Assembly: GCA_035551775.1 (NCBI GenBank)
Contig: DASZMQ010000014.1
Span: forward strand, 523,403-587,402
Source: Mucilaginibacter sp.
GTDB taxonomy: Bacteria; Bacteroidota; Bacteroidia; Sphingobacteriales; Sphingobacteriaceae
Length of the DNA: 64,000 bases
Direction: 5' to 3'
In this document: positions 1 to 64,000 of the stretch, piece after piece
Numbering within the stretch: position 1 is the stretch's first letter
Layout of the letters: each line of letters begins with the position of its first letter
Program-made: the position numbers and the translations under genes
The notes under the pieces: model-generated
Told to the model about the DNA's origin: nothing
What the model saw: the letters and a program-made list of their open reading frames with translations, nothing else
The model's database searches: none

Positions 1-466
1 CGTCGTAATTGGCAAAATCTTCACTATTAAAAACTTTGGCAAAACCGAGTTTACCCTTCACGCCTTCAACACCCAGCCTCTTGCCGGTCCATTGTTCCTG
101 CTGCGGATCGCGGTGATTAACAAAAAATAGTTCGTTATAGTCGCCATCGCTTCCATGCTGCATTTCTTTAAAAATGAGCAATACGGCGCTCGTCTCCCTA
201 TAACCCGAGAAATAATACAGGTCTGGACTGGGGTGATAAGCGTAGGTCACGTCATTTGAAAATACGCGTTCAGGATAGGCGAACACCACCGCCACCGAAT
301 TGGCCGGCATCAGCGCACGCAGCGCATCGCGCCGGCCGGCGTGAAACTCTTTGGTCAGATAATCTTTCGGCAGACCGTCATCGGTAGCCGCGGTTTGCGA
401 AAAGCCCTGTAACGATACAAAGCAGATCAGTAAAGCAAACAGCAAGGTTTTGGTAAGCACTTTCAT
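1..466 (-). CDS. Xaa-Pro aminopeptidase family protein, N-terminal part (gene runs off the left edge)
   Basis: My own minus-strand translation from ATG (complement of 464-466) gives MKVLTKTLLFALLICFVSLQGFSQTAATDDGLPKDYLTKEFHAGRRDALRALMPANSVAVVFAYPERVFSNDVTY... This is a signal peptide followed by the pattern typical of the aminopeptidase P N-terminal domain. The frame is open to position 1. It is absent from the ORF track because it is truncated. Confidence 0.6.
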   Translation of the reverse strand, partial: MKVLTKTLLFALLICFVSLQGFSQTAATDDGLPKDYLTKEFHAGRRDALRALMPANSVAVVFAYPERVFSNDVTYAYHPSPDLYYFSGYRETSAVLLIFKEMQHGSDGDYNELFFVNHRDPQQEQWTGKRLGVEGVKGKLGFAKVFNSEDFANYD

Positions 467-499
467 GAGAGGAATGGTTGGTATTCAGTAAAGATATTA

Positions 500-580
500 T
501 TCGGATTTCGAATTTCGAATTTTCGATTTCAGATTTTTATTCTTGCGGACTTTCGGACTTACACAGATTTTTGGATTTTA
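500..580. repeat. Array of degenerate 7-9 nt words (TTCGGATT / TTCGAATT / TTCGGACTT)
   Basis: Direct reading: tcggatttcgaatttcgaattttcgatttcagattttt...gcggactttcggactt, in the divergent spacer between the aminopeptidase gene and the 612 gene. Confidence 0.7.
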
Positions 581-611
581 ATATTAACTTTATGCTACCT
601 ATACTTTTCTG

Positions 612-1574
612 ATGAGAAAAATTCTTTTCATACTATTGTTGTCCCAGGTTGTATATGCGGCCAATGCCCAGGTCAAATTATACATTGACGACAACGGCAG
701 GCCGACCGATGTGTTCAAGGCTACTTCCTACATCATTGTTAAACAGCTTAGCGATACAGCGTGGCAGATGGATCAGTATGATATGGAAAATGCCAGCCTG
801 CAATCTGGTACCTTTAAAGATGCAAGTCTGAAAATGCCCGATGGCAAATTTGTTTATTACCGAAAATTGAATTTTTATAACAACAAGCAGATGAAGGAAT
901 GGCTAAAGTCGGACACCGCTAACTGTGTCATGACTGAAGGCCAATTTAAAAATGGCAAAAAAGACGGCACATGGACCGACTATTTCATAGGCGGGAAAAA
1001 ACGGGAAGAGGCGACCTACAAAGACGGGGTGCTAAATGGCCCTTACCGCAGCTATAATAATGATCACAGCACAGTCGCGTTGTCTGGAAATTATGTAAAT
1101 GGCATGCGCGAAGGTGACTGGGAAATGTTCAACATGGATGGAAAGGTGATGGAAACGGACAAATACCGCAATGGTAAAATGCACGCGCAAAAAATGTCGC
1201 TCGGGCCTTATAATCCCCCGAAACCACCCCGCGGATTTGAAACCTATGTAACGACCACGTTAAGAAAAACCGCGCCTGCACCGGATGTCGCAAATATCGC
1301 TTTCGATTATTCATTCGTGTTTACGGTTACAAAAGACGGCAAAGTTATCGACGCCCATGTGGTGGAAACAGGCCATGACGATGACCCGCTTGCAAGGACT
1401 TTGGTTGGCATTATTCAGAATTCCTCTCAATGGAAACCGGCTAATACCGGCGACGAAACTAAAGCAGTTGAAGACTTTGCTATCGTTTCGGTCGAAATTA
1501 AAAAGGGAGGCATAACAACCAAGGTGCTCGACTATGGCAAGTACAAAGCCGCATATTTTAATTTGAATCACTGA
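612..1574 (+). CDS. Secreted protein with MORN-variant (YwqK-like) repeats and a TonB-C-like C-terminal domain
   Basis: Signal peptide MRKILFILLLSQVVYAANAQ. Repeated G-K/R-x-D/E-G-x-W units (FKNGKKDGTWTDY, YKDGVLNGPYRSY, YVNGMREGDWEMF). The C-terminal ~90 aa resemble TonB C-terminal folds (inference). Confidence 0.45.
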   Translation: MRKILFILLLSQVVYAANAQVKLYIDDNGRPTDVFKATSYIIVKQLSDTAWQMDQYDMENASLQSGTFKDASLKMPDGKFVYYRKLNFYNNKQMKEWLKSDTANCVMTEGQFKNGKKDGTWTDYFIGGKKREEATYKDGVLNGPYRSYNNDHSTVALSGNYVNGMREGDWEMFNMDGKVMETDKYRNGKMHAQKMSLGPYNPPKPPRGFETYVTTTLRKTAPAPDVANIAFDYSFVFTVTKDGKVIDAHVVETGHDDDPLARTLVGIIQNSSQWKPANTGDETKAVEDFAIVSVEIKKGGITTKVLDYGKYKAAYFNLNH

Positions 1575-1632
1575 GAATTAGGAGCCATCCGGAGAATCTT
1601 CCGCAGGAGATCGTACGACAACAGAAACTTTC

Positions 1633-1667
1633 TTCCGGACTTATGCGGACTTTCGGACTTTCGGACT
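1633..1667. repeat. CGGACTTT word array upstream of pyrR
   Basis: ttccggacttatgcggactttcggactttcggact has an 8-nt period and sits immediately upstream of the putative pyrR -7 box. Confidence 0.7.
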
Positions 1668-1674
1668 AAATCCC

Positions 1675-1682
1675 TATCTTTG
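1675..1682 (+). promoter_or_regulatory. Candidate Bacteroidetes -7 promoter box (TATCTTTG) for pyrR
   Basis: Exact match to TAnnTTTG, 17 nt upstream of the pyrR ATG at 1700. Confidence 0.45.
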
Positions 1683-1699
1683 CCCAAATCCACCCTACG

Positions 1700-2245
1700 A
1701 TGCAAAACCTCACGCTGCTCGACGGTCAGAAGTTCCAGATCACCATACAACGTTTATGCCGGCAGTTAATTGAAAATCATGATGATTTTAAGAATACCGT
1801 ATTGATCGGTACACAACCGCGCGGCATTTACCTGGCGCGACGTGTTGCTGAGGAACTGCGCAAAATACTGCCGGGAAAAACCATCCTGCAGGGCGATATG
1901 GATGTAACTTTTTACCGTGACGATTTCCGCCGCGGCGAAAAGCAGCTGGTACCCAATCAAACCCGCATAGACTTCATAATCGAAGATAAGAACGTGATCC
2001 TGATAGACGACGTGCTATGGACCGGCCGCACCATCCGCGCCGCGATGGACGGGATGCTGTATTTTGGTCGCCCCGCGAAAGTGGAGCTGCTGGTTTTGGT
2101 CGACAGAAGATACTCGCGCCACCTACCGGTAGCAGCAGACTATGTTGGGATTGAAGTGGATTCTATTGCGTCACAAAGGGTGGTAGTAAGCTGGAAAGAA
2201 ACAGATGGACACGATAAGATTGTATTGATATCTGAAAACAAATAA
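1700..2245 (+). CDS. pyrR: Bifunctional pyrimidine operon regulator / uracil phosphoribosyltransferase PyrR
   Basis: 181 aa. PRPP-binding loop VILIDDVLWTGRTIRAA. PyrR-typical N-terminus and length. Located directly upstream of pyrB. Confidence 0.9.
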   Translation: MQNLTLLDGQKFQITIQRLCRQLIENHDDFKNTVLIGTQPRGIYLARRVAEELRKILPGKTILQGDMDVTFYRDDFRRGEKQLVPNQTRIDFIIEDKNVILIDDVLWTGRTIRAAMDGMLYFGRPAKVELLVLVDRRYSRHLPVAADYVGIEVDSIASQRVVVSWKETDGHDKIVLISENK

Positions 2246-2252
2246 TAAACTA

Positions 2253-2374
2253 TGTCATTGCGAGGAACAGAAAGGCCAAAGCGCTGGAGTGACGAAAGCA
2301 ACCTCATAGTTGTGCACTCGACGAGATTGCTTCGTCGCAGCCACACACAAGCCGCCACGCTCCTCGCAATGACA
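2253..2374. repeat. Nested-palindrome intergenic element, copy A (REP/MITE-like)
   Basis: Outer 14-nt perfect inverted repeat TGTCATTGCGAGGA (2253-2266) / TCCTCGCAATGACA (2361-2374). Inner inverted repeat GACGAAAGCAAC.../...ATTGCTTCGTC. A second copy lies at 60570-60692. Confidence 0.85.
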
Positions 2375-2401
2375 TGAGGGTAAAAAATTCGAAATAAAAA
2401 A

Positions 2402-3331
2402 ATGGCAGAATTAAGCACGCGCCACTTATTAGGCATCAAGGATTTAAACAGAAACGATATCGAACTCATTTTCGAAACTGCCGACGAATTCAAAGCTGTT
2501 CTGAACCGCCCGATCAAAAGAGTTCCTTCGCTGCGTGATGTTACTATTGCCAATATTTTCTTCGAAAATTCGACTCGTACCCGTTTATCATTTGAACTGG
2601 CTGAGAAACGACTTTCTGCCGATGTGGTCAACTTCGCTGCTTCCTCTTCTTCAGTAAGCAAAGGCGAAACGCTGATCGATACGGTAAACAATATCCTGGC
2701 TATGAAAGTAGACATGGTGGTGATGCGCCATCCTTACGCCGGAGCTGGTATCTTCCTTTCTAGACACGTAAAAGCGCAAATAGTAAACGCCGGCGACGGC
2801 GCGCATGAGCACCCGACCCAGGCCCTGCTCGACGCCTTTTCCATCCGCGAAAAATATGGCGACGTGGCGGGGAAGAAAGTAGCCATTGTGGGGGATATCC
2901 TGCACTCGCGCGTGGCGCTGTCAAACATTCTGTGCCTGAAGCAGCTTGGGGCCGAAGTAATGGTTTGCGGCCCGACGACACTGATACCCAAATATATCGG
3001 AGCGCTGGGTGTGAAAGTTGAACACGACCTGATCAAGGCCCTTAACTGGTGCGATGTTGCAAATATGCTCCGTATACAGCTTGAAAGGCAGGATATCAAA
3101 TACTTCCCATCGCTACGCGAATACAGTATGCTTTACGGCCTCAATAAACAAATTCTCGACTCGCTCGACAAAGAGATCACCATCATGCACCCCGGCCCCA
3201 TCAACCGCGGCGTGGAAATTACCAGCGACGTAGCCGACAGCAAACAATCCATCATCCTCGACCAGGTGGAGAATGGCGTGGCGATCCGCATGGCGGTGCT
3301 GTACCTGCTGGCAGCGCAGGCGCAGGGATAG
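2402..3331 (+). CDS. pyrB: Aspartate carbamoyltransferase catalytic subunit
   Basis: 309 aa. Carbamoyl-phosphate binding motif FFENSTRTRLSFE, and HPxQ (HEHPTQALLD). Confidence 0.95.
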   Translation: MAELSTRHLLGIKDLNRNDIELIFETADEFKAVLNRPIKRVPSLRDVTIANIFFENSTRTRLSFELAEKRLSADVVNFAASSSSVSKGETLIDTVNNILAMKVDMVVMRHPYAGAGIFLSRHVKAQIVNAGDGAHEHPTQALLDAFSIREKYGDVAGKKVAIVGDILHSRVALSNILCLKQLGAEVMVCGPTTLIPKYIGALGVKVEHDLIKALNWCDVANMLRIQLERQDIKYFPSLREYSMLYGLNKQILDSLDKEITIMHPGPINRGVEITSDVADSKQSIILDQVENGVAIRMAVLYLLAAQAQG

Positions 3332-3370
3332 TGATTAGTTAATCAGTTGATCTGTGATTAGTTCATAGTT

Positions 3371-4795
3371 ATGAAAAATTCATTAATAGTCGCTATGATC
3401 GTTTGTGTCTCAGGCCTGAGCGCCTCCGCCCAAAGCATCCAGCAACACAAGACCGATTCGGTACTTCAATTGGTGAAGCAATACTTCAATCTTAAACAAG
3501 CCGATGGGATCTACGAGTTGGCCGGAGAAGCATTTCATAAAGAAATGTCCGCAGAAACATTCCGGTATGTGGCCGCAAACCAGCTTTTCCCTGTTGGTGA
3601 GATCAAAGAATCATCGCTGATCAGTTTTGTGAATGATAAAGTTGCGACCTATAAATTGGTATGCGAAGCGGTCACATTACAATTATTGATGAGCCTTGAC
3701 CGTAAGGACAAACTGGAGCTTTTCCTGTTCCAGCCCTTCAAAAAAGACCCAGGCGATAAACCCGCGCCTGTTGCTAGTACCAACCCGATGAAGACCCTGA
3801 TGGATAAGAGCATCGATTCGGCCGCGCGAAAGTATATCCAAAAGGCCAATAGCGTTGGTTTGAGCATTGGCATATTGAAGGATGGTGTGATCACCGCTTA
3901 CGAATACGGCGAAACCGGAAGGGATAACCACCAGCTACCCAATGCCAACACCTTATTCGAGATCGGGTCGATCACCAAAACGTTTACCTCTACCCTGCTG
4001 GCTTATTATGTAAATGAAGGCAAAGTAAAGCTGGACGATCCGATAACAAAATACCTTCCTGACTCGGTGGCAGCCAATAAAGAATTGCAGGGGATCACCC
4101 TCGAAACGCTGAGCAACCACACCTCGGGCCTGCCGCGCCTGCCCACTAATTTCGAGTATCATTCAAGTTCAACGGAAGACCCTTATAAGGATTATACCAA
4201 ACAATACCTGTTAGACTATCTCAAAACTTGTAAACTGCAAAGCAAGCCCGGTAAACAATACGCTTATTCCAACCTGGCGGTGGGCTTACTCGGTGCGATC
4301 CTTCAGCAGGTAAGCGGCAAAACTTTCGAGCAAATGGTTGAACAGATCATTTGCCAACCCTTGGGCATGCAAAGCACAGTTGAAAACCTGACACCAGTAC
4401 TAGAGAAAAGATTCGTAAAGGTTTATAGCGAAGACGGGAAGGAAACCTCGCCCTGGCATTTCGATGTGCTCGCACCCTGCGGAGCGCTGAAGTCGACCGT
4501 CAACAACCTGCTGGTTTACGCCAAAGCCAACATGACGCCTGTTGATACCAAACTTTCAAAGGCCATGGAGCTCACGCATCGGGTTACCTATACGCAAAAG
4601 GATCTGAAACTCGGCCTGGCATGGCATATCATTACCATCAATAACGTGGAATATTATTTCCACAACGGGGGCACTTACGGCTGCAGCAGTTTCCTGGTGT
4701 TTAACCCGGAAAAGAAGCTGGCGGTAGTCGTGCTTTCCAATTGCGGGGCCAGTACGGATGCTTTAGGAGTTGATATTGTTAAGCGAATACAGTAA
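3371..4795 (+). CDS. Secreted serine hydrolase of the beta-lactamase (class C / PBP-like) fold with an extra N-terminal domain
   Basis: Signal peptide. SxxK motif in FEIGSITKTFTS and YAYSN (YxN). About 130 aa of N-terminal extension. Confidence 0.8.
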   Translation: MKNSLIVAMIVCVSGLSASAQSIQQHKTDSVLQLVKQYFNLKQADGIYELAGEAFHKEMSAETFRYVAANQLFPVGEIKESSLISFVNDKVATYKLVCEAVTLQLLMSLDRKDKLELFLFQPFKKDPGDKPAPVASTNPMKTLMDKSIDSAARKYIQKANSVGLSIGILKDGVITAYEYGETGRDNHQLPNANTLFEIGSITKTFTSTLLAYYVNEGKVKLDDPITKYLPDSVAANKELQGITLETLSNHTSGLPRLPTNFEYHSSSTEDPYKDYTKQYLLDYLKTCKLQSKPGKQYAYSNLAVGLLGAILQQVSGKTFEQMVEQIICQPLGMQSTVENLTPVLEKRFVKVYSEDGKETSPWHFDVLAPCGALKSTVNNLLVYAKANMTPVDTKLSKAMELTHRVTYTQKDLKLGLAWHIITINNVEYYFHNGGTYGCSSFLVFNPEKKLAVVVLSNCGASTDALGVDIVKRIQ

Positions 4796-5244
4796 TGACT
4801 ATAAAGGAGATCATCGAATTAATCAGACGTGATAAAGCCCAGCATGGCATTACACTATATGAACCCGCATCTGAGTCCGAGCTACTTGAGTTTGAAAAAA
4901 AGCTTCATATTACTTTACCTCAAGACATCAAGGATTTCTACAGATTTGCAAACGGTTTTGAATCAGCAGAGGATATATTCCGAATAATCCCTTTAAAGGA
5001 AATTCTATCGAGAATAGACCGACATCACCAAAACTATTTTTATATAGCTGAATATATGGTCTATTGCGACATGTGGGGCGTGACTATCGATCCTAAAAAT
5101 GATACCTATAAAATATCAGAGTATTCATTCAAAACGGCCCTAACCAATTCTTTCGCTGAATTCCTGCAATGCTTTTTAAAAGGTGGTGTGTTTGGGCAAG
5201 ACGGATTGTATGACTGGAAAGATAAAATAATCAACAACTCATAG
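4795..5244 (+). CDS. SMI1/KNR4 (SUKH) family protein
   Basis: LPQDIKDFYRFANGFE matches the SMI1/KNR4 signature region. 149 aa, no signal peptide. The start ATG shares one base with the upstream TAA (TAATG). Confidence 0.7.
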   Translation: MTIKEIIELIRRDKAQHGITLYEPASESELLEFEKKLHITLPQDIKDFYRFANGFESAEDIFRIIPLKEILSRIDRHHQNYFYIAEYMVYCDMWGVTIDPKNDTYKISEYSFKTALTNSFAEFLQCFLKGGVFGQDGLYDWKDKIINNS

Positions 5245-5245
5245 T

Positions 5246-6439
5246 TTATTTTTTACCTTTTTTAGTCGTATCAGCAGGGGCATCAACGGCCCCAGAAACT
5301 TGACTGCCTGAATTGCCAATGCGCACCTGCTGGCCGTCCCTGATCTCGTCGTTGGCCTTGGCTACCAGCTTATCGCCTGGTCTCAGATCACCGTAAATTT
5401 CCATATTGCCGCCTGACTGGAAGCCTTTCTTCACATCCACCCACTCGGCCTTATTGCCGTTCACCCTGATCACGAATACTCTTTCGGTCGAAACCACGAC
5501 CGCGGTTTTAGGTACTATAAAGGCGCTATCGCGTGAAGGAATGGGCAAGTCTACATCGGCATACATGCCGGGAAGCAGTTCCTTGTTCTTATTGTACACG
5601 TCCATCTCCAAACGTTCGGCGCGAAGCTTTTCGTCAAGCGCACCGGCAAGGCGTTTCACCTGCGCCTTGAATTTCCGGTTAGGCAAGGCCTTTACCGAAA
5701 AAGTGACCATATCCTTGCCGCTTAATCCGCCGGTGTACAATTCAGGCACCGAGATTACCAGGCGCATTTTGCTTTGCTGCTGTATCACGAATATCGGCTG
5801 ATTTGAACCGCCAACATAAGCGCCAAGGTTCACATTACGAGCGCTTACTATCCCATCGAATGGCGCACGTATCTGTAAGTAATTTAGATTAGCGGCTACC
5901 GCTTTATAGTCGGATCTCGCAGCCTCAACATTTGCCAGGTCCGAATTTTTTTTGGCTTCCGCCTGTTCCAGGTCATTCTCTGATACTGTACCCGGCGTTT
6001 TGCTGGTATTCAGCAGGCGGTCGTAGGTTGCTTTGCTGGCATAATAAACCGCTTCCTGCTGCTTGATATGCGATTCTGCGGCAGCTAATTGTGAATTCAG
6101 TTCCGGCGCTTCGAGCGTGGCCAACAGTTCGCCGGTGTGCACCTGCGAACCGATATCCGCGTACAGCTTTTTGACATAGCTGGTGATCTTGGCATAAAGA
6201 TCAACTTCCTGGAAGGGCACGAGTTCGCCCGGCACGGTAATGGTCGAATTCAGCGTGCCTCTATTGATCGGCACCACTGCAACCGACGGCGTGTCGATAG
6301 CGCTTTCCTGTTTTTCGGTTTGGGCGATTTCCTCCTTCTGTTGCTTATCGGAACAGGCTGAAAGCCCAATCGATGTGATGAGCGTTAAGGCAATGGTATA
6401 CTTATTTTTAATGATGTTCATTGTGATGTACTGGAACAT
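5246..6439 (-). CDS. Efflux RND transporter periplasmic adaptor (HlyD/MFP family)
   Basis: Lipoprotein-like signal (..GLSAC), coiled-coil hairpin region and barrel-sandwich motifs. An alternative start is at 6421 (MNIIKNK...). Confidence 0.85.
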   Translation of the reverse strand: MFQYITMNIIKNKYTIALTLITSIGLSACSDKQQKEEIAQTEKQESAIDTPSVAVVPINRGTLNSTITVPGELVPFQEVDLYAKITSYVKKLYADIGSQVHTGELLATLEAPELNSQLAAAESHIKQQEAVYYASKATYDRLLNTSKTPGTVSENDLEQAEAKKNSDLANVEAARSDYKAVAANLNYLQIRAPFDGIVSARNVNLGAYVGGSNQPIFVIQQQSKMRLVISVPELYTGGLSGKDMVTFSVKALPNRKFKAQVKRLAGALDEKLRAERLEMDVYNKNKELLPGMYADVDLPIPSRDSAFIVPKTAVVVSTERVFVIRVNGNKAEWVDVKKGFQSGGNMEIYGDLRPGDKLVAKANDEIRDGQQVRIGNSGSQVSGAVDAPADTTKKGKK

Positions 6440-9400
6440 AATATTTACTTTCTTTATCTTCTGGGTCTAACGAAACGGATTGTATGGTGGTTTTTCCCTG
6501 TACCCAGGCGAAAACCAGCGGCAGGATGAGCAACGCTGCAAATGTGGATGCCAGCAGTCCGCCGATAACCGCGCGGCCCAGCGGCGCGGTCTGCCCGCCG
6601 CCTTCGCCCAATCCGCTTGCCATTGGGATCATACCGACGATCATCGCCAAAGCTGTCATCAATATTGGCCGCATGCGCAGCGCAACCGCCTCACGTGCTG
6701 ATTTCAGTGCGTCTCCGTTATGTTTGCGCAATTCTTCGGCGTTGGTGACCAATAATACTGCGTTGGATATGGATACGCCGACGGACATGATCATACCCAT
6801 ATACGACTGCAAATTCAGCGTCGCACCGGTAAGTTTCACCAGCAACAGCGACCCGGCCAATACCGCCGGTACTGTAGACAGCACCACAAGCGACAATTTG
6901 AACGACTGGAAATTCGCCGCCAGCATCAGGAAAATAACTAATACCGCTACGATCAGGCCCGTTTGGAGGCTATCCAGCGTATCGGTTAGCGTAGTGCTCA
7001 TGCCACGGGGCTGTACGGTCATTCCGCGCGGCGGTTCGCCCATATCCTTCAGCGCTTTATTCACATCGCTGGTAGCGGTGCCAAGGTCCATCTTATTGAT
7101 GTTTGCCGTTACTGTAAGCATGGGTAATGAGCCTACGTCATCGTCTTCCCCATAAGTGGTATCCTGCTTTATCTGGGCCACGTCTCCTAATACCGGGCGA
7201 GGCTGATTAGGGGTTATCGGTATTTCTCTGATCGCATTAATGCTGGACATTTCGTATTCCGGGACTTGCACCTGCACGCCGTAACCTAATCCGGCCTTCT
7301 CATCAAGCCATATGTTCTTTTCAATATAGCGGGAGGAAGATGTGGAAGAGATCAGCGAACGCGATATATCGTTCATACTCAGGCCAAGCTGCGCCACCCT
7401 TGCCCTATCGATATCAATATCGATAGCCGGGTAGCGGAACGACTGACCTACCTGTACATCGCGCAGGTAAGGGATCTTCTTCAGCCGGTTTACCACCTTT
7501 ATAGCGTATATCACGTTTTCCGGTTTGTTTTTGCCGATGATCGCCACTTCGACAGGCGTGGGCGATCCCTGGCTCAGCACCTTATCAGTAAGCTCTATAG
7601 GTTCAAAAGAAAGTTGCACCGAAGGCCTTATGCGTTTCATCGCAGCGCGCAGCCGCTCCTTCAGGTCATCAAGATCAACCTTATATCCTTCGCGCAGGTT
7701 TACCTGCAATACCGCTTCCTGCGGGCCGGCCATAAACAGGTAAAGCGGGCTTGTGGAGAATTGCCCGGGGTGCATACCAACCATAGCTGAAGTAACATCG
7801 ATATTTTCCCTTCCAACTAATTTTTCCACTTCGTGGATCGCATCAAGCGTTATCAATTCAGTCCGCTCATAACGGGTGCCATCGGGAGCGCGCATCCGCA
7901 CCTGGAAAGACCCCGAGTTGACCTTGGGCAGCACATCGCGGCCGATAATACTGAACATAACAAATGCGAAACCTAAAGCTGTTAACACATAAAAGGACAC
8001 CCAAAATATTCTCCTGGGCATCATCCAATCTATCCAGGAAAGAAAACGCAGCCTGAATTTGTCAAATCGGGTCTGCTTATGATCCGTGCTGCCTCCCATT
8101 GCGTTTTTAATAGCGAGCTCCTTTTGCTCCCAGGCGGCGCCTTCGTCTTCCAGCGCGAAACCATCCTTATGGCTCTTGTCCTCGTGCTTATTTTTCATCA
8201 CCCAATTGGCCATCACGGGCACAAAAGTCTGCGCAAGCATATAGGAAGTGATCATCGAAAAACCGATCGCCAGCGACAACGGAAGGAACAAAGCACCGGG
8301 TATACCCGACATCGTAAATGCCGGGGCAAACACCGCGAGGATACAGAACAGGATCAGCAGCTTCGGAAAAGCGATCTCTTTACAGGCGTCCCATATGGCC
8401 AAAGCTTTGGGCTTGCCCATATCAAAATGCTGGTGAATATTTTCTATGGTTACCGTCGATTCGTCAACCAAAATACCAATGGCGAGCGAGAGCCCGCTCA
8501 GCGTCATGATATTGATGGTTTGATGGAACAGCGACAGGAAGAATATGCCGGATATAATGCAGGTAGGAATGGTCAGGATCACGATCAGCGCCCCTCGCCT
8601 GTCACCGAGGAAAAGTAACACCATTAAGCCTGTCAATACGGCGCCTATAGCGCCTTCCTCCGCCAAGCTTTTCACGGAATTGATCACATATACCGACTGG
8701 TCGAATACATAAGACAGCTTTACATCAGGCGGAAGTACTGACTGGAACTTGGGTATCGCTTTTTTCAGGTTTTGGACCACCTCCCACGTAGAAGCATCTG
8801 CGGATTTGGTGATCGGCAGGTAAACCGAACGTTTCCCGTTTACCAGTGCCGAACCTGTAGTGATATCCGCGGCGTCTTCTACCGAAGCCACATCCTTTAT
8901 AAACACCGTCTGTACGCCATTTTTTATAAGTGGTATGTCACCAAAATCGCTAATATTTTTTTCAGTGGTATTGGCGGGCGTCAGGTAGTTGTAATCGCCG
9001 ATACGGACGTTACCCGCCGGCGTATTTTGGTTATTATCACGAATAGCCGTCACCAGCTGATCAGGTGTGATACTATGCGCCCGCATCAGTTCAGGGTCAG
9101 CTTTGATCACCACAGTACGCACGTTTCCGCCAAAAGGCGCCGGCGAGACCAGGCCCGGCACAGAAGTAAATTGCGCCCGCACATAAACATTAGCCATATC
9201 CATCAGCTCATTGTTCGAACGTTTAGGGCTTGAAAGCACCAGCTGCCCGACCGGCAATGTCGAGGCGTCGAACCGGATTATAAATGGCGGCTGTGAGCCG
9301 GGCGGGAAGATAGCCTGCGCCCGGGTGATATATGAGGTGACTTCCGCTGCCGCCTGCGCCATATTGGTTCCCTGGTAAAATGTGAGCTTAATAATGGTGA

Positions 9401-9662
9401 GGCCGGCGATATTCTTCGTTTCGATGCTTTTCACCCCGGAAACATATAGCAACAGGTTGACATACGGTTTACCGAAATAAGCCTCCATCTGGTTCGGGGT
9501 GAAACCGCCATAGGGGTGCGATATATAGATAACGGGCAGGTCGAGATTTGGGAAGATATCGATCTTGATCGTCCGCACCGCGTTTATACCGAAAAAAAAC
9601 AGGCCCGCAACAATCACCAGCACGGTGATCGGCCTGCGAAGAGCCCCTTTGATTAGTCCCAT
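6408..9662 (-). CDS. Efflux RND transporter permease (AcrB/AcrD/AcrF superfamily)
   Basis: 1084 aa with the 12-TM RND architecture. N-terminus MGLIKGALRRPITVLV... and two large periplasmic loops. Confidence 0.9.
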   Translation of the reverse strand: MGLIKGALRRPITVLVIVAGLFFFGINAVRTIKIDIFPNLDLPVIYISHPYGGFTPNQMEAYFGKPYVNLLLYVSGVKSIETKNIAGLTIIKLTFYQGTNMAQAAAEVTSYITRAQAIFPPGSQPPFIIRFDASTLPVGQLVLSSPKRSNNELMDMANVYVRAQFTSVPGLVSPAPFGGNVRTVVIKADPELMRAHSITPDQLVTAIRDNNQNTPAGNVRIGDYNYLTPANTTEKNISDFGDIPLIKNGVQTVFIKDVASVEDAADITTGSALVNGKRSVYLPITKSADASTWEVVQNLKKAIPKFQSVLPPDVKLSYVFDQSVYVINSVKSLAEEGAIGAVLTGLMVLLFLGDRRGALIVILTIPTCIISGIFFLSLFHQTINIMTLSGLSLAIGILVDESTVTIENIHQHFDMGKPKALAIWDACKEIAFPKLLILFCILAVFAPAFTMSGIPGALFLPLSLAIGFSMITSYMLAQTFVPVMANWVMKNKHEDKSHKDGFALEDEGAAWEQKELAIKNAMGGSTDHKQTRFDKFRLRFLSWIDWMMPRRIFWVSFYVLTALGFAFVMFSIIGRDVLPKVNSGSFQVRMRAPDGTRYERTELITLDAIHEVEKLVGRENIDVTSAMVGMHPGQFSTSPLYLFMAGPQEAVLQVNLREGYKVDLDDLKERLRAAMKRIRPSVQLSFEPIELTDKVLSQGSPTPVEVAIIGKNKPENVIYAIKVVNRLKKIPYLRDVQVGQSFRYPAIDIDIDRARVAQLGLSMNDISRSLISSTSSSRYIEKNIWLDEKAGLGYGVQVQVPEYEMSSINAIREIPITPNQPRPVLGDVAQIKQDTTYGEDDDVGSLPMLTVTANINKMDLGTATSDVNKALKDMGEPPRGMTVQPRGMSTTLTDTLDSLQTGLIVAVLVIFLMLAANFQSFKLSLVVLSTVPAVLAGSLLLVKLTGATLNLQSYMGMIMSVGVSISNAVLLVTNAEELRKHNGDALKSAREAVALRMRPILMTALAMIVGMIPMASGLGEGGGQTAPLGRAVIGGLLASTFAALLILPLVFAWVQGKTTIQSVSLDPEDKESKYYVPVHHNEHH

Positions 9663-9672
9663 TTATACTTTA

Positions 9673-11073
9673 TTAAAAATTATTTATAAAAATCCCGAAA
9701 TCGCCAACCGAAGCCGATTTGTACAAAAGCGCCTGCCACAAATTATTGTAAGCAATATCCTTATCAATCTCGGCACGGTTCAGCGTGTAAAGCGCCTGTG
9801 TCAGGTCGACGATGTTTGCGAGGCCGTTCTTATACAAAGTGTATTTCTGCAAATAAGCATCCGAAGCCGCCTTCACTTCCACGGGCACTTCACGATAGTT
9901 TTTGAGCGCGCTGGCTATCCTGGTTTCGGCTAATGAAGCCTGGTCGTGCAGTTGCTGGCTTACCAATTCATATTCATTGCGATACTGTTCCGAAGTGAAT
10001 TTTTGCGCTTTTACCGAATTGCTGACCCTGAAAAGATTCGTAAAATCCCAGGTTACACCTATTCCCAGCAAGTAATTGAAGCGGGTTGGGTCGACCCCTG
10101 TACCGTAGCCCGATGTATAGGCGCTTTGATCAAGCGAATAAGCCGAACCAAAGCCTGAGCCCCTGCCCTGGTAAACGCCAAAGAAAGTAAATGTAGGATA
10201 GTTGAAAGTGTTCAGGTATTTGGCCTGTTCGTCGCTCACGCCGATGCGGTTGCGGTAGAACTTCAATATAGGATGATCGTCGAGATTTAAAGATGGTTGT
10301 ATTTCCGCATTAGCCGGGGCCTTGCTTACAAAAACGCTGTCGAGCTCGAAGGTCTGGTGCGGTAAACCAAGGTATAAAGCCAGCTGGTTGCTTTGATCCA
10401 GTACCGTTTGTTGGGCATTGGTCAGCGCGATGCGGGCATTAGATACTTCGGCATTGGCCTGTGATGAATCAACGCCTGGATTCAATCCATTTTTCACCCG
10501 GGCCACTACAACCTTTTGCAAATCGATCGTCCGGTTCAGGTTGTCCTGCTGTGCTTTGGCCAATTGCTGGGCGGCGAGCAGATCGAGATAGGCTGCCGCT
10601 ACACGCACCTGGTGCTGGAACTGTTCCTGCGCCAGATCAGTCTCATCGCGGTTCACAACGGTCTTTTGCACTTTTACTTTTTCAACCGCACGGCCGAAAG
10701 CAAAGAAATCCCAGTTGACATTCGCCAGGTATAAAGCGCCAAAGCCGGCGTTCCAATTCTGATTAGCCAGTATAGGGCCTGATGAAGCCACGCCAAGCCC
10801 CTTATAACCGTAAGACGGGCCAAACTGGCTGTTCACGGTGCCGTAGGCCTGCTGTGCCGACAGGCTCAGATCGGGCAGGTATTCGTTTTTAGTTTCAGTC
10901 AAAAAGGCTTTTGATGCGTTCAACTGGTTCATTTTCGCCTTGATGGAAGCGTAGTTTGACAGGGCCATCTGCTCCGCATCTTTCATTGTGAGCACTTTTT
11001 GCTGGGCATTAGCATTACAACACAAGATCAGCAAGAAACCCGCAAAAAAGTACTTAAAAGATGCCTTTAACAT
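9673..11073 (-). CDS. TolC-family outer membrane efflux protein
   Basis: Signal peptide from MLKASFKYFFAGFLLILCCNANAQQ (ATG at complement of 11071-11073). Duplicated OEP repeats. The track ORF extends to 11121, which is probably an over-extension. Confidence 0.85.
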   Translation of the reverse strand: MLKASFKYFFAGFLLILCCNANAQQKVLTMKDAEQMALSNYASIKAKMNQLNASKAFLTETKNEYLPDLSLSAQQAYGTVNSQFGPSYGYKGLGVASSGPILANQNWNAGFGALYLANVNWDFFAFGRAVEKVKVQKTVVNRDETDLAQEQFQHQVRVAAAYLDLLAAQQLAKAQQDNLNRTIDLQKVVVARVKNGLNPGVDSSQANAEVSNARIALTNAQQTVLDQSNQLALYLGLPHQTFELDSVFVSKAPANAEIQPSLNLDDHPILKFYRNRIGVSDEQAKYLNTFNYPTFTFFGVYQGRGSGFGSAYSLDQSAYTSGYGTGVDPTRFNYLLGIGVTWDFTNLFRVSNSVKAQKFTSEQYRNEYELVSQQLHDQASLAETRIASALKNYREVPVEVKAASDAYLQKYTLYKNGLANIVDLTQALYTLNRAEIDKDIAYNNLWQALLYKSASVGDFGIFINNF

Positions 11074-11276
11074 AGATGTGTATTTTGGACACGACAAAAG
11101 TATAATTCTATGGCTGAACATTTACTGACGTAAAAGTATCAAGGCTGTTACCCGACACGCTCCATTGACGGCTGATATGTCCGCAAACAACTTACAATCC
11201 GTCATTAAATATCTGAAAATGGCTTAAAAAACATTAAAAAGCGTACTTTGGCGTTTGTATCCCCAAATCATCTGCG

Positions 11277-12500
11277 ATGCCCCGCGTACAATTAAGCCTG
11301 CTTGTTGTTTTACTTTTGATTGACATTTCTGCCGGGGCACAACAAACCGCAAAGCCCTTCCCGCAACACGTACTATACCATAAAGGTACAATAAAACCCG
11401 ATCATATCTCACAGCAACGATTAGATGGCCTGACACTGGCTTTTTACCGTCAATGGCAAAAACGATATGTGAAACCTGCTTGCAAACCCGGCGAATATTA
11501 TATATGGTTTGAAACAAAAGGCAACAAACAATGCGTTTCCGAAGGGCAGGGTTATGGGATGATCATCACAGTGCTGATGGCGGGCGCCGATCAAGGCGCC
11601 AAACCTATCTACGATGGGCTTTTCAATTTTTATAAAGATCACCGGAACAACCACAAATACCTGATGGCCTGGGCGCAGGATAAAAATTGCAAAAGTATCG
11701 ATCCAAGTTCGGCTACAGATGGGGATATGGACATTGCCTACTCACTTTTGCTGGCAAACAAGCAATGGGGCAGCAAGGGAACGATAAATTATTTGAAAGC
11801 AGCGCAAAACATGATCGGAGCGATCATGAAGTATGAGATCAATCCGAAAACTTACTCTATCATCCTAAGCGACGCGGTTGAGCATGACAGCAGGGATTAT
11901 TTTGATACGAGAAGCTCGGATTTTATGCCCGATCATTTCAAAGCTTTTGAAAAGGTAACGAGCGATGAACGCTGGAAGAAGGTGACTGACGATAGTTACA
12001 GTTTGTTCAGACACATGGAAGAAACTTATAGTCCTGATGCAGGATTGATCCCTGATTTTATCGTCGATATCAATAAGAAAGCCAAACCAGCCAAACCTCA
12101 TTTCCTCGAGTCTAAATATGACGGTTATTACAACTATAACGCCTGCCGTGTGCCCTGGCGCATTGCTACAGATTATCTTTTAACAGGCGATCCCAGAGCT
12201 AAAGCGATCAACGATAAGATCAATCGCTGGATACGCGAAACTACCAAAGGCAACCCGGATAATATTTCGGCAGGCTATACCCTGGAGGGTAATGACATTA
12301 GGGGTCGATATTTTGAGGCACTGAGCTTTATAGGCCCGTTCGCGGTTTCAGCCATGGTCGACCAAAAGGATCAGCAATGGCTTAACAGCGTTTGGGATTA
12401 CCTGGTGCATTTTAAGCTGAAGGATTATGATTATTATGATAACAGTATTAAGCTGCTGGATATGATCGTCCTTTCGGGGAATTATTGGGAGGCTAATTGA
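11277..12500 (+). CDS. Glycoside hydrolase family 8 (endoglucanase/chitosanase-type)
   Basis: ATDGDMDIAYSLLLANKQW fits the GH8 signature A-[ST]-D-[AG]-D-x2-[IM]-A. The catalytic-region segment VSEGQGYGM is also present. Signal peptide present. Confidence 0.85.
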   Translation: MPRVQLSLLVVLLLIDISAGAQQTAKPFPQHVLYHKGTIKPDHISQQRLDGLTLAFYRQWQKRYVKPACKPGEYYIWFETKGNKQCVSEGQGYGMIITVLMAGADQGAKPIYDGLFNFYKDHRNNHKYLMAWAQDKNCKSIDPSSATDGDMDIAYSLLLANKQWGSKGTINYLKAAQNMIGAIMKYEINPKTYSIILSDAVEHDSRDYFDTRSSDFMPDHFKAFEKVTSDERWKKVTDDSYSLFRHMEETYSPDAGLIPDFIVDINKKAKPAKPHFLESKYDGYYNYNACRVPWRIATDYLLTGDPRAKAINDKINRWIRETTKGNPDNISAGYTLEGNDIRGRYFEALSFIGPFAVSAMVDQKDQQWLNSVWDYLVHFKLKDYDYYDNSIKLLDMIVLSGNYWEAN

Positions 12501-12508
12501 TAAATTGC

Positions 12509-12516
12509 TATATTTG
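12509..12516 (+). promoter_or_regulatory. Candidate -7 box TATATTTG
   Basis: Exact TAnnTTTG, 16 nt upstream of the ATG at 12533. Confidence 0.4.
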
Positions 12517-12532
12517 AATACAACCCGGCGTT

Positions 12533-13573
12533 ATGAAACCTTATTTGCTCTTATTTTCACTTTGCTTTATTACTGCTTCAGGCTGTAAAAAATCCAGTCC
12601 TATAAATCCTGGTACCGGCCCGGATGTCTATGTATCAGGCTACGTTACATACCATTCAGGCTTAAACGCGGCTGCTTACTGGAAAAATGGAACGGCCATT
12701 TTGTTGGCGGGTGCGTCGCTTTATTCGAATGCACAAGCGATTTCGGTACAGGGAAATACGATATACGCGGCCGGTTATACAACTGCCGGCAATGGGAAAC
12801 CTGTTGCAACGGTCTGGAAGAATAACGTCGCCACCAAACTTACAGATACTTTGTACAATTCTGTTGCGAACGCAATGTTTGTAAATGGCTCTGATGTATA
12901 TGTTGCCGGCGACATACTGGGTGCCGATGGCTATTGGACACCGCATTACTGGAAGAATGGTGTCGATGTGCCTCTTCCGACAAACGGCAGCAAAGCATAT
13001 GCATCGGCACGCTGCATATTTGTAAACGGCCAGGACATCTATGTCGGCGGTCACGCAAGTATCGATGGAACTTCACAAGAAGCAACGTTTTGGAAAAATG
13101 GGATTGAAACGATATTGACCCAATATACTTCCAACTCTTCAGTAGAGGCTGTAGCTATTGCCGACAATAACGTCTACCTGGCAGGCGTAATAAATATTGC
13201 CGGGTACAATTCCGCGATATACTGGAAGAACGGCACCGCAAATAATATTTCTGTGGCAAACACGGTTGCGTCGGCAAGCGGATTGAAAATATCGGGAAAT
13301 CACATTTTTGTTGCCGGCGTTGAAGAAAACCTGCAAACAACCGTCAATGGACAACATCTTATCTATTGGAAAAATGATCCCGCGGCAGTTCCGCTGGTCG
13401 ATTTTGATCAAAATGCTGCTCACGCCGACCAAACCGGCGGAATAGATGTTTTCAATGCAGACACATACGTAGCGGGGGCGACAGGCGGCAAATCAGCTTG
13501 CTACTGGAAAAACGGCAATTCGGTCGTCCTGGGTGACGGTGTCGGACATGGTATCGCGGTTGTCGGACATTAG
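12533..13573 (+). CDS. Lipoprotein built of seven WKN(G) repeats (probable 7-bladed beta-propeller), function unknown
   Basis: Lipobox ITASGC. Seven units spaced 45-50 aa apart contain YWKNG/VWKNN/FWKNG/YWKND, each preceded by xxYVAG/IYAAG/VYLAG. Confidence 0.7.
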   Translation: MKPYLLLFSLCFITASGCKKSSPINPGTGPDVYVSGYVTYHSGLNAAAYWKNGTAILLAGASLYSNAQAISVQGNTIYAAGYTTAGNGKPVATVWKNNVATKLTDTLYNSVANAMFVNGSDVYVAGDILGADGYWTPHYWKNGVDVPLPTNGSKAYASARCIFVNGQDIYVGGHASIDGTSQEATFWKNGIETILTQYTSNSSVEAVAIADNNVYLAGVINIAGYNSAIYWKNGTANNISVANTVASASGLKISGNHIFVAGVEENLQTTVNGQHLIYWKNDPAAVPLVDFDQNAAHADQTGGIDVFNADTYVAGATGGKSACYWKNGNSVVLGDGVGHGIAVVGH

Positions 13574-13580
13574 ATCGCCT

Positions 13581-14843
13581 TTACAATAGTTTCTTCGCCA
13601 CCTCCAGCCCACTGCTCAGCGCTGCCTCCACCGTACCCATGGAAGGGCCTTCATAGGTAAACTCGCCTGCAAAATAGAGCTTATCATCAATGGGCTTTAA
13701 AAGAACTTCCCTGGCCGACCGCGATTCAAGGGTGTCGTAAACGTAAGATCCCAATGTAAAAGGATCATTCGTCCAGTTGGCCACCTTCCAGGCAACGAGG
13801 TTATTTTTTATATGAGCTTCTGTTTTAGAGAAAATTTTTGCCAGAGATCTGACCCCTTCCTGTACAAATTGTTCGTCGGTCAAATGCTTCTTCCTTTCGG
13901 CCGGAAGTCCGCCAAGCCAGCCAGTAAGCACGTTGGAATGTGTAGGATATTGCGTCCACCAGGTAGGAATTTGTTCGTCCGACATGACGAAGCCCATATG
14001 CATCCGCTCGTCTTTCTCCCAAAAGGCATCTTTGAATTCGAACAATATCTTAACTATCGCGCCGAAACCAATTTGCTGAAAGGCTTGTTCGTAGCTCTTC
14101 AGGGATGGTTTGAACATTACCGCGCCGGCTTGTAATACGCCTAAAGGAAGGGCCACAATCACTTTTTTTGCCTGGTGGATATTCCCGTCATCCAAAATAA
14201 CTTTGACCTCGTCTGAGCTCCGGTCAATTTGTTTTACAACCGAATTCAGGTGAAATTCCGCGCCATGAAATTGGCTTTCATTGGCCATGTGCTCCATCAG
14301 CCTACCATAACCCCCTGCAATTCTGTATTGCGCATCATCGTCTTCGTTTCCCCATTCGTCGCGTAAAGCGAATGTGCTGGCTCGTGCCGGATCGGCCGTA
14401 TCATAGCCCGAGGTAAAACGAACGACCCAACTCCTCAGCTGGTCATATTTCGCTTCGCTGAAGTACCGTTTGAGAAAATCAGCAATGGTCATGTCCTCTT
14501 TCAGGTCATTGAACCTTTGCATCAGCTCGCCCCAGCCAGGCATATTCCATGAATTACGCGAAAGCTTACCATCTTGGTAACGCCACATTTCGCCTGCGGT
14601 AGAAATATATTCCAGGCCGGATCCCTGCATCAGCCGCATTGTCACCGGCAGGCTGCCATGGACAAATTCGGCGCCCAGCTCGGCATGTTTAAAAGGAAAT
14701 TGATTATCGAGCGTGTGGATACGGCCGCCTATCCTGTCGCGGGCCTCCAGTACGGCAACTTTCTTACCGGCTTTTGAAAGCGCATAGGCAGCCATAAGCC
14801 CTGCTGCGCCGGCGCCGATGATCAGGATATCAGGATTTGACAT
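13581..14843 (-). CDS. Flavin-containing amine oxidase family oxidoreductase
   Basis: N-terminal FAD dinucleotide fold ILIIGAGAAGLMAAYALSKAGKKVAVLEARDRIGGRI. C-terminal FAGEFT motif typical of amine oxidases. Confidence 0.85.
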   Translation of the reverse strand: MSNPDILIIGAGAAGLMAAYALSKAGKKVAVLEARDRIGGRIHTLDNQFPFKHAELGAEFVHGSLPVTMRLMQGSGLEYISTAGEMWRYQDGKLSRNSWNMPGWGELMQRFNDLKEDMTIADFLKRYFSEAKYDQLRSWVVRFTSGYDTADPARASTFALRDEWGNEDDDAQYRIAGGYGRLMEHMANESQFHGAEFHLNSVVKQIDRSSDEVKVILDDGNIHQAKKVIVALPLGVLQAGAVMFKPSLKSYEQAFQQIGFGAIVKILFEFKDAFWEKDERMHMGFVMSDEQIPTWWTQYPTHSNVLTGWLGGLPAERKKHLTDEQFVQEGVRSLAKIFSKTEAHIKNNLVAWKVANWTNDPFTLGSYVYDTLESRSAREVLLKPIDDKLYFAGEFTYEGPSMGTVEAALSSGLEVAKKLL

Positions 14844-15246
14844 TCGCAGGCAAGATAGCCAGTAAATCAGCCTTACGCAAGTTTATGAAATACGAAAGCC
14901 CTGTTTTACCAGGGCTTCCGCTATAGAGTTGATTGATTGAATTGTTGTGGTAATAACTCATAAGCTGATTGGTTTGTTTTCAATGTATAACATAAATATT
15001 ACAGAGAACCATTTAGCAGGCGGTTATATTCGCGTACCTGTAATTAAATACGTTAATTAGCAGACCTGTCTCGCTTATACCCCTATTATAGACACGTTAA
15101 CTAACCTTTTCGTCGATATTTTCGGGCTATATGTCTATCAGATTTATTTAAGCGACAAAAAAGACGTTGTTTTAAACGGCCAGGCAGCGAAAATGCGGTT
15201 ATTACCGTAATCATTTAATGCCGGACTTATTGCTAACTGTTACCTA

Positions 15247-16482
15247 ATGTTGAAAAACAAATTGTTCAGGTTCGGGATATTTGTTATCCCACTCGCTTTT
15301 GTTTTTTCGCAATGTTTCAACCTGAAAAAGAAGGAGGATCCGCGCGGGAAACAATACGCCGGTTCTGCCACCTGCATCAATTGTCATAAGGACATTTACA
15401 GCTCATACCTGCATACCGCTCACTTTATGGCCTCGAGCCCCGCCGACAGTAATACGGTGCAGGGCAGTTTTGCTAAAGACTCAAGCGAATTCGTTTTCAA
15501 CCCGCATACCAAAGTTGTGATGGATAAACGCAAAAGCGGGGCTTACCAGGTGACTTATGTCGATGGTAAATCGACCCAGGCCGAGCGTTTTGACATCACT
15601 TTTGGCGGCATCAAGGGGCAAACCTATGCCTATTGGTACGCCAATGAACTATTTCAGCTTCCGATATCCTATGTTGACAATGCGCACCAATGGGTCAATA
15701 GTCCGGGCTATAATCCCGATGAACCCGACTATGAGCGTATGATCACCTCGCAGTGCCTCGGTTGCCACATGTCGTACGCTAAGGTAGAACCGGGTAAGCT
15801 GCCCATTTTCTCTTCGCATCCCGAAGGGTTTGACAGGAACAGTATTATCTACAATATCGATTGCGAAAGGTGCCACGGCCCCGCAGCAGAACATGTTAAG
15901 TTTCATATGGAAAATCCCATGGTGAAACAAGCCAAATACATTGCCACTTATAAATCATTGACCCGCGAGCAAAAGATCAACATGTGCGCCGTATGCCATT
16001 CCGGGGCGAACAGCATCACGGTAAAGCCGACTTTCGGCTTTAAACCGGGTGATACGCTAAGCAACTATATGAAAATCCCGCCTGAAAACCTTTCTGTAAA
16101 TTATAGGGACATAGATGTACATGGCAATCAGCGGGGCATGCTGGCAACTAGTAAGTGTTTCATGATGAGCACGATGGATTGCGCCACCTGCCATGATACG
16201 CATCATAATGAGCGAAGCGACACTATATTATACGCTACGCGTTGCTTAACCTGCCATAACAATGCTACTGCCCATCAATGCAAACTTAGCAACCAGCTAA
16301 ACGCAACATTATTGAAAAACAATTGCATATCCTGCCATATGCCGGCATCGCCGTCAAAACTAATCGTAGCAGGCAAATCTGGCGCCATGGTTCATACGCA
16401 TCACATCGGTGTATATCCCGAAGAGACGCAAAAAATTCTTGGCTATCTTAAAGTAAAACCGGCTTTAGCGACAGGGCATTAA
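15247..16482 (+). CDS. Heptaheme c-type cytochrome (multiheme, cytochrome c554-like class)
   Basis: Seven CxxCH motifs read in the translation: CINCH, CLGCH, CERCH, CAVCH, CATCH, CLTCH, CISCH. N-terminal signal with a possible lipobox (VFSQC). Confidence 0.85.
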   Translation: MLKNKLFRFGIFVIPLAFVFSQCFNLKKKEDPRGKQYAGSATCINCHKDIYSSYLHTAHFMASSPADSNTVQGSFAKDSSEFVFNPHTKVVMDKRKSGAYQVTYVDGKSTQAERFDITFGGIKGQTYAYWYANELFQLPISYVDNAHQWVNSPGYNPDEPDYERMITSQCLGCHMSYAKVEPGKLPIFSSHPEGFDRNSIIYNIDCERCHGPAAEHVKFHMENPMVKQAKYIATYKSLTREQKINMCAVCHSGANSITVKPTFGFKPGDTLSNYMKIPPENLSVNYRDIDVHGNQRGMLATSKCFMMSTMDCATCHDTHHNERSDTILYATRCLTCHNNATAHQCKLSNQLNATLLKNNCISCHMPASPSKLIVAGKSGAMVHTHHIGVYPEETQKILGYLKVKPALATGH

Positions 16483-16507
16483 AAAAGCCGGCTTTGTACG
16501 GCCGGCT
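16481..16507 (-). terminator. Hairpin AGCCGGC-N8-GCCGGCT shared by two convergent genes, with a U-run on the minus strand
   Basis: Perfect 7-bp GC-rich stem (16486-16492 / 16501-16507). AAAAA at 16481-16485 gives a U-tract for the minus-strand transcript. Confidence 0.55.
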
Positions 16508-16529
16508 CTGTCAAAGGAAATCTTTCTGT

Positions 16530-18092
16530 TTATTTCTTGAAGTTGTTCTCGAGGACTATAAATGGCAAATGCGTATTCCAGAACGGCTTATAACCCCGTT
16601 CAAACATAAAGCCCGCACCGTAATTGCCCAGGATAATGTCGGGTTTGCCATCGCCGTTCACATCGGCTACGTCCATGCACATCCAGCGGCCATATTTACT
16701 TACAGGCACTGCATGCGGTTTAAAGCTCATCGGACCATCCTGTTCAAAGTAAATAAACTCCTCGCCGGGCCTATCCTTCATGTCTGCAAAGAACGCGATA
16801 GTAGCAATATCAAGATCGCCATCGCCGTCAAAGTCGGCTGCGATAGCTTTGGTGCAGCCGTTTATCGGGTAAAAATAAGTTTGCTTAAAGTTCCAGTCGC
16901 CCTCGTTGGTAAATATATATAAACCATGGTAGGGCTTTAATATGCGGGAGTCTTTGTAATTATAACCACAGGTGTAGATCAGGTCTGGCTTACCGTCATG
17001 GTTAAGATCGGCTAACTGGAAGCTCGACGATCCGTAAACCGGCGGGAAACGCAATAGGTTCCGCGAAGTGAAACCGCCTTTTTTATCATTCAGGTAAAGC
17101 CAAAGACCTTCATCACCGCCGCCATAAAGCACCATCACGTCGGGCCAGCCGTCATTGTTAAAATCCCCGGTAATAGCCTGCGCCGCGCCGGGCCTATCCG
17201 AGATATTGCTTTGCGTATAGGTATGATCGGCATTTTGCCTCATCAGGTACACGCCGCCCACATAACGCCCCTGGGCCAGCACGACATAATCGGTCAAACC
17301 ATCCTTGTTAAAATCAGCCTGCACCGTTTGAACCGGTCGCGCAAGGTCTTCCTGTACCAGCTGCGGCTTTTTGGCCCCCGTGTTACCGTTCAAGTCTGCC
17401 TTCATGATCCTGCCGTTAGGAAAGTCCATCGGAACGATCTGCCCGATGCAGGAAAGAATCGCCTGGCGGTTGCCTTTCTCATCGTTCACAAAGTTTGCGC
17501 TCACCGCAGCCGATGGAAGATTTGCTGCTACACGCGGCCTGAGGTTCTTGTCCCACTCATAAAGATCAAGTGTTCCGACATCGGCTGTATACATTTTTTT
17601 TGTAACAGGGTCAACCTGGAGCATAGAAGTGTAAGCGACGTTTTTGTTGCTATCCGGCTTTTTCAGCGTAAAGCCCGCCCAATCATTCAGCAGCGGGGTC
17701 GGAACCTTGGCGCGTTTTAAGCTGTCCGGCGCCACTTTATCGTAATAAGCAGCTATGATCTCCCAGTTTCCGACCGAAACACCCGTCGTATCCGTCGGCT
17801 TTTTATAATAATTTGTAACGCTATAGGTAGATAACCCCAGGTAGTGCGCCATATCCGGCAGGATATGAAACCTCCATACGTCCTTTGTGATCGCATCGGG
17901 CGGCACCAGCTTATGGCAAGAGGTGCAATAGAGTTCAGTCAGGGCTTTGCCATCGGCGATGGTGTCGCCGGTAGGTTTAAAAGAATCCCCTCCTTTTTTG
18001 GTATTACAGCTATTGAACAACACACTTCCCGACACCAGGAATACGAACAGCAATAAATAAGTTGTGAAGAGCCAGGTCTTGTTTAATTTCAT
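16530..18092 (-). CDS. FG-GAP/VCBS repeat protein with N-terminal monoheme cytochrome c motif
   Basis: Signal/lipoprotein N-terminus (..FNSC). A single CTSCH in GKALTELYCTSCHKLVPP. Repeated DxNxDGxxD calcium-type FG-GAP loops (DFNKDGLTD, DFNNDGWPD, DLNHDGKPD, DFDGDGDLD, DVNGDGKPD). Confidence 0.8.
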   Translation of the reverse strand: MKLNKTWLFTTYLLLFVFLVSGSVLFNSCNTKKGGDSFKPTGDTIADGKALTELYCTSCHKLVPPDAITKDVWRFHILPDMAHYLGLSTYSVTNYYKKPTDTTGVSVGNWEIIAAYYDKVAPDSLKRAKVPTPLLNDWAGFTLKKPDSNKNVAYTSMLQVDPVTKKMYTADVGTLDLYEWDKNLRPRVAANLPSAAVSANFVNDEKGNRQAILSCIGQIVPMDFPNGRIMKADLNGNTGAKKPQLVQEDLARPVQTVQADFNKDGLTDYVVLAQGRYVGGVYLMRQNADHTYTQSNISDRPGAAQAITGDFNNDGWPDVMVLYGGGDEGLWLYLNDKKGGFTSRNLLRFPPVYGSSSFQLADLNHDGKPDLIYTCGYNYKDSRILKPYHGLYIFTNEGDWNFKQTYFYPINGCTKAIAADFDGDGDLDIATIAFFADMKDRPGEEFIYFEQDGPMSFKPHAVPVSKYGRWMCMDVADVNGDGKPDIILGNYGAGFMFERGYKPFWNTHLPFIVLENNFKK

Positions 18093-18106
18093 GTCTGATT
18101 GAAGTA

Positions 18107-19423
18107 TTATTTGGTTAGTTTCAGTTTCTGCCAGATAAGCTCGCCCACCTGGCGGCCTTGTTTAGCGCCCAGGAGCGAACTATTGAGGTAATGTATACCT
18201 CCGTAGAACCGGCTCATCGCGGTTTCATCCGACGCCTGCAAGAATGATTTAAAATCGCGCTGCATGCCGATATATTTCCGGTCGCTGGTATCCCGGAAGG
18301 CAAAATTGTCGCCGAACTCATGGGTCAATACGACTGCAGACGCCGCACTGATGGTGCTATGGCCCGCGGTATATTCCGGGAAAGGCGGTGTCTGCAGCAA
18401 TGGCAGCCAGTTGTGATCTATTTTTTCGTTGATCACCGTTACGGGCCGGACATAAGCATATTTATACTTCACCTCCCAGCACGTTATAAACGACTCGAAA
18501 AGGGCCACTGAAGTTAACGCGTATGCCTGGGCGGTTTTAAGGGCGTCCGCATGGGTCTTTCTGCACGCGATGGTGGTGATCCCTATCCAATGCCCTCCCG
18601 GGGTGATCTTTTTATCGGCAAACATCATGTGCCCATTGTGGACGACGACGAATGGGTTATCGTCCCAATAAGTGGCAATCTTCTGTTGTTCCTTTGTCAG
18701 GTGCTTATTTGTATCATATACCATTTTTAGCTGCTTGAAGTAGGCGCTCGTAGTATCGTCGCTATACCTGGGCGGAGGCGGGGGCATAAATATGGTTGAA
18801 GAATCTACCAGGAGTGTGTGCATGTCGCCCCAGCAAAACTCTACACCATCCATATAATCCGGCGGGGTTGGTCTCCATTTACCCGGTGAATTACTCCCCA
18901 GGTATTTAGGTTTTCCGCGCGTCTGAGGGTAATCATCAATGTTAGCCCTTTTCAGGACAGTATTCCCGATTTTCTCGCCCAGTTCCATTGAATTGGCATA
19001 CGTCGAGTCGGGCAGCGCATTCTTAAACAAGCCATATATATGGTCCTCGTACCTTTTCAGCGTATCAACAGAGAAAGTTACTTTATGGGCCACAGTGAAA
19101 AATGCTTTGGTTGCGGCCAGGGTGAAATTATAGCCTTTGCCCTTTCCAGGTTCGGGCATCTTATCAAAACCTCTTAGCTGAGCGGTGATCGAATTATATC
19201 TTGGATCGGCGTATTTCATGGCCTCATAGCTTGCCAGGTTCGTGTAGCCGTAGATGCGCGCCGCGACCGGCGGGGTAAAAACGTCGTAAATGATCACATT
19301 CGTCAACTCATCTTCATTCGCATGCAATATATCGGCATCAGCCGGCAGGCTGCCGCTTTTGTGACCACAAGAGGCCAGGGCGCCGGCAAATAAAATTGCA
19401 ATAACCAGTTTTATATCCTTCAT
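18107..19423 (-). CDS. PAP2-superfamily protein, vanadium-dependent haloperoxidase-like
   Basis: Lipoprotein signal (GALASC). The three PAP2 motifs are readable: K-x6-RP (KYKYAYVRP), AGHS (YTAGHSTIS) and SR-x5-H (SRFYGGIH). Confidence 0.7.
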   Translation of the reverse strand: MKDIKLVIAILFAGALASCGHKSGSLPADADILHANEDELTNVIIYDVFTPPVAARIYGYTNLASYEAMKYADPRYNSITAQLRGFDKMPEPGKGKGYNFTLAATKAFFTVAHKVTFSVDTLKRYEDHIYGLFKNALPDSTYANSMELGEKIGNTVLKRANIDDYPQTRGKPKYLGSNSPGKWRPTPPDYMDGVEFCWGDMHTLLVDSSTIFMPPPPPRYSDDTTSAYFKQLKMVYDTNKHLTKEQQKIATYWDDNPFVVVHNGHMMFADKKITPGGHWIGITTIACRKTHADALKTAQAYALTSVALFESFITCWEVKYKYAYVRPVTVINEKIDHNWLPLLQTPPFPEYTAGHSTISAASAVVLTHEFGDNFAFRDTSDRKYIGMQRDFKSFLQASDETAMSRFYGGIHYLNSSLLGAKQGRQVGELIWQKLKLTK

Positions 19424-19431
19424 CTCTTTAA

Positions 19432-22400
19432 TTAATTAACGGCTAAATTTCTTGTATGTCCAAAACTGTCTGTCACGGTAACTGAGGCCATTGAACTGTC
19501 AATATTAATATATCTGCCCGATTGCGACAAGAAGGAATCGCCATAGTAAAACTCCTGTTTGGTTATCTTGCCGTTCCGGTACCTGATCATGGCGTACATA
19601 TCCATCGGCCGTAGTTTAACAAGGTGAACATTCCGTTTTAGCCCGAATATTTTCATTGCGCCCCTGTTCTGGCTGGCTGCCAGCAGATAGTCGCCTTTGG
19701 CCCCCATTACTTTTACCAGGGCCTTCCCGTTGCCGGGGATGTAGATCCCGCTTTGCAATATACTAAGCGGCGTAAAGTTACCCTTCCCGTCCCCCTTCAT
19801 CATCAGGCCGTTGAGCGCATCATAACGCCCGGTGGTTAATTCGGTACCGTAGTCGTTGCCATTGATCACCACATCCAGGTTTCCGTCCCCGTCAAAATCG
19901 TCCACAGCCATGCCGCACAGCTCTGAAATTTGTGCCTGCAGCGGCAGCGGAATGATCTTAAACTTACCGCCGCCTTCGTTATGCAGGTAAACCGACTGCA
20001 GCATATTCGCTTTCAGCCGGAGGGCCCCTTTGCGCATATCCGCCGGGATCACGTCGTCCATAGTAGCTACGGCATACGATTTGTAATTCTGGAACTTAAC
20101 GCGCATGCCTATCATTTGCTTCACAATATCGTCCCTGGTATGCACCGGGAATTCCTTCATTTTTCCATCCTGGTCCTTCATGAACACGGATGGAAAGGCA
20201 TCATAGCTGCCATTATTGTCAAAATCCTTAGCGGTGATGTAGGTTGGGTATTGGTCGCTGGCTTTAAAGAAGGTGTTCAGTCCGGTATTGCCCACAATGT
20301 AGTCTGTCCGGCCATTATGCTCGAAATCGCCCGCAACTATGGTGTTCCACCAGCCCAGTGAATCGGCTACGCCGGTGCTGGCGGTTACGTTTTTGAACAC
20401 GCCATGATCATTCTTCAAAAAGGTCACAGGCATCCATTCCCCTGCAAGTACGAGGTCGGGCCAGCCATCGCCGTCGAAATCGGTGAAAAGCGCATCACAC
20501 ACCAGTCCAGCATTGTCCAGGTCTTTAGCAACGCTTGCTGTAACGTCCGTAAATTTCACATGTCCGTCCCTGCTATCATTTCGCAGGATAAAGCTGGAAA
20601 CAGGTTTTGGATAATTCCATGGGTCTACCCTGCCCGATACAAAAAGATCAAGCTTTCCATCCTTGTTATAGTCTACAGCGCGCACACATAATTTGCTTGT
20701 ATGATTTACCGGCAATGCGTCAACGGCTTCTTTAAAATTACCCTTGCCGTCGTTAACATAAAGCCTGTCCTGGTAATATTTGGAGCCGGGTTGTTCGGCA
20801 TAGCCGCCGCTTGCAACGTAGAGATCCGGCTTGCCGTCGCCGTTGGCATCGAACAGGATCAGCCCTTCATCCTTGAAATCATCGTTCACGTTTTGCTGAT
20901 CCGGCGGCAGCAGGCTCCGCTGTATAAATTTGCCGTCGGCTTGCTGCAGGAATACCTGCGACGGATATTTTGATGTGCCGCCTACGATAATATCATCGTA
21001 CCCGTTACCGTCAACATCGCCAACAGCCAGACCCGGAGAATATTCCGACAATTTGTGGGGCAAAAGCTTTTGAATGTTGAAATCAACAAAATCGGCGTCT
21101 TCATGCGTATAATTGACACCGAGCATCCGCGTCACTTCCTTAAACACCGATTGCTTATCCAGCTCGGGTTGAGCAAAGGTGTAAGCTTCCGTTGCGCTAC
21201 CGATGTCCACTTTGAGCAGCTGATCGGCTTTGACATTCGTCAGCGTTTGCTTCTTAAAGTTCTGCCAGCGGATAACAACCGAGTCTATTGTTGTTATGCT
21301 GCCAAGACCAAAATGGGCAATATTTTGAATGGTCGATAAATAACCCCTGAAAGGCGTATTCTCATAAACCTGGTGTTTGCCATGGTCATAGTAAATATCG
21401 GCCCATGCGCCTATTCCATCGATGTTATTCGAACCGCCATGGAACTTGATATTCAGGTAATGGGTATGATCGGGATCTTGCTCCCGGCTCGTGTTCCGGT
21501 AAATCATGGCCTCATCATTGATATTGTTGATGATCACATCCATATCGCCGTCATTATCCAGGTCGGCATATACGGCGCCATTCGAAAAACTAGGCGTACT
21601 GAAACCCCAGCTATTGGTTACATCCTCAAATTCCAGGTTACCTTTGTTCCTGAAGGCATAATTGGCGATCTTAACTACCGGTATCTGGTCAAGCACCTCT
21701 TTTTTTGACGCTATAAAATAGGCTTGTGCCCTGAAGTTCATAAAATCATGGTCGGTCACATCGCGTGGGTAACCGTTGGTGATGATCAGGTCGCGGTAGC
21801 CGTCATTATCAAAATCCGTCAGCAAGGGTCCCCAACTCCAGTCTGTTTGTGACATGCCGGCAAGGAAAGATACCTCGCTGAAAGCAGGGTCTCCTATCGT
21901 GTCGTTCTGCCCTACCCGTGGCCCCTGGTTCAGCTGCAATGTATTCCGCGGATATTGGTACTGGTAATTGTACTTATCCATATTCTGGAAAGCCTGGTAG
22001 TTGTTGGGTTGCATGAACATTTTTTTCCGGTAATTATCCGGCGGGTTCATGTCCAGTTCCACCACGTCGGCAAGGCCGTCGTTATTGATATCCTCGATAT
22101 CCTGGCCCATAGAGCTCAGCGACGTATGCTTGAAATACTCCCTGGTTTTGTCGGTAAATGTACCGTCGTGGTTGTTGATGTACAGAGTATTGTTTGGAAG
22201 AAAGTCATTGGTCACATAAATATCTTTCCAGCCATCCCGGTTAATGTCTACAGTACTTGCGGCGTGGCCATATCCTTCTATCAATATTCCCGCCTGTTTG
22301 GAAACATCATGAAACACAGGGTGCTTTAAGACAGGGTCCCAGTCATTCCTGTACAAATGGCCTGTACTGTGTCCCGAGCCGTCAGTAATTATCGGTTTAA

Positions 22401-23010
22401 AAAGGCTGATGTTATCCGTACTTTCCGCATCATTTACCGTCAGGTACATATCCAGGTCCCCGTCGTTATCATAGTCGAAGAACGATGCCATGGTTGAATA
22501 AAGTGTTATATCCAGCCCATATTCCTTAGCCATTTCTTTGAAATGCGGAACGCCGTTTTTATCCGGTCCCTGGTTAATGTACAGCAGGTTGCGCCGTTTG
22601 GACGAATCGCCTAAAAGCGTATTGCACACGTATATATCCGGCAATCCATCGTTGTTAATATCTACGACAGCGACTCCTCTGCCCCATCCGCCCTTTCCGC
22701 CAATGCCGGCTGCCCGGGTGACATCCTCGAATTGCATGTTGCCTTTGTTGATATAGAGCCTGTTTGATACCGCGTTACCGACAAAGAAAATATCCTGTAA
22801 GCCGTCGCCGTTGAAATCACCCACACCAACACCGCCGCCGTTATAAATATTCAGTTTATCGAGGGGATTGATGCTATCATTCTCGACTATCACATTGTTA
22901 AAATGTACGCCGGAGTGCGATGAGGGTACCTGTTCAAATAAAGTTCTCTTCTTACATGAAAAAACAAACAGGGGGAACAATAGAATAATCCAATAATTAT
23001 GGGACTTCAT
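19432..23010 (-). CDS. Very large VCBS/FG-GAP repeat lipoprotein with two UnbV/ASPIC-like modules (CRTAC1-like)
   Basis: The likely start MKSHNYWIILLFPLFVFSCKK (ATG at complement of 23008-23010) gives a lipoprotein signal. Many DxDxDGxxD loops. Two segments (..DGIGAWADIYYDHGKHQVYE..GYLSTIQNIAHFGLG.. and the C-terminal ..YYGDSFLSQSGRYI..) resemble UnbV/ASPIC. The track ORF extends to 23085. Confidence 0.85.
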   Translation of the reverse strand: MKSHNYWIILLFPLFVFSCKKRTLFEQVPSSHSGVHFNNVIVENDSINPLDKLNIYNGGGVGVGDFNGDGLQDIFFVGNAVSNRLYINKGNMQFEDVTRAAGIGGKGGWGRGVAVVDINNDGLPDIYVCNTLLGDSSKRRNLLYINQGPDKNGVPHFKEMAKEYGLDITLYSTMASFFDYDNDGDLDMYLTVNDAESTDNISLFKPIITDGSGHSTGHLYRNDWDPVLKHPVFHDVSKQAGILIEGYGHAASTVDINRDGWKDIYVTNDFLPNNTLYINNHDGTFTDKTREYFKHTSLSSMGQDIEDINNDGLADVVELDMNPPDNYRKKMFMQPNNYQAFQNMDKYNYQYQYPRNTLQLNQGPRVGQNDTIGDPAFSEVSFLAGMSQTDWSWGPLLTDFDNDGYRDLIITNGYPRDVTDHDFMNFRAQAYFIASKKEVLDQIPVVKIANYAFRNKGNLEFEDVTNSWGFSTPSFSNGAVYADLDNDGDMDVIINNINDEAMIYRNTSREQDPDHTHYLNIKFHGGSNNIDGIGAWADIYYDHGKHQVYENTPFRGYLSTIQNIAHFGLGSITTIDSVVIRWQNFKKQTLTNVKADQLLKVDIGSATEAYTFAQPELDKQSVFKEVTRMLGVNYTHEDADFVDFNIQKLLPHKLSEYSPGLAVGDVDGNGYDDIIVGGTSKYPSQVFLQQADGKFIQRSLLPPDQQNVNDDFKDEGLILFDANGDGKPDLYVASGGYAEQPGSKYYQDRLYVNDGKGNFKEAVDALPVNHTSKLCVRAVDYNKDGKLDLFVSGRVDPWNYPKPVSSFILRNDSRDGHVKFTDVTASVAKDLDNAGLVCDALFTDFDGDGWPDLVLAGEWMPVTFLKNDHGVFKNVTASTGVADSLGWWNTIVAGDFEHNGRTDYIVGNTGLNTFFKASDQYPTYITAKDFDNNGSYDAFPSVFMKDQDGKMKEFPVHTRDDIVKQMIGMRVKFQNYKSYAVATMDDVIPADMRKGALRLKANMLQSVYLHNEGGGKFKIIPLPLQAQISELCGMAVDDFDGDGNLDVVINGNDYGTELTTGRYDALNGLMMKGDGKGNFTPLSILQSGIYIPGNGKALVKVMGAKGDYLLAASQNRGAMKIFGLKRNVHLVKLRPMDMYAMIRYRNGKITKQEFYYGDSFLSQSGRYINIDSSMASVTVTDSFGHTRNLAVN

Positions 23011-23096
23011 TAAAAGATGTATAATACGGTCAGCTAATATATAAAAAAGGGGAAGATGTCTCCATCTTCCCCTTGATATTTTCAAGTAGTTTCAGA

Positions 23097-25070
23097 TCAT
23101 GGATAACCTGCGTTTTGTTTCAAAGCGCCATGCTCTCTTGAGATCTCCTGGGTTGGGATAGGATATATCTCGTTTCTGCCCTGGGTGAAGGTAGAACCAC
23201 TCATAACGGCATCGCCAAAGAATGGCAAAGTTACTGTCTTCCCTGCAATCACCTCGGTATAACTCTTGTAACTTAAATTTGTCGCGATGGCTTTGTTCAA
23301 TACGGCTGCCATATAGCCCGCAGGCTCAGGGGCGCCGGTTCCAGAACCGCCATCCCAGCGCTGAAGATCGAAGAAACGCTGACCTTCCATAGCCAGTTCA
23401 AGCCTTCTCTCAAAGAATACTGCCTGGCGGGCAAATTCTTTGGTGCCACCTGTAATCTGACCGGTATAACGAGCTATCTGGTAATTAGCAGCATTCTGGG
23501 TGTTATCAACAATTGGTTTGGTTGGATCGTTTCCGGTATAACCTGTCAGACGGCCTTTAACCCAGTTTTCAGGATGGTCAACCATACGGCCACGCACCTG
23601 GTTCACCAAAGCCTCAGCCCCTGCCTGGTTGCCCAGCTCTACGTCGCACTCCGCTTGAAGCAACAGGATATCCGAAAAACGGATCATGTTGTAGTTCATT
23701 GCCGAAGACTGTCCCGGTGCCCAACCGCCATAGCTTTCGCTCGCGCTTGCGGCTTCGCTTTTCCTGTACACGTTCTTCATGTTGATGTATGGTCCTGCGT
23801 CAGTCTGCGCACGTGCCCAGCTGGCTCCCGGCATTTCACCGTAATCAAGAAATGGGATACCCCTTCTGCCTGCGGTCCAGTCTAAGCGCGGGTCCACGGG
23901 CGTCGTTACATCGGGCATATAGGCGGGGTCTGTAGCGTCCACACCCTGATCCGACTTTAATGTGGATGTATTATGCGGGTTTCCACTATTATACGTATCA
24001 GCAGGATTGATCGCACCACCATCATAATCATAGTTTCCGAGTGTACCGTCGGAATTAATGAACGGCAGCCCTTGTGCATTTACTTTAAACGCATTTACAA
24101 GCGTAAATGACGGCTGATAGAAACCGCAGCAGCCCGTAGGGCCCGCAGCCGGAAAGTTCAAAACGTCGCCGGGGTTACCATTAGCGCCGCTTGAACCATC
24201 TTGTACAGTCATTTGAACTGCGAATACGGCCTCCGCCCCATTCTTCATAGCGGCATCAAAGTTGTTGTTGAAATTTGTGTTCAGCGCAAATTTCACGTTC
24301 TGGTCATTAACACCATTTGTGATGATATCAGTCAATGCATTAGATGCATCCTGATATTTGTGTTCAAACATAAGCGCCCTGGCCAGGAAAGCCTCAGCGG
24401 CATATTTATTAGCGCGGCCAAGCTGGGCCTGGGTTGCAGGCAATGCCCCCATAGCATCAGTCAGGTCTTTCTCCACCTTGTCCCAGATCGGGCCCGGGTT
24501 ACCTACGTCGTAGTTGTTTTTCGTATAGGTAACGGTCTCGTCTATATAAGGTACGTTACGATAAACTTTGGACAACTCTTCATTGAACACGCCGCGCAGG
24601 AATTTAGCTTCAGCTGTTACTTCAGCCGCATAGTCCTTGGTAAGCGAACCGTCTGTTACCAGCGGTATCTCACGCAGCACGTCATTGGCGCGCTGAACGC
24701 CATCAAGGCACACCAGCCATTTGGTAATCACATAATTGTTTGAACCGTCAACGCTATGGTTCATGATGGAAGCCGCGTCAGGCTGGTCGGTCGGGTTCGA
24801 GCCTTTGTTGGCGTCATCAGACGCGATACCGCCGAAATGCCAGTTACTTACTGATCCACCCCAGGTGTCACCGGTAGCTGTTGGGTTACCACTCATCGGC
24901 AGCAGGGCATAAGCACCAATAAGAAGCCCGTCGACACCCGCCTTGCTTGCCAATACGTTCGGCAGCACGGAATTTACCACCGGCTGGTTGAGGAATTTCT
25001 TACACGAATAGGATAGCGTAAGAAATATCAACGCGAACGGGATGATAAATTTAAAAATCGATTTTTTCAT
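23097..25070 (-). CDS. RagB/SusD-family nutrient-binding outer membrane lipoprotein
   Basis: 657 aa. Lipobox LSYSCKK. Typical SusD C-terminus (..RxxELAxEGQRFFDLQRW.. and ..IYPIPTQEI..). Immediately downstream of SusC. Confidence 0.9.
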   Translation of the reverse strand: MKKSIFKFIIPFALIFLTLSYSCKKFLNQPVVNSVLPNVLASKAGVDGLLIGAYALLPMSGNPTATGDTWGGSVSNWHFGGIASDDANKGSNPTDQPDAASIMNHSVDGSNNYVITKWLVCLDGVQRANDVLREIPLVTDGSLTKDYAAEVTAEAKFLRGVFNEELSKVYRNVPYIDETVTYTKNNYDVGNPGPIWDKVEKDLTDAMGALPATQAQLGRANKYAAEAFLARALMFEHKYQDASNALTDIITNGVNDQNVKFALNTNFNNNFDAAMKNGAEAVFAVQMTVQDGSSGANGNPGDVLNFPAAGPTGCCGFYQPSFTLVNAFKVNAQGLPFINSDGTLGNYDYDGGAINPADTYNSGNPHNTSTLKSDQGVDATDPAYMPDVTTPVDPRLDWTAGRRGIPFLDYGEMPGASWARAQTDAGPYINMKNVYRKSEAASASESYGGWAPGQSSAMNYNMIRFSDILLLQAECDVELGNQAGAEALVNQVRGRMVDHPENWVKGRLTGYTGNDPTKPIVDNTQNAANYQIARYTGQITGGTKEFARQAVFFERRLELAMEGQRFFDLQRWDGGSGTGAPEPAGYMAAVLNKAIATNLSYKSYTEVIAGKTVTLPFFGDAVMSGSTFTQGRNEIYPIPTQEISREHGALKQNAGYP

Positions 25071-25109
25071 AATTTGAAATTTTAATATTTTTTACTAAAC
25101 ATCTTTTTC

Positions 25110-28100
25110 TTAGAATGTCAGGTTCACACCTACAATGTACTGTCTTTGGTTGTTCGGATAGTTACCCTCGTCTATACCAAAAGAGCTCTGACGTCCCGTA
25201 CCCGGAGGAAGCTCAGGGTCAAGGCCGTTATACGGTGTAAAGGTGAACGGGTTTGTAGCCTGCAGATAAATGCGCAGCTTGCTCATACCAATAGTTTTAA
25301 TGATCTTAGGATCAAAGGTATATCCCAATTGTATGGTCCTAACCTTCAGGAACGATGCATTTTGCACATAGAACGAACTGGTTTGGGTGGTACCCATAGT
25401 ATTCAGGTCGCTCTGTATTGGCAATAACGGGTTGGTTACACCCGGAGCACCAAAGGAGTTGTGCAAGGCATCATTTGATTTTGCACCGTTAAATGAACCG
25501 TAGAAATCTGTCCAGTACAAAGTATAGTTATATACCTGGTTGCCGTATGAGCCGTATAGAACAGCTCCAAGATCAAAGTTCTTATAGCTTGCCCCTAAAT
25601 TGATACCATAAGTAAAGTCAGGGTTCGGATTGCCTATGAAGGTACGGTCAGCGTCATTGACCTGGCCGTCGCCGTTTACATCGGCATACCTAAACGAACC
25701 GGGCTGGGCGCCTGCGTAGGCAACTACACCCGGGTTGGGTGTCCATGCTTTGGTCGACGGATCCTGGGTAAACTCATTGGTGTTATAGAATCCAATTACT
25801 TTGTAACCATAGAACTCGCCTATAGGATGGCCAACTTCGTCGCGTACGATATCATTTACACGGTTACCTGCGTCATCGATATAATTACCAGGCAGGCTTG
25901 TAATCTTGTTGGTGTATTTTGTAATGTTAATACCAAAATGATATTTAAAGTCGTTGCCAACTGAATTGCGATAGTCAATAGCAAGGTCAAAACCGTTGTT
26001 TTGCACGTCACCAAGGTTGATCTGAGGAGCACCTGTGTCGCCGAGACCAACTGTAGCAGGCAATGATGCCGCGAACAACAGGCCGCTGATCGTTTTCCTA
26101 TACCAGTCGAATGTGATATCGAAGTGATTAAACAACGTAGCATCAAAACCAAAGTCCAGGGTCTTATCAGTTTCCCATGTAGTTTTTTGGTTGCCCACAT
26201 TGCTATAGTAGAAACCCTGGCTGGTTCCGTTGCCGCCGTTGATCGCATAGTCACCATTACCCAGGGCTGAGTTAAACAGGTCATATGCATTGCCGCCGCC
26301 TACGTTCTTATTATTACCGGCTTCACCCCAGCTTCCGCGGATCTTCAGGTCATTGATCCAGGTAACTGACTTCAGGAAGTCTTCCTGTGAAATACGCCAT
26401 GCTGCCGAAACCGATGGGAAGGTACCCCACTGTACGCCCGGATAGAATGCCGAGTAACCGTCGCGGCGTATTGTAGCCCGCAAAATATATTTATCATTAT
26501 AAATATAATCTATGCTTCCAAAGAATGATTGGGTGGCTAAAGGCTGGTCAGCAGCGCTTCCGCGGGTAAGGGTGGCGGTCGCGTTGCTCAGGTTGACATA
26601 AGCAGGAGCAGTTGAGAAAAGACTGGCGCCATTACCATATATATAGCGGCCATAACCATACAGCTGCTCAAAACCCACCATCGCGGTTAAGTTATGCTTA
26701 CCAAAGGTTTGGGCATACTTAACGGTATTGGTCCAGTTGTAATTGCTGTAATAGCCGGCCCCTTCAGAAACAGTGTTAGGATTGCCATGAGACTCATAGT
26801 CCATGTATGCAGGCGTAGAAAAATCATTATAGTAATAGTTGTCGATGTTTCCGCCCATGCTAATGTGCGCAGTGAAATGCTTCAGGAAATCCAGTTCGGC
26901 GTACACATTGCCCTGTATGTTCCAGTTCCTGCTTAATTGGTTATTGAACTGATAGGCTGCCGCAACAGGGTTTGAAGCGTTACCAAGGGGTTCACCGCCT
27001 GGTCCGTCATAGTCGCCGCCGAATTGCTTACCTGAAATATCATACACAGGTATCTGGGGCATTTCGCGATAAGTCTCCGAGATCGGATCGCCTTCGTTCT
27101 GGTTGAGTAACCCTCCCTGGCCAGGATATGCACCTGTACCGCCTTCAGGAGACAAAGTATAATAGAAGAATCCGCTTTCACCCACCCTAAGGTTTTTCAA
27201 TATATTAAAGGTGGTGTTGATACGGGTCTCGTAGCGCTTATAATAAGTATAAGCTTCGGTACCTTGCTGATCAAGATAACCTACTGACAAGTAGTAATTG
27301 TTCTTGTCATTAGCGCCGCTTGCGGTTACCGTATGGTATTGCTCTGGCGCAGCCTTGAACAGTTCATGGAACCAATCGGTACCCGATTGATTGAATTTTT
27401 GTACCAGGAAGTCGTTTGCAGCGTTGGTGGGATCAAAATGATAATCCGCCAAAAGGTCGGCTGGTACCGCCGGATAGCCCGTACCGCCTGCAACACCGGA
27501 TGCGCTGGCGCCGCTGGGTAATACGCCCTGGTAACCGTATACAGGTAAAGTACCTGCACCGCCCTGGTATATCTTGTTGTAAACACTACCGTCACCGGCG
27601 AGGTAAGACAAACTTGACATACCGGAAGGTGATAGGATATTGAATACGTTACCGCCTTTAGGCACCTGCGTACCATAGTACGCATCATAAGAAATAGTAG
27701 AAGCGCCGGCCTTACCGTGCTTGGTGGTGATAATGATTACACCGTTACCACCGTTTACACCGTAAATAGCTGTTGCGCCTGCGTCTTTCAGTACCTGGAT
27801 GCTTTCGATGTCGTTCGGGTTGATCGTCGACATGTTGTTACCCTGGACACCGTCGATAACATACAACGGCTGCGAGTTGTCCAGGTTGCTGATACCACGA
27901 ACAAACACCGCGCTACCACCACCCGGCTGACCTTGTGTAACTACGGTTACACCGGCTGCCTGGCCCTGCAATAACTGGTCAGTACTACCACCTGTCGGGA
28001 TCTTTTTGGCATCGGCCACGTTGACTATCGCCACCGACGAGGCAATATCCTTTTTACGCTGCGACTGATAGCCCGTCACCACAACTTCATTCAAAGTGCT

Positions 28101-28412
28101 GTTGGTAACGTCCAGCGTAATGGTACCGAGGTCGGCCGAATTGACGGTAACGGTCTTGGGCGCGTAACCGATATAGGATATGACTAAGACATATCCTGTT
28201 TTACCGGTCAAAGTAAAGTTACCATTCACGTCAGTCACGACACCTACGTTTGTACCTTTAATTTTTACGGTAGCCCCGATTATCGGCTGTTTATCATCGG
28301 ATCCGATGACTTTACCGCTAATCTTTGTTTGGGCCGTAACTGCCAATGAGGATAGGAGGCATAGGATCAGTATGCACATCGTCCTTCCTTTTAGAAGTAA
28401 ACTTTTAAACAT
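25110..28412 (-). CDS. SusC/RagA-family TonB-dependent outer membrane transporter
   Basis: 1100 aa. Carboxypeptidase-regulatory-like N-domain (ISGKVIGSDDKQPIIGATVKIKGT). Plug (LQGQAAGVTV...VRGISN...PLYVIDGV). C-terminal ...VGVNLTF. Confidence 0.92.
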   Translation of the reverse strand: MFKSLLLKGRTMCILILCLLSSLAVTAQTKISGKVIGSDDKQPIIGATVKIKGTNVGVVTDVNGNFTLTGKTGYVLVISYIGYAPKTVTVNSADLGTITLDVTNSTLNEVVVTGYQSQRKKDIASSVAIVNVADAKKIPTGGSTDQLLQGQAAGVTVVTQGQPGGGSAVFVRGISNLDNSQPLYVIDGVQGNNMSTINPNDIESIQVLKDAGATAIYGVNGGNGVIIITTKHGKAGASTISYDAYYGTQVPKGGNVFNILSPSGMSSLSYLAGDGSVYNKIYQGGAGTLPVYGYQGVLPSGASASGVAGGTGYPAVPADLLADYHFDPTNAANDFLVQKFNQSGTDWFHELFKAAPEQYHTVTASGANDKNNYYLSVGYLDQQGTEAYTYYKRYETRINTTFNILKNLRVGESGFFYYTLSPEGGTGAYPGQGGLLNQNEGDPISETYREMPQIPVYDISGKQFGGDYDGPGGEPLGNASNPVAAAYQFNNQLSRNWNIQGNVYAELDFLKHFTAHISMGGNIDNYYYNDFSTPAYMDYESHGNPNTVSEGAGYYSNYNWTNTVKYAQTFGKHNLTAMVGFEQLYGYGRYIYGNGASLFSTAPAYVNLSNATATLTRGSAADQPLATQSFFGSIDYIYNDKYILRATIRRDGYSAFYPGVQWGTFPSVSAAWRISQEDFLKSVTWINDLKIRGSWGEAGNNKNVGGGNAYDLFNSALGNGDYAINGGNGTSQGFYYSNVGNQKTTWETDKTLDFGFDATLFNHFDITFDWYRKTISGLLFAASLPATVGLGDTGAPQINLGDVQNNGFDLAIDYRNSVGNDFKYHFGINITKYTNKITSLPGNYIDDAGNRVNDIVRDEVGHPIGEFYGYKVIGFYNTNEFTQDPSTKAWTPNPGVVAYAGAQPGSFRYADVNGDGQVNDADRTFIGNPNPDFTYGINLGASYKNFDLGAVLYGSYGNQVYNYTLYWTDFYGSFNGAKSNDALHNSFGAPGVTNPLLPIQSDLNTMGTTQTSSFYVQNASFLKVRTIQLGYTFDPKIIKTIGMSKLRIYLQATNPFTFTPYNGLDPELPPGTGRQSSFGIDEGNYPNNQRQYIVGVNLTF

Positions 28413-29150
28413 GAGATTGAGATTTAGTTGATTAATTTATTGATTTAGTTGATAATTGAATTCAAAGGAATAAAGTGGCAAGCCTATTGGCTCGGGTCAA
28501 AAACCTCTATGCGCTGCCCCCTGAAAGTGAGATGTGGGGTACGTGAAAGGCATCCAAAAAGGGAAAAATGTAAAGGTTTTATCATTTAAGTTATTTAATA
28601 ATAAATACTCAAAAACAATCGCTGTCCTTTTTGCCCGATAAGCCCCGGCGCTGTTCTGCCGCGGTTTTATCGAATTGGAATACGTTATAATTATATCAGG
28701 TTCTGCACACTTTCCCGTAATAAGGGAAAGCTAAATTGGTACTGCATCTAATTTAAATAGAGTGTATTGTTTACACAAGAATAATTTCACATTTTGTAAA
28801 TTAATTATTTTAACCTGCTTTGATTGTCAAAATTATCAATGATTCCGGCTTTTGTTAACAATAATTATAAATTGATATATACTTTTTAAAAAATTTTAAA
28901 ATCAAAAAGCATGTTTTTTATAAACATTGCCTGTTAAAAACTGCTTTTCGGTGCATAATTGGCAAAATGGGCGCTAATTATTGGCTTTAAACTATCTGGA
29001 TGCATGGTTTTTATTTATCATAAAAAGTCGCGCCTCTAAAACATCATTACGTCTATTGCCATTATAATGCTACAGGTCAATCTATGGCATCTGTGATTTA
29101 AATAAAAAACAGCGTTGATTTTAGATTTTATCGATGAAGACCGCCCGTTT

Positions 29151-31454
29151 TTATTTATTCCACTGCAGCGAAGCCGAATGCGTATCGCTGGAGTTGGTTC
29201 CGATCCGTACGATAAACTCACCCGGCTCCCAGTCGTATTTCAAATTGGTATTGTAAAATTTCAGGTCGGCAGTAGTGATCTTAAAAGTTACCTCCTTTTG
29301 CTCGCCCGGCTGCAGGGTGATCTTTTTGAAATCCTTCAGTTCCTCAACCGAACGACTGATGCTTGCAACCGGATCGCTGATATACAATTGCACGGTTTCC
29401 TCGCCCGTGTACTTACCGGTATTGGTAACCGTAACAGCTGCCGTGAGTGTTTCATCGCCTTTGAGGTGTATCTTACTAAGTCTTACCCCACTGTAGCTGA
29501 AAGTAGTATAGCTAAGCCCGTAGCCAAATGGAAAAAGCGGCGAATTGGCGATATCGATGTAATCCGATTTGAATTTGGCCGCTCCTTTATCATCGAATGG
29601 TCTGCCGGTATTCTTGTGCGCATAATAAATAGGTATCTGGCCCACGCTGCGCGGAAAAGTCGCCGTGATCTTGCCCGACGGGTTATAATTTCCGAATAGC
29701 ACATCGGCTATAGCATTGCCTGCTTCGGTACCCGGGTGCCATACATCAAGTATCGCATCCATGTGTTCGTCTTCCCATGGAATGGTAAGCGGGCGCCCGT
29801 TGAACATAACCATAACGATCGGTTTACCCGTTTTAACCAGCGCTTTTAATAAGGTACGCTGCGTTTCGGGAATATTGATGTCAGAACGGCTTGCCGATTC
29901 GCCCGACATATTGGCCGACTCCCCTACCACGGCTACCACCACGTCGGCTTTTTGCGCGGTGGCAACTGCTTCGTCTATCATTTCCTGCGCCGGGCGGTTA
30001 TCTCTTTCCTGCTTCATGCCGAAGAACCATGCACGCTCATTCAGCAGCGAGTCGTCGGTAATGTTCGATCCCCTTGCATATAAAATATTGGCATTTGAGC
30101 CCGCTATATTTTTGATACCGTCGATTACGCTTACCGATTTCTTCGGGTCGCCGGCTATTACCCAGGTGCCAAGCATTTCGGAGTGGTTATCGGCCAGCGG
30201 GCCGATCAGCGCAATGGTGCCCGATTTTTTTAACGGCAGTATCTGTCCTTTGTTCTTCAGCAAAACGAACGAATGTTCTGCGGCTTTCCTGGCGGCTTTG
30301 CGGTTATCATCGGTAAGCTCTGATTTTTTCTCAATCTCAGGGTTAATGGATTTATACGGATTGGCAAACAGTCCCAACTTGTATTTGGCTTCCAGCACGC
30401 GGCGGCAAGCCTGATCGATCTCGGCTTGGGTCACTTTGCCTTGCCGGAGTGATTTTTTCAAAGTAGTTAAAAAACCTTCGCTCACCATATCCATATCCAA
30501 ACCGGCCTTTAAGGCCAATGCTGAAACCATTTGCAGATCGCCAAGACCGTGATTGCTTAATTCACTAACTGATGTATAGTCAGACACTACAAAACCTTTA
30601 AAGCCCCACTGTTTACGCAGCAGATCGGTCAGCAGCCAGTGATTGGCAGTGGCCGGCACACCATTGATAGTATTGAACGAACTCATGAAGCTGCCCGCAC
30701 CGGCATCGACAGCCGCTTTATAAGGCGGCAGGTAATCCTGGTACATTTTGATCAGGCTCATATCTACCGTATTATACTCTCTTCCCGCTTCTGCTCCGCC
30801 ATACAAAGCGAAATGCTTCACGCAAGCCATCACTGCATCGCTTTTGGTCATATCGGTACCCTGGTAACCTTTCACCATCGCTTGCGCTATTTGCGAGCCA
30901 AGCCATGGGTCTTCACCATTGCCTTCAGAAATGCGGCCCCAGCGCGGGTCGCGTGCTATATCAACCATAGGCGAGAACACCCAGTTAAGGCCTTCGCCTG
31001 TGGCTTCGGTGGCGGCAATACGCGCCTCATTCCGGATGATCCCCATATCCCATGTGGCCGACATACCAAGCGGTATAGGAAATATAGTGCGGTGTCCGTG
31101 GATCACATCAAGCCCGAATATAAGCGGTATATGCAGACGGCTTTGCTTTACGGCGATATCCTGGGCCTTTCCAATAAAATCCGTGCCATAAACGCCAAAA
31201 ATGCCGCCGATGTCGCCTTTCTTTAGTTTTTCTGCAACACCCGTATTTACTGTGGAACCCGTAAGCGCCGGACCGCTGACAACCAAATTCAGCTGACCGA
31301 TCTTTTCGTCGATCGTCATTTTGCTCATCAGGCTGCTTATAAAAACATCCATTTTAGCATCATCACTTTTGGTTTGGGCTCCTGATTTTATACCAATTAG
31401 TATAAATAACAAAACTAAAAGGCCCGTTGCTTTAGTGCTGAGATAGGTTTTCAT
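29151..31454 (-). CDS. Glycoside hydrolase family 3 beta-glucosidase (BglX-like)
   Basis: 767 aa. GH3 N-domain (GLDVIHG, KHFALYG, GFKGFVVSDY with the nucleophile Asp), C-terminal alpha/beta sandwich and FnIII-like domain. Confidence 0.9.
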   Translation of the reverse strand: MKTYLSTKATGLLVLLFILIGIKSGAQTKSDDAKMDVFISSLMSKMTIDEKIGQLNLVVSGPALTGSTVNTGVAEKLKKGDIGGIFGVYGTDFIGKAQDIAVKQSRLHIPLIFGLDVIHGHRTIFPIPLGMSATWDMGIIRNEARIAATEATGEGLNWVFSPMVDIARDPRWGRISEGNGEDPWLGSQIAQAMVKGYQGTDMTKSDAVMACVKHFALYGGAEAGREYNTVDMSLIKMYQDYLPPYKAAVDAGAGSFMSSFNTINGVPATANHWLLTDLLRKQWGFKGFVVSDYTSVSELSNHGLGDLQMVSALALKAGLDMDMVSEGFLTTLKKSLRQGKVTQAEIDQACRRVLEAKYKLGLFANPYKSINPEIEKKSELTDDNRKAARKAAEHSFVLLKNKGQILPLKKSGTIALIGPLADNHSEMLGTWVIAGDPKKSVSVIDGIKNIAGSNANILYARGSNITDDSLLNERAWFFGMKQERDNRPAQEMIDEAVATAQKADVVVAVVGESANMSGESASRSDINIPETQRTLLKALVKTGKPIVMVMFNGRPLTIPWEDEHMDAILDVWHPGTEAGNAIADVLFGNYNPSGKITATFPRSVGQIPIYYAHKNTGRPFDDKGAAKFKSDYIDIANSPLFPFGYGLSYTTFSYSGVRLSKIHLKGDETLTAAVTVTNTGKYTGEETVQLYISDPVASISRSVEELKDFKKITLQPGEQKEVTFKITTADLKFYNTNLKYDWEPGEFIVRIGTNSSDTHSASLQWNK

Positions 31455-31649
31455 ATTCCGCGTATTTTGACCAGCTTATCCCTGTTAATTAAATTAGCAG
31501 AAATAATAAATACATTTGCTGATCGGTTTAATAAAAAATAAGTTTAAAATTGGTACAGGGCCAGCCTTTTTGAGCGGCATGGTGTATTTAGAACACAATA
31601 GTATTTATTATTCCCGGATAAACAAAGTATTTTTTGTACAATAGCACAA

Positions 31650-32411
31650 ATGTTCACCAAACAGGAACTGATAGAATTTTGCGACAATGCCCGTGAGAAT
31701 TACCTTGCGCATATTTCTATTGACAGCGTTGTGTTTGGTTTTCACGAAGGGCAGCTGAAGGTGCTGGTGCTTAAAATGAAAGATGAGGAAGCCTGGTATC
31801 TCCCGGGAGGCTTTGTGCTGAAGAATGAACCTATTGAAAAGGCAGCCACGCGTATATTAAAGGAACGCACAGGCCTCGATGAGATATTTTTGCAGCAGTT
31901 CCACGTATTCGGCGACCCGGAACGCTCGCGGCCGCATCGCGATATGTATAAGGAGATGCTGCCCGCGGCGGAAAATTGGTTCGCCAACCGGTTCCTGACC
32001 ATCGGTTATTACGCGCTTGTTGATTTTATGAATGCAGTGCCCGCGCCTGATCAGCATTCGATCCTGTGCGCCTGGCGCGATTTGGACGACATGCCGGCAT
32101 TGGAACTGGATCACAGCATTATATTAAAGACGGCACTCGATACGTTGCGGCTGCAGCTGAATTATCAACCCATAGGCTACAACCTGATGCCTAAAGAATT
32201 CACCATGCCCGAACTGCAGAAGCTCTACGAGACGATACTGGGCAAAAAACTCGACCGGAGAAACTTTCAGCGCCGCATTCTGGGCTTCGGCATCCTGAAG
32301 CGTTCCGAACAACCGCGAAAAGGCGGAGCGCATAAAGCGCCCTACCTGTATTCCTTCGACCTAAAAAATTACCAAAGTGCCCTTACAGAGGGACTGCAAG
32401 GCGGATGGTAA
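31650..32411 (+). CDS. Nudix-domain transcriptional regulator (NrtR-like) with degenerate Nudix box
   Basis: Nudix fold with GGFVLKNEPIEKAATRILKERTG, in which the canonical REUxEE is RILKER. The C-terminal ~90 aa look like a winged-helix domain (..FTMPELQKLYETILGKKLDRRNFQRRI..). Confidence 0.7.
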   Translation: MFTKQELIEFCDNARENYLAHISIDSVVFGFHEGQLKVLVLKMKDEEAWYLPGGFVLKNEPIEKAATRILKERTGLDEIFLQQFHVFGDPERSRPHRDMYKEMLPAAENWFANRFLTIGYYALVDFMNAVPAPDQHSILCAWRDLDDMPALELDHSIILKTALDTLRLQLNYQPIGYNLMPKEFTMPELQKLYETILGKKLDRRNFQRRILGFGILKRSEQPRKGGAHKAPYLYSFDLKNYQSALTEGLQGGW

Positions 32412-32414
32412 TTT

Positions 32415-32500
32415 GATTTCGGATGTCGGATTTTCGATTTCGGATTTTTCAACATCTGTAAAAAATAAATCCGAAATCGAAAATCCCAATTCCGAAATCC
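32415..32500. terminator. Long inverted repeat built from TTCGGATTT words; probable bidirectional terminator
   Basis: Perfect 20-bp arms GGATTTTCGATTTCGGATTT (32428-32447) and AAATCCGAAATCGAAAATCC (32467-32486), a 19-nt loop and imperfect extensions. It lies between convergent genes. Confidence 0.65.
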
Positions 32501-32501
32501 G

Positions 32502-32885
32502 TTAGTTCTGCGAGTGCAATGCCACCGCGTTTCCTTCGGTATCGATGAAGAAACCCATATGGCCTATCTCGTCGCTGATCTTACCTTTTGGCATGGTGAT
32601 CTTACCACCGGCGGCCTCAACTTTTGAGAGCGCAACGTCCAGGTCGGGGTTACCATTAAAATAAACTTTTACCCCGTCGGCGCTGGGCTTATGCATATCG
32701 CTTTGCACCAGGGCGCCCGAAAGCTTACCACCCGTCATGTCGTACGGGAACATCGCCATCTTCATACCCATCATATCCATTTCTTCCATCCGGATATCAA
32801 AGATGGTCTCGTAAAATTTTTTCGCTCTTGCGATATCGCTAACCGATATCTCGAACCAGTTCAGAATGTTTGCTGAGGCGTCCAT
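32502..32885 (-). CDS. VOC (glyoxalase/bleomycin-resistance/dioxygenase) family protein
   Basis: 127 aa. Paired beta-alpha-beta-beta-beta pattern and family-typical N-terminus (WFEISVSDIARAKKFYETIF). Confidence 0.8.
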   Translation of the reverse strand: MDASANILNWFEISVSDIARAKKFYETIFDIRMEEMDMMGMKMAMFPYDMTGGKLSGALVQSDMHKPSADGVKVYFNGNPDLDVALSKVEAAGGKITMPKGKISDEIGHMGFFIDTEGNAVALHSQN

Positions 32886-33070
32886 AAGTTTTTGATTTTT
32901 TAAGTTTTATAAATTGATTTGTTTAAAGCTAAGTTGCGCCTGTTAACAGTGTATATGCTGCATATAAACATTTTTACGGGCTCGTCTGCCACAAACCTAA
33001 GCCGATTCGCATGCTGGGAAGGAGTGTGAATACGACAACCTTAGGGGTTGATTGCGCCAAGTTGTTAAGT

Positions 33071-33078
33071 TAACTTTG
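33071..33078 (+). promoter_or_regulatory. Candidate -7 box TAACTTTG
   Basis: Exact TAnnTTTG, 18 nt upstream of the ATG at 33097. This supports 33097 rather than 33052 as the true start. Confidence 0.45.
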
Positions 33079-33096
33079 TTTAAAAATTATCATTTC

Positions 33097-34080
33097 ATGA
33101 AACACGTATCTATCATTATCCCGCAGGGCCCTATCATCCTGAGCAGCGTAATTGGCACCTATAAGGTTTTCAGTTTTGTAAACGGCTTTTTTCAGGCCCA
33201 GGGCAAGAAGCCGCCTTTTGACATTCACCTGGTAGGACTAAGCAAGGAGAATGAATTGTACGATGGCTTATTCGCCATAAGGCCCGATTCGATGCTGAGC
33301 GATATACCTAAAACCGACCTGATCATGATACCGGCCTTTTACGGCAACCCGATGGACGGGCTGGAAAAGAACCAGGATTTCGTACCATGGATCGTGGATC
33401 AGTATAAACATGGCGCCGAGGTCGCAAGTCTTTGCACCGGCGCTTTCCTGTTGGCGGCCACCAACCTCATCAAAGGCAAGACCTGCACCACGCACTGGAT
33501 GGCCGCGGATATTTTCAGGCAGGCATTCCCGAACATCAAGCTAATGCCCGAAAAGCTGATCATCGATGAACTGGGTATCTATTCCAGCGGCGGGGCGTAT
33601 TCCTTCCTCAACCTGGTGATCTATTTAGTAGAAAAATATTGCGGACGCGACGTCGCCGTACATTGCTCAAAGGTGATGGAGATCGAGATCGACCGCGAGA
33701 CCCAATCGCCTTTCGTCATCTTCAGCGGGCAGAAGGAGCACAATGATGAGCCGATAAAGAAAGCGCAGGTATATATCGAGCGTAACGTGGGTGCGAAGAT
33801 CACCGTCGACCAGCTTTCGGAAATGTTCGCCATCAGCCGGAGGAATTTCGAGCGCAGGTTCAAAAAAGCTACATCGAACACGCCAGTAGAATACCTGCAG
33901 CGTGTAAAGATCGAAGCCGCTAAAAAAAGCCTCGAGGGAGGCCGCGAGAACGTGAACGAGGTAATGTATTCCGTTGGCTATTCAGATAATAAGGCGTTCC
34001 GGACCATCTTCAAAAAGATAACGGGGCTATCCCCTATTGAGTATCGCAATAAATATAATAGGGAAATGGCGCTGAATTGA
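33097..34080 (+). CDS. GlxA-family regulator (DJ-1/PfpI-like domain fused to AraC HTH)
   Basis: N-terminal GATase1-like domain with the nucleophile-elbow Cys (VASLCTGAFLLA). C-terminal AraC HTH (..ISRRNFERRFKKATSNTPVEYLQRVKIEAAKKSLE..). Confidence 0.85.
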   Translation: MKHVSIIIPQGPIILSSVIGTYKVFSFVNGFFQAQGKKPPFDIHLVGLSKENELYDGLFAIRPDSMLSDIPKTDLIMIPAFYGNPMDGLEKNQDFVPWIVDQYKHGAEVASLCTGAFLLAATNLIKGKTCTTHWMAADIFRQAFPNIKLMPEKLIIDELGIYSSGGAYSFLNLVIYLVEKYCGRDVAVHCSKVMEIEIDRETQSPFVIFSGQKEHNDEPIKKAQVYIERNVGAKITVDQLSEMFAISRRNFERRFKKATSNTPVEYLQRVKIEAAKKSLEGGRENVNEVMYSVGYSDNKAFRTIFKKITGLSPIEYRNKYNREMALN

Positions 34081-34118
34081 TCAAAAGCCAGCTATATTTC
34101 AGATCAGACCGGCAGCCG

Positions 34119-34574
34119 TCACCTGCTCAATTTCACAACCCTTACGAAATAAACACCGGCCGGCGCCCATCCTTCATTGGACAGTGTGGCGCTATGTGCG
34201 TCAATCGATACGGTAGCGAAGTAATCGGCGCTTCCCATGATGGTCATGCCATCCTGGTAACGGGAAGTATATTGTAGTTGCAGGGAGCCGTCAGAATTCA
34301 TTGTAAATGTTCCTGACTCAACGGTCGTTCCTTCGTTGAGTGACAATTTCCCGTCTGACGCAAATACGAAGCGGTCGGCTGATGTGCCCATGTATTTATC
34401 CCCATGGGTTCCTAATGCCTGTGAATATGACGAGGTGGAATCGCTAACTAATTTCCAATCGCCTACAAGGTGTGAGTCGGCTTGAACCGCTACCGGCTTC
34501 GGATCAGTGCTGCTTTTCTGGCATGAAAAAAGGCCGATACAGGCAGCAATGCAAAAAAGGGCTAAGTTCTTCAT
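34119..34574 (-). CDS. Lipocalin-like small lipoprotein (paralog of 57545-58024)
   Basis: Lipobox GLFSCQK. LVGDWKLVSDSTSSY resembles LVGKWNIISDSLSY in the 57545 gene. Beta-rich. Confidence 0.55.
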   Translation of the reverse strand: MKNLALFCIAACIGLFSCQKSSTDPKPVAVQADSHLVGDWKLVSDSTSSYSQALGTHGDKYMGTSADRFVFASDGKLSLNEGTTVESGTFTMNSDGSLQLQYTSRYQDGMTIMGSADYFATVSIDAHSATLSNEGWAPAGVYFVRVVKLSR

Positions 34575-34706
34575 TTTCTTTTAATTGGCTGATTTCCCCC
34601 TTGATACGATAAGGTTTTCACAGGGTTTCGGGTTATTTAGATAATTTTCATAAATAACTCGTAATCAGCAAAATAAAATTCAGCCCGCGCCTCGTGCACT
34701 ATCAAT

Positions 34707-34732
34707 AAAAAAGCCTCCTTTCAGGGGAGGCT
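34707..34732 (-). terminator. Rho-independent terminator after the 34754-35215 gene
   Basis: The minus strand reads AGCCTCC-CCTGAAA-GGAGGCT followed by TTTTTT (complement of 34707-34712). Confidence 0.7.
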
Positions 34733-34753
34733 GTAAACGGTATAGACCCGGCG

Positions 34754-35215
34754 TCAATGCACGCTGTCGCGCAGCGATTTGATCTCATCATGCGCCTGCA
34801 GTATTTCCTGCATCTGGCCGTCAAGCATATCAATAATATAAGCCGGCAGCACATCGTCGCCCAAGGCTTCCTGGTAAGCGTTACGAATGGCATCCTCACC
34901 CGATTCACATTCATCCAGTATCTCATACCGGCCATGCCCGTTGAATGCTTCTTTAACCGCAAGCCAGGCACGATGCAGTTTGCCACCGGTGGTGGTTCCC
35001 TGGTCAATATCCTTGCCCAACGCTTGTATTTCGGTGCCAATTTCCATTTTATAGCGGCGGCTGTTATCTATCAGCCTCAGAAAAACCGGCTCAAGATCCT
35101 TGTCGTTGTCATCTTGCTCAACTTCTTTCAAAGCGCGCTCGTAGTTCTCTATGCGGTCGTTGTTGATCAACACCAGGTCGTTCAACATCTCCAGTGTTCT
35201 TTCGGTGTTTTCCAT
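34754..35215 (-). CDS. PA2169-family four-helix-bundle (ferritin-like, DUF2383) protein
   Basis: 153 aa. LNDLVLINNDRIENYERALKEV and ...IRNAYQEAL... are characteristic of this family. Confidence 0.8.
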   Translation of the reverse strand: MENTERTLEMLNDLVLINNDRIENYERALKEVEQDDNDKDLEPVFLRLIDNSRRYKMEIGTEIQALGKDIDQGTTTGGKLHRAWLAVKEAFNGHGRYEILDECESGEDAIRNAYQEALGDDVLPAYIIDMLDGQMQEILQAHDEIKSLRDSVH

Positions 35216-35317
35216 AAATTTCCCTTTCCTGGTTTTATAATTAACCCGGCGAACGAGAGAATTGTTTAAGAGTTTTTCAGAACTGACGCTTCCTGATAAG
35301 GCAAAAAAAGGTCCTGT

Positions 35318-35683
35318 TCAGCTCTTTGCGTACTTGTACTTTTCGATTAACGCCGTCATATCTTCAATGTCAAACGGCTTGTTCAGGTAAGTATCTGCGC
35401 CGCATTCGTTTGCTATGCGAATGAGATCATTGTGCGCCGAGACAATGGCGACAGGAATGTGACTGGTAGATGGGTTCGATTTGATCGCTTTACACAAACT
35501 GCCGCCAAGCTGACCATTTATCCAATGGTCAAGCAGGATGAGCGAGGGCGCAATCGCTTCGATTTCTTTTAGAGTTAATACGTCAGAACGGGGAACGACT
35601 TGTATTTGTAATGTTTCGGCAAGGTATGATAAGATCTCTAACGTATCCCTATCGTCTTCGATAATAAGGATGATATTCTTCAT
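35318..35683 (-). CDS. Stand-alone response regulator receiver (CheY-like)
   Basis: 121 aa. IIEDD acidic pocket, phospho-acceptor Asp in LILLDHW, conserved S/T (AIVSAH) and K (YLNKPF). No output domain and no adjacent kinase. Confidence 0.85.
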   Translation of the reverse strand: MKNIILIIEDDRDTLEILSYLAETLQIQVVPRSDVLTLKEIEAIAPSLILLDHWINGQLGGSLCKAIKSNPSTSHIPVAIVSAHNDLIRIANECGADTYLNKPFDIEDMTALIEKYKYAKS

Positions 35684-35891
35684 ATATGCCTATGAAGATA
35701 TGCATTTAAATCCAAATGCAAGCATAGATTTAAGTATTAGTATAATTTTTACAAAAGGAATTAAAAAACAACCTCGTCAAAACCATTCGGTTAGAAGCAG
35801 GTTATGTTTTTAGTGTGGTTTTAATCGAAAGGAATTATCCTAATGATTTAAACGACCCGCCCTGTCTGAGATTCTCAGCAGGGTTTTTTGT

Positions 35892-35899
35892 TAGGTTTG
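35892..35899 (+). promoter_or_regulatory. Candidate -7 box TAGGTTTG, only 4 nt before the ATG
   Basis: Exact TAnnTTTG ending 4 nt before ATG 35904. The spacing implies a leaderless or near-leaderless mRNA. Confidence 0.35.
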
Positions 35900-35903
35900 T
35901 ATT

Positions 35904-36638
35904 ATGCCGGAAGGACCGAATTTGATCATGACGAAGGAAAACCTGCTGCAATTCAAAGGCAGACGGGTTACAGCCGCGTCCGGTTACGCCAAAAACGTCG
36001 ACCCGGATATGCTGAAGAGTAATACGCTCAAAAACATCAAAACATGGGGCAAGCATTTGCTTTTGGTTTTCGAAGATTTCACGCTGCGGGTGCATTTTGG
36101 GCTGTTCGGTTCGTTCAGGATAGATCGGCCTGTTAAGAAGAATGCTGCTCTACACCTGCAATTTGGCGAGGATGAAGTTAATTTTTCCATTGTCAAGATA
36201 CAGGTTATCGATGAGCCGCTGGATAAGGTTTACGATTGGTCGGCCGATATCATGAGCAAAAAATGGGATGAGGCAAAGGCAATTGAAAAGTTGAAAGCCA
36301 AACCCAAACTGCTGATCTGCGACGCCCTGCTCGACCAGGATATTTTTGCCGGATCGGGTAATATTATCAAAAACGAAGCGCTCTTCCGGGCGAGGATACA
36401 TCCCGAAAGTCTCTCCGGCAAGATCCCAAATGATAAATTGAAAGAATTATCGCAAGAAGTGGTCGCCTTCAGCAAAGAATTTCTGAAATATGGCAAAACA
36501 CATCATTTAGGCGACAGGCTCGAGGCTTATAACCGGGAAATGTGTCCGCGCAATCACATTCCATTTCATAAAAAGGATACCGGCAAAACCAAACGGCGGA
36601 CATTTTATTGCGATAAATGCCAGGTACTGTATACATAA
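35904..36638 (+). CDS. Fpg/Nei-family DNA glycosylase / AP lyase (endonuclease VIII-like)
   Basis: N-terminal MPEGP with the catalytic Pro2. H2TH motif (LLDQDIFAGSGNIIKNEALFRARIHP). C-terminal zinc-finger cysteines (CPRN...YCDKC). Confidence 0.85.
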   Translation: MPEGPNLIMTKENLLQFKGRRVTAASGYAKNVDPDMLKSNTLKNIKTWGKHLLLVFEDFTLRVHFGLFGSFRIDRPVKKNAALHLQFGEDEVNFSIVKIQVIDEPLDKVYDWSADIMSKKWDEAKAIEKLKAKPKLLICDALLDQDIFAGSGNIIKNEALFRARIHPESLSGKIPNDKLKELSQEVVAFSKEFLKYGKTHHLGDRLEAYNREMCPRNHIPFHKKDTGKTKRRTFYCDKCQVLYT

Positions 36639-36677
36639 TTGCGGCAAACCAACGGCTTTCCCCTTTGTTATCAACGC

Positions 36678-37214
36678 ATGAAGAAGGAAGTACTGGCGGC
36701 ATCCGCTGCGCTGGCCGGCGCGGCAGCCATAACATGGTTGGTAAAAAACAGGAATGAGCACCTTGAAACCGTAGGTTATGTCGACATCGGGCAATACCTG
36801 GGTAAATGGTACGAGATAGCCCGTTTCCCTCACAGCTTTGAAAAGGATTGCGCCTGCTGCATGGCAGAATACAGTATGAACGAGGATGGTTCCATCAAAA
36901 TACTGAACGGCTGCATCAGGGAGGGTAACCTGGAAGTGACGGAGGGAAGAGCGACTATCATCGACAGGAGGCATCAATCTAAGCTCAGAGTGCAATTTAA
37001 CGACGGCATTTTCACCGGTCAGTACTGGATCATTGCGCTCGCACCCGATTACAGCTATGCAATGGTGGGCCACCCCAACCGCAAATACTTGTGGATACTG
37101 AACCGCACGCCCGTGATGGATAACCAGGTTTATAATTTCCTGCTGGTGCAGGCTGCAGGCAAAGGGTTTGACGTTCGCAAGCTGGCTAAAACGGGTCAGG
37201 ATTGTAACTTGTGA
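36678..37214 (+). CDS. blc: Bacterial lipocalin (Blc-like)
   Basis: GKWYEIARFPHSFEKDC is the lipocalin SCR1 motif. The ATG at 36678 gives a hydrophobic N-terminus. The track ORF from 36639 uses TTG. Confidence 0.85.
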   Translation: MKKEVLAASAALAGAAAITWLVKNRNEHLETVGYVDIGQYLGKWYEIARFPHSFEKDCACCMAEYSMNEDGSIKILNGCIREGNLEVTEGRATIIDRRHQSKLRVQFNDGIFTGQYWIIALAPDYSYAMVGHPNRKYLWILNRTPVMDNQVYNFLLVQAAGKGFDVRKLAKTGQDCNL

Positions 37215-37242
37215 ATGAAAGCATTAAAGATAACTCCTGGAA

Positions 37243-37317
37243 GTCCCGTTAGGGACTACCTGTTTGTAGAAGCAAAGAATCATTACCATAAGCCCCTTAG
37301 GGGCTTTCTGTTTGTTA
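37243..37317 (+). repeat. Two tandem stem-loop + CTGTTTGT units
   Basis: GTCCCgttaGGGAC-tacCTGTTTGTag (37243-37269) and AGCCCCttaGGGGCT-ttCTGTTTGTta (37291-37317), downstream of blc. Confidence 0.6.
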
Positions 37318-37458
37318 CCCGTGTGCTGAACGGGTATTTCAGCAAATATTTGTCTAATCCTGTCCGGATTTTTTAAAATCTATCTATATTGCCTTACGAT
37401 TATTAACCTTCACGGCGTTGTGTGCCCACACACTACGTAATTTTATTTTAAAACTATT

Positions 37459-38172
37459 ATGAAAAAAAACAGCGTTCAAAAAAACCTATTTCTTACCTTT
37501 TTACTCGTATTATTTGGAATTAGCAACTACGCAATAGCGCAGGACACTATTCCTCCCCCGCCCAAACTGGATGAAACCGGCTGGCGCCAGCTGTTCAACG
37601 GCAAAAACCTTGACGGCTGGAAAATGGTCGGCCCGGGCAGTCGTTACGTGGAAAATGGCGTTACTGGCAGCCACGGCGGCATGGGCCTTCTGTATTGGAC
37701 GAAGGAAAAATTCAGCAATTGTACTATCAGGGTTGTGTACCGCATGCAGAAATTCAATAGCAACTCGGGCGTATTTATCCGCATACCGATTCCGCCTCGC
37801 GAGCCTTGGATGCCTGTCTTTTACGGCTACGAAGTACAGATAGACAATCACCCCGAAACCTCTAAAGAGGATGAATACCACGTGACGGGCACATTATATT
37901 CATTGACAAAACCCCATGCCAAACCCGGCAAGCCCGGGCCGGAGTGGAATGTTATGGAGATAACGCTCGACGGCTTGCGGACGATTGTAAAAGTTAACGG
38001 CGAACTCGTAACAGATTACACCGAAGGCCAGCCTACACCTGCCCGCAAATTTGACTTTGAACCCTACCGGGGTCCCCGCCCTCTCGCAGGTTATATCGGC
38101 CTGCAAAATCACGGCGACGATGATATCGTGTTCTTCAAAGAAGTTGCTGTTAAACCGCTTAACAAAAAATAA
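37459..38172 (+). CDS. DUF1080 (3-keto-disaccharide hydrolase-like) secreted protein
   Basis: Signal peptide. WRQLFNGKNLDGWK near the N-terminus and GYIGLQNHGDDDIVFFKEVAVKPL at the C-terminus are the family hallmarks. Confidence 0.8.
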   Translation: MKKNSVQKNLFLTFLLVLFGISNYAIAQDTIPPPPKLDETGWRQLFNGKNLDGWKMVGPGSRYVENGVTGSHGGMGLLYWTKEKFSNCTIRVVYRMQKFNSNSGVFIRIPIPPREPWMPVFYGYEVQIDNHPETSKEDEYHVTGTLYSLTKPHAKPGKPGPEWNVMEITLDGLRTIVKVNGELVTDYTEGQPTPARKFDFEPYRGPRPLAGYIGLQNHGDDDIVFFKEVAVKPLNKK

Positions 38173-38180
38173 CGATCGGT

Positions 38181-39698
38181 ATGGAAAAGAAACCTAAAGA
38201 CCAAAACAAGATCAGCCGCGGCGATTTTATCAAAAAAACAGCTTTAGCTACAGCCGGTTTTTACATTGTACCCCGTTATGTTTTAGGCGGCAAAGGCTAT
38301 GTTGCCCCAAGCGATAAATTATATATTGCGGCGGTGGGCTGCAGCGGTGAGGCTGAAAATGACATTCACCACTATGCTTCTGCTCCAAAGAAAAACGCTG
38401 AGATCGCTTTCCTGTGCGATGTGGATGACCGCGGAGCAGCACCCCGCATGAAAGAATTCCCGAAAGCGAAGCACTATTATGACTGGCGCGAGATGTTCGA
38501 CAAAGAGCATAAGAACTTCGACGCCGTTACCGTGGCCATACCCGATCATAACCACGCCATTGTGGGCCTGAGCGCCATGCAATTGAAGAAACACCTTTAT
38601 CTGCAAAAACCGCTTACCCATGATATTTACGAGGCGCGGGTATTGACGCAAGCCTCACAAAAATACCAGGTGGTAACCCAGATGGGCGACCAGGGTGCAT
38701 CCTGCGAAGGTATGCGCACCATGCGCGAATGGTTCGAGGCCGGACTCATAGGCGATATCCAAAAGGTTTATTGCTGGACCGACCGCCCCGTATGGCCGCA
38801 GGGCATTTCCTGGCCTACGGCAAAGCCGGCGGTGCCAAAAGAGCTCAAATGGGACCTCTGGCTGGGAACCGCGCAACATGTCGATTATATCGATAATCTC
38901 GTTCCCTTCAACTGGCGCGGCTGGTGGCAATTCGGCACCGGAGCGTTGGGCGACATGGGCTGTCATATTATAGGGCCGCCGTTCAAGCTGCTTGAACTGG
39001 GTTACCCTACCGAGGTATCCGGCAGCGCGAGCACGGTTTACAGCGGTATATTCAAGGAAGGTATTTACCCGGAAAGCGGGCCTGTTTCAAGCTCCATCAA
39101 GTTCAAATTCAAACAGAAGAACGGCAAGGATCTCGACCTGTACTGGATGGACGGCGGCATTACCCCGGAAAGATTGAGCGAGCTTGATCCCGACGTGAAC
39201 CAGAACGAAGCGCTGGGCGATATCCCAAGCGAGAACGATTTTGAGGGCTGCACGCTGTTCATTGGCACCAAAGGAAAAGTTTCCTGCGGTTGGGGCGGCA
39301 GTCACCCGCGTTTATTGCCGCTGAGCCTGAATAAGGACGTGAACATTCCAAAGAAATATCCCCGTGTTGAAGGCGACATGGATGGGCACTGGTGGCAATG
39401 GGTTGACGCCGCGATTGCGGGCTACGGTAAAATGGAAGTAGACTCGCCTTTCGTGGGTTACGCAGGCCCGTTGACTGAAACCGTACTGATGGGTAATCTT
39501 TTGCTGCGTACTTTCGATATACGCGAAAAGGTGAAGTACAAGGATCCGGTTTACGGCGACCAGGAACGCTACCAGTTCAGCGGGCGCTACAAGGCGCTGC
39601 AATGGGACGGTGAAAATATGAAGATCACTAATTATGATCCGGCCAACCAGTTCATCCGCCGCGAATACCGCAAGGGCTGGGGTGAAGTGAAACTTTAA
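38181..39698 (+). CDS. Gfo/Idh/MocA-family oxidoreductase with Tat-like signal
   Basis: ISRGDFIKKTALATAGF resembles a twin-arginine signal but has a single Arg. Rossmann region LYIAAVGCSGEAEND. Family-typical HLYLQKPL motif. Confidence 0.85.
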   Translation: MEKKPKDQNKISRGDFIKKTALATAGFYIVPRYVLGGKGYVAPSDKLYIAAVGCSGEAENDIHHYASAPKKNAEIAFLCDVDDRGAAPRMKEFPKAKHYYDWREMFDKEHKNFDAVTVAIPDHNHAIVGLSAMQLKKHLYLQKPLTHDIYEARVLTQASQKYQVVTQMGDQGASCEGMRTMREWFEAGLIGDIQKVYCWTDRPVWPQGISWPTAKPAVPKELKWDLWLGTAQHVDYIDNLVPFNWRGWWQFGTGALGDMGCHIIGPPFKLLELGYPTEVSGSASTVYSGIFKEGIYPESGPVSSSIKFKFKQKNGKDLDLYWMDGGITPERLSELDPDVNQNEALGDIPSENDFEGCTLFIGTKGKVSCGWGGSHPRLLPLSLNKDVNIPKKYPRVEGDMDGHWWQWVDAAIAGYGKMEVDSPFVGYAGPLTETVLMGNLLLRTFDIREKVKYKDPVYGDQERYQFSGRYKALQWDGENMKITNYDPANQFIRREYRKGWGEVKL

Positions 39699-39705
39699 AA
39701 TATAC

Positions 39706-39737
39706 AGACTTACGAAGTTTTAAAACTTCGTAAGTCT
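39706..39737. terminator. 32-nt perfect palindrome AGACTTACGAAGTTTT/AAAACTTCGTAAGTCT (family copy 1)
   Basis: Read directly. It begins 8 nt after the stop of the 38181-39698 gene. The same arms recur at 44449-44483. Confidence 0.7.
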
Positions 39738-39793
39738 TATCTGAACACTGCAGAATCTATCGTACATTTCACTTTCCCTTAACACCCTAACGC

Positions 39794-40552
39794 ATGGAAG
39801 CCTATAAAGACCTTAAGCTGGCAGTACTGATAGATGCTGACAACGTGCCCTATGCTAATGTGAAGGAGATGTTTGAAGAGATAGCCAAATATGGCACCCC
39901 TACGTTTAAAAGGATATATGCCGACTGGACAAGACCCACCCTGACCGGCTGGAAAAATGTGCTTTTGGAAAATGCCATTACGCCCATACAGCAATATAGT
40001 TACTCTTCGGGCAAAAATTCGTCAGACAGCGCGTTGATCATTGATGCAATGGACATCTTATATACCGGGAAGGTTGATGGTTTTTGCATCGTTTCGAGTG
40101 ACAGCGACTTTACGAGGCTTGCTACCCGCCTGCGGGAAGCCGGCATGAAAGTAATTGGGATAGGCGAAAAGAAAACCCTGAACCCGTTCATAACCGCCTG
40201 CGATAAGTTTATTTATATCGAAATTCTGAAGAAAGAAAAGCATCGTCAGCCGGAACAGCCGAAAGAACAATCGAAGGATACCGCGCCTGCTGTAAATAGC
40301 CCCCTGAATAAGATCGGCCCGGAAATAACCGAGATAATTTCCGACAGCGTAGACGACCTGGCCGATGAAAACGGCTGGACCTTCCTGGGCGAATTAGGCA
40401 GCCTGGTGATGAAAAAGAAACCCGATTTTGATCCCAGGAATTATGGCTATGTCAAAATGCTTCCCCTGATCAGAAGCATCAACAAATTTGAAATTGACGA
40501 ACGCGATACGGGCAAAAAGAACGTAAAACACATCTACATCCGGAAAAAATAA
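39794..40552 (+). CDS. NYN (LabA-like) domain protein with C-terminal OST-HTH/LOTUS domain
   Basis: AVLIDADNVPY...SGKNSSDSALIIDAMD...FCIVSSDSDFTRLATRLREAGMKVIGIG is the NYN/LabA pattern. The C-terminal GWTFLGELGSLVMKKKPDFDPRNYGYVKMLPLI fits OST-HTH. Confidence 0.8.
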   Translation: MEAYKDLKLAVLIDADNVPYANVKEMFEEIAKYGTPTFKRIYADWTRPTLTGWKNVLLENAITPIQQYSYSSGKNSSDSALIIDAMDILYTGKVDGFCIVSSDSDFTRLATRLREAGMKVIGIGEKKTLNPFITACDKFIYIEILKKEKHRQPEQPKEQSKDTAPAVNSPLNKIGPEITEIISDSVDDLADENGWTFLGELGSLVMKKKPDFDPRNYGYVKMLPLIRSINKFEIDERDTGKKNVKHIYIRKK

Positions 40553-40565
40553 ACAAACCGGTCCT

Positions 40566-41384
40566 ATGATGCCGATCACCTATATCAAAACCGCCTGGGG
40601 GCATAAACACCCGATAACCGATGCAGCTATCAGTAATTTCAGGCAGGAAGGTTTTAGCGGGCTCGAATTGAACGTTGCCCATACGGGTCCTTCGAGTAAA
40701 GAAATAGCTAATTGCTTGCATACGAACGATTTCCTGTTCATCGCCCAGCAGTGGCTGCCGGCGGCTAATGAATCCGTTGATCAATATATCGGCAGGTTAA
40801 AGGCCAACCTGGATACTATCGCCGGGATGAAGCCCAAATTCATCAATTCCCATACGGGGAAAGATTATTTCACATTTGAAGATAATTGCCGGGTGATCGA
40901 AGTAATGGAAGAGTTCACTAAGACAACGGGTATTCGCATTTACCACGAAACGCATCGTGGCAGGTTTCCTTTTCATGCTAAGACTACGCTGGCTTACCTG
41001 AAACAATTTCCCAACCTGGCGTTCACAGCTGACTTTTCGCATTGGTGCAATGTATCGGAAAGTTTGCTGCGCGATCAGCAGGAAACTATTGAACAGGTGA
41101 TACCGAAGGTAAAATATATTCATGCCCGGGTTGGCTATGAACACTCGCCACAGGTAAATGACCCGGCCGCGCCAGAATGGAAAGATCATTTGGAACGGTT
41201 CTTCGGCTGGTGGGACGCCATCATCCAAAGTAACAGAGACCAGAGCCGTGCGGAAATGTACATTTGCCCCGAATTTGGACCAATGCCTTATATGCCTGCG
41301 TTGCCCTATACAAAAGAACCTGTAGCCGACCAGGATACTGTCAATTCATGGGTACTGCAGCAATTGCGGCAGCGGTACCGATAG
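40566..41384 (+). CDS. Xylose-isomerase-like TIM-barrel protein (sugar phosphate isomerase/epimerase family)
   Basis: 272 aa. The alternating beta/alpha pattern and the H/E/D positions (YHETHRG, ADFSHW, IHARVG) resemble the AP-endonuclease-2/TIM family. Inference. Confidence 0.55.
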   Translation: MMPITYIKTAWGHKHPITDAAISNFRQEGFSGLELNVAHTGPSSKEIANCLHTNDFLFIAQQWLPAANESVDQYIGRLKANLDTIAGMKPKFINSHTGKDYFTFEDNCRVIEVMEEFTKTTGIRIYHETHRGRFPFHAKTTLAYLKQFPNLAFTADFSHWCNVSESLLRDQQETIEQVIPKVKYIHARVGYEHSPQVNDPAAPEWKDHLERFFGWWDAIIQSNRDQSRAEMYICPEFGPMPYMPALPYTKEPVADQDTVNSWVLQQLRQRYR

Positions 41385-41759
41385 TTAAATACTCTTCCCG
41401 GCAAGCAAGCCGCCATAAGTGGCCAAAAGTCCCAATGCTACGCTGGCAATAATATAAAGGAAAGCCACCCCTATCCTGCCGTCTGTCATTAGCTGAACAT
41501 TCTCCATTGAAAAAGCCGAAAAGGTGGTAAAGCCCCCGCAAAGCCCGGTTACCAGGAAAAGACGCCATTCCTGCACGGTGTCCTGGTAACGTTCGGTGTA
41601 GAAAATAAAAAAGCCGATAAAGAAGCAGCCGATTATATTGACGATGAATGTCCCGAAAGGGAAATGGGAAATGACATTGTTATTGACTAAGCGGCTGAGA
41701 CCGTAGCGCAGCAGGCTGCCAATGCCGCCGCCGACAAAAATTAAAAGTACTGCTTGCAT
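41385..41759 (-). CDS. crcB: Fluoride ion channel CrcB/FluC
   Basis: 124 aa, 4 TM. GGGIGSLLRY and GLCGGFTTFSAFS motifs. Preceded by a fluoride riboswitch. Confidence 0.92.
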   Translation of the reverse strand: MQAVLLIFVGGGIGSLLRYGLSRLVNNNVISHFPFGTFIVNIIGCFFIGFFIFYTERYQDTVQEWRLFLVTGLCGGFTTFSAFSMENVQLMTDGRIGVAFLYIIASVALGLLATYGGLLAGKSI

Positions 41760-41820
41760 GAAAATGAATTGTGATTACGTGAATACATACTACCTGTGAA
41801 ATCCGATCAAAAAATTATTT

Positions 41821-41883
41821 CGCAGGCGTCATCAGGACTGCCCTTTCGGACTGAACGGTTCAAATAGGTGGAACACCATCACC
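41821..41883 (-). promoter_or_regulatory. Fluoride riboswitch (crcB RNA motif)
   Basis: The minus strand reads GGUGAUGGUGUUCCACCUAUUUGAACCGUUCAGUCCGAAAGGGCAGUCCUGAUGACGCCUGCG. It has a P1 stem GGUG/CACC around the conserved GAUGG, then AACCG, a GAAA-capped P3 and CUGAUGAcGCCU. The last of these matches the conserved 3' core. It lies 61 nt upstream of the crcB ATG. Confidence 0.85.
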
Positions 41884-42004
41884 TTGGTTATGCAATGATA
41901 AGCAAAAACTATTTATCGCCCAAATATGCCGTTTTCACCTATTACCTACTTTTTTAGTTTTTCACCGCAGCGATCGTTAATTTTAATTACTGATCGAAAC
42001 CCAT

Positions 42005-42832
42005 TTGGAAAACTTCAATAAAATATGGCGGGCATTTTTTGCTATCATGCTGATAGCTATAGCCGTTCAGCAACTGGTTTGTGCCGATTTCAGGCCCGTC
42101 ATATTACCTCCAAATTATCCCTCGTGGCTGGCCGACCGCATTGCATGGACCTGGGTGGCAAGCCTGGTGATGATAGCTGCCAATGGAGCCATACTGTTCA
42201 AATACAACGGTCGGAAAATTGCGCTTATTATGGCCGATATTTTTTTACTAATGCTTCTGGCATTTCATATACCCTACTGCAAAAGTGCCGGCGGCTTGCA
42301 GAGCATACAGAACATAGGTGTGTGGGGAAATGCTTTCAAGCTACTGGTGCTTAGCGGCGGGGCCTACATCGTTGCCGGTACCTTCAAACGGGAGCCGGAC
42401 GAATCTAAACTGGTGATGTTTTCCGGGTATTTGATCCCCCTGGGCAAGTATTTCTTCTGCACCACGATGATCGTCTTCGGCGCGGAACATTTTATCTATA
42501 ACAAGTTTGTAGTAGAACTGGTACCACATTGGATACCCTGGCCCTATTTCTGGACCGATTTCGCCGGCGTGGCTTTGATGCTTTCCGGTGTGGTGATTGC
42601 AGGAAATTCATTGCTGATATTAGCTTTCCCGAATTTTCCAAATTCTCCGCGGCGTTATGCCGCTTTTTTATTAGGTGTGGCCATATTCTCATGGTTTATT
42701 GTTTTACATATCCCTCGGGCCATTGCCGATCCGCACAGCGGCAATGGCAACGAGTGGACCAGCGTTTTCGAGGCTTTGGGCTTCAGCGGTATTGCTTTTA
42801 TCCTTTCAGGAAGGTCACAGAAATCTTATTGA
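42005..42832 (+). CDS. Polytopic inner-membrane protein, function unknown
   Basis: 275 aa with about 7-8 hydrophobic segments. The track start is TTG and the true start is uncertain. Confidence 0.5.
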   Translation: MENFNKIWRAFFAIMLIAIAVQQLVCADFRPVILPPNYPSWLADRIAWTWVASLVMIAANGAILFKYNGRKIALIMADIFLLMLLAFHIPYCKSAGGLQSIQNIGVWGNAFKLLVLSGGAYIVAGTFKREPDESKLVMFSGYLIPLGKYFFCTTMIVFGAEHFIYNKFVVELVPHWIPWPYFWTDFAGVALMLSGVVIAGNSLLILAFPNFPNSPRRYAAFLLGVAIFSWFIVLHIPRAIADPHSGNGNEWTSVFEALGFSGIAFILSGRSQKSY

Positions 42833-42955
42833 CTACCAGGCTAAAGCGATATTTTCAAAAATTTCATTACCCTACCCCTGTTATTTTATTGGAGTTTCCG
42901 GGCGAATAAAGTAACTTTAAAGCACGCTATCTAAAGTCTAACCGAAACTCGACCA

Positions 42956-43414
42956 ATGAAAAAATTACTAATACTCTTCACAGTACTGTTCTGTTGTTCC
43001 GTTTGCGCAAAGGCTGCCCATCATTTAGTACCGGAAGTTGTAACAGACGACACGGCTAAGATCAACAAGAAAATACGCAGCCTGCAGGAGGACCTGGCTG
43101 ATTACAATTCCAGCCTTTCCAAAGCGCAAACGCGGTTGCCCACAGACTCCGTTGCCTTTGTTAACGCAACTTCAAAAGCAAATGATGCGCTTGAAGATAG
43201 TAAAAAGGCGGCAAGCAAGGCCGTGGGCGGTGATGTAAGCGATGCGAAGAATGCTGAAAAAAAAGCAAAAAAGGCATCGGATGCTAAAGATGACGCCCAT
43301 GGTGCTGAAAAACAGTTGAAGGATGACCGGAGTGACATTGTTAAATACACCAAAAAAATACAGAAAACCCAAAAAAAGATCGACGATCTGAATGCACAAT
43401 TGACCCAACCGTAA
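42956..43414 (+). CDS. Secreted Lys/Ala/Asp-rich coiled-coil protein
   Basis: Signal peptide MKKLLILFTVLFCCSVCAKA, followed by low-complexity charged helical sequence (KKAKKASDAKDDAHGAEKQLKDD). Confidence 0.5.
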   Translation: MKKLLILFTVLFCCSVCAKAAHHLVPEVVTDDTAKINKKIRSLQEDLADYNSSLSKAQTRLPTDSVAFVNATSKANDALEDSKKAASKAVGGDVSDAKNAEKKAKKASDAKDDAHGAEKQLKDDRSDIVKYTKKIQKTQKKIDDLNAQLTQP

Positions 43415-43446
43415 ATTTTCGGTCTGAATAATAAATATTTCCCGGC

Positions 43447-44136
43447 ATGAAATACTTCAAATTCCTGTTCATACTTGCGCTGTTCCCGTTTGTGGGCCAG
43501 GCGCAAAGCGTTACCAACCAGCGTTTATATGATACGATCCCGTTTATCCCTGAACATACCCCTCAGCGGGTCGAAAAGTTTACCAAAGACCCTGTTGTGA
43601 CCGGCAGGGTGATCTTCCTCGGTAACAGCATCACCGAAATGGGCGACTGGAAAAAAGCTACGGGCGATACCACGGTACTCAATCGCGGTATAGGGGGCGA
43701 TATCACCTACGGCGTATTGAAACGATTAAAGGATATTACAGACCGTCAGCCATCAAAACTATTCATCCTTTTAGGGATCAACGACATTGGTAAAGATATA
43801 CCAGATGCAGTGATAGCTGACAATTACCTGAAAATAGTGAATGAGGTACATAGTAAATGTCCGCAGACCAATATCTATGTGGAAAGTGTTTTGCCATTAA
43901 ATCCAACCATGAAAAACTTTCCTCAGCATTATGATAAGGAAGAACATGTGCTGGCGGTAAATAAGCTGCTGAAGGCAAACGCAACGGCGGGAAAATATAC
44001 GTTCGTGGATATCTTCCACCTGTTTGTTGATGGTGATGGCCGCCTGAAAAGCGAACTCAGCTACGAGGGTCTGCATCTGAGAGCGGATGCTTACCCGATC
44101 TGGGTTGCATACCTCAAAAAGCAAGGCTACCTGTAA
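43447..44136 (+). CDS. SGNH/GDSL-family hydrolase (esterase)
   Basis: Block I FLGNSITEMGDW (Ser nucleophile), block II GIGGD, block III LGINDIG, block V EGLHL. Confidence 0.8.
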   Translation: MKYFKFLFILALFPFVGQAQSVTNQRLYDTIPFIPEHTPQRVEKFTKDPVVTGRVIFLGNSITEMGDWKKATGDTTVLNRGIGGDITYGVLKRLKDITDRQPSKLFILLGINDIGKDIPDAVIADNYLKIVNEVHSKCPQTNIYVESVLPLNPTMKNFPQHYDKEEHVLAVNKLLKANATAGKYTFVDIFHLFVDGDGRLKSELSYEGLHLRADAYPIWVAYLKKQGYL

Positions 44137-44174
44137 CAATGGATTTAAGATAAGGTCTTAGTAATAAAAAGATT

Positions 44175-44441
44175 ATGACTAAAGAATCATTCAACATAAA
44201 CGGCGAAAGTTTACTGAAAAAGGTAAAGGAACTGATAGCCGAGGGCAATGTGCGAAAGATCACCATCACCGATAAATCCGGTAGAGAGATTGCATCTTTT
44301 CCGTTAACATTCGGTATTGTCGGAGCGCTGCTGCTGCCCATGCTGGCTGCCATAGGCGCCATTGCCGCGCTGGTAACTGAATGTACCATTACCGTGGAAC
44401 GCCACGAAGAACCCGTAAAGGAAGAAGAACATCAGCAATAA
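44175..44441 (+). CDS. DUF4342 domain protein
   Basis: 88 aa. LLKKVKELIAEGNVRKITITDKSGREIASFPLTFGIVGALLLPMLAAIGAIAALVTECTITVER matches the DUF4342 pattern. Confidence 0.7.
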   Translation: MTKESFNINGESLLKKVKELIAEGNVRKITITDKSGREIASFPLTFGIVGALLLPMLAAIGAIAALVTECTITVERHEEPVKEEEHQQ

Positions 44442-44448
44442 GATTCTC

Positions 44449-44483
44449 AAGACTTACGAAGTTTTCTAAACTTCGTAAGTCTT
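44449..44483. terminator. Hairpin AAGACTTACGAAGTTT-tct-AAACTTCGTAAGTCTT (family copy 2), bidirectional
   Basis: 16-bp perfect stem between convergent genes (44175-44441 plus strand, 44496-44972 minus strand). Same arm sequence as 39706-39737. Confidence 0.7.
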
Positions 44484-44495
44484 TCCTAATATGTA

Positions 44496-44972
44496 TCAAA
44501 CCAATTTTGGCCAGTATTTTCCAAACTTGCTGTCCAGTCCCCAAAATCGCCCCGCCTTGCCAAGAAGCAAGATCAGCGCGATAAAGAATACGGCCGCATC
44601 CTCGCTGTCAGGCGACCAAAACCAACGCCCCTTTGCCAGCATGTAATTTACGAAAAGCACAATGGCGATGATGGAACAAACACGGTTGAAAGCACCCAGC
44701 AAAAATCCCAACCCGGCGAACGACTCCCCGATCATGATGAGGTAGCTGAACAACTTAGCGTTGGGAACAACAACAGATTGAAGAAAACCGGTATAAAATC
44801 CAGCCGGCCGGCCGGCTTTGATCTCAAAATTGATAAAGCCGAGCATTTCATCCACAAAGGAGGATGAGGCGGTTAACTTACCTATAACCGTGTACAATAA
44901 TATCACACCCAAATAAATACGCAATATGGTTAACAGGTAACCCGGAACTTGCTGCTGCTGATCATTATTCAT
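44496..44972 (-). CDS. DoxX/DoxD-like membrane protein
   Basis: 158 aa, 4 TM. LRIYLGVILLYTVIGKL and the GESFAGLGFLLG pattern. Confidence 0.65.
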   Translation of the reverse strand: MNNDQQQQVPGYLLTILRIYLGVILLYTVIGKLTASSSFVDEMLGFINFEIKAGRPAGFYTGFLQSVVVPNAKLFSYLIMIGESFAGLGFLLGAFNRVCSIIAIVLFVNYMLAKGRWFWSPDSEDAAVFFIALILLLGKAGRFWGLDSKFGKYWPKLV

Positions 44973-44995
44973 TGTGAATTTTCTATCTAAAATAG

Positions 44996-45454
44996 TTATA
45001 CTTTTTTGGCTGCAAAGATTAATCCTATATATCTTCCGACGGTAAATTTACCCGGTCCCAATATCGCCACCGTTCCGAAAATGATAATGTATTCCATCGC
45101 GCTATTCTTGCTGACCAACGGATCATTTATACGGATACTTGTATAAAGTGCCCCTATCATACATACCGCGATGAGGATCGAAAATATTCGCGTATAAATA
45201 CCAAGCGCCACGAAAAGTGCAAACAACGATTCGCATAGTATCGCGAACAGGGCTAGTAGTGGCGCAAAAGGAAACCCTACATTTCGTATGAGGCCGGCCA
45301 GCGGAACTGCGTTCCAGGGCTTACCAGACCCGATAAACTTTATCAGCCATCCTATTTTTTCTATCCCGAAAGTAAAACACAGCACAAGCCCCGCTGCCCT
45401 CAGGAAAAGCAGCCCGAGGTCTCTCTTGTTGTCTTCAGTATCGTTGGTCATCAT
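44996..45454 (-). CDS. DoxX family membrane protein
   Basis: 152 aa, 4 TM. LLFLRAAGLVLCFTFGIEK is typical of the DoxX N-terminus. Confidence 0.65.
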   Translation of the reverse strand: MMTNDTEDNKRDLGLLFLRAAGLVLCFTFGIEKIGWLIKFIGSGKPWNAVPLAGLIRNVGFPFAPLLALFAILCESLFALFVALGIYTRIFSILIAVCMIGALYTSIRINDPLVSKNSAMEYIIIFGTVAILGPGKFTVGRYIGLIFAAKKV

Positions 45455-45490
45455 TTGTTATTTACTATTGCTTCCGGTGATGGGAATCCG

Positions 45491-45919
45491 CTACTTTTCA
45501 AGCTCCCAGAGTACGTTTACTATTACCCACCGTCCATGCCAACGGTGCAATTGAAGAAAATCGACCCAACCTGACGCAATGACCTTAGCCGTGGCCGCAT
45601 CGCGAAATATATCCGTCACCGTTACGTCCTGGCGTCGCTTATCAGCCGGGATGGGCGGATGATTTTTAGTATTGAGTATTAGCGTCATCGCTCCCATTTG
45701 GCCGAGCTGCTCGTTGCCGTTGGCATTCTTTGCAATAATTCTTTTTGCAAGCTCCGGGTGCAAAGCGCCCTGCATCCGGGTGGTATCGTTGGTGTAATAG
45801 CCGTCGATATAGTCGTGAGCCGTCTTGATAATTGCCAGCGAATCCTGGGTACGCGTTTGTGCGTTTGCCGCGACTGCAAATAGCATGGCCGCAGCACAAA
45901 TAAGGAAAATTATCTTCAT
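45491..45919 (-). CDS. Secreted NTF2-like (SnoaL/lumazine-binding-like) protein
   Basis: Signal peptide. DYIDGYYTNDTTRMQGALHPELAKRI and the C-terminal W..VNVLWE resemble the NTF2-fold lumazine-binding family. Inference. Confidence 0.5.
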   Translation of the reverse strand: MKIIFLICAAAMLFAVAANAQTRTQDSLAIIKTAHDYIDGYYTNDTTRMQGALHPELAKRIIAKNANGNEQLGQMGAMTLILNTKNHPPIPADKRRQDVTVTDIFRDAATAKVIASGWVDFLQLHRWHGRWVIVNVLWELEK

Positions 45920-46048
45920 ATGATTATTATTGATCTGAGTGGCAATCTTAACGCTTACTGTGATCCGAATCGACCGGAAAGAAGATTCCGAACCTTAAAT
46001 TGGAATATTGGTTAAAATTCAAGTGAAAAGAGCAGGGTTCCGGCCGTT

Positions 46049-47125
46049 TTACGATTTATGCCTGCGATATTCGGAAGGGGTACTGTTTGTAAATTTTTTG
46101 AAAGCGGTATTGAATGTCGATTTGGAATTGAAGCCTACCCGGTAAGCTATCTCAAGAATGTTCGGTTGTTGGCCGCCGCTGTTCTTCATCAGGTTTTGAG
46201 CTTCTTCGATGCGATATTTATTGATGAAATCATTAAAATTATTACCCGCATTTTCATTGATCAGCTGTGAAAGCTGCTTGCCCGTAATACTAAGCTGCCT
46301 CGCCAGTTTATCGAGGCTCAGCAAGGGATCGAGGTAGAGTTTTTTATGGTCGAGTAAAGCCAGAAGTTCGTTGAAATGCTTATCCTTTACATTGCCGTTG
46401 AGCGATGACGATTGATACTTAAAATAATTGATCAGCTGTTCGGGGTTGAACAGGCCGTATAGCACCAGCATATTGATCAGGATGAACGAAAAAATAAAAA
46501 AGATCGCCGTTATAAATATGCAGATGTCAGCATAGCCGAGTACGTTCCAGGTAATGAATGTCAGCAGTTTGAAAACGAAAATAAAAATGATCCCTCCGAA
46601 CAAATAGCCGAACCATTTTGATTTGCCTGCCAACCCGTTTGTAAATGCACCTTTCTTTTCAACGTGCATTCGCCGCAGGTAAAATATACTCTGGATAAAA
46701 AGTCCTGCTATTAAGACCATGCCAAAGGGACGAAAAACAAAATTCCGGTTCAGCTGAAAAATGATCACATATGACATGATGGAAAAGATGATGGCAAACG
46801 GCACGATATGCCAAAGCGAACGGTAAGTAACCCTGAAATGCTGATCGATTAGCGAGCGGTAATAAAAGTAAAGCAAAGGAGGCGCCAGGAAAACGCTTAA
46901 AGTAGCGAGGTGCGCGTAGTAAATATGATGCCATCTGTAGAAGAAAAGCAGGAGAAATGTCCCGGTTAAGAAAACAATAAAGTCGACCATGAGCAAGGCC
47001 AGGATGATCCGGCTTTTTGCAATTCCCTTTTTTTGAAAGACAAGATAAAACGCAACCAGCACCGCCTGGAAAACGGCAATTATGTACAGTGCGCCAAGCA
47101 CAGTCTGGATAGTTTGGAACGGCAA
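46049..47125 (-). CDS. Membrane-anchored AraC-family transcriptional regulator
   Basis: About 230 aa with 6-7 TM segments, followed by the AraC HTH pair (..LARQLSITGKQLSQLINE.. and ..ILEIAYRVGFNSKSTFNTAFKKFTNSTPSEYRR). Confidence 0.8.
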   Translation of the reverse strand: MPFQTIQTVLGALYIIAVFQAVLVAFYLVFQKKGIAKSRIILALLMVDFIVFLTGTFLLLFFYRWHHIYYAHLATLSVFLAPPLLYFYYRSLIDQHFRVTYRSLWHIVPFAIIFSIMSYVIIFQLNRNFVFRPFGMVLIAGLFIQSIFYLRRMHVEKKGAFTNGLAGKSKWFGYLFGGIIFIFVFKLLTFITWNVLGYADICIFITAIFFIFSFILINMLVLYGLFNPEQLINYFKYQSSSLNGNVKDKHFNELLALLDHKKLYLDPLLSLDKLARQLSITGKQLSQLINENAGNNFNDFINKYRIEEAQNLMKNSGGQQPNILEIAYRVGFNSKSTFNTAFKKFTNSTPSEYRRHKS

Positions 47126-47265
47126 AGTTTTATCGGTTTATGTCAATATTTAAACCTCCTAAAAATACCAAATAAAATAGCAGTTTTATAACAAACAAAA
47201 ATCAGCAATAAACCTCATCCACTTTACTGACAACCGACTTCCGACCGCTGCCACTTTAATTCATA

Positions 47266-47299
47266 AATCCGAAATCGAACATCCGACATTCGAAATCCG
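47266..47299. repeat. AAATCCGAAATCG word array (complement orientation of TTCGGATTT words)
   Basis: aaatccgaaatcgaacatccgacattcgaaatccg, in the divergent spacer between the AraC and M28 peptidase genes. Confidence 0.65.
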
Positions 47300-47359
47300 T
47301 CAATCTGTAACATTCTCAATACACTAACCTTTCTGCGGCATATTTCCTAATTTAGTTGC

Positions 47360-48943
47360 ATGAAGCTTATTATGAAACCTATAGCCCTTTGCGGCATGCT
47401 TGCGGCGGCGCTCGGGACAGGCGCGGCACAGGCCCAAACCCAATCCAAGGATCCGGTTATCGACCAGATCGTTAAGGAAGAAACCGATAATTCGCAGCTC
47501 AAACAGATGGCGCACGAACTCTTCGACGGGATCGGGCCGCGTTTGGTAGGTTCGCCGCAAATGCAAAAAGCAGGTGACTGGGCCGTGGCCAAATACAAGA
47601 GCTGGGGCATCGACGCCCGCCTTGAAAAATGGGGCGACTGGCGCGGCTGGGAACGCGGCATTTCGCACATTGATATGGTTTCGCCGCGTGTGAAAACGCT
47701 GGAAGGTACACAACTGGCATGGAGCCCAAGTACGGGGAAGAAAACCGTCACCGCCGAAGTGGTTATACTGCCTGAAGTGGCCGACAGCAATGCCTTTAAA
47801 GCCTGGCTGCCATCTGTAAAAGGCAAATTCGTGATGATCAGCATGAACCAGCCAACGGGGCGTTCTGACGAGAACTGGAGGGATTATGGCACGAAGGAAG
47901 AGGTCGAAAAAAACAGGGAAGAACGCAGAAAAGCTGCTGCCGACTGGCGCGAGCGCATTCGTAAAACCGGCTATACTATGGGTGTCGTTTCAGGAACGCT
48001 GCCCCATGCGCTTGAAGAAGCGGGGGCGGTTGGCATAGTAACCTGCACCTGGTCAGCGGGTTTCGGCGTGGATAAAATATTCGAGGCCAACACGAAAAAA
48101 GTGCCCACGGTCGATGTTGGCCTGGAAGATTATACGCTGCTTTTCCGGCTGATCGAGTCGGGCGAAAAACCGGTGATCGCTATACATACCGAATCAAAAG
48201 AACTAGGCCCGATGCCGACTTTCAACGTCGTTGCCGAAATCAAGGGAACGGAAAAACCCAATGAATATGTAATTCTTTCGGCACACTTTGACTCGTGGGA
48301 TGGTGGAACAGGCGCTACAGACAACGGCACCGGCACGCTGACCATGATGGAAGCCATCCGTATCTTGAAAAAGGTTTATCCCAACCCAAAAAGGACCATT
48401 ATCGTAGGCGATTGGAGCAGCGAGGAAGAAGGTTTGAACGGTTCACGTGCATTTGTAGAAGATCACCCTGAGATCGTGAAAAATGTCCAGGCTGTTTTCA
48501 ACCAGGACAATGGCACCGGCCGCGTGGTTAATATGTCGGGCCAGGGTTTCCTGAATTCGTACGACTACCTTACCCGCTGGCTGTCACACGTGCCATCGAA
48601 TATCCGCGATTCCATAAAAACTACTTTCCCCGGCGCTCCGGGCCGCGGCGGATCGGATTTTGCCTCGTTCGTGGCGGCCGGCGCTCCTGCATTTTCGCTG
48701 GGGTCGCTTAGCTGGGATTATGGTGTTTACACCTGGCATACCAACCGCGATACCTACGACAAGATCGTATTCGACGAGGTGGAAAAAAATGCCATCCTGA
48801 CCGCGATTATGGCTTATGAAGCCAGCGAGGATCCGCAAAAAACATCGAATGAAAAAGCCGTATTGCCTCCGGACCGCAGAACCGGCGAACCAACCAAATG
48901 GCCCGAACCGGTTAAAGCGAACCGGCACGGCGGGTTTAATTGA
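47360..48943 (+). CDS. M28-family metallo-aminopeptidase with PA domain
   Basis: Signal peptide. Zinc-ligand blocks (LSAHFDSWDGGTGATDNGTG, EEEGLNGS, ...GGSDFASF). Confidence 0.85.
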   Translation: MKLIMKPIALCGMLAAALGTGAAQAQTQSKDPVIDQIVKEETDNSQLKQMAHELFDGIGPRLVGSPQMQKAGDWAVAKYKSWGIDARLEKWGDWRGWERGISHIDMVSPRVKTLEGTQLAWSPSTGKKTVTAEVVILPEVADSNAFKAWLPSVKGKFVMISMNQPTGRSDENWRDYGTKEEVEKNREERRKAAADWRERIRKTGYTMGVVSGTLPHALEEAGAVGIVTCTWSAGFGVDKIFEANTKKVPTVDVGLEDYTLLFRLIESGEKPVIAIHTESKELGPMPTFNVVAEIKGTEKPNEYVILSAHFDSWDGGTGATDNGTGTLTMMEAIRILKKVYPNPKRTIIVGDWSSEEEGLNGSRAFVEDHPEIVKNVQAVFNQDNGTGRVVNMSGQGFLNSYDYLTRWLSHVPSNIRDSIKTTFPGAPGRGGSDFASFVAAGAPAFSLGSLSWDYGVYTWHTNRDTYDKIVFDEVEKNAILTAIMAYEASEDPQKTSNEKAVLPPDRRTGEPTKWPEPVKANRHGGFN

Positions 48944-49000
48944 TAAAAAGAGGCCGTATCAAAAGTCGATTTCATTAAAAGGCTGCCAAATAATATTTGC

Positions 49001-49089
49001 CTCTGCGATCTCTGTGTTTCTGTCTCTGTGTTCCCTGTGGTAAAAATTTAACCACCGAGGACGCAAAGAAAGGCACAGAAGGCGCAGAG
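49001..49089. repeat. Imperfect ~40-nt inverted repeat made of CTCTGTG / CACAGAG words
   Basis: The left arm ctctgcgatctctgtgtttctgtctctgtgttccctgtggt and right arm accaccgaggacgcaaagaaaggcacagaaggcgcagag are largely complementary. The repeat is followed by TTTTT and lies between convergent genes. Confidence 0.6.
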
Positions 49090-49156
49090 TTTTTATGATG
49101 CAGAATATGATTTTGAGATATCCTTTTTGATTTTACTTTTGAGACGGCCCTCTTTT

Positions 49157-49828
49157 TTATTTTACCCGGTGACGGTAAAACCGGTCATCGTTATAGGATT
49201 CGTCCTTGTAAAATCCATCATCGCGATAACGATCCCTGTCCCGGTCTCTATCTCTGTCCCTCGCTCTTTCCGCATCTATATCTTCGGCCCTCGCTCTGTC
49301 CCTATCCCGGTCAACATCGCGGTCCCTCTCCCGTCCTATATCCCTGGTTCTTTCTCTGTCTATGTGCCTGTCTCTCTCGGCGGGTTCAAGTATTTTTCGG
49401 ATAGCAATTTCTACATGCGGCGACAGGTGGTTCTTCTCATATAAAGGCAGTTCGTCCAACTGGTCGGCGCTTACATCCGGGAGGAAAACTACATCACCGT
49501 CGCGCGCTGGATCATAAGCATCATATGCCGGATCCACGTCGCGCTGCGGATGATCATGCGAAGATTTAGTGTACAGTTCCGCCAGGCCGATGGGAATAAG
49601 CACTTCGCGGTCCTCCTCTATTCCCAATTCGTTATCATCCAGGTCGACCACGAGGTATCTTACCTTGCGGCTGCCGCGTTCGAAAAGCATATCAGCTATT
49701 TCGCCTACCTTCTTACCGCTTTCCGATTTGATATCCCAGCCGATAATATCCGGCTGACCGTCCACAAGCTCGAAGTCACTGTCATGAAGCTCCTCAAGGC
49801 GGTGCGTTATTCTTTCTTCAGTTGCCAT
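49157..49828 (-). CDS. PRC-barrel domain protein with Arg/Asp dipeptide-repeat C-terminal tail
   Basis: From ATG (complement of 49826-49828): MATEERITHRLEELHDSDFELVDGQPDIIGWDIKSESGKKVGEIADMLFE..VRYLVVDL is PRC-barrel-like. The tail is ERDRHIDRERTRDIGRERDRDVDRDRDRARAEDIDAERARDRDRDRDRDRYRDD. The track ORF to 49927 uses TTG and looks over-extended. Confidence 0.7.
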   Translation of the reverse strand: MATEERITHRLEELHDSDFELVDGQPDIIGWDIKSESGKKVGEIADMLFERGSRKVRYLVVDLDDNELGIEEDREVLIPIGLAELYTKSSHDHPQRDVDPAYDAYDPARDGDVVFLPDVSADQLDELPLYEKNHLSPHVEIAIRKILEPAERDRHIDRERTRDIGRERDRDVDRDRDRARAEDIDAERARDRDRDRDRDRYRDDGFYKDESYNDDRFYRHRVK

Positions 49829-49856
49829 AATTTTACTGTTAATAGATTGATTGATT

Positions 49857-50015
49857 TTATTTTGTTTTAGTGGTATCCGAATGGTTATTAAACACCATTT
49901 TGCCTGCGCCGTAGTTTCTCCAGGCAATAAATGCTATTACCGCTATAATAAGAATAATGATGATCCAGAGCCAGGCGTTATTGCGGCTCCTGGGCTTAAC
50001 TTCTAAATGTGCCAT
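49857..50015 (-). CDS. Possible 52-aa single-TM membrane peptide (below the ORF-track cutoff)
   Basis: My translation is MAHLEVKPRSRNNAWLWIIIILIIAVIAFIAWRNYGAGKMVFNNHSDTTKTK. It has a positive N-terminus followed by one clear TM segment. It ends 28 nt before the PRC-barrel gene start. Confidence 0.3.
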   Translation of the reverse strand: MAHLEVKPRSRNNAWLWIIIILIIAVIAFIAWRNYGAGKMVFNNHSDTTKTK

Positions 50016-50112
50016 GACCTGTTTTTCAATAGTGATGTACTATTAAAAACAAGTCTGTGTCAATAAGTTTTAAAAAAATTGAAGAAAAGCGGCGGCCACG
50101 GCTTCCCGGGTA

Positions 50113-50817
50113 TTAGCCGGTAATTTTGATATCCAATGCCGCAGCAGTAAGTGCGCTTACCTCGCCGTCGGGGTTGATTCCCACCGAATCCTGGAACAGC
50201 TTAACCGCGCGAAAAGTGAACTCGCCGAATATGTTATCTATCCCGTCGGTGTCGAAACCTCTTTTGGTGAGCGCAGTTTGTATCCGCCCCACATCGGGCG
50301 ATACCATGTACGGATGGGTGAGCCGGTAAATGGTAATAGAAGGCGGCCTGTAGGGTATGATTGGATTAGCGTGATAGGTCACCCCCGGTACCAGGATACC
50401 CATATCCCACCGCCTGCCGTCGACCACCGAATTCGTAATGCCGTCGTTTTTGCCGTGCGCTTCAACCGTGCCGCCATTCCCGTCAGATATAGCGATATGC
50501 CCCACGTCGCCGTTTCCGGCAAAACGCAGGATGGCGGCGCCGGGAGTGGCTTTAGCTCGTTCAACGGTGATAATTTGTCCTAAAGTTTTAGCATCGCGCG
50601 CCCACGAGCCGCTATAGGTTTCGGCAGTATGCGGATCGCCGTGGTCGTCGTCACAGCCGTAAAGAATTCCGAAAGTTTGATAGTAGAGCCAGGAGACGAA
50701 TTCGGCACAATCCCATGGCCCCTTATAGTTCGCATCGTCTTTTGGCACTTTTGCCCCTAATACATAGGGTTCGCCAACATGTTTATCACCTAACAGAACA
50801 ATGTCGTCGCCTGTCAT
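50113..50817 (-). CDS. NlpC/P60-like cysteine peptidase fused to a peptidoglycan-binding (PG_binding_1) domain, no signal peptide
   Basis: Candidate catalytic Cys in PWDCAEFVSW and His in GDVGHIAISDGNGGTVEAHG. The C-terminal DGIDNIFGEFTFRAVKLFQDSVGINPDGEVSALT fits the PGB1 repeat. The N-terminus MTGDDIVLLGDKHVGEP is not hydrophobic. Confidence 0.7.
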   Translation of the reverse strand: MTGDDIVLLGDKHVGEPYVLGAKVPKDDANYKGPWDCAEFVSWLYYQTFGILYGCDDDHGDPHTAETYSGSWARDAKTLGQIITVERAKATPGAAILRFAGNGDVGHIAISDGNGGTVEAHGKNDGITNSVVDGRRWDMGILVPGVTYHANPIIPYRPPSITIYRLTHPYMVSPDVGRIQTALTKRGFDTDGIDNIFGEFTFRAVKLFQDSVGINPDGEVSALTAAALDIKITG

Positions 50818-50978
50818 CCGGGGTATGGTTTAATTATTAAAGATAAATAAATTTTGGGCGCAAATTTATTATTAGCCAGGCAGTATTTATAATGAGGAGT
50901 ATAAAAAACATACCACTACCTGAGTTTTCAATTGGTATATATCCAAGGTATTGACAATGGGTATGCGTTTTAAAGAAA

Positions 50979-52310
50979 TTATTTATCCCTGGTAAAAAGA
51001 ATTTGCGCGCCACCCTGTTTTAAAATAAACTGACTTTTTGCTGGGTCGAATTCCAGCGACGCGCCAACCGCATCTGCGCTGAACTTATCCGGTGCCGTGG
51101 GCGCAAGCGGAAATTGCGGCTGTCCCGAGCCCTGCGCCATTAGGGTGGTCTTATCCTTCGTGATGGTGATCTTCAGGGCTATTTGAGTGCTGGAGTAGAC
51201 GCCTAGGTATTTATCGAGGTCTTCCGATTTCAGCGCGATCGTTTTAAAGTCGGGTAAAGCAAAGGGCTTATTGAAATAAATACTCAATGCTACATCGTTC
51301 ACCTGGCGGACATTATAAGAGCCGCCGTTCGAGCAATAAGCGAAGGCGAGTTTCTCATCCGGGAAATAGGTTAGTACCGACGTAAAACCATCTATGCCGC
51401 CGTTGTGACCATATCCTTTTTTTGCATCGAAATTCATTTCGAACATCGCCATACCGTAATTATCCCTCTGCGTCTTCATCAGGTTCAAATGATCCATACT
51501 GATCAGCTTACCGGCAAACAAAGCATCAATGAACCTCGTCAGATCAGACGGCGTTGACAAAATTGCTCCCGCGCCGCCCGGGATAGACATATCCGTTTCG
51601 GGCATTTGCGACCAACTACCGGCAAAGGAATATGAGTATGCCTCATTATTCTTCACCGAGGTTTTACCGCCGTAATAGGTATCCTTTAATTTCAATTTTG
51701 AAACAATGCGTTCCTTTAATTCTTCGGGATATGTTTTTCCAGTGATCTTTTCGATGACATAACCCAACAAAACAAAATTGGTGTTACTGTATTGAGCTTT
51801 GGTGCCGGGCTCAAAATCAGGCTGCTGCTTGGCAAAAACAGCCACCATTTCTGCTTCCGTACGTGGCTGCGTCATATATTGTCCGTAGGCAGGATCATTG
51901 GTAAAATTGTGCAGCCCGCTCCTGTGGTCAAGCATATTGCCGACGGTTATTTTTGTGGCGTTGGGCAATTCAGGGTACCAGGTTGACAGCGGAAGGTCAA
52001 GACTGAGTTTCCCTTCTTCGATCAGCTGAAATATCATAACGGCTGTAAACATTTTGGTTATTGAGCCGATCCTGTATTTGGTATGGATATCGGCTGTCAT
52101 TTTATCGTTCCCGTTTACAGACAGGTACCCAATCGCTTTATCATAAACGATCGCGCCGTTGACTGCAATTGCCAGGCTGCCCATTGCCTTATTGTTACTT
52201 TCAATGACAGCCATCAGGCTGTCGAGCCTGGGTTTATTGAGACTTTGCGCAATGGACAGATACGCCGCTGCTATTAAAACAAAAAATAACGGGGCCGATT
52301 TTTTGATCAT
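50979..52310 (-). CDS. Secreted serine hydrolase of the beta-lactamase fold
   Basis: Start at MIKKSAPLFFVLIAAAYLSIAQS (ATG at complement of 52308-52310). SxxK in YRIGSITKMFTA, and YSNTN (YxN). Confidence 0.8.
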   Translation of the reverse strand: MIKKSAPLFFVLIAAAYLSIAQSLNKPRLDSLMAVIESNNKAMGSLAIAVNGAIVYDKAIGYLSVNGNDKMTADIHTKYRIGSITKMFTAVMIFQLIEEGKLSLDLPLSTWYPELPNATKITVGNMLDHRSGLHNFTNDPAYGQYMTQPRTEAEMVAVFAKQQPDFEPGTKAQYSNTNFVLLGYVIEKITGKTYPEELKERIVSKLKLKDTYYGGKTSVKNNEAYSYSFAGSWSQMPETDMSIPGGAGAILSTPSDLTRFIDALFAGKLISMDHLNLMKTQRDNYGMAMFEMNFDAKKGYGHNGGIDGFTSVLTYFPDEKLAFAYCSNGGSYNVRQVNDVALSIYFNKPFALPDFKTIALKSEDLDKYLGVYSSTQIALKITITKDKTTLMAQGSGQPQFPLAPTAPDKFSADAVGASLEFDPAKSQFILKQGGAQILFTRDK

Positions 52311-52393
52311 TTTTTGGTGGTTTATTTTATTTGTGATGACCGGAAAGTGTATATCGAAACTCAATCATCTTTCGGGCTTCCTGGCTAAAAAAA

Positions 52394-53050
52394 TCATTCC
52401 AATATCTCAGCGATCTCCTTAAACCCTTTTTCACGCGCCACATCCGAAGGGAGCCTGCCACCTTCCATGCGCACGTTGGTTTCGGCACCGTGCTCAAGAA
52501 GCAGTATCAGCAGCTCGAGGTTGCCGTTCTGCGCAGCCGAGTGTAATGGGGTCGCCCCGGCCTGCTGGCGGACATTCACATTCGCGCCGTTATCAATCAG
52601 CATACGGACTATATCGGTATAGTTACCCGCGGCGGCGGAATGGATAGGAAAAACATGAAAGCCATTATTGGACGACAGGTTGACGTCGGCGCCTTTGAGC
52701 ACCAGGTAACGCGCCACTTCAAACTGCCCGAAATAGCAGGCCAGGCCGAGAGGTGTAAAGCCATCCTCCGCGTATTCGTTAACTGCATCTGGCTGGTTAT
52801 AAAGCAAGTGCGCCACTACATCGAACTTGCCTGCAGCGGAGGCTTCGAAAAGATTGATGTCGTCAGCATATTTCAGCAGCAATGCGGTAACGTCAGGCTT
52901 TTTGTAATAACAGGATAACATCAGCGGGGACACGCCTTGCGAAGTTTTGGTCTTCGCTAAAGCAGGGTTCTGCCCTAAAAGAACGCTTATATTTTCCAGG
53001 TCGCCCGACGCGATGTATTCTTCCAGCAATTCGACACTCATACCCTTCAA
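52394..53050 (-). CDS. Ankyrin-repeat protein
   Basis: Five or six ANK units (GVSPLMLSCYYKKPDVTALLLKYADDIN, GFTPLGLACYFGQFEVARYLVLKGADVN, GATPLHSAAQNGNLELLILLLEHGAETN). No signal peptide. Confidence 0.85.
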   Translation of the reverse strand: MKGMSVELLEEYIASGDLENISVLLGQNPALAKTKTSQGVSPLMLSCYYKKPDVTALLLKYADDINLFEASAAGKFDVVAHLLYNQPDAVNEYAEDGFTPLGLACYFGQFEVARYLVLKGADVNLSSNNGFHVFPIHSAAAGNYTDIVRMLIDNGANVNVRQQAGATPLHSAAQNGNLELLILLLEHGAETNVRMEGGRLPSDVAREKGFKEIAEILE

Positions 53051-53133
53051 TTATACTAAAAAATTTGGCCGGAATAGCGTTTTGGTGGATAAATTCCGAG
53101 GGTGTGGATAAAGTTATCCTCAAAATAAAGAGA

Positions 53134-53616
53134 CTATTTCTTTGAAAAGACGATGACCCTGCCCAGGTCCGGATCATCGTTCGTTATCATTAGCCCGTAT
53201 GGAGGTGAGTCACCGGTAAATCCGATCGTTGCCAGGTCATCAGGCATGTTAGTTAAGACAACGCCCCAATTCCATTTTTCGTGACCAATACCGTTGTCCA
53301 CGCCGCCAACAACATCAATGTTCCATTTACCTTTTGAGGATATTAGGCTCTGCGGAGAAACATATTTTCCGGTATCACCCAAAAAGTTGGGCAAATTACT
53401 TACAATAAAAGTCCCATCAGCTATAAGCTTAATGCAGGCAGCTGAGTCTGCTTTACTTAGTTCTTTTTCATTTACAGTTTGTTTTGTCAAGCGGTAAGTG
53501 CCCAATACATCGGTAAACCTGGGTCGTTTTGTGGTAAGGTCGCCTGCAAAAGGGTCATATTGGCAGCTTGCGAAAAGACATAAAACCAGAATTGTGACAG
53601 GACTTAAGAGCTTCAT
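53134..53616 (-). CDS. Small lipoprotein, function unknown
   Basis: Lipobox LFASCQY. 160 aa, beta-rich. No recognisable motif. Confidence 0.5.
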   Translation of the reverse strand: MKLLSPVTILVLCLFASCQYDPFAGDLTTKRPRFTDVLGTYRLTKQTVNEKELSKADSAACIKLIADGTFIVSNLPNFLGDTGKYVSPQSLISSKGKWNIDVVGGVDNGIGHEKWNWGVVLTNMPDDLATIGFTGDSPPYGLMITNDDPDLGRVIVFSKK

Positions 53617-53660
53617 ACAGCGAAAATAATAATTATCCTACGCCTTCAGCAAAGCCCATC

Positions 53661-53694
53661 TTCCGGAATTTCGGACTTACGCGGGCTTTCGGAC
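53661..53694. repeat. TTCGGACT word array upstream of ftsK
   Basis: ttccggaatttcggacttacgcgggctttcggact, 85-118 nt upstream of the ftsK ATG. Confidence 0.6.
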
Positions 53695-53778
53695 TATCAA
53701 ATAATTGTTAGCTCAACAGTACCCGGTATTGGTTAAATCTGTTAACTTTACGGTTGCGTTAAGAGCGCAAATGTAAGG

Positions 53779-56313
53779 ATGCCGGTTAAAGGAAATCAGT
53801 TTAAAACCAATGCAGTAAAGGACGACAGCAAATCCGACCGTTCGTCATCAAAAAACGAAAAGGAAAAACAGTCGCGGCAAAAACAGGAAAGAAAACCTGT
53901 ATTGAACACCGGAGACGGTCGCCTGGCCAAAATTCTGGGCCTTTTCCTGCTCATCATGTCGGTATTTTTCCTGATCGCCTTCACGTCTTATTTATTCACC
54001 TGGCAGGAGGATCAGAGTTATGTTTCGGCGGCTAACGGCGGCTGGCACAACCTGTTCAAAACCCAGCAGGAGCTGATCGACAACGGCATCAAAAACCCCG
54101 TGGTGGAGAACTGGCTGGGCAAGTTCGGCGCGCTGCTTTCCAACCAGTTTATTTTCGAGTGGTTCGGTGTGGCTTCGTTCCTCTTTGCTTTCGTGTTTTT
54201 CATTATAGGTTACAGGCTATTGTTCAAGGTGCGATTGTACCCTGTAGGCAAAACACTTGGCTATTCGTTATTCCTGCTCATCTTCATTTCGATATTGCTT
54301 GGCTTCTTTCACGCATTTATCAACGATGCCCCACATTTCCTGGAGGGTAATTTCGGCTTTTGGAGCAATCGCCTGCTCGATGCGCAGGTTGGCCAGGCCG
54401 GAACAGCGGGTATATTGTTATTTGCGGCACTAACCGTATTGATCATCGCTTATAATATCGACTTTAAGATACCCGCCCGTAAAAAGAACGAGTTGAATCC
54501 CGATGTAGTTGAAGAGGTGGTACCCGAAGTGTACGAGCGGGAGGAAGATTACCTTTCCAAACCTGTCGAATGGCCAAAGAACAGCAATAAGCTCCGTCGC
54601 GACACACCGATGGAGACCGTTTTGGAAACTCCTGTTTTTCATGAACCTATGGTGCTGAAGCCTGATCCGCTGGCATCGCATGAGCCGGAGATGGAGGACG
54701 AAATACCGCTTACCATCGATACTTCCCGCCCTACCGGCGAGCTGAGCATTGAAAAAGATGATGACGAGAAGGCAAAAAACCTGGTGGCGGAGTTTGGAAT
54801 GTACGATCCGAAGCTCGACCTGGCGTCCTATAAGCACCCAACACTTGACCTGCTCGAAAACTACGGTTCGAACAAGATAAACGTCAATTCCGAAGAGCTT
54901 GAGGCCAACAAGAACAAGATCGTCGAGACGCTGAACCACTATAATATCGATATCGATAAGATCAAGGCGACCATTGGCCCAACCGTGACGCTTTACGAGA
55001 TCATTCCCGCACCGGGCGTGCGTATCTCCAAGATCAAGAACCTGGAGGATGATATCGCGCTTTCGCTGGCTGCTCTCGGTATCCGTATCATCGCGCCTAT
55101 GCCGGGCAAAGGCACCATCGGTATCGAAGTGCCGAATCAGAACCCTGAAATGGTTTCCATGCGTTCCATCCTGGCCACGGAAAAGTTCCAGAACACCACG
55201 ATGGACCTGCCAATAGCTTTGGGTAAGACGATCTCGAACGAAGTATTCATCGCCGACCTGGCCAAAATGCCGCATCTGCTGGTGGCCGGTGCTACGGGCC
55301 AGGGTAAATCGGTAGGTATAAATGCAATTCTAATCTCCCTGCTGTATAAGCGCCACCCGGCTGAGCTGAAATTCGTGCTCGTCGACCCGAAAAAGGTCGA
55401 ATTGACGCTTTACCGCAAAATAGAAAGACATTTTTTGGCCAAATTGCCTGACGAAGGTGACGCGATCATTACCGATACTAAAAAAGTGGTGAATACGCTC
55501 AATTCTCTTTGTATTGAAATGGATCTGCGCTATGACCTGCTGAAGGATGCCGGCGTACGTAACCTGAAGGAATATAACCAGAAATTCATCAACCGCAAGA
55601 TCAGCGACCCGGAAAAGCACCGTTACCTGCCATTCATCGTGCTGGTGATCGACGAGTTTGCCGACCTGATGATGACCGCGGGCAAGGAGGTGGAAATGCC
55701 AATAGCGCGTTTAGCTCAACTGGCCCGTGCGGTGGGTATCCACCTGGTGATCGCAACACAGAGACCGTCGGTGAATATCATTACCGGTACTATTAAGGCC
55801 AACTTCCCGTCGAGGCTGGCATTTAGGGTACTGTCCAAGATCGACTCGCGTACCATCCTGGATGCCGGCGGCGCTGACCAGCTGATCGGTCGCGGGGATA
55901 TGCTGTTGTCAACCGGCAGCGATCTGATCCGCTTGCAATGCGCCTTCGTGGATACGCCTGACGTGGAAAAAGTATCTGATTTTATCGGCAACCAGCGCGC
56001 CTACCCGACAGCATTCCTGCTTCCGGAATATGTGGGCGAAGGCGAAGCATCAAGCCCTAAGGATTTCGACCCCGAGAACCGCGACCCGATGTTCGAGGAG
56101 GCTGCACGGCTGATAGTGATGCATCAGCAAGGCTCAACGTCACTAATCCAGCGCAAACTGAAATTGGGCTACAACCGCGCAGGCCGCATTATTGACCAGC
56201 TGGAAGCGGCAGGCATTGTTGGACCTTTTGAAGGCAGCAAGGCCCGGGAAGTGCTGTTTTCTGATGAATACAGCCTTGAAAAACACCTGGAAACGCTGCA
56301 AAAAACAATTTGA
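53779..56313 (+). CDS. ftsK: DNA translocase FtsK
   Basis: 844 aa. N-terminal TM segments, a linker, and a motor with Walker A (GATGQGKSVGINA) and Walker B (IVLVIDEFADLM). C-terminal gamma winged helix (STSLIQRKLKLGYNRAGRIIDQLE). Confidence 0.95.
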   Translation: MPVKGNQFKTNAVKDDSKSDRSSSKNEKEKQSRQKQERKPVLNTGDGRLAKILGLFLLIMSVFFLIAFTSYLFTWQEDQSYVSAANGGWHNLFKTQQELIDNGIKNPVVENWLGKFGALLSNQFIFEWFGVASFLFAFVFFIIGYRLLFKVRLYPVGKTLGYSLFLLIFISILLGFFHAFINDAPHFLEGNFGFWSNRLLDAQVGQAGTAGILLFAALTVLIIAYNIDFKIPARKKNELNPDVVEEVVPEVYEREEDYLSKPVEWPKNSNKLRRDTPMETVLETPVFHEPMVLKPDPLASHEPEMEDEIPLTIDTSRPTGELSIEKDDDEKAKNLVAEFGMYDPKLDLASYKHPTLDLLENYGSNKINVNSEELEANKNKIVETLNHYNIDIDKIKATIGPTVTLYEIIPAPGVRISKIKNLEDDIALSLAALGIRIIAPMPGKGTIGIEVPNQNPEMVSMRSILATEKFQNTTMDLPIALGKTISNEVFIADLAKMPHLLVAGATGQGKSVGINAILISLLYKRHPAELKFVLVDPKKVELTLYRKIERHFLAKLPDEGDAIITDTKKVVNTLNSLCIEMDLRYDLLKDAGVRNLKEYNQKFINRKISDPEKHRYLPFIVLVIDEFADLMMTAGKEVEMPIARLAQLARAVGIHLVIATQRPSVNIITGTIKANFPSRLAFRVLSKIDSRTILDAGGADQLIGRGDMLLSTGSDLIRLQCAFVDTPDVEKVSDFIGNQRAYPTAFLLPEYVGEGEASSPKDFDPENRDPMFEEAARLIVMHQQGSTSLIQRKLKLGYNRAGRIIDQLEAAGIVGPFEGSKAREVLFSDEYSLEKHLETLQKTI

Positions 56314-56372
56314 ATGGTGAATGGTCAATAGTGAAAAGTCGATCAAATTCACCATTGACTATTCACCATTGA
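56311..56372. terminator. Imperfect 25-nt inverted repeat of GAATGGTGAAT words after ftsK
   Basis: The reverse complement of the left arm (56311-56335) matches the right arm (56348-56372) at 22 of 25 positions by hand alignment. The left arm starts on the ftsK stop codon. Confidence 0.5.
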
Positions 56373-56390
56373 CAAAACAGTATATTACAA

Positions 56391-57065
56391 ATGAAAAAAT
56401 TAACCATCATATCCGTAATTCTGATAACAACAGCTTACAACGCCTTCGCACAAAAAGACGCTGACGCACAAAAAATACTGAATGCCGTCAGCAAAAAATA
56501 CAAGTCGTATAATATGATGAAGGCCGATTTCAGCTTTACGCTGGACGAACAGATGTCGAACATCAAGGACACACAGGTAGGCACACTGATATCCCAGCCG
56601 AGGGCCAACAAGTTTAAAGTGATCATTTACAGCCCGGAAGATAAAACTACGGTAACACAGGAGATCATCAGCGACGGCAAAAGCCAGTGGACTTATGTGA
56701 AAAAAGACAAAGAAGTTGAATTAAATAACGTCGACCACAGCGAGGATAACCTGAACCCGGCCCAGATGTTTACACTCTACGAACACGGCTACAAATACAT
56801 TTACAACGGCGAGCAAAAAATTGACGGCAAGATATGCCAGGTCATCGACCTGACGCCGGAAGACGCAAAAAAACAATTCTTCAAGGTGCGCCTGTCCATC
56901 GATAAAGCTAAAAAACAGATTTACAGCGCGGTGATATTCGATAAGAACGGCAGTAAATACACTTATGTGATCCGTACGTTTACGCCAAACCCCAAACTGC
57001 CGGAAACGATCTTTACTTTTGATAAAAAGAGTTATCCGGGTGTTGAAGTGGTGGATCTTCGATAA
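56391..57065 (+). CDS. LolA-like outer-membrane lipoprotein carrier family protein
   Basis: Signal peptide. 224 aa. F.F..........GTL pattern (ADFSFTLDEQMSNIKDTQVGTLI). The position after ftsK is conserved in Bacteroidota. Confidence 0.7.
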   Translation: MKKLTIISVILITTAYNAFAQKDADAQKILNAVSKKYKSYNMMKADFSFTLDEQMSNIKDTQVGTLISQPRANKFKVIIYSPEDKTTVTQEIISDGKSQWTYVKKDKEVELNNVDHSEDNLNPAQMFTLYEHGYKYIYNGEQKIDGKICQVIDLTPEDAKKQFFKVRLSIDKAKKQIYSAVIFDKNGSKYTYVIRTFTPNPKLPETIFTFDKKSYPGVEVVDLR

Positions 57066-57076
57066 CGATCAAACAA

Positions 57077-57301
57077 ATGGTCACGCAAATTCAATTACTA
57101 TCCGTGCTTATGTGTCCGCAATGCGGGTATCAGAAGGAAGAAACGATGCCTACGGACGCGTGCCAGTACTTTTACGTCTGTGAAAATTGCCAAGAAACCT
57201 TAAAGCCCATTCAAGGTGATTGCTGTGTGTTTTGCAGTTATGGAACGGTAAAATGTCCGCCGGTGCAGCAAGGCTCATCGTGTTGTAGCCCGAAGTTGTA
57301 A
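57077..57301 (+). CDS. GDCCVxC-domain small Cys-rich protein
   Basis: CPQCGYQKEETMPTDACQYFYVCENCQETLKPIQGDCCVFCSYGTVKCPPVQ matches the GDCCVxC-domain (seleno)protein family pattern, here with Cys throughout. The true start may be the internal MCPQCG. Confidence 0.7.
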   Translation: MVTQIQLLSVLMCPQCGYQKEETMPTDACQYFYVCENCQETLKPIQGDCCVFCSYGTVKCPPVQQGSSCCSPKL

Positions 57302-57386
57302 GCCAAATCTAAAAGGGGAAAAGAATAAGGTTTAGATCTGGACGACCTAAAGCTATAAAAAAATAACTAAATAGATAGTTAAAACT

Positions 57387-57418
57387 AAAAAAAACTGACG
57401 TACAGGTCAGTTTTTTTT
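57387..57418. terminator. Bidirectional rho-independent terminator
   Basis: AAAAAAAACTGAC-gtacag-GTCAGTTTTTTTT, with an A-tract and a T-tract flanking a hairpin. It lies between convergent genes. Confidence 0.75.
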
Positions 57419-57544
57419 ATTCTCAGGGTTAAAAGTTTATCTCTTCGACAGTAACTGGCTCGTTGAAAGTGCTATAGCGCAGCCAACGCGGAGAAATTTT
57501 GAAATGGACAAGTCCAGGCCAGTTTGCCGCTCGCTCGCAGGTCT

Positions 57545-58024
57545 TTATTGCTTGATGAATTTTATTTGTTCATAACGCTGTCCTTGCGTCGTTGATGCAT
57601 TTGAGGTCAGTACCAGCGAGTCGGCATTTGTCCGGATATTAAAGGGAGGCGAATTCGTGGGTATCGTGCTCACATTGCCGTTTTGGTTAACGTAAATATT
57701 AAGCCAGTTCAATACATAGCTATTTGAAACATCATAAGTAGCCGTATCAATAGTATTGCCTCCGAAAGCTTCACTGATATACAGGTTTCCGTACTTGGTG
57801 AAAATGTAGTGGTCGCCGGCAGTTCCCTTATAATTGATATTGATGCCCTGGTAAGAAAGCGAGTCACTTATAATATTCCACTTGCCCACGAGCACAGTAT
57901 TGGAAATCAATGTCGTACTGGTATCCAGTCTCGGACTGGTAATTGCCGGAATGTTATCTTTTGAACATGAACTGAGCAAATAAGAATAGAGGATAACAGA
58001 AAAAAGCACAATAATGTATCTCAT
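57545..58024 (-). CDS. Lipocalin-like small lipoprotein (paralog of 34119-34574)
   Basis: Lipobox LLSSCSK. VGKWNIISDSLSYQ... shares order and spacing of motifs with the 34119 gene. Confidence 0.55.
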   Translation of the reverse strand: MRYIIVLFSVILYSYLLSSCSKDNIPAITSPRLDTSTTLISNTVLVGKWNIISDSLSYQGININYKGTAGDHYIFTKYGNLYISEAFGGNTIDTATYDVSNSYVLNWLNIYVNQNGNVSTIPTNSPPFNIRTNADSLVLTSNASTTQGQRYEQIKFIKQ

Positions 58025-58103
58025 AACTTGAGTGTTTATATTGGTTTGTTTAAAGTGATACGCATATTTAAAGTTTAATGATACAAATTCCCAGGTAAAA
58101 AAG

Positions 58104-58538
58104 CTAAAATATTAACTCTTCTATTATGGCAGGAACATTAAAATTACTATACCGTACCCATTTTGGTGTTACTTTGATATACACAAGACCTGGCCACGTT
58201 TCAAAGCGCCCGCGTCCGTCCGGCCAGGTTTCAAAATAGATCTCGCGATAGTTATCCGCGCTTGCATCATTGTCCAAAACTTCAGCGATGCCTTCGTATT
58301 GCACGGTGGTCTCGTTGTCCCAACCAACCACCATAGAAATGTTAGGATGATGTATAATATTGTCATATTTCCTGGATGATGTGACCGTATCGAATATGAT
58401 CTCCAGTTCAGGTGTGACCGCAATGCCCACCAGTGCCGATTCAGGTTTGCCCGAACGGTTTATTGTTGAAACTACAGCAAGTTTGCACTGGCTGATGAGT
58501 TTATATACATCATCTTTCATAAGATTACCGGCTTTCAT
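58104..58538 (-). CDS. Pyridoxamine 5'-phosphate oxidase-like FMN-binding split-barrel protein
   Basis: 144 aa. LAVVSTINRSGKPESALVGIAV...IIFDT pattern typical of the PNPOx-like family. Confidence 0.7.
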   Translation of the reverse strand: MKAGNLMKDDVYKLISQCKLAVVSTINRSGKPESALVGIAVTPELEIIFDTVTSSRKYDNIIHHPNISMVVGWDNETTVQYEGIAEVLDNDASADNYREIYFETWPDGRGRFETWPGLVYIKVTPKWVRYSNFNVPAIIEELIF

Positions 58539-58662
58539 ACAATATTAAGCATTCTGCTAATTCATTAATTCGGTAAATGGCGAAGCCTTCTTGAGCACCT
58601 TAAAAAAATAGATCATATTGCGAAAAATTCCGGTTCAGACAAAAAGTTTTAGCTTTACGGCA

Positions 58663-59460
58663 ATGGGTAAACTGCAGTTCAGCGGGAAATGGGTATTGGT
58701 CACGGGAGCATCTTCCGGCCTGGGCGAGGAAATTGCACGCCAATTAGCCCAAAAACATCACGCTAATTTGATCCTGCTTGCCCGCCGCAAAGAGAAGCTG
58801 GAACAATTGAAAACCGAACTGGAAGGGCAGGTCAAAGTTAAGGTCATCACCGCCGATCTTACCAAATTGGACGAAGTTGACGAGGTGCTGGATGAAATTC
58901 TCAAACACGACCTCTATTCTGCCATCCTGAATGCGGGTGTCACTTATTTCGGTCCGCACGAAGAATTGGAATGGAACGATTTTGAAACCATGCTGCAGAC
59001 CAATGTGGTCAGCACCATACGTATGACCAACCGCCTGGTGAATCACTTTGAAGAAAGTGGGAAAGAGGGCGGTTTGCTCATTGTTTCCAGCATGGCTGCC
59101 GTGATCCCTATTCCCTACCAGGCGGCTTATTCGGGTACCAAATCGTTCATCCTCAGTTTTGCAACAGCCTTGCGCCATGAACTGAAAAACAAGTATTTCT
59201 CGATCACAGTTTACACACCCGGCGGCATCGTATCCGAGATGACAGCCGGCGAGAAATTCAACGACCTGCGAACGTGGCTAATGCCGGTTGATGAAGCGGC
59301 TAACAAAGCCATTAAGGCATTCAGCGAACGAAAACACACTTATATTCCGGGATTTACAAACAAGCTGGGCGGCCTGGTGATAAGGTTTCTACCGAAAAGA
59401 TTCATTCTCGGCAGGATGAGTAAAGTTTATGGCAAATCGTTATTCAAAAACAGGTCATAA
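58663..59460 (+). CDS. Short-chain dehydrogenase/reductase (SDR)
   Basis: TGASSGLG cofactor motif, NAG, and catalytic YxxxK (YSGTK). ATG 58663 is preferred over the track's TTG at 58618. Confidence 0.85.
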   Translation: MGKLQFSGKWVLVTGASSGLGEEIARQLAQKHHANLILLARRKEKLEQLKTELEGQVKVKVITADLTKLDEVDEVLDEILKHDLYSAILNAGVTYFGPHEELEWNDFETMLQTNVVSTIRMTNRLVNHFEESGKEGGLLIVSSMAAVIPIPYQAAYSGTKSFILSFATALRHELKNKYFSITVYTPGGIVSEMTAGEKFNDLRTWLMPVDEAANKAIKAFSERKHTYIPGFTNKLGGLVIRFLPKRFILGRMSKVYGKSLFKNRS

Positions 59461-59461
59461 C

Positions 59462-59510
59462 TTTCAAAATATTTCAAAATCTCACATCTCAAATCTCACA
59501 TCTCAAATCT
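59462..59510. repeat. Tandem words TTCAAAAT x2 and CTCACATCTCAAAT x2
   Basis: ctttcaaaatatttcaaaat ctcacatctcaaat ctcacatctcaaat ct, read directly. The two 14-mers are at 59481-59494 and 59495-59508. Confidence 0.7.
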
Positions 59511-59518
59511 ATTATCGC

Positions 59519-59526
59519 TATTTTTG
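59519..59526 (+). promoter_or_regulatory. Candidate -7 box TATTTTTG, 5 nt before the ATG
   Basis: Exact TAnnTTTG. The ATG is at 59532. Confidence 0.35.
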
Positions 59527-59531
59527 AGTCG

Positions 59532-59804
59532 ATGCTTACGCCGACTACCCATACGCTTGAAAAACTCGAAACACTCCTCCGCAGCGCCGGTTATAAAGTA
59601 CGATACGAGAAAGGCAATTTTAAAACAGGGGCGTGTATGCTGTTAAGCAGTAAAATAGTGGTGGTGAACAAATTTTCGAACCTGGAAAGCAAGATCCAAG
59701 CCATCGCCGACCTTATCCGCGAACTGGAGATCGATCAAAACCAACTCGATGATAAGCAGGTTGTCTTTCTGCAACAGATCAAACAAACAAGGCTACAGTT
59801 GTGA
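59532..59804 (+). CDS. Small conserved hypothetical protein, translationally coupled to the MBL-fold gene
   Basis: 90 aa. The stop overlaps the GTG start of the next gene (GTGA). No motif recognised. Confidence 0.5.
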   Translation: MLTPTTHTLEKLETLLRSAGYKVRYEKGNFKTGACMLLSSKIVVVNKFSNLESKIQAIADLIRELEIDQNQLDDKQVVFLQQIKQTRLQL

Positions 59805-60565
59805 CCGTCACTTTCTTAGGCACCGGAACTTCACAAGGCGTACCCGTTATAGCCTGCAACTGCGAGGTATGTACCTCGCCAGATCCGCGTGACAAACGCC
59901 TGCGTTCCTCCATCCTGATCGAAGCTGATGATAAGGTAGTCGTCATCGATTCGGGCCCGGATTTCCGCTACCAGATGCTGCGCGCTAAAGTAAAACACCT
60001 GGATGCCATTGTCTTCACCCACGAGCATAAGGATCACATCGCCGGGATGGACGATATACGCGCTTTCAACTACCGCCAGGAGTCGGCAATCGACCTGTAT
60101 GCCACTACACGGGTACAGGAAGCCTTAAAAAGGGAATTTTCTTATGTTTTCGCCGAAATGAAATATCCCGGTATCCCGGAGGTGAACCTGAAGACCATCG
60201 ACCTGAAACCTTTCAACATCGGCAATATCAATTTCAGACCCATCGAGGTGATGCATTACAAGCTGCCGGTCCTGGGTTTCCGCATCGGCGATTTCACTTA
60301 CATTACTGACGCCAAAACCATTTCGGAGCACGAAAAACAAAAGATCAAAGGCACGAAGACACTGGTGATCAACGCGCTGCAGATCGAAAAACATATCTCC
60401 CATTTCACATTTGTAGAGGCTATTGCTTTCGCCAAAGAGATAGGGGCAGAAAAAACCTATTTCACGCATATCAGCCACCGGTTGGGCAGGCATGAATCCA
60501 TTTTAGGCCTTCTGCCAAAAAACATCACACTGGCTTTTGATGGGCTGGTTTTAAATCTTCAATAA
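59801..60565 (+). CDS. MBL-fold metallo-hydrolase (PhnP/GPMB-like)
   Basis: FLGTGTSQGVP, HxHxDH variant THEHKDHIAG, and a Cys-rich zinc ribbon near the N-terminus (CNCEVC). Confidence 0.85.
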   Translation: MTVTFLGTGTSQGVPVIACNCEVCTSPDPRDKRLRSSILIEADDKVVVIDSGPDFRYQMLRAKVKHLDAIVFTHEHKDHIAGMDDIRAFNYRQESAIDLYATTRVQEALKREFSYVFAEMKYPGIPEVNLKTIDLKPFNIGNINFRPIEVMHYKLPVLGFRIGDFTYITDAKTISEHEKQKIKGTKTLVINALQIEKHISHFTFVEAIAFAKEIGAEKTYFTHISHRLGRHESILGLLPKNITLAFDGLVLNLQ

Positions 60566-60569
60566 ACTA

Positions 60570-60692
60570 TGTCATTGCGAGGAATAAGGTTGGCCATGTG
60601 AAATGGGGTGACGAAGCAATCTCATTGTATGCATGGCGACGAGGTTGCTTCGTCGCTGCCGCCCGCTAACCACTCCGCTCCTCGCAATGACA
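60570..60692. repeat. Nested-palindrome intergenic element, copy B
   Basis: TGTCATTGCGAGGA (60570-60583) / TCCTCGCAATGACA (60679-60692). Inner stem GACGAAGCAATCTC / GAGGTTGCTTCGTC. Same orientation and same junction (AATAAACTA) as copy A. Confidence 0.85.
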
Positions 60693-60706
60693 TATTTTTT
60701 AGTGCT

Positions 60707-61183
60707 TCACAATTTCACCAAACTCACCCTGTCTATCGCCGCCTTGCATTTATTATGACTTCCCTTATTGCGCAGGTCGATACGCCCGCGGATAGTGATG
60801 GATCTGTTGTTGATCTGCGTGAAACCACCATCGTTATATTCGAACAATCCCTGGTGCGTACCGGTAAGGTACAGAGGGCAATCCTGGCTGAAATTCACCC
60901 AAAGGCCGTCTGAGTCGCTTGCGGGTGAACCATCACTGAACAAAGCAGACAATTCTTTGTCTTCGCGGTATCTGCCCGATATCTCCACGTATTGCTGGTC
61001 AAAATTTGCGATGCTATCCATCAATTGCCGAAAGCTTACCGGTTTGAAATTGACATCCAGGTCGCAGTTGCTTTTATAAACTTTTGGATCGTGTTTGCAC
61101 GATTGCAGGGCGCAGCAAAGCATTGCAGCCGCGGTCAGAGCAGTAAAATAACAGAAGGCTTGTCGTGGTTGGGGTAAAGCCAT
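60707..61183 (-). CDS. Probable lipoprotein, function unknown
   Basis: Start MALPQPRQAFCYFTALTAAAMLCCALQSCKH (ATG at complement of 61181-61183). The longer track ORF (to 61309) has an implausible N-terminus. Confidence 0.45.
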   Translation of the reverse strand: MALPQPRQAFCYFTALTAAAMLCCALQSCKHDPKVYKSNCDLDVNFKPVSFRQLMDSIANFDQQYVEISGRYREDKELSALFSDGSPASDSDGLWVNFSQDCPLYLTGTHQGLFEYNDGGFTQINNRSITIRGRIDLRNKGSHNKCKAAIDRVSLVKL

Positions 61184-61359
61184 AACAATCGTTTTGAGCA
61201 GATGTAAATATTTTTTTCTGGAGAACGGTGACATTGTGACATCAAAATTAATGAATGGTTTAATGTCAACGCATTTTTTACATTCTGCATCCATAAAAAT
61301 CCGCGACAAGCGATCTAAAAACTTAATATTGTAATTAACATCCCTAATACAGGTAAAAG

Positions 61360-62895
61360 ATGAAAAAGTTATCCCTTGCGTTGCTCATCCTGGCTGCGTT
61401 TACCGTTCGCGCCCAGCAAAAGATTATACCGCTTTACAGTGGCGCGGCCCCTGGTTCTGAAAATTGGAATTACGACGAAAAACTGGCGCCCTCTGCAACC
61501 GATCCGCTGGCATATGACGTTTCGCATCCTACGCTTACGGTTTACAGGCCCGATCCCCGGTTCAATACCGGAACGGCAGTAGTAGTTTGCCCCGGCGGAG
61601 GGTTCTTTATCCTGGCGGTCAAAAACGAGGGCAGCGACGTGGCAAACTGGCTTACCCAAAAGGGTATCACCGTATTCCTTTTAAAATACCGCACCGGGCA
61701 CAGCCTGACAAATGATCCGGGTAAGGAAGTATGGGATAACATACATAAACCTGGTTTTGAAGATAAGGTCAAACCCATCATTCCGTTGGCAATTGCCGAT
61801 GGCAGGGCCGCCATAGCCTATGTTCGCGCCCATGCAACCGAATATGGCATCTCACGTTCACGTATAGGAATTATCGGCTTTTCAGCCGGCGGGACGGTCA
61901 CCGCATCAACCGCCTATAATTATACGCCCGAAAACAAGCCCGATTTCGTCGCCCCGATATATGCCTACATGCCGCCTGCGCTTCAAGGCACTATTGCGGC
62001 CGATGCACCTCCCATGTTCCTGGCCGCCGCAATGGACGATGATCTCGCCCTCGACTCGCATTCCATTGACTTGTATAATAAATGGAAAGCCTCCAAACAC
62101 TCTGTTGAGCTGCATATTTATGCCAAAGGCGGGCACGGGTTCGGCATGCACAGGCAAAATATCCCTACTGACAATTGGATAGACCGTTTTGGCGATTGGC
62201 TCGACCAGCAGGGATTTTTAAAAGCAACCGACCCCAAGGTGGCCGAGGCCATAGCAAATGTCAACAAACCCGACTGGCCGAACCTGAGAAAGTATGACGA
62301 AACAAACAGCAAAGTTCCTGCACCCGCCGCGGGTGAAAAACGCGTAGTGTTCATGGGCAATTCGATCACCGAGGGCTGGAAATACTCGGATTCAGCTTTC
62401 TTCTCCGGCAGGTCTTATTATGACCGGGGTATCAGCGGACAAACCACGCCGCAGATGCTTGTGCGTTTTCGCGAAGATGTGGTTAACCTGCATCCTTCGG
62501 TCGTTGTGATATTGGCCGGCATTAATGATATTGCTCAAAACACAGGCCCCATCAAACTGGAGGACACCTACGGCAATATCCGCTCGATGGTGGAGCTGGC
62601 GAAGGCGGCGCATATCAAAGTGGTGATCTCATCAGTGCTGCCCGCCAACCGTTTATCCTGGAGACCGTCGATCGACCCCGCAGAAAAAGTCATCCAGCTG
62701 AATAAAATGCTGAAGGACTATGCCGACGCAAACAAAATAGTTTACCTGGATTACTACTCGGCTATGGTCGACGATAAAAAGGGCCTGCCCAAAAACCTGT
62801 CATCTGATGGTGTTCATCCTACGCTTGAAGGATATAAAGTGATGGAACCGATGGTTGAAAAGGCCATTGATGAAGCGATGAAAAGGAAGAAGTAA
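61360..62895 (+). CDS. Two-domain secreted esterase: alpha/beta-hydrolase fused to SGNH/GDSL hydrolase
   Basis: The N-terminal half has the oxyanion-type CPGGGF, nucleophile elbow GFSAGG and GGHGF. The C-terminal half has FMGNSITEGW, GISGQT, AGINDI and DGVHPT (SGNH blocks I, II, III, V). Confidence 0.8.
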   Translation: MKKLSLALLILAAFTVRAQQKIIPLYSGAAPGSENWNYDEKLAPSATDPLAYDVSHPTLTVYRPDPRFNTGTAVVVCPGGGFFILAVKNEGSDVANWLTQKGITVFLLKYRTGHSLTNDPGKEVWDNIHKPGFEDKVKPIIPLAIADGRAAIAYVRAHATEYGISRSRIGIIGFSAGGTVTASTAYNYTPENKPDFVAPIYAYMPPALQGTIAADAPPMFLAAAMDDDLALDSHSIDLYNKWKASKHSVELHIYAKGGHGFGMHRQNIPTDNWIDRFGDWLDQQGFLKATDPKVAEAIANVNKPDWPNLRKYDETNSKVPAPAAGEKRVVFMGNSITEGWKYSDSAFFSGRSYYDRGISGQTTPQMLVRFREDVVNLHPSVVVILAGINDIAQNTGPIKLEDTYGNIRSMVELAKAAHIKVVISSVLPANRLSWRPSIDPAEKVIQLNKMLKDYADANKIVYLDYYSAMVDDKKGLPKNLSSDGVHPTLEGYKVMEPMVEKAIDEAMKRKK

Positions 62896-62896
62896 A

Positions 62897-63196
62897 ATGA
62901 TAGCAAGACACTGGAAAGGGCTGGCAAAAAACGAAAGGGCCGCCGACTACATTGAACACCTGCAAAACGAAACATTTAAAACATTAGCGGGCATGGATGG
63001 CTTTGTAAAAGCGACTATTTTATCCCGTAAATTCAAAGAAGGCACAGAATTCCTCGTGATTACTGAGTGGCGTGATATCGATGCTATCAAACAATTTGCT
63101 GGTGAAGCCTTTGAAACAGCGGTGGTTCCGCAAGCTGCCCGCGACATGATGATCAGCTTTGACCCGGCGGTAAGCCATTATGAGATACGAACATAG
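62897..63196 (+). CDS. Small dimeric alpha+beta barrel (ABM-like) protein
   Basis: 99 aa. The ..FLVITEWRDIDAIKQFAG.. pattern resembles antibiotic-biosynthesis-monooxygenase-like domains. The start is 1 nt after the upstream stop. Inference. Confidence 0.4.
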   Translation: MIARHWKGLAKNERAADYIEHLQNETFKTLAGMDGFVKATILSRKFKEGTEFLVITEWRDIDAIKQFAGEAFETAVVPQAARDMMISFDPAVSHYEIRT

Positions 63197-63245
63197 TACG
63201 CATTTGCCTAACGTCATTGTATCAGATTTGACGATACTTCAATAG

Positions 63246-64000
63246 CTATCGGGATCGGACTTTCCGACTACTTCCCGTCTCAATATTTGGCAAAAAGGCC
63301 GTCAGTATGCCGATCAGCGGCAGGAAGGCGCACACCTTGAACACGTAGTTGATGCTGGTAACATCTGCCAGGGCGCCCAGCATTGCTGAACCCAAGCCGC
63401 CCATGCCAAAGGCCAGCCCGAAAAACAGTCCGGCAACCAAACCTACTTTACCGGGTATCAACTCCTGCCCATAAACTACGATTGCAGAGAATGCGGAAGA
63501 AATAACCAACCCTATACAAACGGATAGCACCCCTGTCCAAAACAAATTCGCATAAGGCAGCAGCAGTGTGAAAGGCGCCGCGCCTAAAATGGAAAGCCAG
63601 ATGATATATTTTCGCCCGAAAATGTCGCCCAAATGGCCGCCGGCTATGGTTCCTCCAGCCACTGCGATCAGGAACATACCCAGGAAATATTGCGAATGCT
63701 GCACTGACAGGTGGAATTTGCCGATAAGGTAAAAAGTGTAATAGCTGCTCATGCTGGCGAGGTACACAAATTTGGAGAAGATAAGCACCAGTAATATGAA
63801 CAGGGAAAAGACCACTTTTTGACGTGAAAACTCGGGATGGCCCGTACTGGTCGATCTTTTTGCGGTAACACGGCTCAGCATTTTCTGCTTGTACCAGCCT
63901 CCTACCCGGGATAAGATAAGGATAGCCAGCCCAACGGCGATCATGAACCATGAAATGCTTTTTTGCCCCGAAGGAACGATGATCCATGCTGCCAGGAATG
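63246..64000 (-). CDS. MFS transporter, C-terminal part (gene continues beyond the right edge)
   Basis: Six TM segments plus the central loop. The frame stays open upstream of the track's Met (..FLAAWIIVPSGQKSISWFMIAVG..) to position 64000. Confidence 0.75.
   Translation of the reverse strand, partial: FLAAWIIVPSGQKSISWFMIAVGLAILILSRVGGWYKQKMLSRVTAKRSTSTGHPEFSRQKVVFSLFILLVLIFSKFVYLASMSSYYTFYLIGKFHLSVQHSQYFLGMFLIAVAGGTIAGGHLGDIFGRKYIIWLSILGAAPFTLLLPYANLFWTGVLSVCIGLVISSAFSAIVVYGQELIPGKVGLVAGLFFGLAFGMGGLGSAMLGALADVTSINYVFKVCAFLPLIGILTAFLPNIETGSSRKVRSR

Follow-up and report, generated by a model that had tools for sequence, protein, structure and literature searches.

A SusC/D-linked locus of a soil Mucilaginibacter-type bacterium encoding a vanadium-haloperoxidase homologue, a CRTAC1-like propeller protein and haem-carrying lipoproteins

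To our knowledge, no bacterial member of the CRTAC1/ASPIC-UnbV family has a known function. UnbV is a protein of the minimal enediyne cassette; the corresponding pathway proceeds via iodinated intermediates, and UnbV may be linked to that step. Better described is the vanadium-dependent enzyme Zg-VIPO1 of Zobellia galactanivorans, which, employed as an assay control, displayed iodoperoxidase activity only (PMC10427571). Iodine uptake by Arenibacter C-21 requires H2O2, O2, glucose and Ca2+, and the genome of this strain contains five VIPO homologues (PMC5064120). A Cellvibrio protein in which a carbohydrate-binding module is attached to a c-type cytochrome domain delivers electrons to a lytic polysaccharide monooxygenase (LPMO; PMC12542752). 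The locus considered here brings homologues or architectural counterparts of these proteins together behind a SusC/D importer. When it was first described from its sequence, no characterised example could be named; this still applies to the whole module, of which no description was found in the searchable literature, but not to one of its components, for which Zg-VIPO1 is such an example.

Gene content and transcription units

The locus lies in a 64,000-nt stretch of DNA (the window) from a soil Mucilaginibacter-type bacterium, and consists of a SusC/D importer followed by a set of lipoproteins. All six ORFs of the preliminary description were found at the positions it gave, the intergenic distances of 39, 86 (or 11), 8 and 14 nt were correct, and Pfam and NCBIfam profiles agreed with every domain call; taken as a whole, the observation was confirmed in part and its interpretation partly supported. 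The SusC/RagA-type TonB-dependent transporter (25110..28412, minus strand; 1,100 aa) consists of CarboxypepD_reg, Plug and barrel domains, scores 809.5 bits against TIGR04056 (cutoff 368) and also bears the TIGR04057 signature; no STN signalling domain was found in it by the Pfam scan. The gene for the SusD/RagB-family lipoprotein (23097..25070, minus strand; 657 aa; PF07980, 2e-35; PF14322, 4.9e-15; lipobox LSYSC) follows after 39 nt, which provides the adjacent susC/susD pair of a polysaccharide utilisation locus (PUL). The first lipoprotein gene downstream of susD, 86 nt on and hence in the SusE position, encodes a CRTAC1-like protein (ASPIC; 19432..23010, minus strand; 1,192 aa; lipobox VFSC). 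Its longest ORF extends to 23085; the actual start is the ATG at 23010 (MKSHNYW...FSC), so that, of the two possible gap lengths, 86 nt is correct. The lipoprotein gene for a vanadium-dependent haloperoxidase (VHPO) homologue (18107..19423, minus strand; 438 aa) begins 8 nt past the ASPIC gene and is followed by cytFG (16530..18092, minus strand; 520 aa), which codes for a lipoprotein combining a mono-haem c domain (CTSCH) with a 7-bladed FG-GAP propeller. On the plus strand, the gene for a hepta-haem c-type cytochrome lipoprotein (15247..16482; 411 aa; seven CxxCH) converges on these cargo genes. Lipoprotein-type signal/Cys boxes are present in SusD, ASPIC, the VHPO homologue, cytFG and the hepta-haem protein, and the eight CxxCH sites counted earlier, seven in the cytochrome and one in the FG-GAP protein, were all recovered.

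The five minus-strand genes had been taken for one operon. Their tight spacing is in keeping with this, but a single unit is doubtful because 54 of 55 related loci retain, after susD, a terminator-like hairpin with T-run that differs among them in stem sequence. In the window, this GC-rich, 12-bp hairpin (23047..23074, minus strand) occupies the 86-nt susD-ASPIC gap, is terminator- or attenuator-like, and is the strongest terminator-like site within 14.8–31.7 kb. One nucleotide past it begins TATATTAG, a motif similar to the Bacteroidetes −7 box; of the 55 susD-ASPIC gaps, 27 have a −7-box-like motif after the T-run (9.7 expected). The region thus probably comprises two back-to-back units: susC-susD, which would be closed by the conserved hairpin, and a three-lipoprotein cargo unit of ASPIC, VHPO and cytFG, which would end at a second hairpin (16486..16503; T-run on the minus-strand side) in the 47 nt that separate cytFG from the convergent hepta-haem gene. 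That this hairpin is common to both gene ends had been noted before and was found again.

The haloperoxidase homologue and its propeller partner

The PAP2-like gene had been likened to vanadium haloperoxidases, which can be sharpened: its product is a full-length homologue of the structurally solved, iodide-specific Zg-VIPO1 (4CIT/4USZ; E 1.8e-122; residues 6–436 versus 12–449 of 4CIT_A; 44.7% identity). Of ten positions that we take, from the study of that enzyme, to form its active site, each confirmed by its residue letter, eight are conserved (W316, K319, R326, F348, G354, H355, R405 and H411); at the vanadate site, K319, R326, G354, H355, R405 and H411 correspond to Zg-VIPO1 K324, R331, G359, H360, R410 and H416. 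The two remaining positions are changed (Y263 to F258 and S358 to A353). Alanine at the serine position of the Ser-Gly-His motif is invariant in the 20 closest relatives, and serine is kept in about half of the syntenic orthologues (PEYPSGH in 33, PEYTAGH in 33). Pfam PAP2 was matched above its cutoff and VCPO_2nd weakly (17.3 bits, cutoff 27); the precomputed annotation includes PF22778, and relatives bear the NCBI label "vanadium-dependent haloperoxidase". The vanadate-binding residues are present, and the protein is a putative vanadium-dependent haloperoxidase of the Zg-VIPO1 type.

ASPIC comprises two FG-GAP Ca-binding propeller regions (FG-GAP_3, 2.7e-70, 233 bits) and a single UnbV_ASPIC domain (3.4e-19, 68.9 bits, cutoff 23.4) at residues 557–624 of the long ORF. 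The second UnbV/ASPIC-like module of the preliminary description could not be detected: the C-terminal 130 aa gave no Pfam match at E ≤ 10, and a pairwise local alignment of the C-terminus scored 28, no better than the 25.5 ± 4.4 of shuffled sequences. The N- and C-terminal halves aligned with a duplication score of 145. Nearly all conserved residues are D, N or G of the Ca sites and, upon inspection of the conserved residues, a cofactor-type Cys/His motif was absent; any role assigned to ASPIC is for this reason a guess.

The gene for ASPIC is located immediately upstream of that for VHPO in 61 of the 66 loci with enough upstream sequence. The two are also adjacent in Zobellia, Arenibacter, Flagellimonas and Pricia, where two to three tandem ASPIC lipoprotein genes occur at gaps of 0–130 nt, and ASPIC flanks Zg-VIPO1 itself; no SusC/D or GH gene lies within 10 kb of the pair in these four genera of marine Flavobacteriaceae. 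The evolutionary core of the locus is the tightly spaced ASPIC-haloperoxidase pair, which ranges from marine Flavobacteriaceae to soil Sphingobacteriia and Chitinophagia.

That this cluster occurs on its own in the four marine genera and that the enzyme is homologous to an iodide-specific one both speak for halogen handling for its own sake, i.e., oxidation of iodide or bromide to take up or accumulate the halogen, detoxification of peroxide, or hypohalite antagonism of fungi, algae or competitors, with the position of SusC/D being inherited gene order and involving no transport coupling. Halogen handling has been proposed for Arenibacter C-21 and for Zobellia. The H2O2- and Ca2+-dependence of iodine uptake in C-21, together with the Ca-binding nature of ASPIC, the conserved hairpin between susCD and the cargo unit, and two loci with ASPIC and VHPO but without SusCD or cytFG (L034, L037) point in the same direction. 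However, SusC-SusD-ASPIC-(cytFG)-VHPO is also present, in rearranged order, in Chitinophagales and Ferruginibacter, outside the genus (L076, L079, L080), and in L061 the SusCD pair comes after ASPIC-VHPO, which argues that the linkage to SusCD is functional rather than merely inherited. The haem-propeller genes would be left unexplained as well. Such a self-contained role is considered unlikely.

Haem-carrying proteins and the glycan context

Of 58 species-representative loci with full coverage, 47 contain all five minus-strand genes, and the same layout was found on about 45 metagenome contigs, soil metagenomes included. The set is conserved far beyond chance, although most syntenic loci stem from one genus and much of the count is, therefore, shared ancestry. 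Its parts are separable: ASPIC and cytFG occur without VHPO (L148, L149), SusCD and cytFG without ASPIC or VHPO (L140), and VHPO paralogues in unrelated contexts (L011, L063). Co-occurrence thus held for the five minus-strand genes, but not for the hepta-haem gene as a fixed partner: among 57 informative loci it is present in 17, and a second cytFG replaces it in 38. The slot after cytFG is always taken by a c-type cytochrome gene, be it a second cytFG or the hepta-haem gene, and the latter is a variable rather than a fixed member of the module.

The CTSCH motif of cytFG occupies residues 56–60. In a family alignment (49 sequences, 23–61% identity), C56, C59, H60, W73, P79 and M81 are invariant, and the single CxxCH recurs in 103 of 105 orthologues and paralogues; among distant representatives of the family, 48 of 50 have it. 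With an export signal, CxxCH and M81 as the conserved candidate distal ligand, the N-domain has the attributes of a c-type cytochrome; its similarity to Pfam models is weak (DHC, 0.014). The haem domain is almost confined to this ~500-aa architecture (226 representatives) and, judged by sequence, cytFG belongs to a small, dedicated haem-c-FG-GAP family. The AF2 model (pLDDT 83) consists of a helical N-domain and a propeller, the latter being homologous to the C-terminal propeller of ASPIC (26% identity). The best Foldseek match of the propeller is aldos-2-ulose dehydratase, a sugar-derivative enzyme (E 6e-11, TMq 0.54); the matches are generic propellers such as integrins and LGI1.

In the hepta-haem protein, all seven CxxCH are retained in 13 of 13 full-length orthologues, and weak matches to Cytochrom_c3_2, DmsE/GSU2203 and OcwA (6I5B) were obtained. 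Membership of the DmsE/MtrA or GSU2203 decahaem families was rejected, the scores being 54.3 versus 325 and 43.6 versus 192 bits, with seven CxxCH instead of ten. Eight predicted haem sites on lipoproteins, together with the weak similarity to decahaem families and the surface cytochrome OcwA, might suggest extracytoplasmic electron transfer, in which the hepta-haem protein and cytFG would relay electrons from respiration to humics, metals or another external acceptor, or take them from an external donor, all other genes being accessory. This is very improbable: besides the family scores far under their cutoffs, the hepta-haem gene is restricted to the 17 loci mentioned and lies on the opposite strand, a porin-cytochrome partner gene was not seen, and the conserved ASPIC-VHPO pair would have no explanation.

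It had further been claimed that the locus is devoid of CAZymes and of a regulator. This is correct inside 15247–28412, where no gene for a carbohydrate-active enzyme was found, and no HTCS, SusR or ECF sigma/anti-sigma gene is present within the annotated 9.7–34 kb, but it does not hold for the context. A BglX-type GH3 β-glucosidase gene (29151..31454, minus strand; NF011678, 991.7 bits, cutoff 666) lies 738 nt upstream of susC, and in about 45 loci the 3′ end of the GH3 orthologue directly precedes susC. Divergent from it is the gene for an NrtR/AraR-type Nudix-wHTH protein (31650..32411, plus strand; NrtR_WHD, AraR_C, NUDIX), which is found at the same position in L027, L030, L034, L037, L052 and L140 and which is, by its domains, a candidate regulator of the locus, and the lone one in the window. 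On the other side, a flavin amine-oxidase-family oxidoreductase (AmOx; 13581..14843, minus strand) is a conserved downstream neighbour (25 genome loci), predicted to be cytoplasmic because its Rossmann motif begins at residue 5, and a GH8 gene (11277..12500, plus strand; PF01270, 2.6e-30) is a conserved opposite-strand neighbour (19 genome loci). The conserved layout in the genus is NrtR / GH3-SusC-SusD-ASPIC-VHPO-haem-propeller-(second copy or hepta-haem)-GH2-AmOx / GH8, the exo-β-D-glucosaminidase-like GH2 being located downstream in relatives and absent from the window. In other lineages, GH16, GH43, GH3 and HTCS genes are interleaved with the same genes, and in L070 an HTCS comes after the module. 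The notion of a CAZyme-free alternative to a PUL was consequently abandoned: in soil lineages, loci for glycan utilisation harbour the ASPIC-VHPO pair, with haem-propeller proteins as additional members.

Does the locus then represent an ordinary PUL? ASPIC and cytFG would be glycan-binding proteins or unrecognised β-propeller CAZymes (lyase, hydrolase, dehydratase), the VHPO-fold protein a phosphatase or an accessory acting on a decorated glycan, and the haem incidental or an electron exit of the sugar-dehydrogenase type. FG-GAP-type propellers are known from PL11 lyases and a GlcNAc-binding fungal lectin, and the PAP2 fold is common to acid phosphatases. ASPIC fills the slot after susD, which usually harbours surface glycan-binding lipoproteins, glycoside hydrolases flank the module genus-wide or are interleaved with it, and the cytFG propeller is structurally closest to a dehydratase acting on sugar derivatives. 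On the other hand, conservation of the ASPIC-VHPO pair is just as strong in marine Flavobacteriaceae, where SusC/D and GH genes are lacking nearby, the nearest characterised relative of the VHPO homologue is a haloperoxidase, not a phosphatase, the invariant CxxCH...Met of the dedicated cytFG family argues for a redox function, and the Foldseek matches are generic propellers. The flanking GH families also vary by lineage, which means that no single glycan is implied. An ordinary PUL is accordingly regarded as rather unlikely, if a serious competitor.

Proposed role and comparison with known systems

The redox or oxidative role suggested initially is a reasonable reading because the module is conserved, a Zg-VIPO1 homologue is part of it and the CxxCH of cytFG is conserved. 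The interpretation we tentatively favour, at somewhat less than an even chance, is that the locus specifies an envelope halide/peroxide redox module within a PUL, serving as an oxidative accessory rather than as a stand-alone, CAZyme-free system. The haloperoxidase, at the outer membrane or in the periplasm, would convert H2O2 and halide (I− or Br−) to hypohalous acid; ASPIC, as its fixed Ca2+-binding partner, might bind or present the target polymer or tether the enzyme at the envelope; and the haem proteins could carry electrons between the respiratory chain and halide chemistry, so as to supply peroxide or else to remove surplus oxidant. Released or modified oligomers would be imported by SusC/D, and breakdown would be completed by the flanking BglX-type GH3, plus GH2/GH8 in relatives. 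Several points weigh against this oxidative accessory: the locus lacks a gene for an H2O2-producing enzyme bearing an export signal (AmOx looks cytoplasmic), the homologue in the window carries the Tyr263 and Ser358 exchanges, most soils are poor in iodide, hypohalite beside periplasmic c-type cytochromes would be self-damaging, and the parts of the module are separable across loci (including L034 and L037).

If the oxidative accessory is real, it would provide a first functional entry to two large families of orphan proteins, the bacterial CRTAC1/ASPIC-UnbV propellers and the haem-c-FG-GAP lipoproteins, and carry bacterial vanadium haloperoxidases beyond the associates of marine algae into common soil Bacteroidota, with relevance to soil iodine and bromine cycling and organohalogen formation. 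The PUL paradigm would also gain a non-hydrolytic, oxidant-based accessory, akin in spirit to LPMO/cytochrome systems. It is a distinctly speculative extension that ASPIC/UnbV (CRTAC1-family) Ca-binding propellers constitute a general "reactive-halogen handling" family of dedicated partners of halide-oxidising chemistry, wired in soil Bacteroidota to SusC/D import and haem-propeller carriers as a hypohalite route against recalcitrant biomass; it would tie together the ASPIC-VIPO gene pair of Bacteroidota, the Ca2+/H2O2-dependent iodine uptake of Arenibacter and enediyne UnbV. Halogen assays exist for Zobellia and Arenibacter, and if the Zobellia strain is amenable to genetics, the conserved ASPIC-VIPO pairing can be tested directly.

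Compared with described systems, the locus resembles a canonical Bacteroidota PUL in its tandem susC/susD, the lipoprotein after susD, the nearby GH3/GH8 (GH2 in relatives) and the hairpin after susD, but the three genes past susD encode a CRTAC1-like propeller, a haloperoxidase and a haem protein instead of CAZymes, the window lacks an HTCS or ECF/anti-sigma pair, and SusC lacks STN. With the CRTAC1/ASPIC-UnbV family (human CRTAC1, PDB 9ETN; UnbV of enediyne clusters), ASPIC shares the FG-GAP Ca-binding propeller and the UnbV_ASPIC domain; it differs in being a lipoprotein of 1,192 aa with two propeller regions and without an EGF domain, and its match to 9ETN is weak and patchy (E 6.8e-13). 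The hepta-haem protein has several closely spaced CxxCH on an exported protein in common with DmsE/MtrA, GSU2203 and OcwA, but is a lipoprotein from an aerobic soil Bacteroidota whose gene can be swapped with a mono-haem propeller gene at its slot. As in Cbp2D of Cellvibrio japonicus, cytFG combines a small exported c-type cytochrome domain with a non-redox, probably ligand-binding module among polysaccharide-degradation genes; the likeness is one of architecture, with no sequence relationship claimed, the module being an FG-GAP propeller instead of a CBM2, and the partner, a copper LPMO for Cbp2D, would be the vanadium haloperoxidase or another protein. The closest parallel in sequence, Zg-VIPO1, differs in that the homologue described here is from a soil host, its gene is placed behind SusC/D and it adjoins haem-propeller genes, none of which lies within 10 kb of Zg-VIPO1 in Zobellia. 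Yet the vanadate-binding Lys, two Arg, Gly and two His, as well as the nearby Trp and Phe, are identical, and both proteins are lipoproteins whose genes lie directly 3′ of ASPIC/UnbV FG-GAP lipoprotein genes.

The haloperoxidase homologue and its ASPIC neighbour

The six open reading frames named in the preliminary description all lie where they had been placed (15247–28412), and each of the domain identities, as well as the haem motif counts (one CTSCH, seven CxxCH), was confirmed, the domains by Pfam and NCBIfam. The nearest relatives of the window proteins in public records carry the name Mucilaginibacter. SusC (TIGR04056, 809 bits against an NCBIfam cutoff of 368) comprises CarboxypepD_reg, Plug and barrel domains without STN, and SusD matched PF07980 and PF14322. 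Lipoprotein-type signals open SusD, the FG-GAP/UnbV_ASPIC (CRTAC1-like) protein (ASPIC), the PAP2-like protein, the FG-GAP protein with the CTSCH motif (the haem-propeller) and the hepta-haem cytochrome. Only one of the two UnbV_ASPIC modules ascribed to ASPIC is detectable: its C-terminal 130 residues had no Pfam match, and their alignment with the central UnbV_ASPIC module scored no higher than shuffled sequences. The FG-GAP propeller region, however, is duplicated between the two halves of the protein.

When the PAP2-like protein was compared with all PDB sequences, one entry matched (4CIT/4USZ), the iodide-specific vanadium iodoperoxidase Zg-VIPO1 of Zobellia galactanivorans. This homology is full-length (residues 6–436, E = 1.8e-122; global identity 44.7%), and what had been described as haloperoxidase-like is now, at the level of sequence, firmly a vanadium haloperoxidase homologue (VHPO). 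Ten active-site positions of Zg-VIPO1 were compared, and the Zobellia protein has the expected residue at 10/10 of them. Eight of these ten are the same in the window protein (W316, K319, R326, F348, G354, H355, R405 and H411), and two hydroxyl-bearing residues are changed (Tyr263 to Phe258 and Ser358 to Ala353). In the window VHPO (18107–19423), Phe258 and Ala353 adjoin the vanadate site. Ala is fixed among the closest VHPO relatives, whereas roughly every second syntenic orthologue still has Ser, so that Ala is a trait of a subclade and not of the family. Activity or halide preference may differ as a result of the two substitutions. When ZgVIPO1 served as positive control in an independent study, it had iodoperoxidase activity only (PMC10427571). 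Mucilaginibacter genomes also hold second VHPO paralogues (L011, L014, L063, L064, L068, L072), sometimes as tandem pairs, in a different conserved context of small proteins (ORF clusters c15, c28 and c33, of which c15 has no Pfam match) and with ASPIC, SusC/D and haem genes absent nearby.

The Zg-VIPO1 gene itself (100% match in Zobellia sp. OII3) lies 7 nt 3′ of ASPIC genes, three 1100-aa FG-GAP/UnbV_ASPIC lipoprotein genes being arranged in tandem upstream of it. In Arenibacter, Flagellimonas and Pricia, two or three ASPIC genes directly precede the Zg-VIPO1 orthologue. These marine lipoproteins have diverged, being 35–38% identical to the window ASPIC (marine loci L081, 3–9993; L083, 114–9989; L082; L084). 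Since ASPIC stands directly before VHPO in both marine and soil loci, the pair is the conserved core, found in three Bacteroidota classes. Within 10 kb, the Zobellia, Arenibacter, Flagellimonas and Pricia loci contain no gene for SusC/D, a haem-propeller or a glycoside hydrolase. In an alternative that we regard as unlikely, the locus would be a module for halogen uptake, detoxification or antagonism, with an incidental linkage to SusC/D. Downstream of the marine iodoperoxidase genes are genes for a GyrI-like membrane protein and a 285–289-aa lipoprotein; neither the window nor the soil loci contain a homologue of the GyrI-like or the 288-aa lipoprotein gene beside Zg-VIPO1.

Conservation of the gene cluster and its haem proteins

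A scan of one genome per GTDB species, with the VHPO alignment as query, yielded 80 loci, in which gene presence was counted by tblastn and ORF clustering. The gene-neighbourhood comparison proposed in the preliminary description bore out the association, although common descent swells the counts, most of the loci being from Mucilaginibacter: ASPIC adjoins VHPO in 61/66 loci with enough upstream DNA, SusC and SusD are present in 51/59 and the haem-propeller in 65/77, and all five genes occur in 47 of the 58 fully covered loci. The same layout was found on ∼45 soil metagenome contigs, and a narrower haem-propeller pattern search for distant contexts returned mostly Mucilaginibacter-like contigs again. 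The weight of the synteny evidence is therefore carried by loci of other lineages. Two loci of Chitinophagales (L079, L080) have the order SusC-SusD-ASPIC-haem-propeller-VHPO, Ferruginibacter (L076) has SusC-SusD-ASPIC-VHPO, and in L061, a MAG of Chitinophagaceae, the order is ASPIC-VHPO-SusC-SusD-GH43. L073, a MAG of Sphingobacteriales, carries ASPIC-haem-propeller-(T9SS protein)-DUF1573-GH16-VHPO, and L070 reads SusC-SusD-ASPIC-short ASPIC-VHPO-HTCS-GH3. Other variants lack VHPO (L148, L149), both ASPIC and VHPO (L140), or both SusCD and the haem-propeller (L034, L037); together with the VHPO paralogues elsewhere (as in L011 and L063), they indicate that the parts of the module are themselves modular. 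Neither a description of this gene cluster nor a mention of the ASPIC–haloperoxidase pairing was found in the searchable literature. The PUL-type locus carries a conserved, undescribed haloperoxidase-propeller-haem module.

Among orthologues and paralogues of the haem-propeller in the loci, the CxxCH motif is present in 103/105. Its 100-residue N-domain, searched against 1.84 billion representatives, gave only 226 matches, nearly all of them fragments or ∼500-aa proteins with the domain N-terminal, and 48 of the 50 full-length matches preserve both CxxCH and the FG-GAP calcium motifs. In a 49-sequence alignment (23–61% identity), C56, C59, H60, W73, P79 and M81 are invariant in the haem domain, and the invariant propeller residues include R252, E328, D362 and K386. 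The protein represents a small dedicated family whose haem site is predicted to be class-I-like, with His/Met ligands. In the AlphaFold model (pLDDT 83), the N-domain is helical and the propeller has seven blades; the propeller shares homology with the one at the C-terminus of ASPIC. Foldseek matched the model with generic 7-bladed propellers only (aldos-2-ulose dehydratase at the top, integrin alpha, LGI1), from which no specific function follows.

The hepta-haem cytochrome, which the preliminary description counted with the system, is a variable member. The slot after the first haem-propeller gene holds a second haem-propeller paralogue in 38 loci and the hepta-haem gene in 17, never both, and neither in two; that it holds a c-type cytochrome gene in the 38 and the 17 is consistent with a module that needs redox chemistry. 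The second haem-propeller paralogue is co-directional (45–49% identity), and the hepta-haem gene (15247–16482 in the window) is convergent. Seven CxxCH motifs and the lipobox are preserved in 13/13 full-length hepta-haem orthologues. The protein falls far below the cutoffs of the DmsE and GSU2203 families, and the PDB entry closest to it is 6I5B (E = 1.3e-7), the surface cytochrome OcwA. Despite this match, an extracellular electron-transfer system is a highly improbable reading of a locus in which the hepta-haem gene is so often replaced.

Probable transcription units and glycan context

The intergenic gaps (39, 86 or 11, 8 and 14 nt) had been read correctly, and the 86-nt alternative between susD and ASPIC is the real one, because ASPIC most plausibly starts at ATG 23010 (MKSHNYW...VFSC, 1192 aa). 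This gap contains a hairpin with a 12-bp stem followed by a T-run (23047–23074), the strongest terminator-like element within the 17 kb scanned. A hairpin and T-run directly after susD recur in 54/55 related loci from three orders, including Chitinophagales and Ferruginibacter, the stem sequence varying and the pairing being preserved. Directly 3′ of the T-run, 27/55 loci have TAnnTT(T/A)G (9.7 in shuffles), as does the window; the motif resembles the Bacteroidetes -7 promoter box. The arrangement suggests a terminator or attenuator beside a promoter, which would set the ratio of SusC/D to cargo. A single five-gene operon was therefore too strong a claim; the genes are better described as susCD and a three-gene cargo unit, linked via attenuated read-through or a separate promoter. 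The hairpin reported where the haem-propeller and hepta-haem genes converge is present in the 47-nt gap that separates them. An Rfam scan gave no match in the locus. Elsewhere in the window, a fluoride riboswitch (41816–41892, minus strand; RF01734, 40.7 bits) precedes a gene for a CrcB/FluC-like membrane protein of 124 aa (41385–41759, minus strand); the two make up an ordinary unit for fluoride export and have no connection with the locus.

Throughout Mucilaginibacter, the neighbours of the module are strongly conserved. A divergent NrtR-type regulator gene is followed by GH3-SusC-SusD-ASPIC-VHPO-haem-propeller-(second copy or hepta-haem)-GH2-flavin amine-oxidase homologue, and GH8 lies on the opposite strand. 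GH3 scores as a BglX equivalog (991.7 bits; cutoff 666) and ends just upstream of susC in ∼45 loci. GH2 carries the exo-beta-D-glucosaminidase Ig domain (Ig_GlcNase). It is found in 37 genome loci and in L085, the closest metagenomic relative, and in most relatives, L085 included, it follows the cytochrome slot and precedes the amine-oxidase homologue; in the window it is absent from 14844–15246, and tblastn found no copy in the whole 64 kb. The absence of CAZymes had thus been overstated, given GH3 upstream, GH8 in the flank and GH16, GH43 and GH3 in other lineages. These flanks, together with the GH16, GH43, GH3 and HTCS genes of other lineages, show that the module lies again and again within glycan-utilisation loci, which differ in the enzymes they encode. 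They would also suit an ordinary PUL, in which glycan-binding or unrecognised propeller enzymes accompany a phosphatase-like accessory; beside the full-length homology of that accessory to Zg-VIPO1, such a PUL seems rather unlikely. The flavin amine-oxidase neighbour was considered as a periplasmic source of H2O2 and rejected, because its Rossmann motif begins at residue 5 and leaves it without a signal peptide. Downstream of GH8 (5246–11121, minus strand), a gene for an outer-membrane efflux protein (OEP, 482 aa) and, beside it on the same strand, ORFs of 1084 and 397 aa may form an efflux operon; gene clusters c11 and c12, which match this efflux-type region, recur beside the locus in several relatives.

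Candidate chemistry and related systems

From the established identities, homology, motif conservation and gene linkage, we infer, tentatively and with somewhat less than even confidence, that the locus joins to a PUL a halide/peroxide module anchored in the envelope. The haloperoxidase would convert H2O2 and halide to hypohalous acid, with ASPIC as its Ca-dependent partner, presenting substrate or tethering the enzyme. The haem lipoproteins would carry electrons, for the supply or quenching of peroxide, SusC/D would import the products, and GH3 and other hydrolases would finish the breakdown. The weak points of this halide/peroxide reading are that the locus lacks a gene for an exported source of H2O2, that ASPIC has no cofactor motif, that the VHPO active site differs from that of Zg-VIPO1 at two positions, and that soil iodide is low. 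The interpretation in the preliminary description is partly right: its oxidative or redox character has support, and the identity of the haloperoxidase is firm at the level of sequence; the lack of CAZymes, the single operon and the membership of the hepta-haem gene were overstated.

The UnbV_ASPIC domain is named after UnbV, the E4 gene of the enediyne cassette. The enediyne pathway passes via iodinated intermediates, one of which is an iodoanthracene; a "diiodotetrayne intermediate" of this pathway appears in a title cited by PMC10760148, and the conserved cassette E3/E4/E5/E/E10 is documented (PMC5181780, PMC9992847). Leads that support the halide/peroxide reading are the iodine uptake of Arenibacter C-21, which depends on H2O2, O2, glucose and Ca2+ (PMC5064120), and cellulose degradation by Cellvibrio with the cytochrome-domain electron donor Cbp2D (PMC12542752). 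The requirement for Ca2+ and glucose-oxidase in Arenibacter had suggested ASPIC as an H2O2-producing oxidase; this idea was downgraded, as alignments of 28 and 17 sequences conserve almost only Ca-site D/N/G residues and contain no cofactor motif. In non-anammox bacteria of other phyla, CRTAC1-family FG-GAP genes are reported to sit between homologues of hydrazine-synthase alpha and beta-gamma, which are a haem-containing propeller and cytochrome c peroxidase-like proteins (PMC12758564), a second link of CRTAC1-family propellers to haem-c redox proteins. Together, the hydrazine-synthase neighbours and the iodinated enediyne intermediates hint that the CRTAC1/UnbV_ASPIC propeller family travels with peroxide, haem or halogen chemistry.
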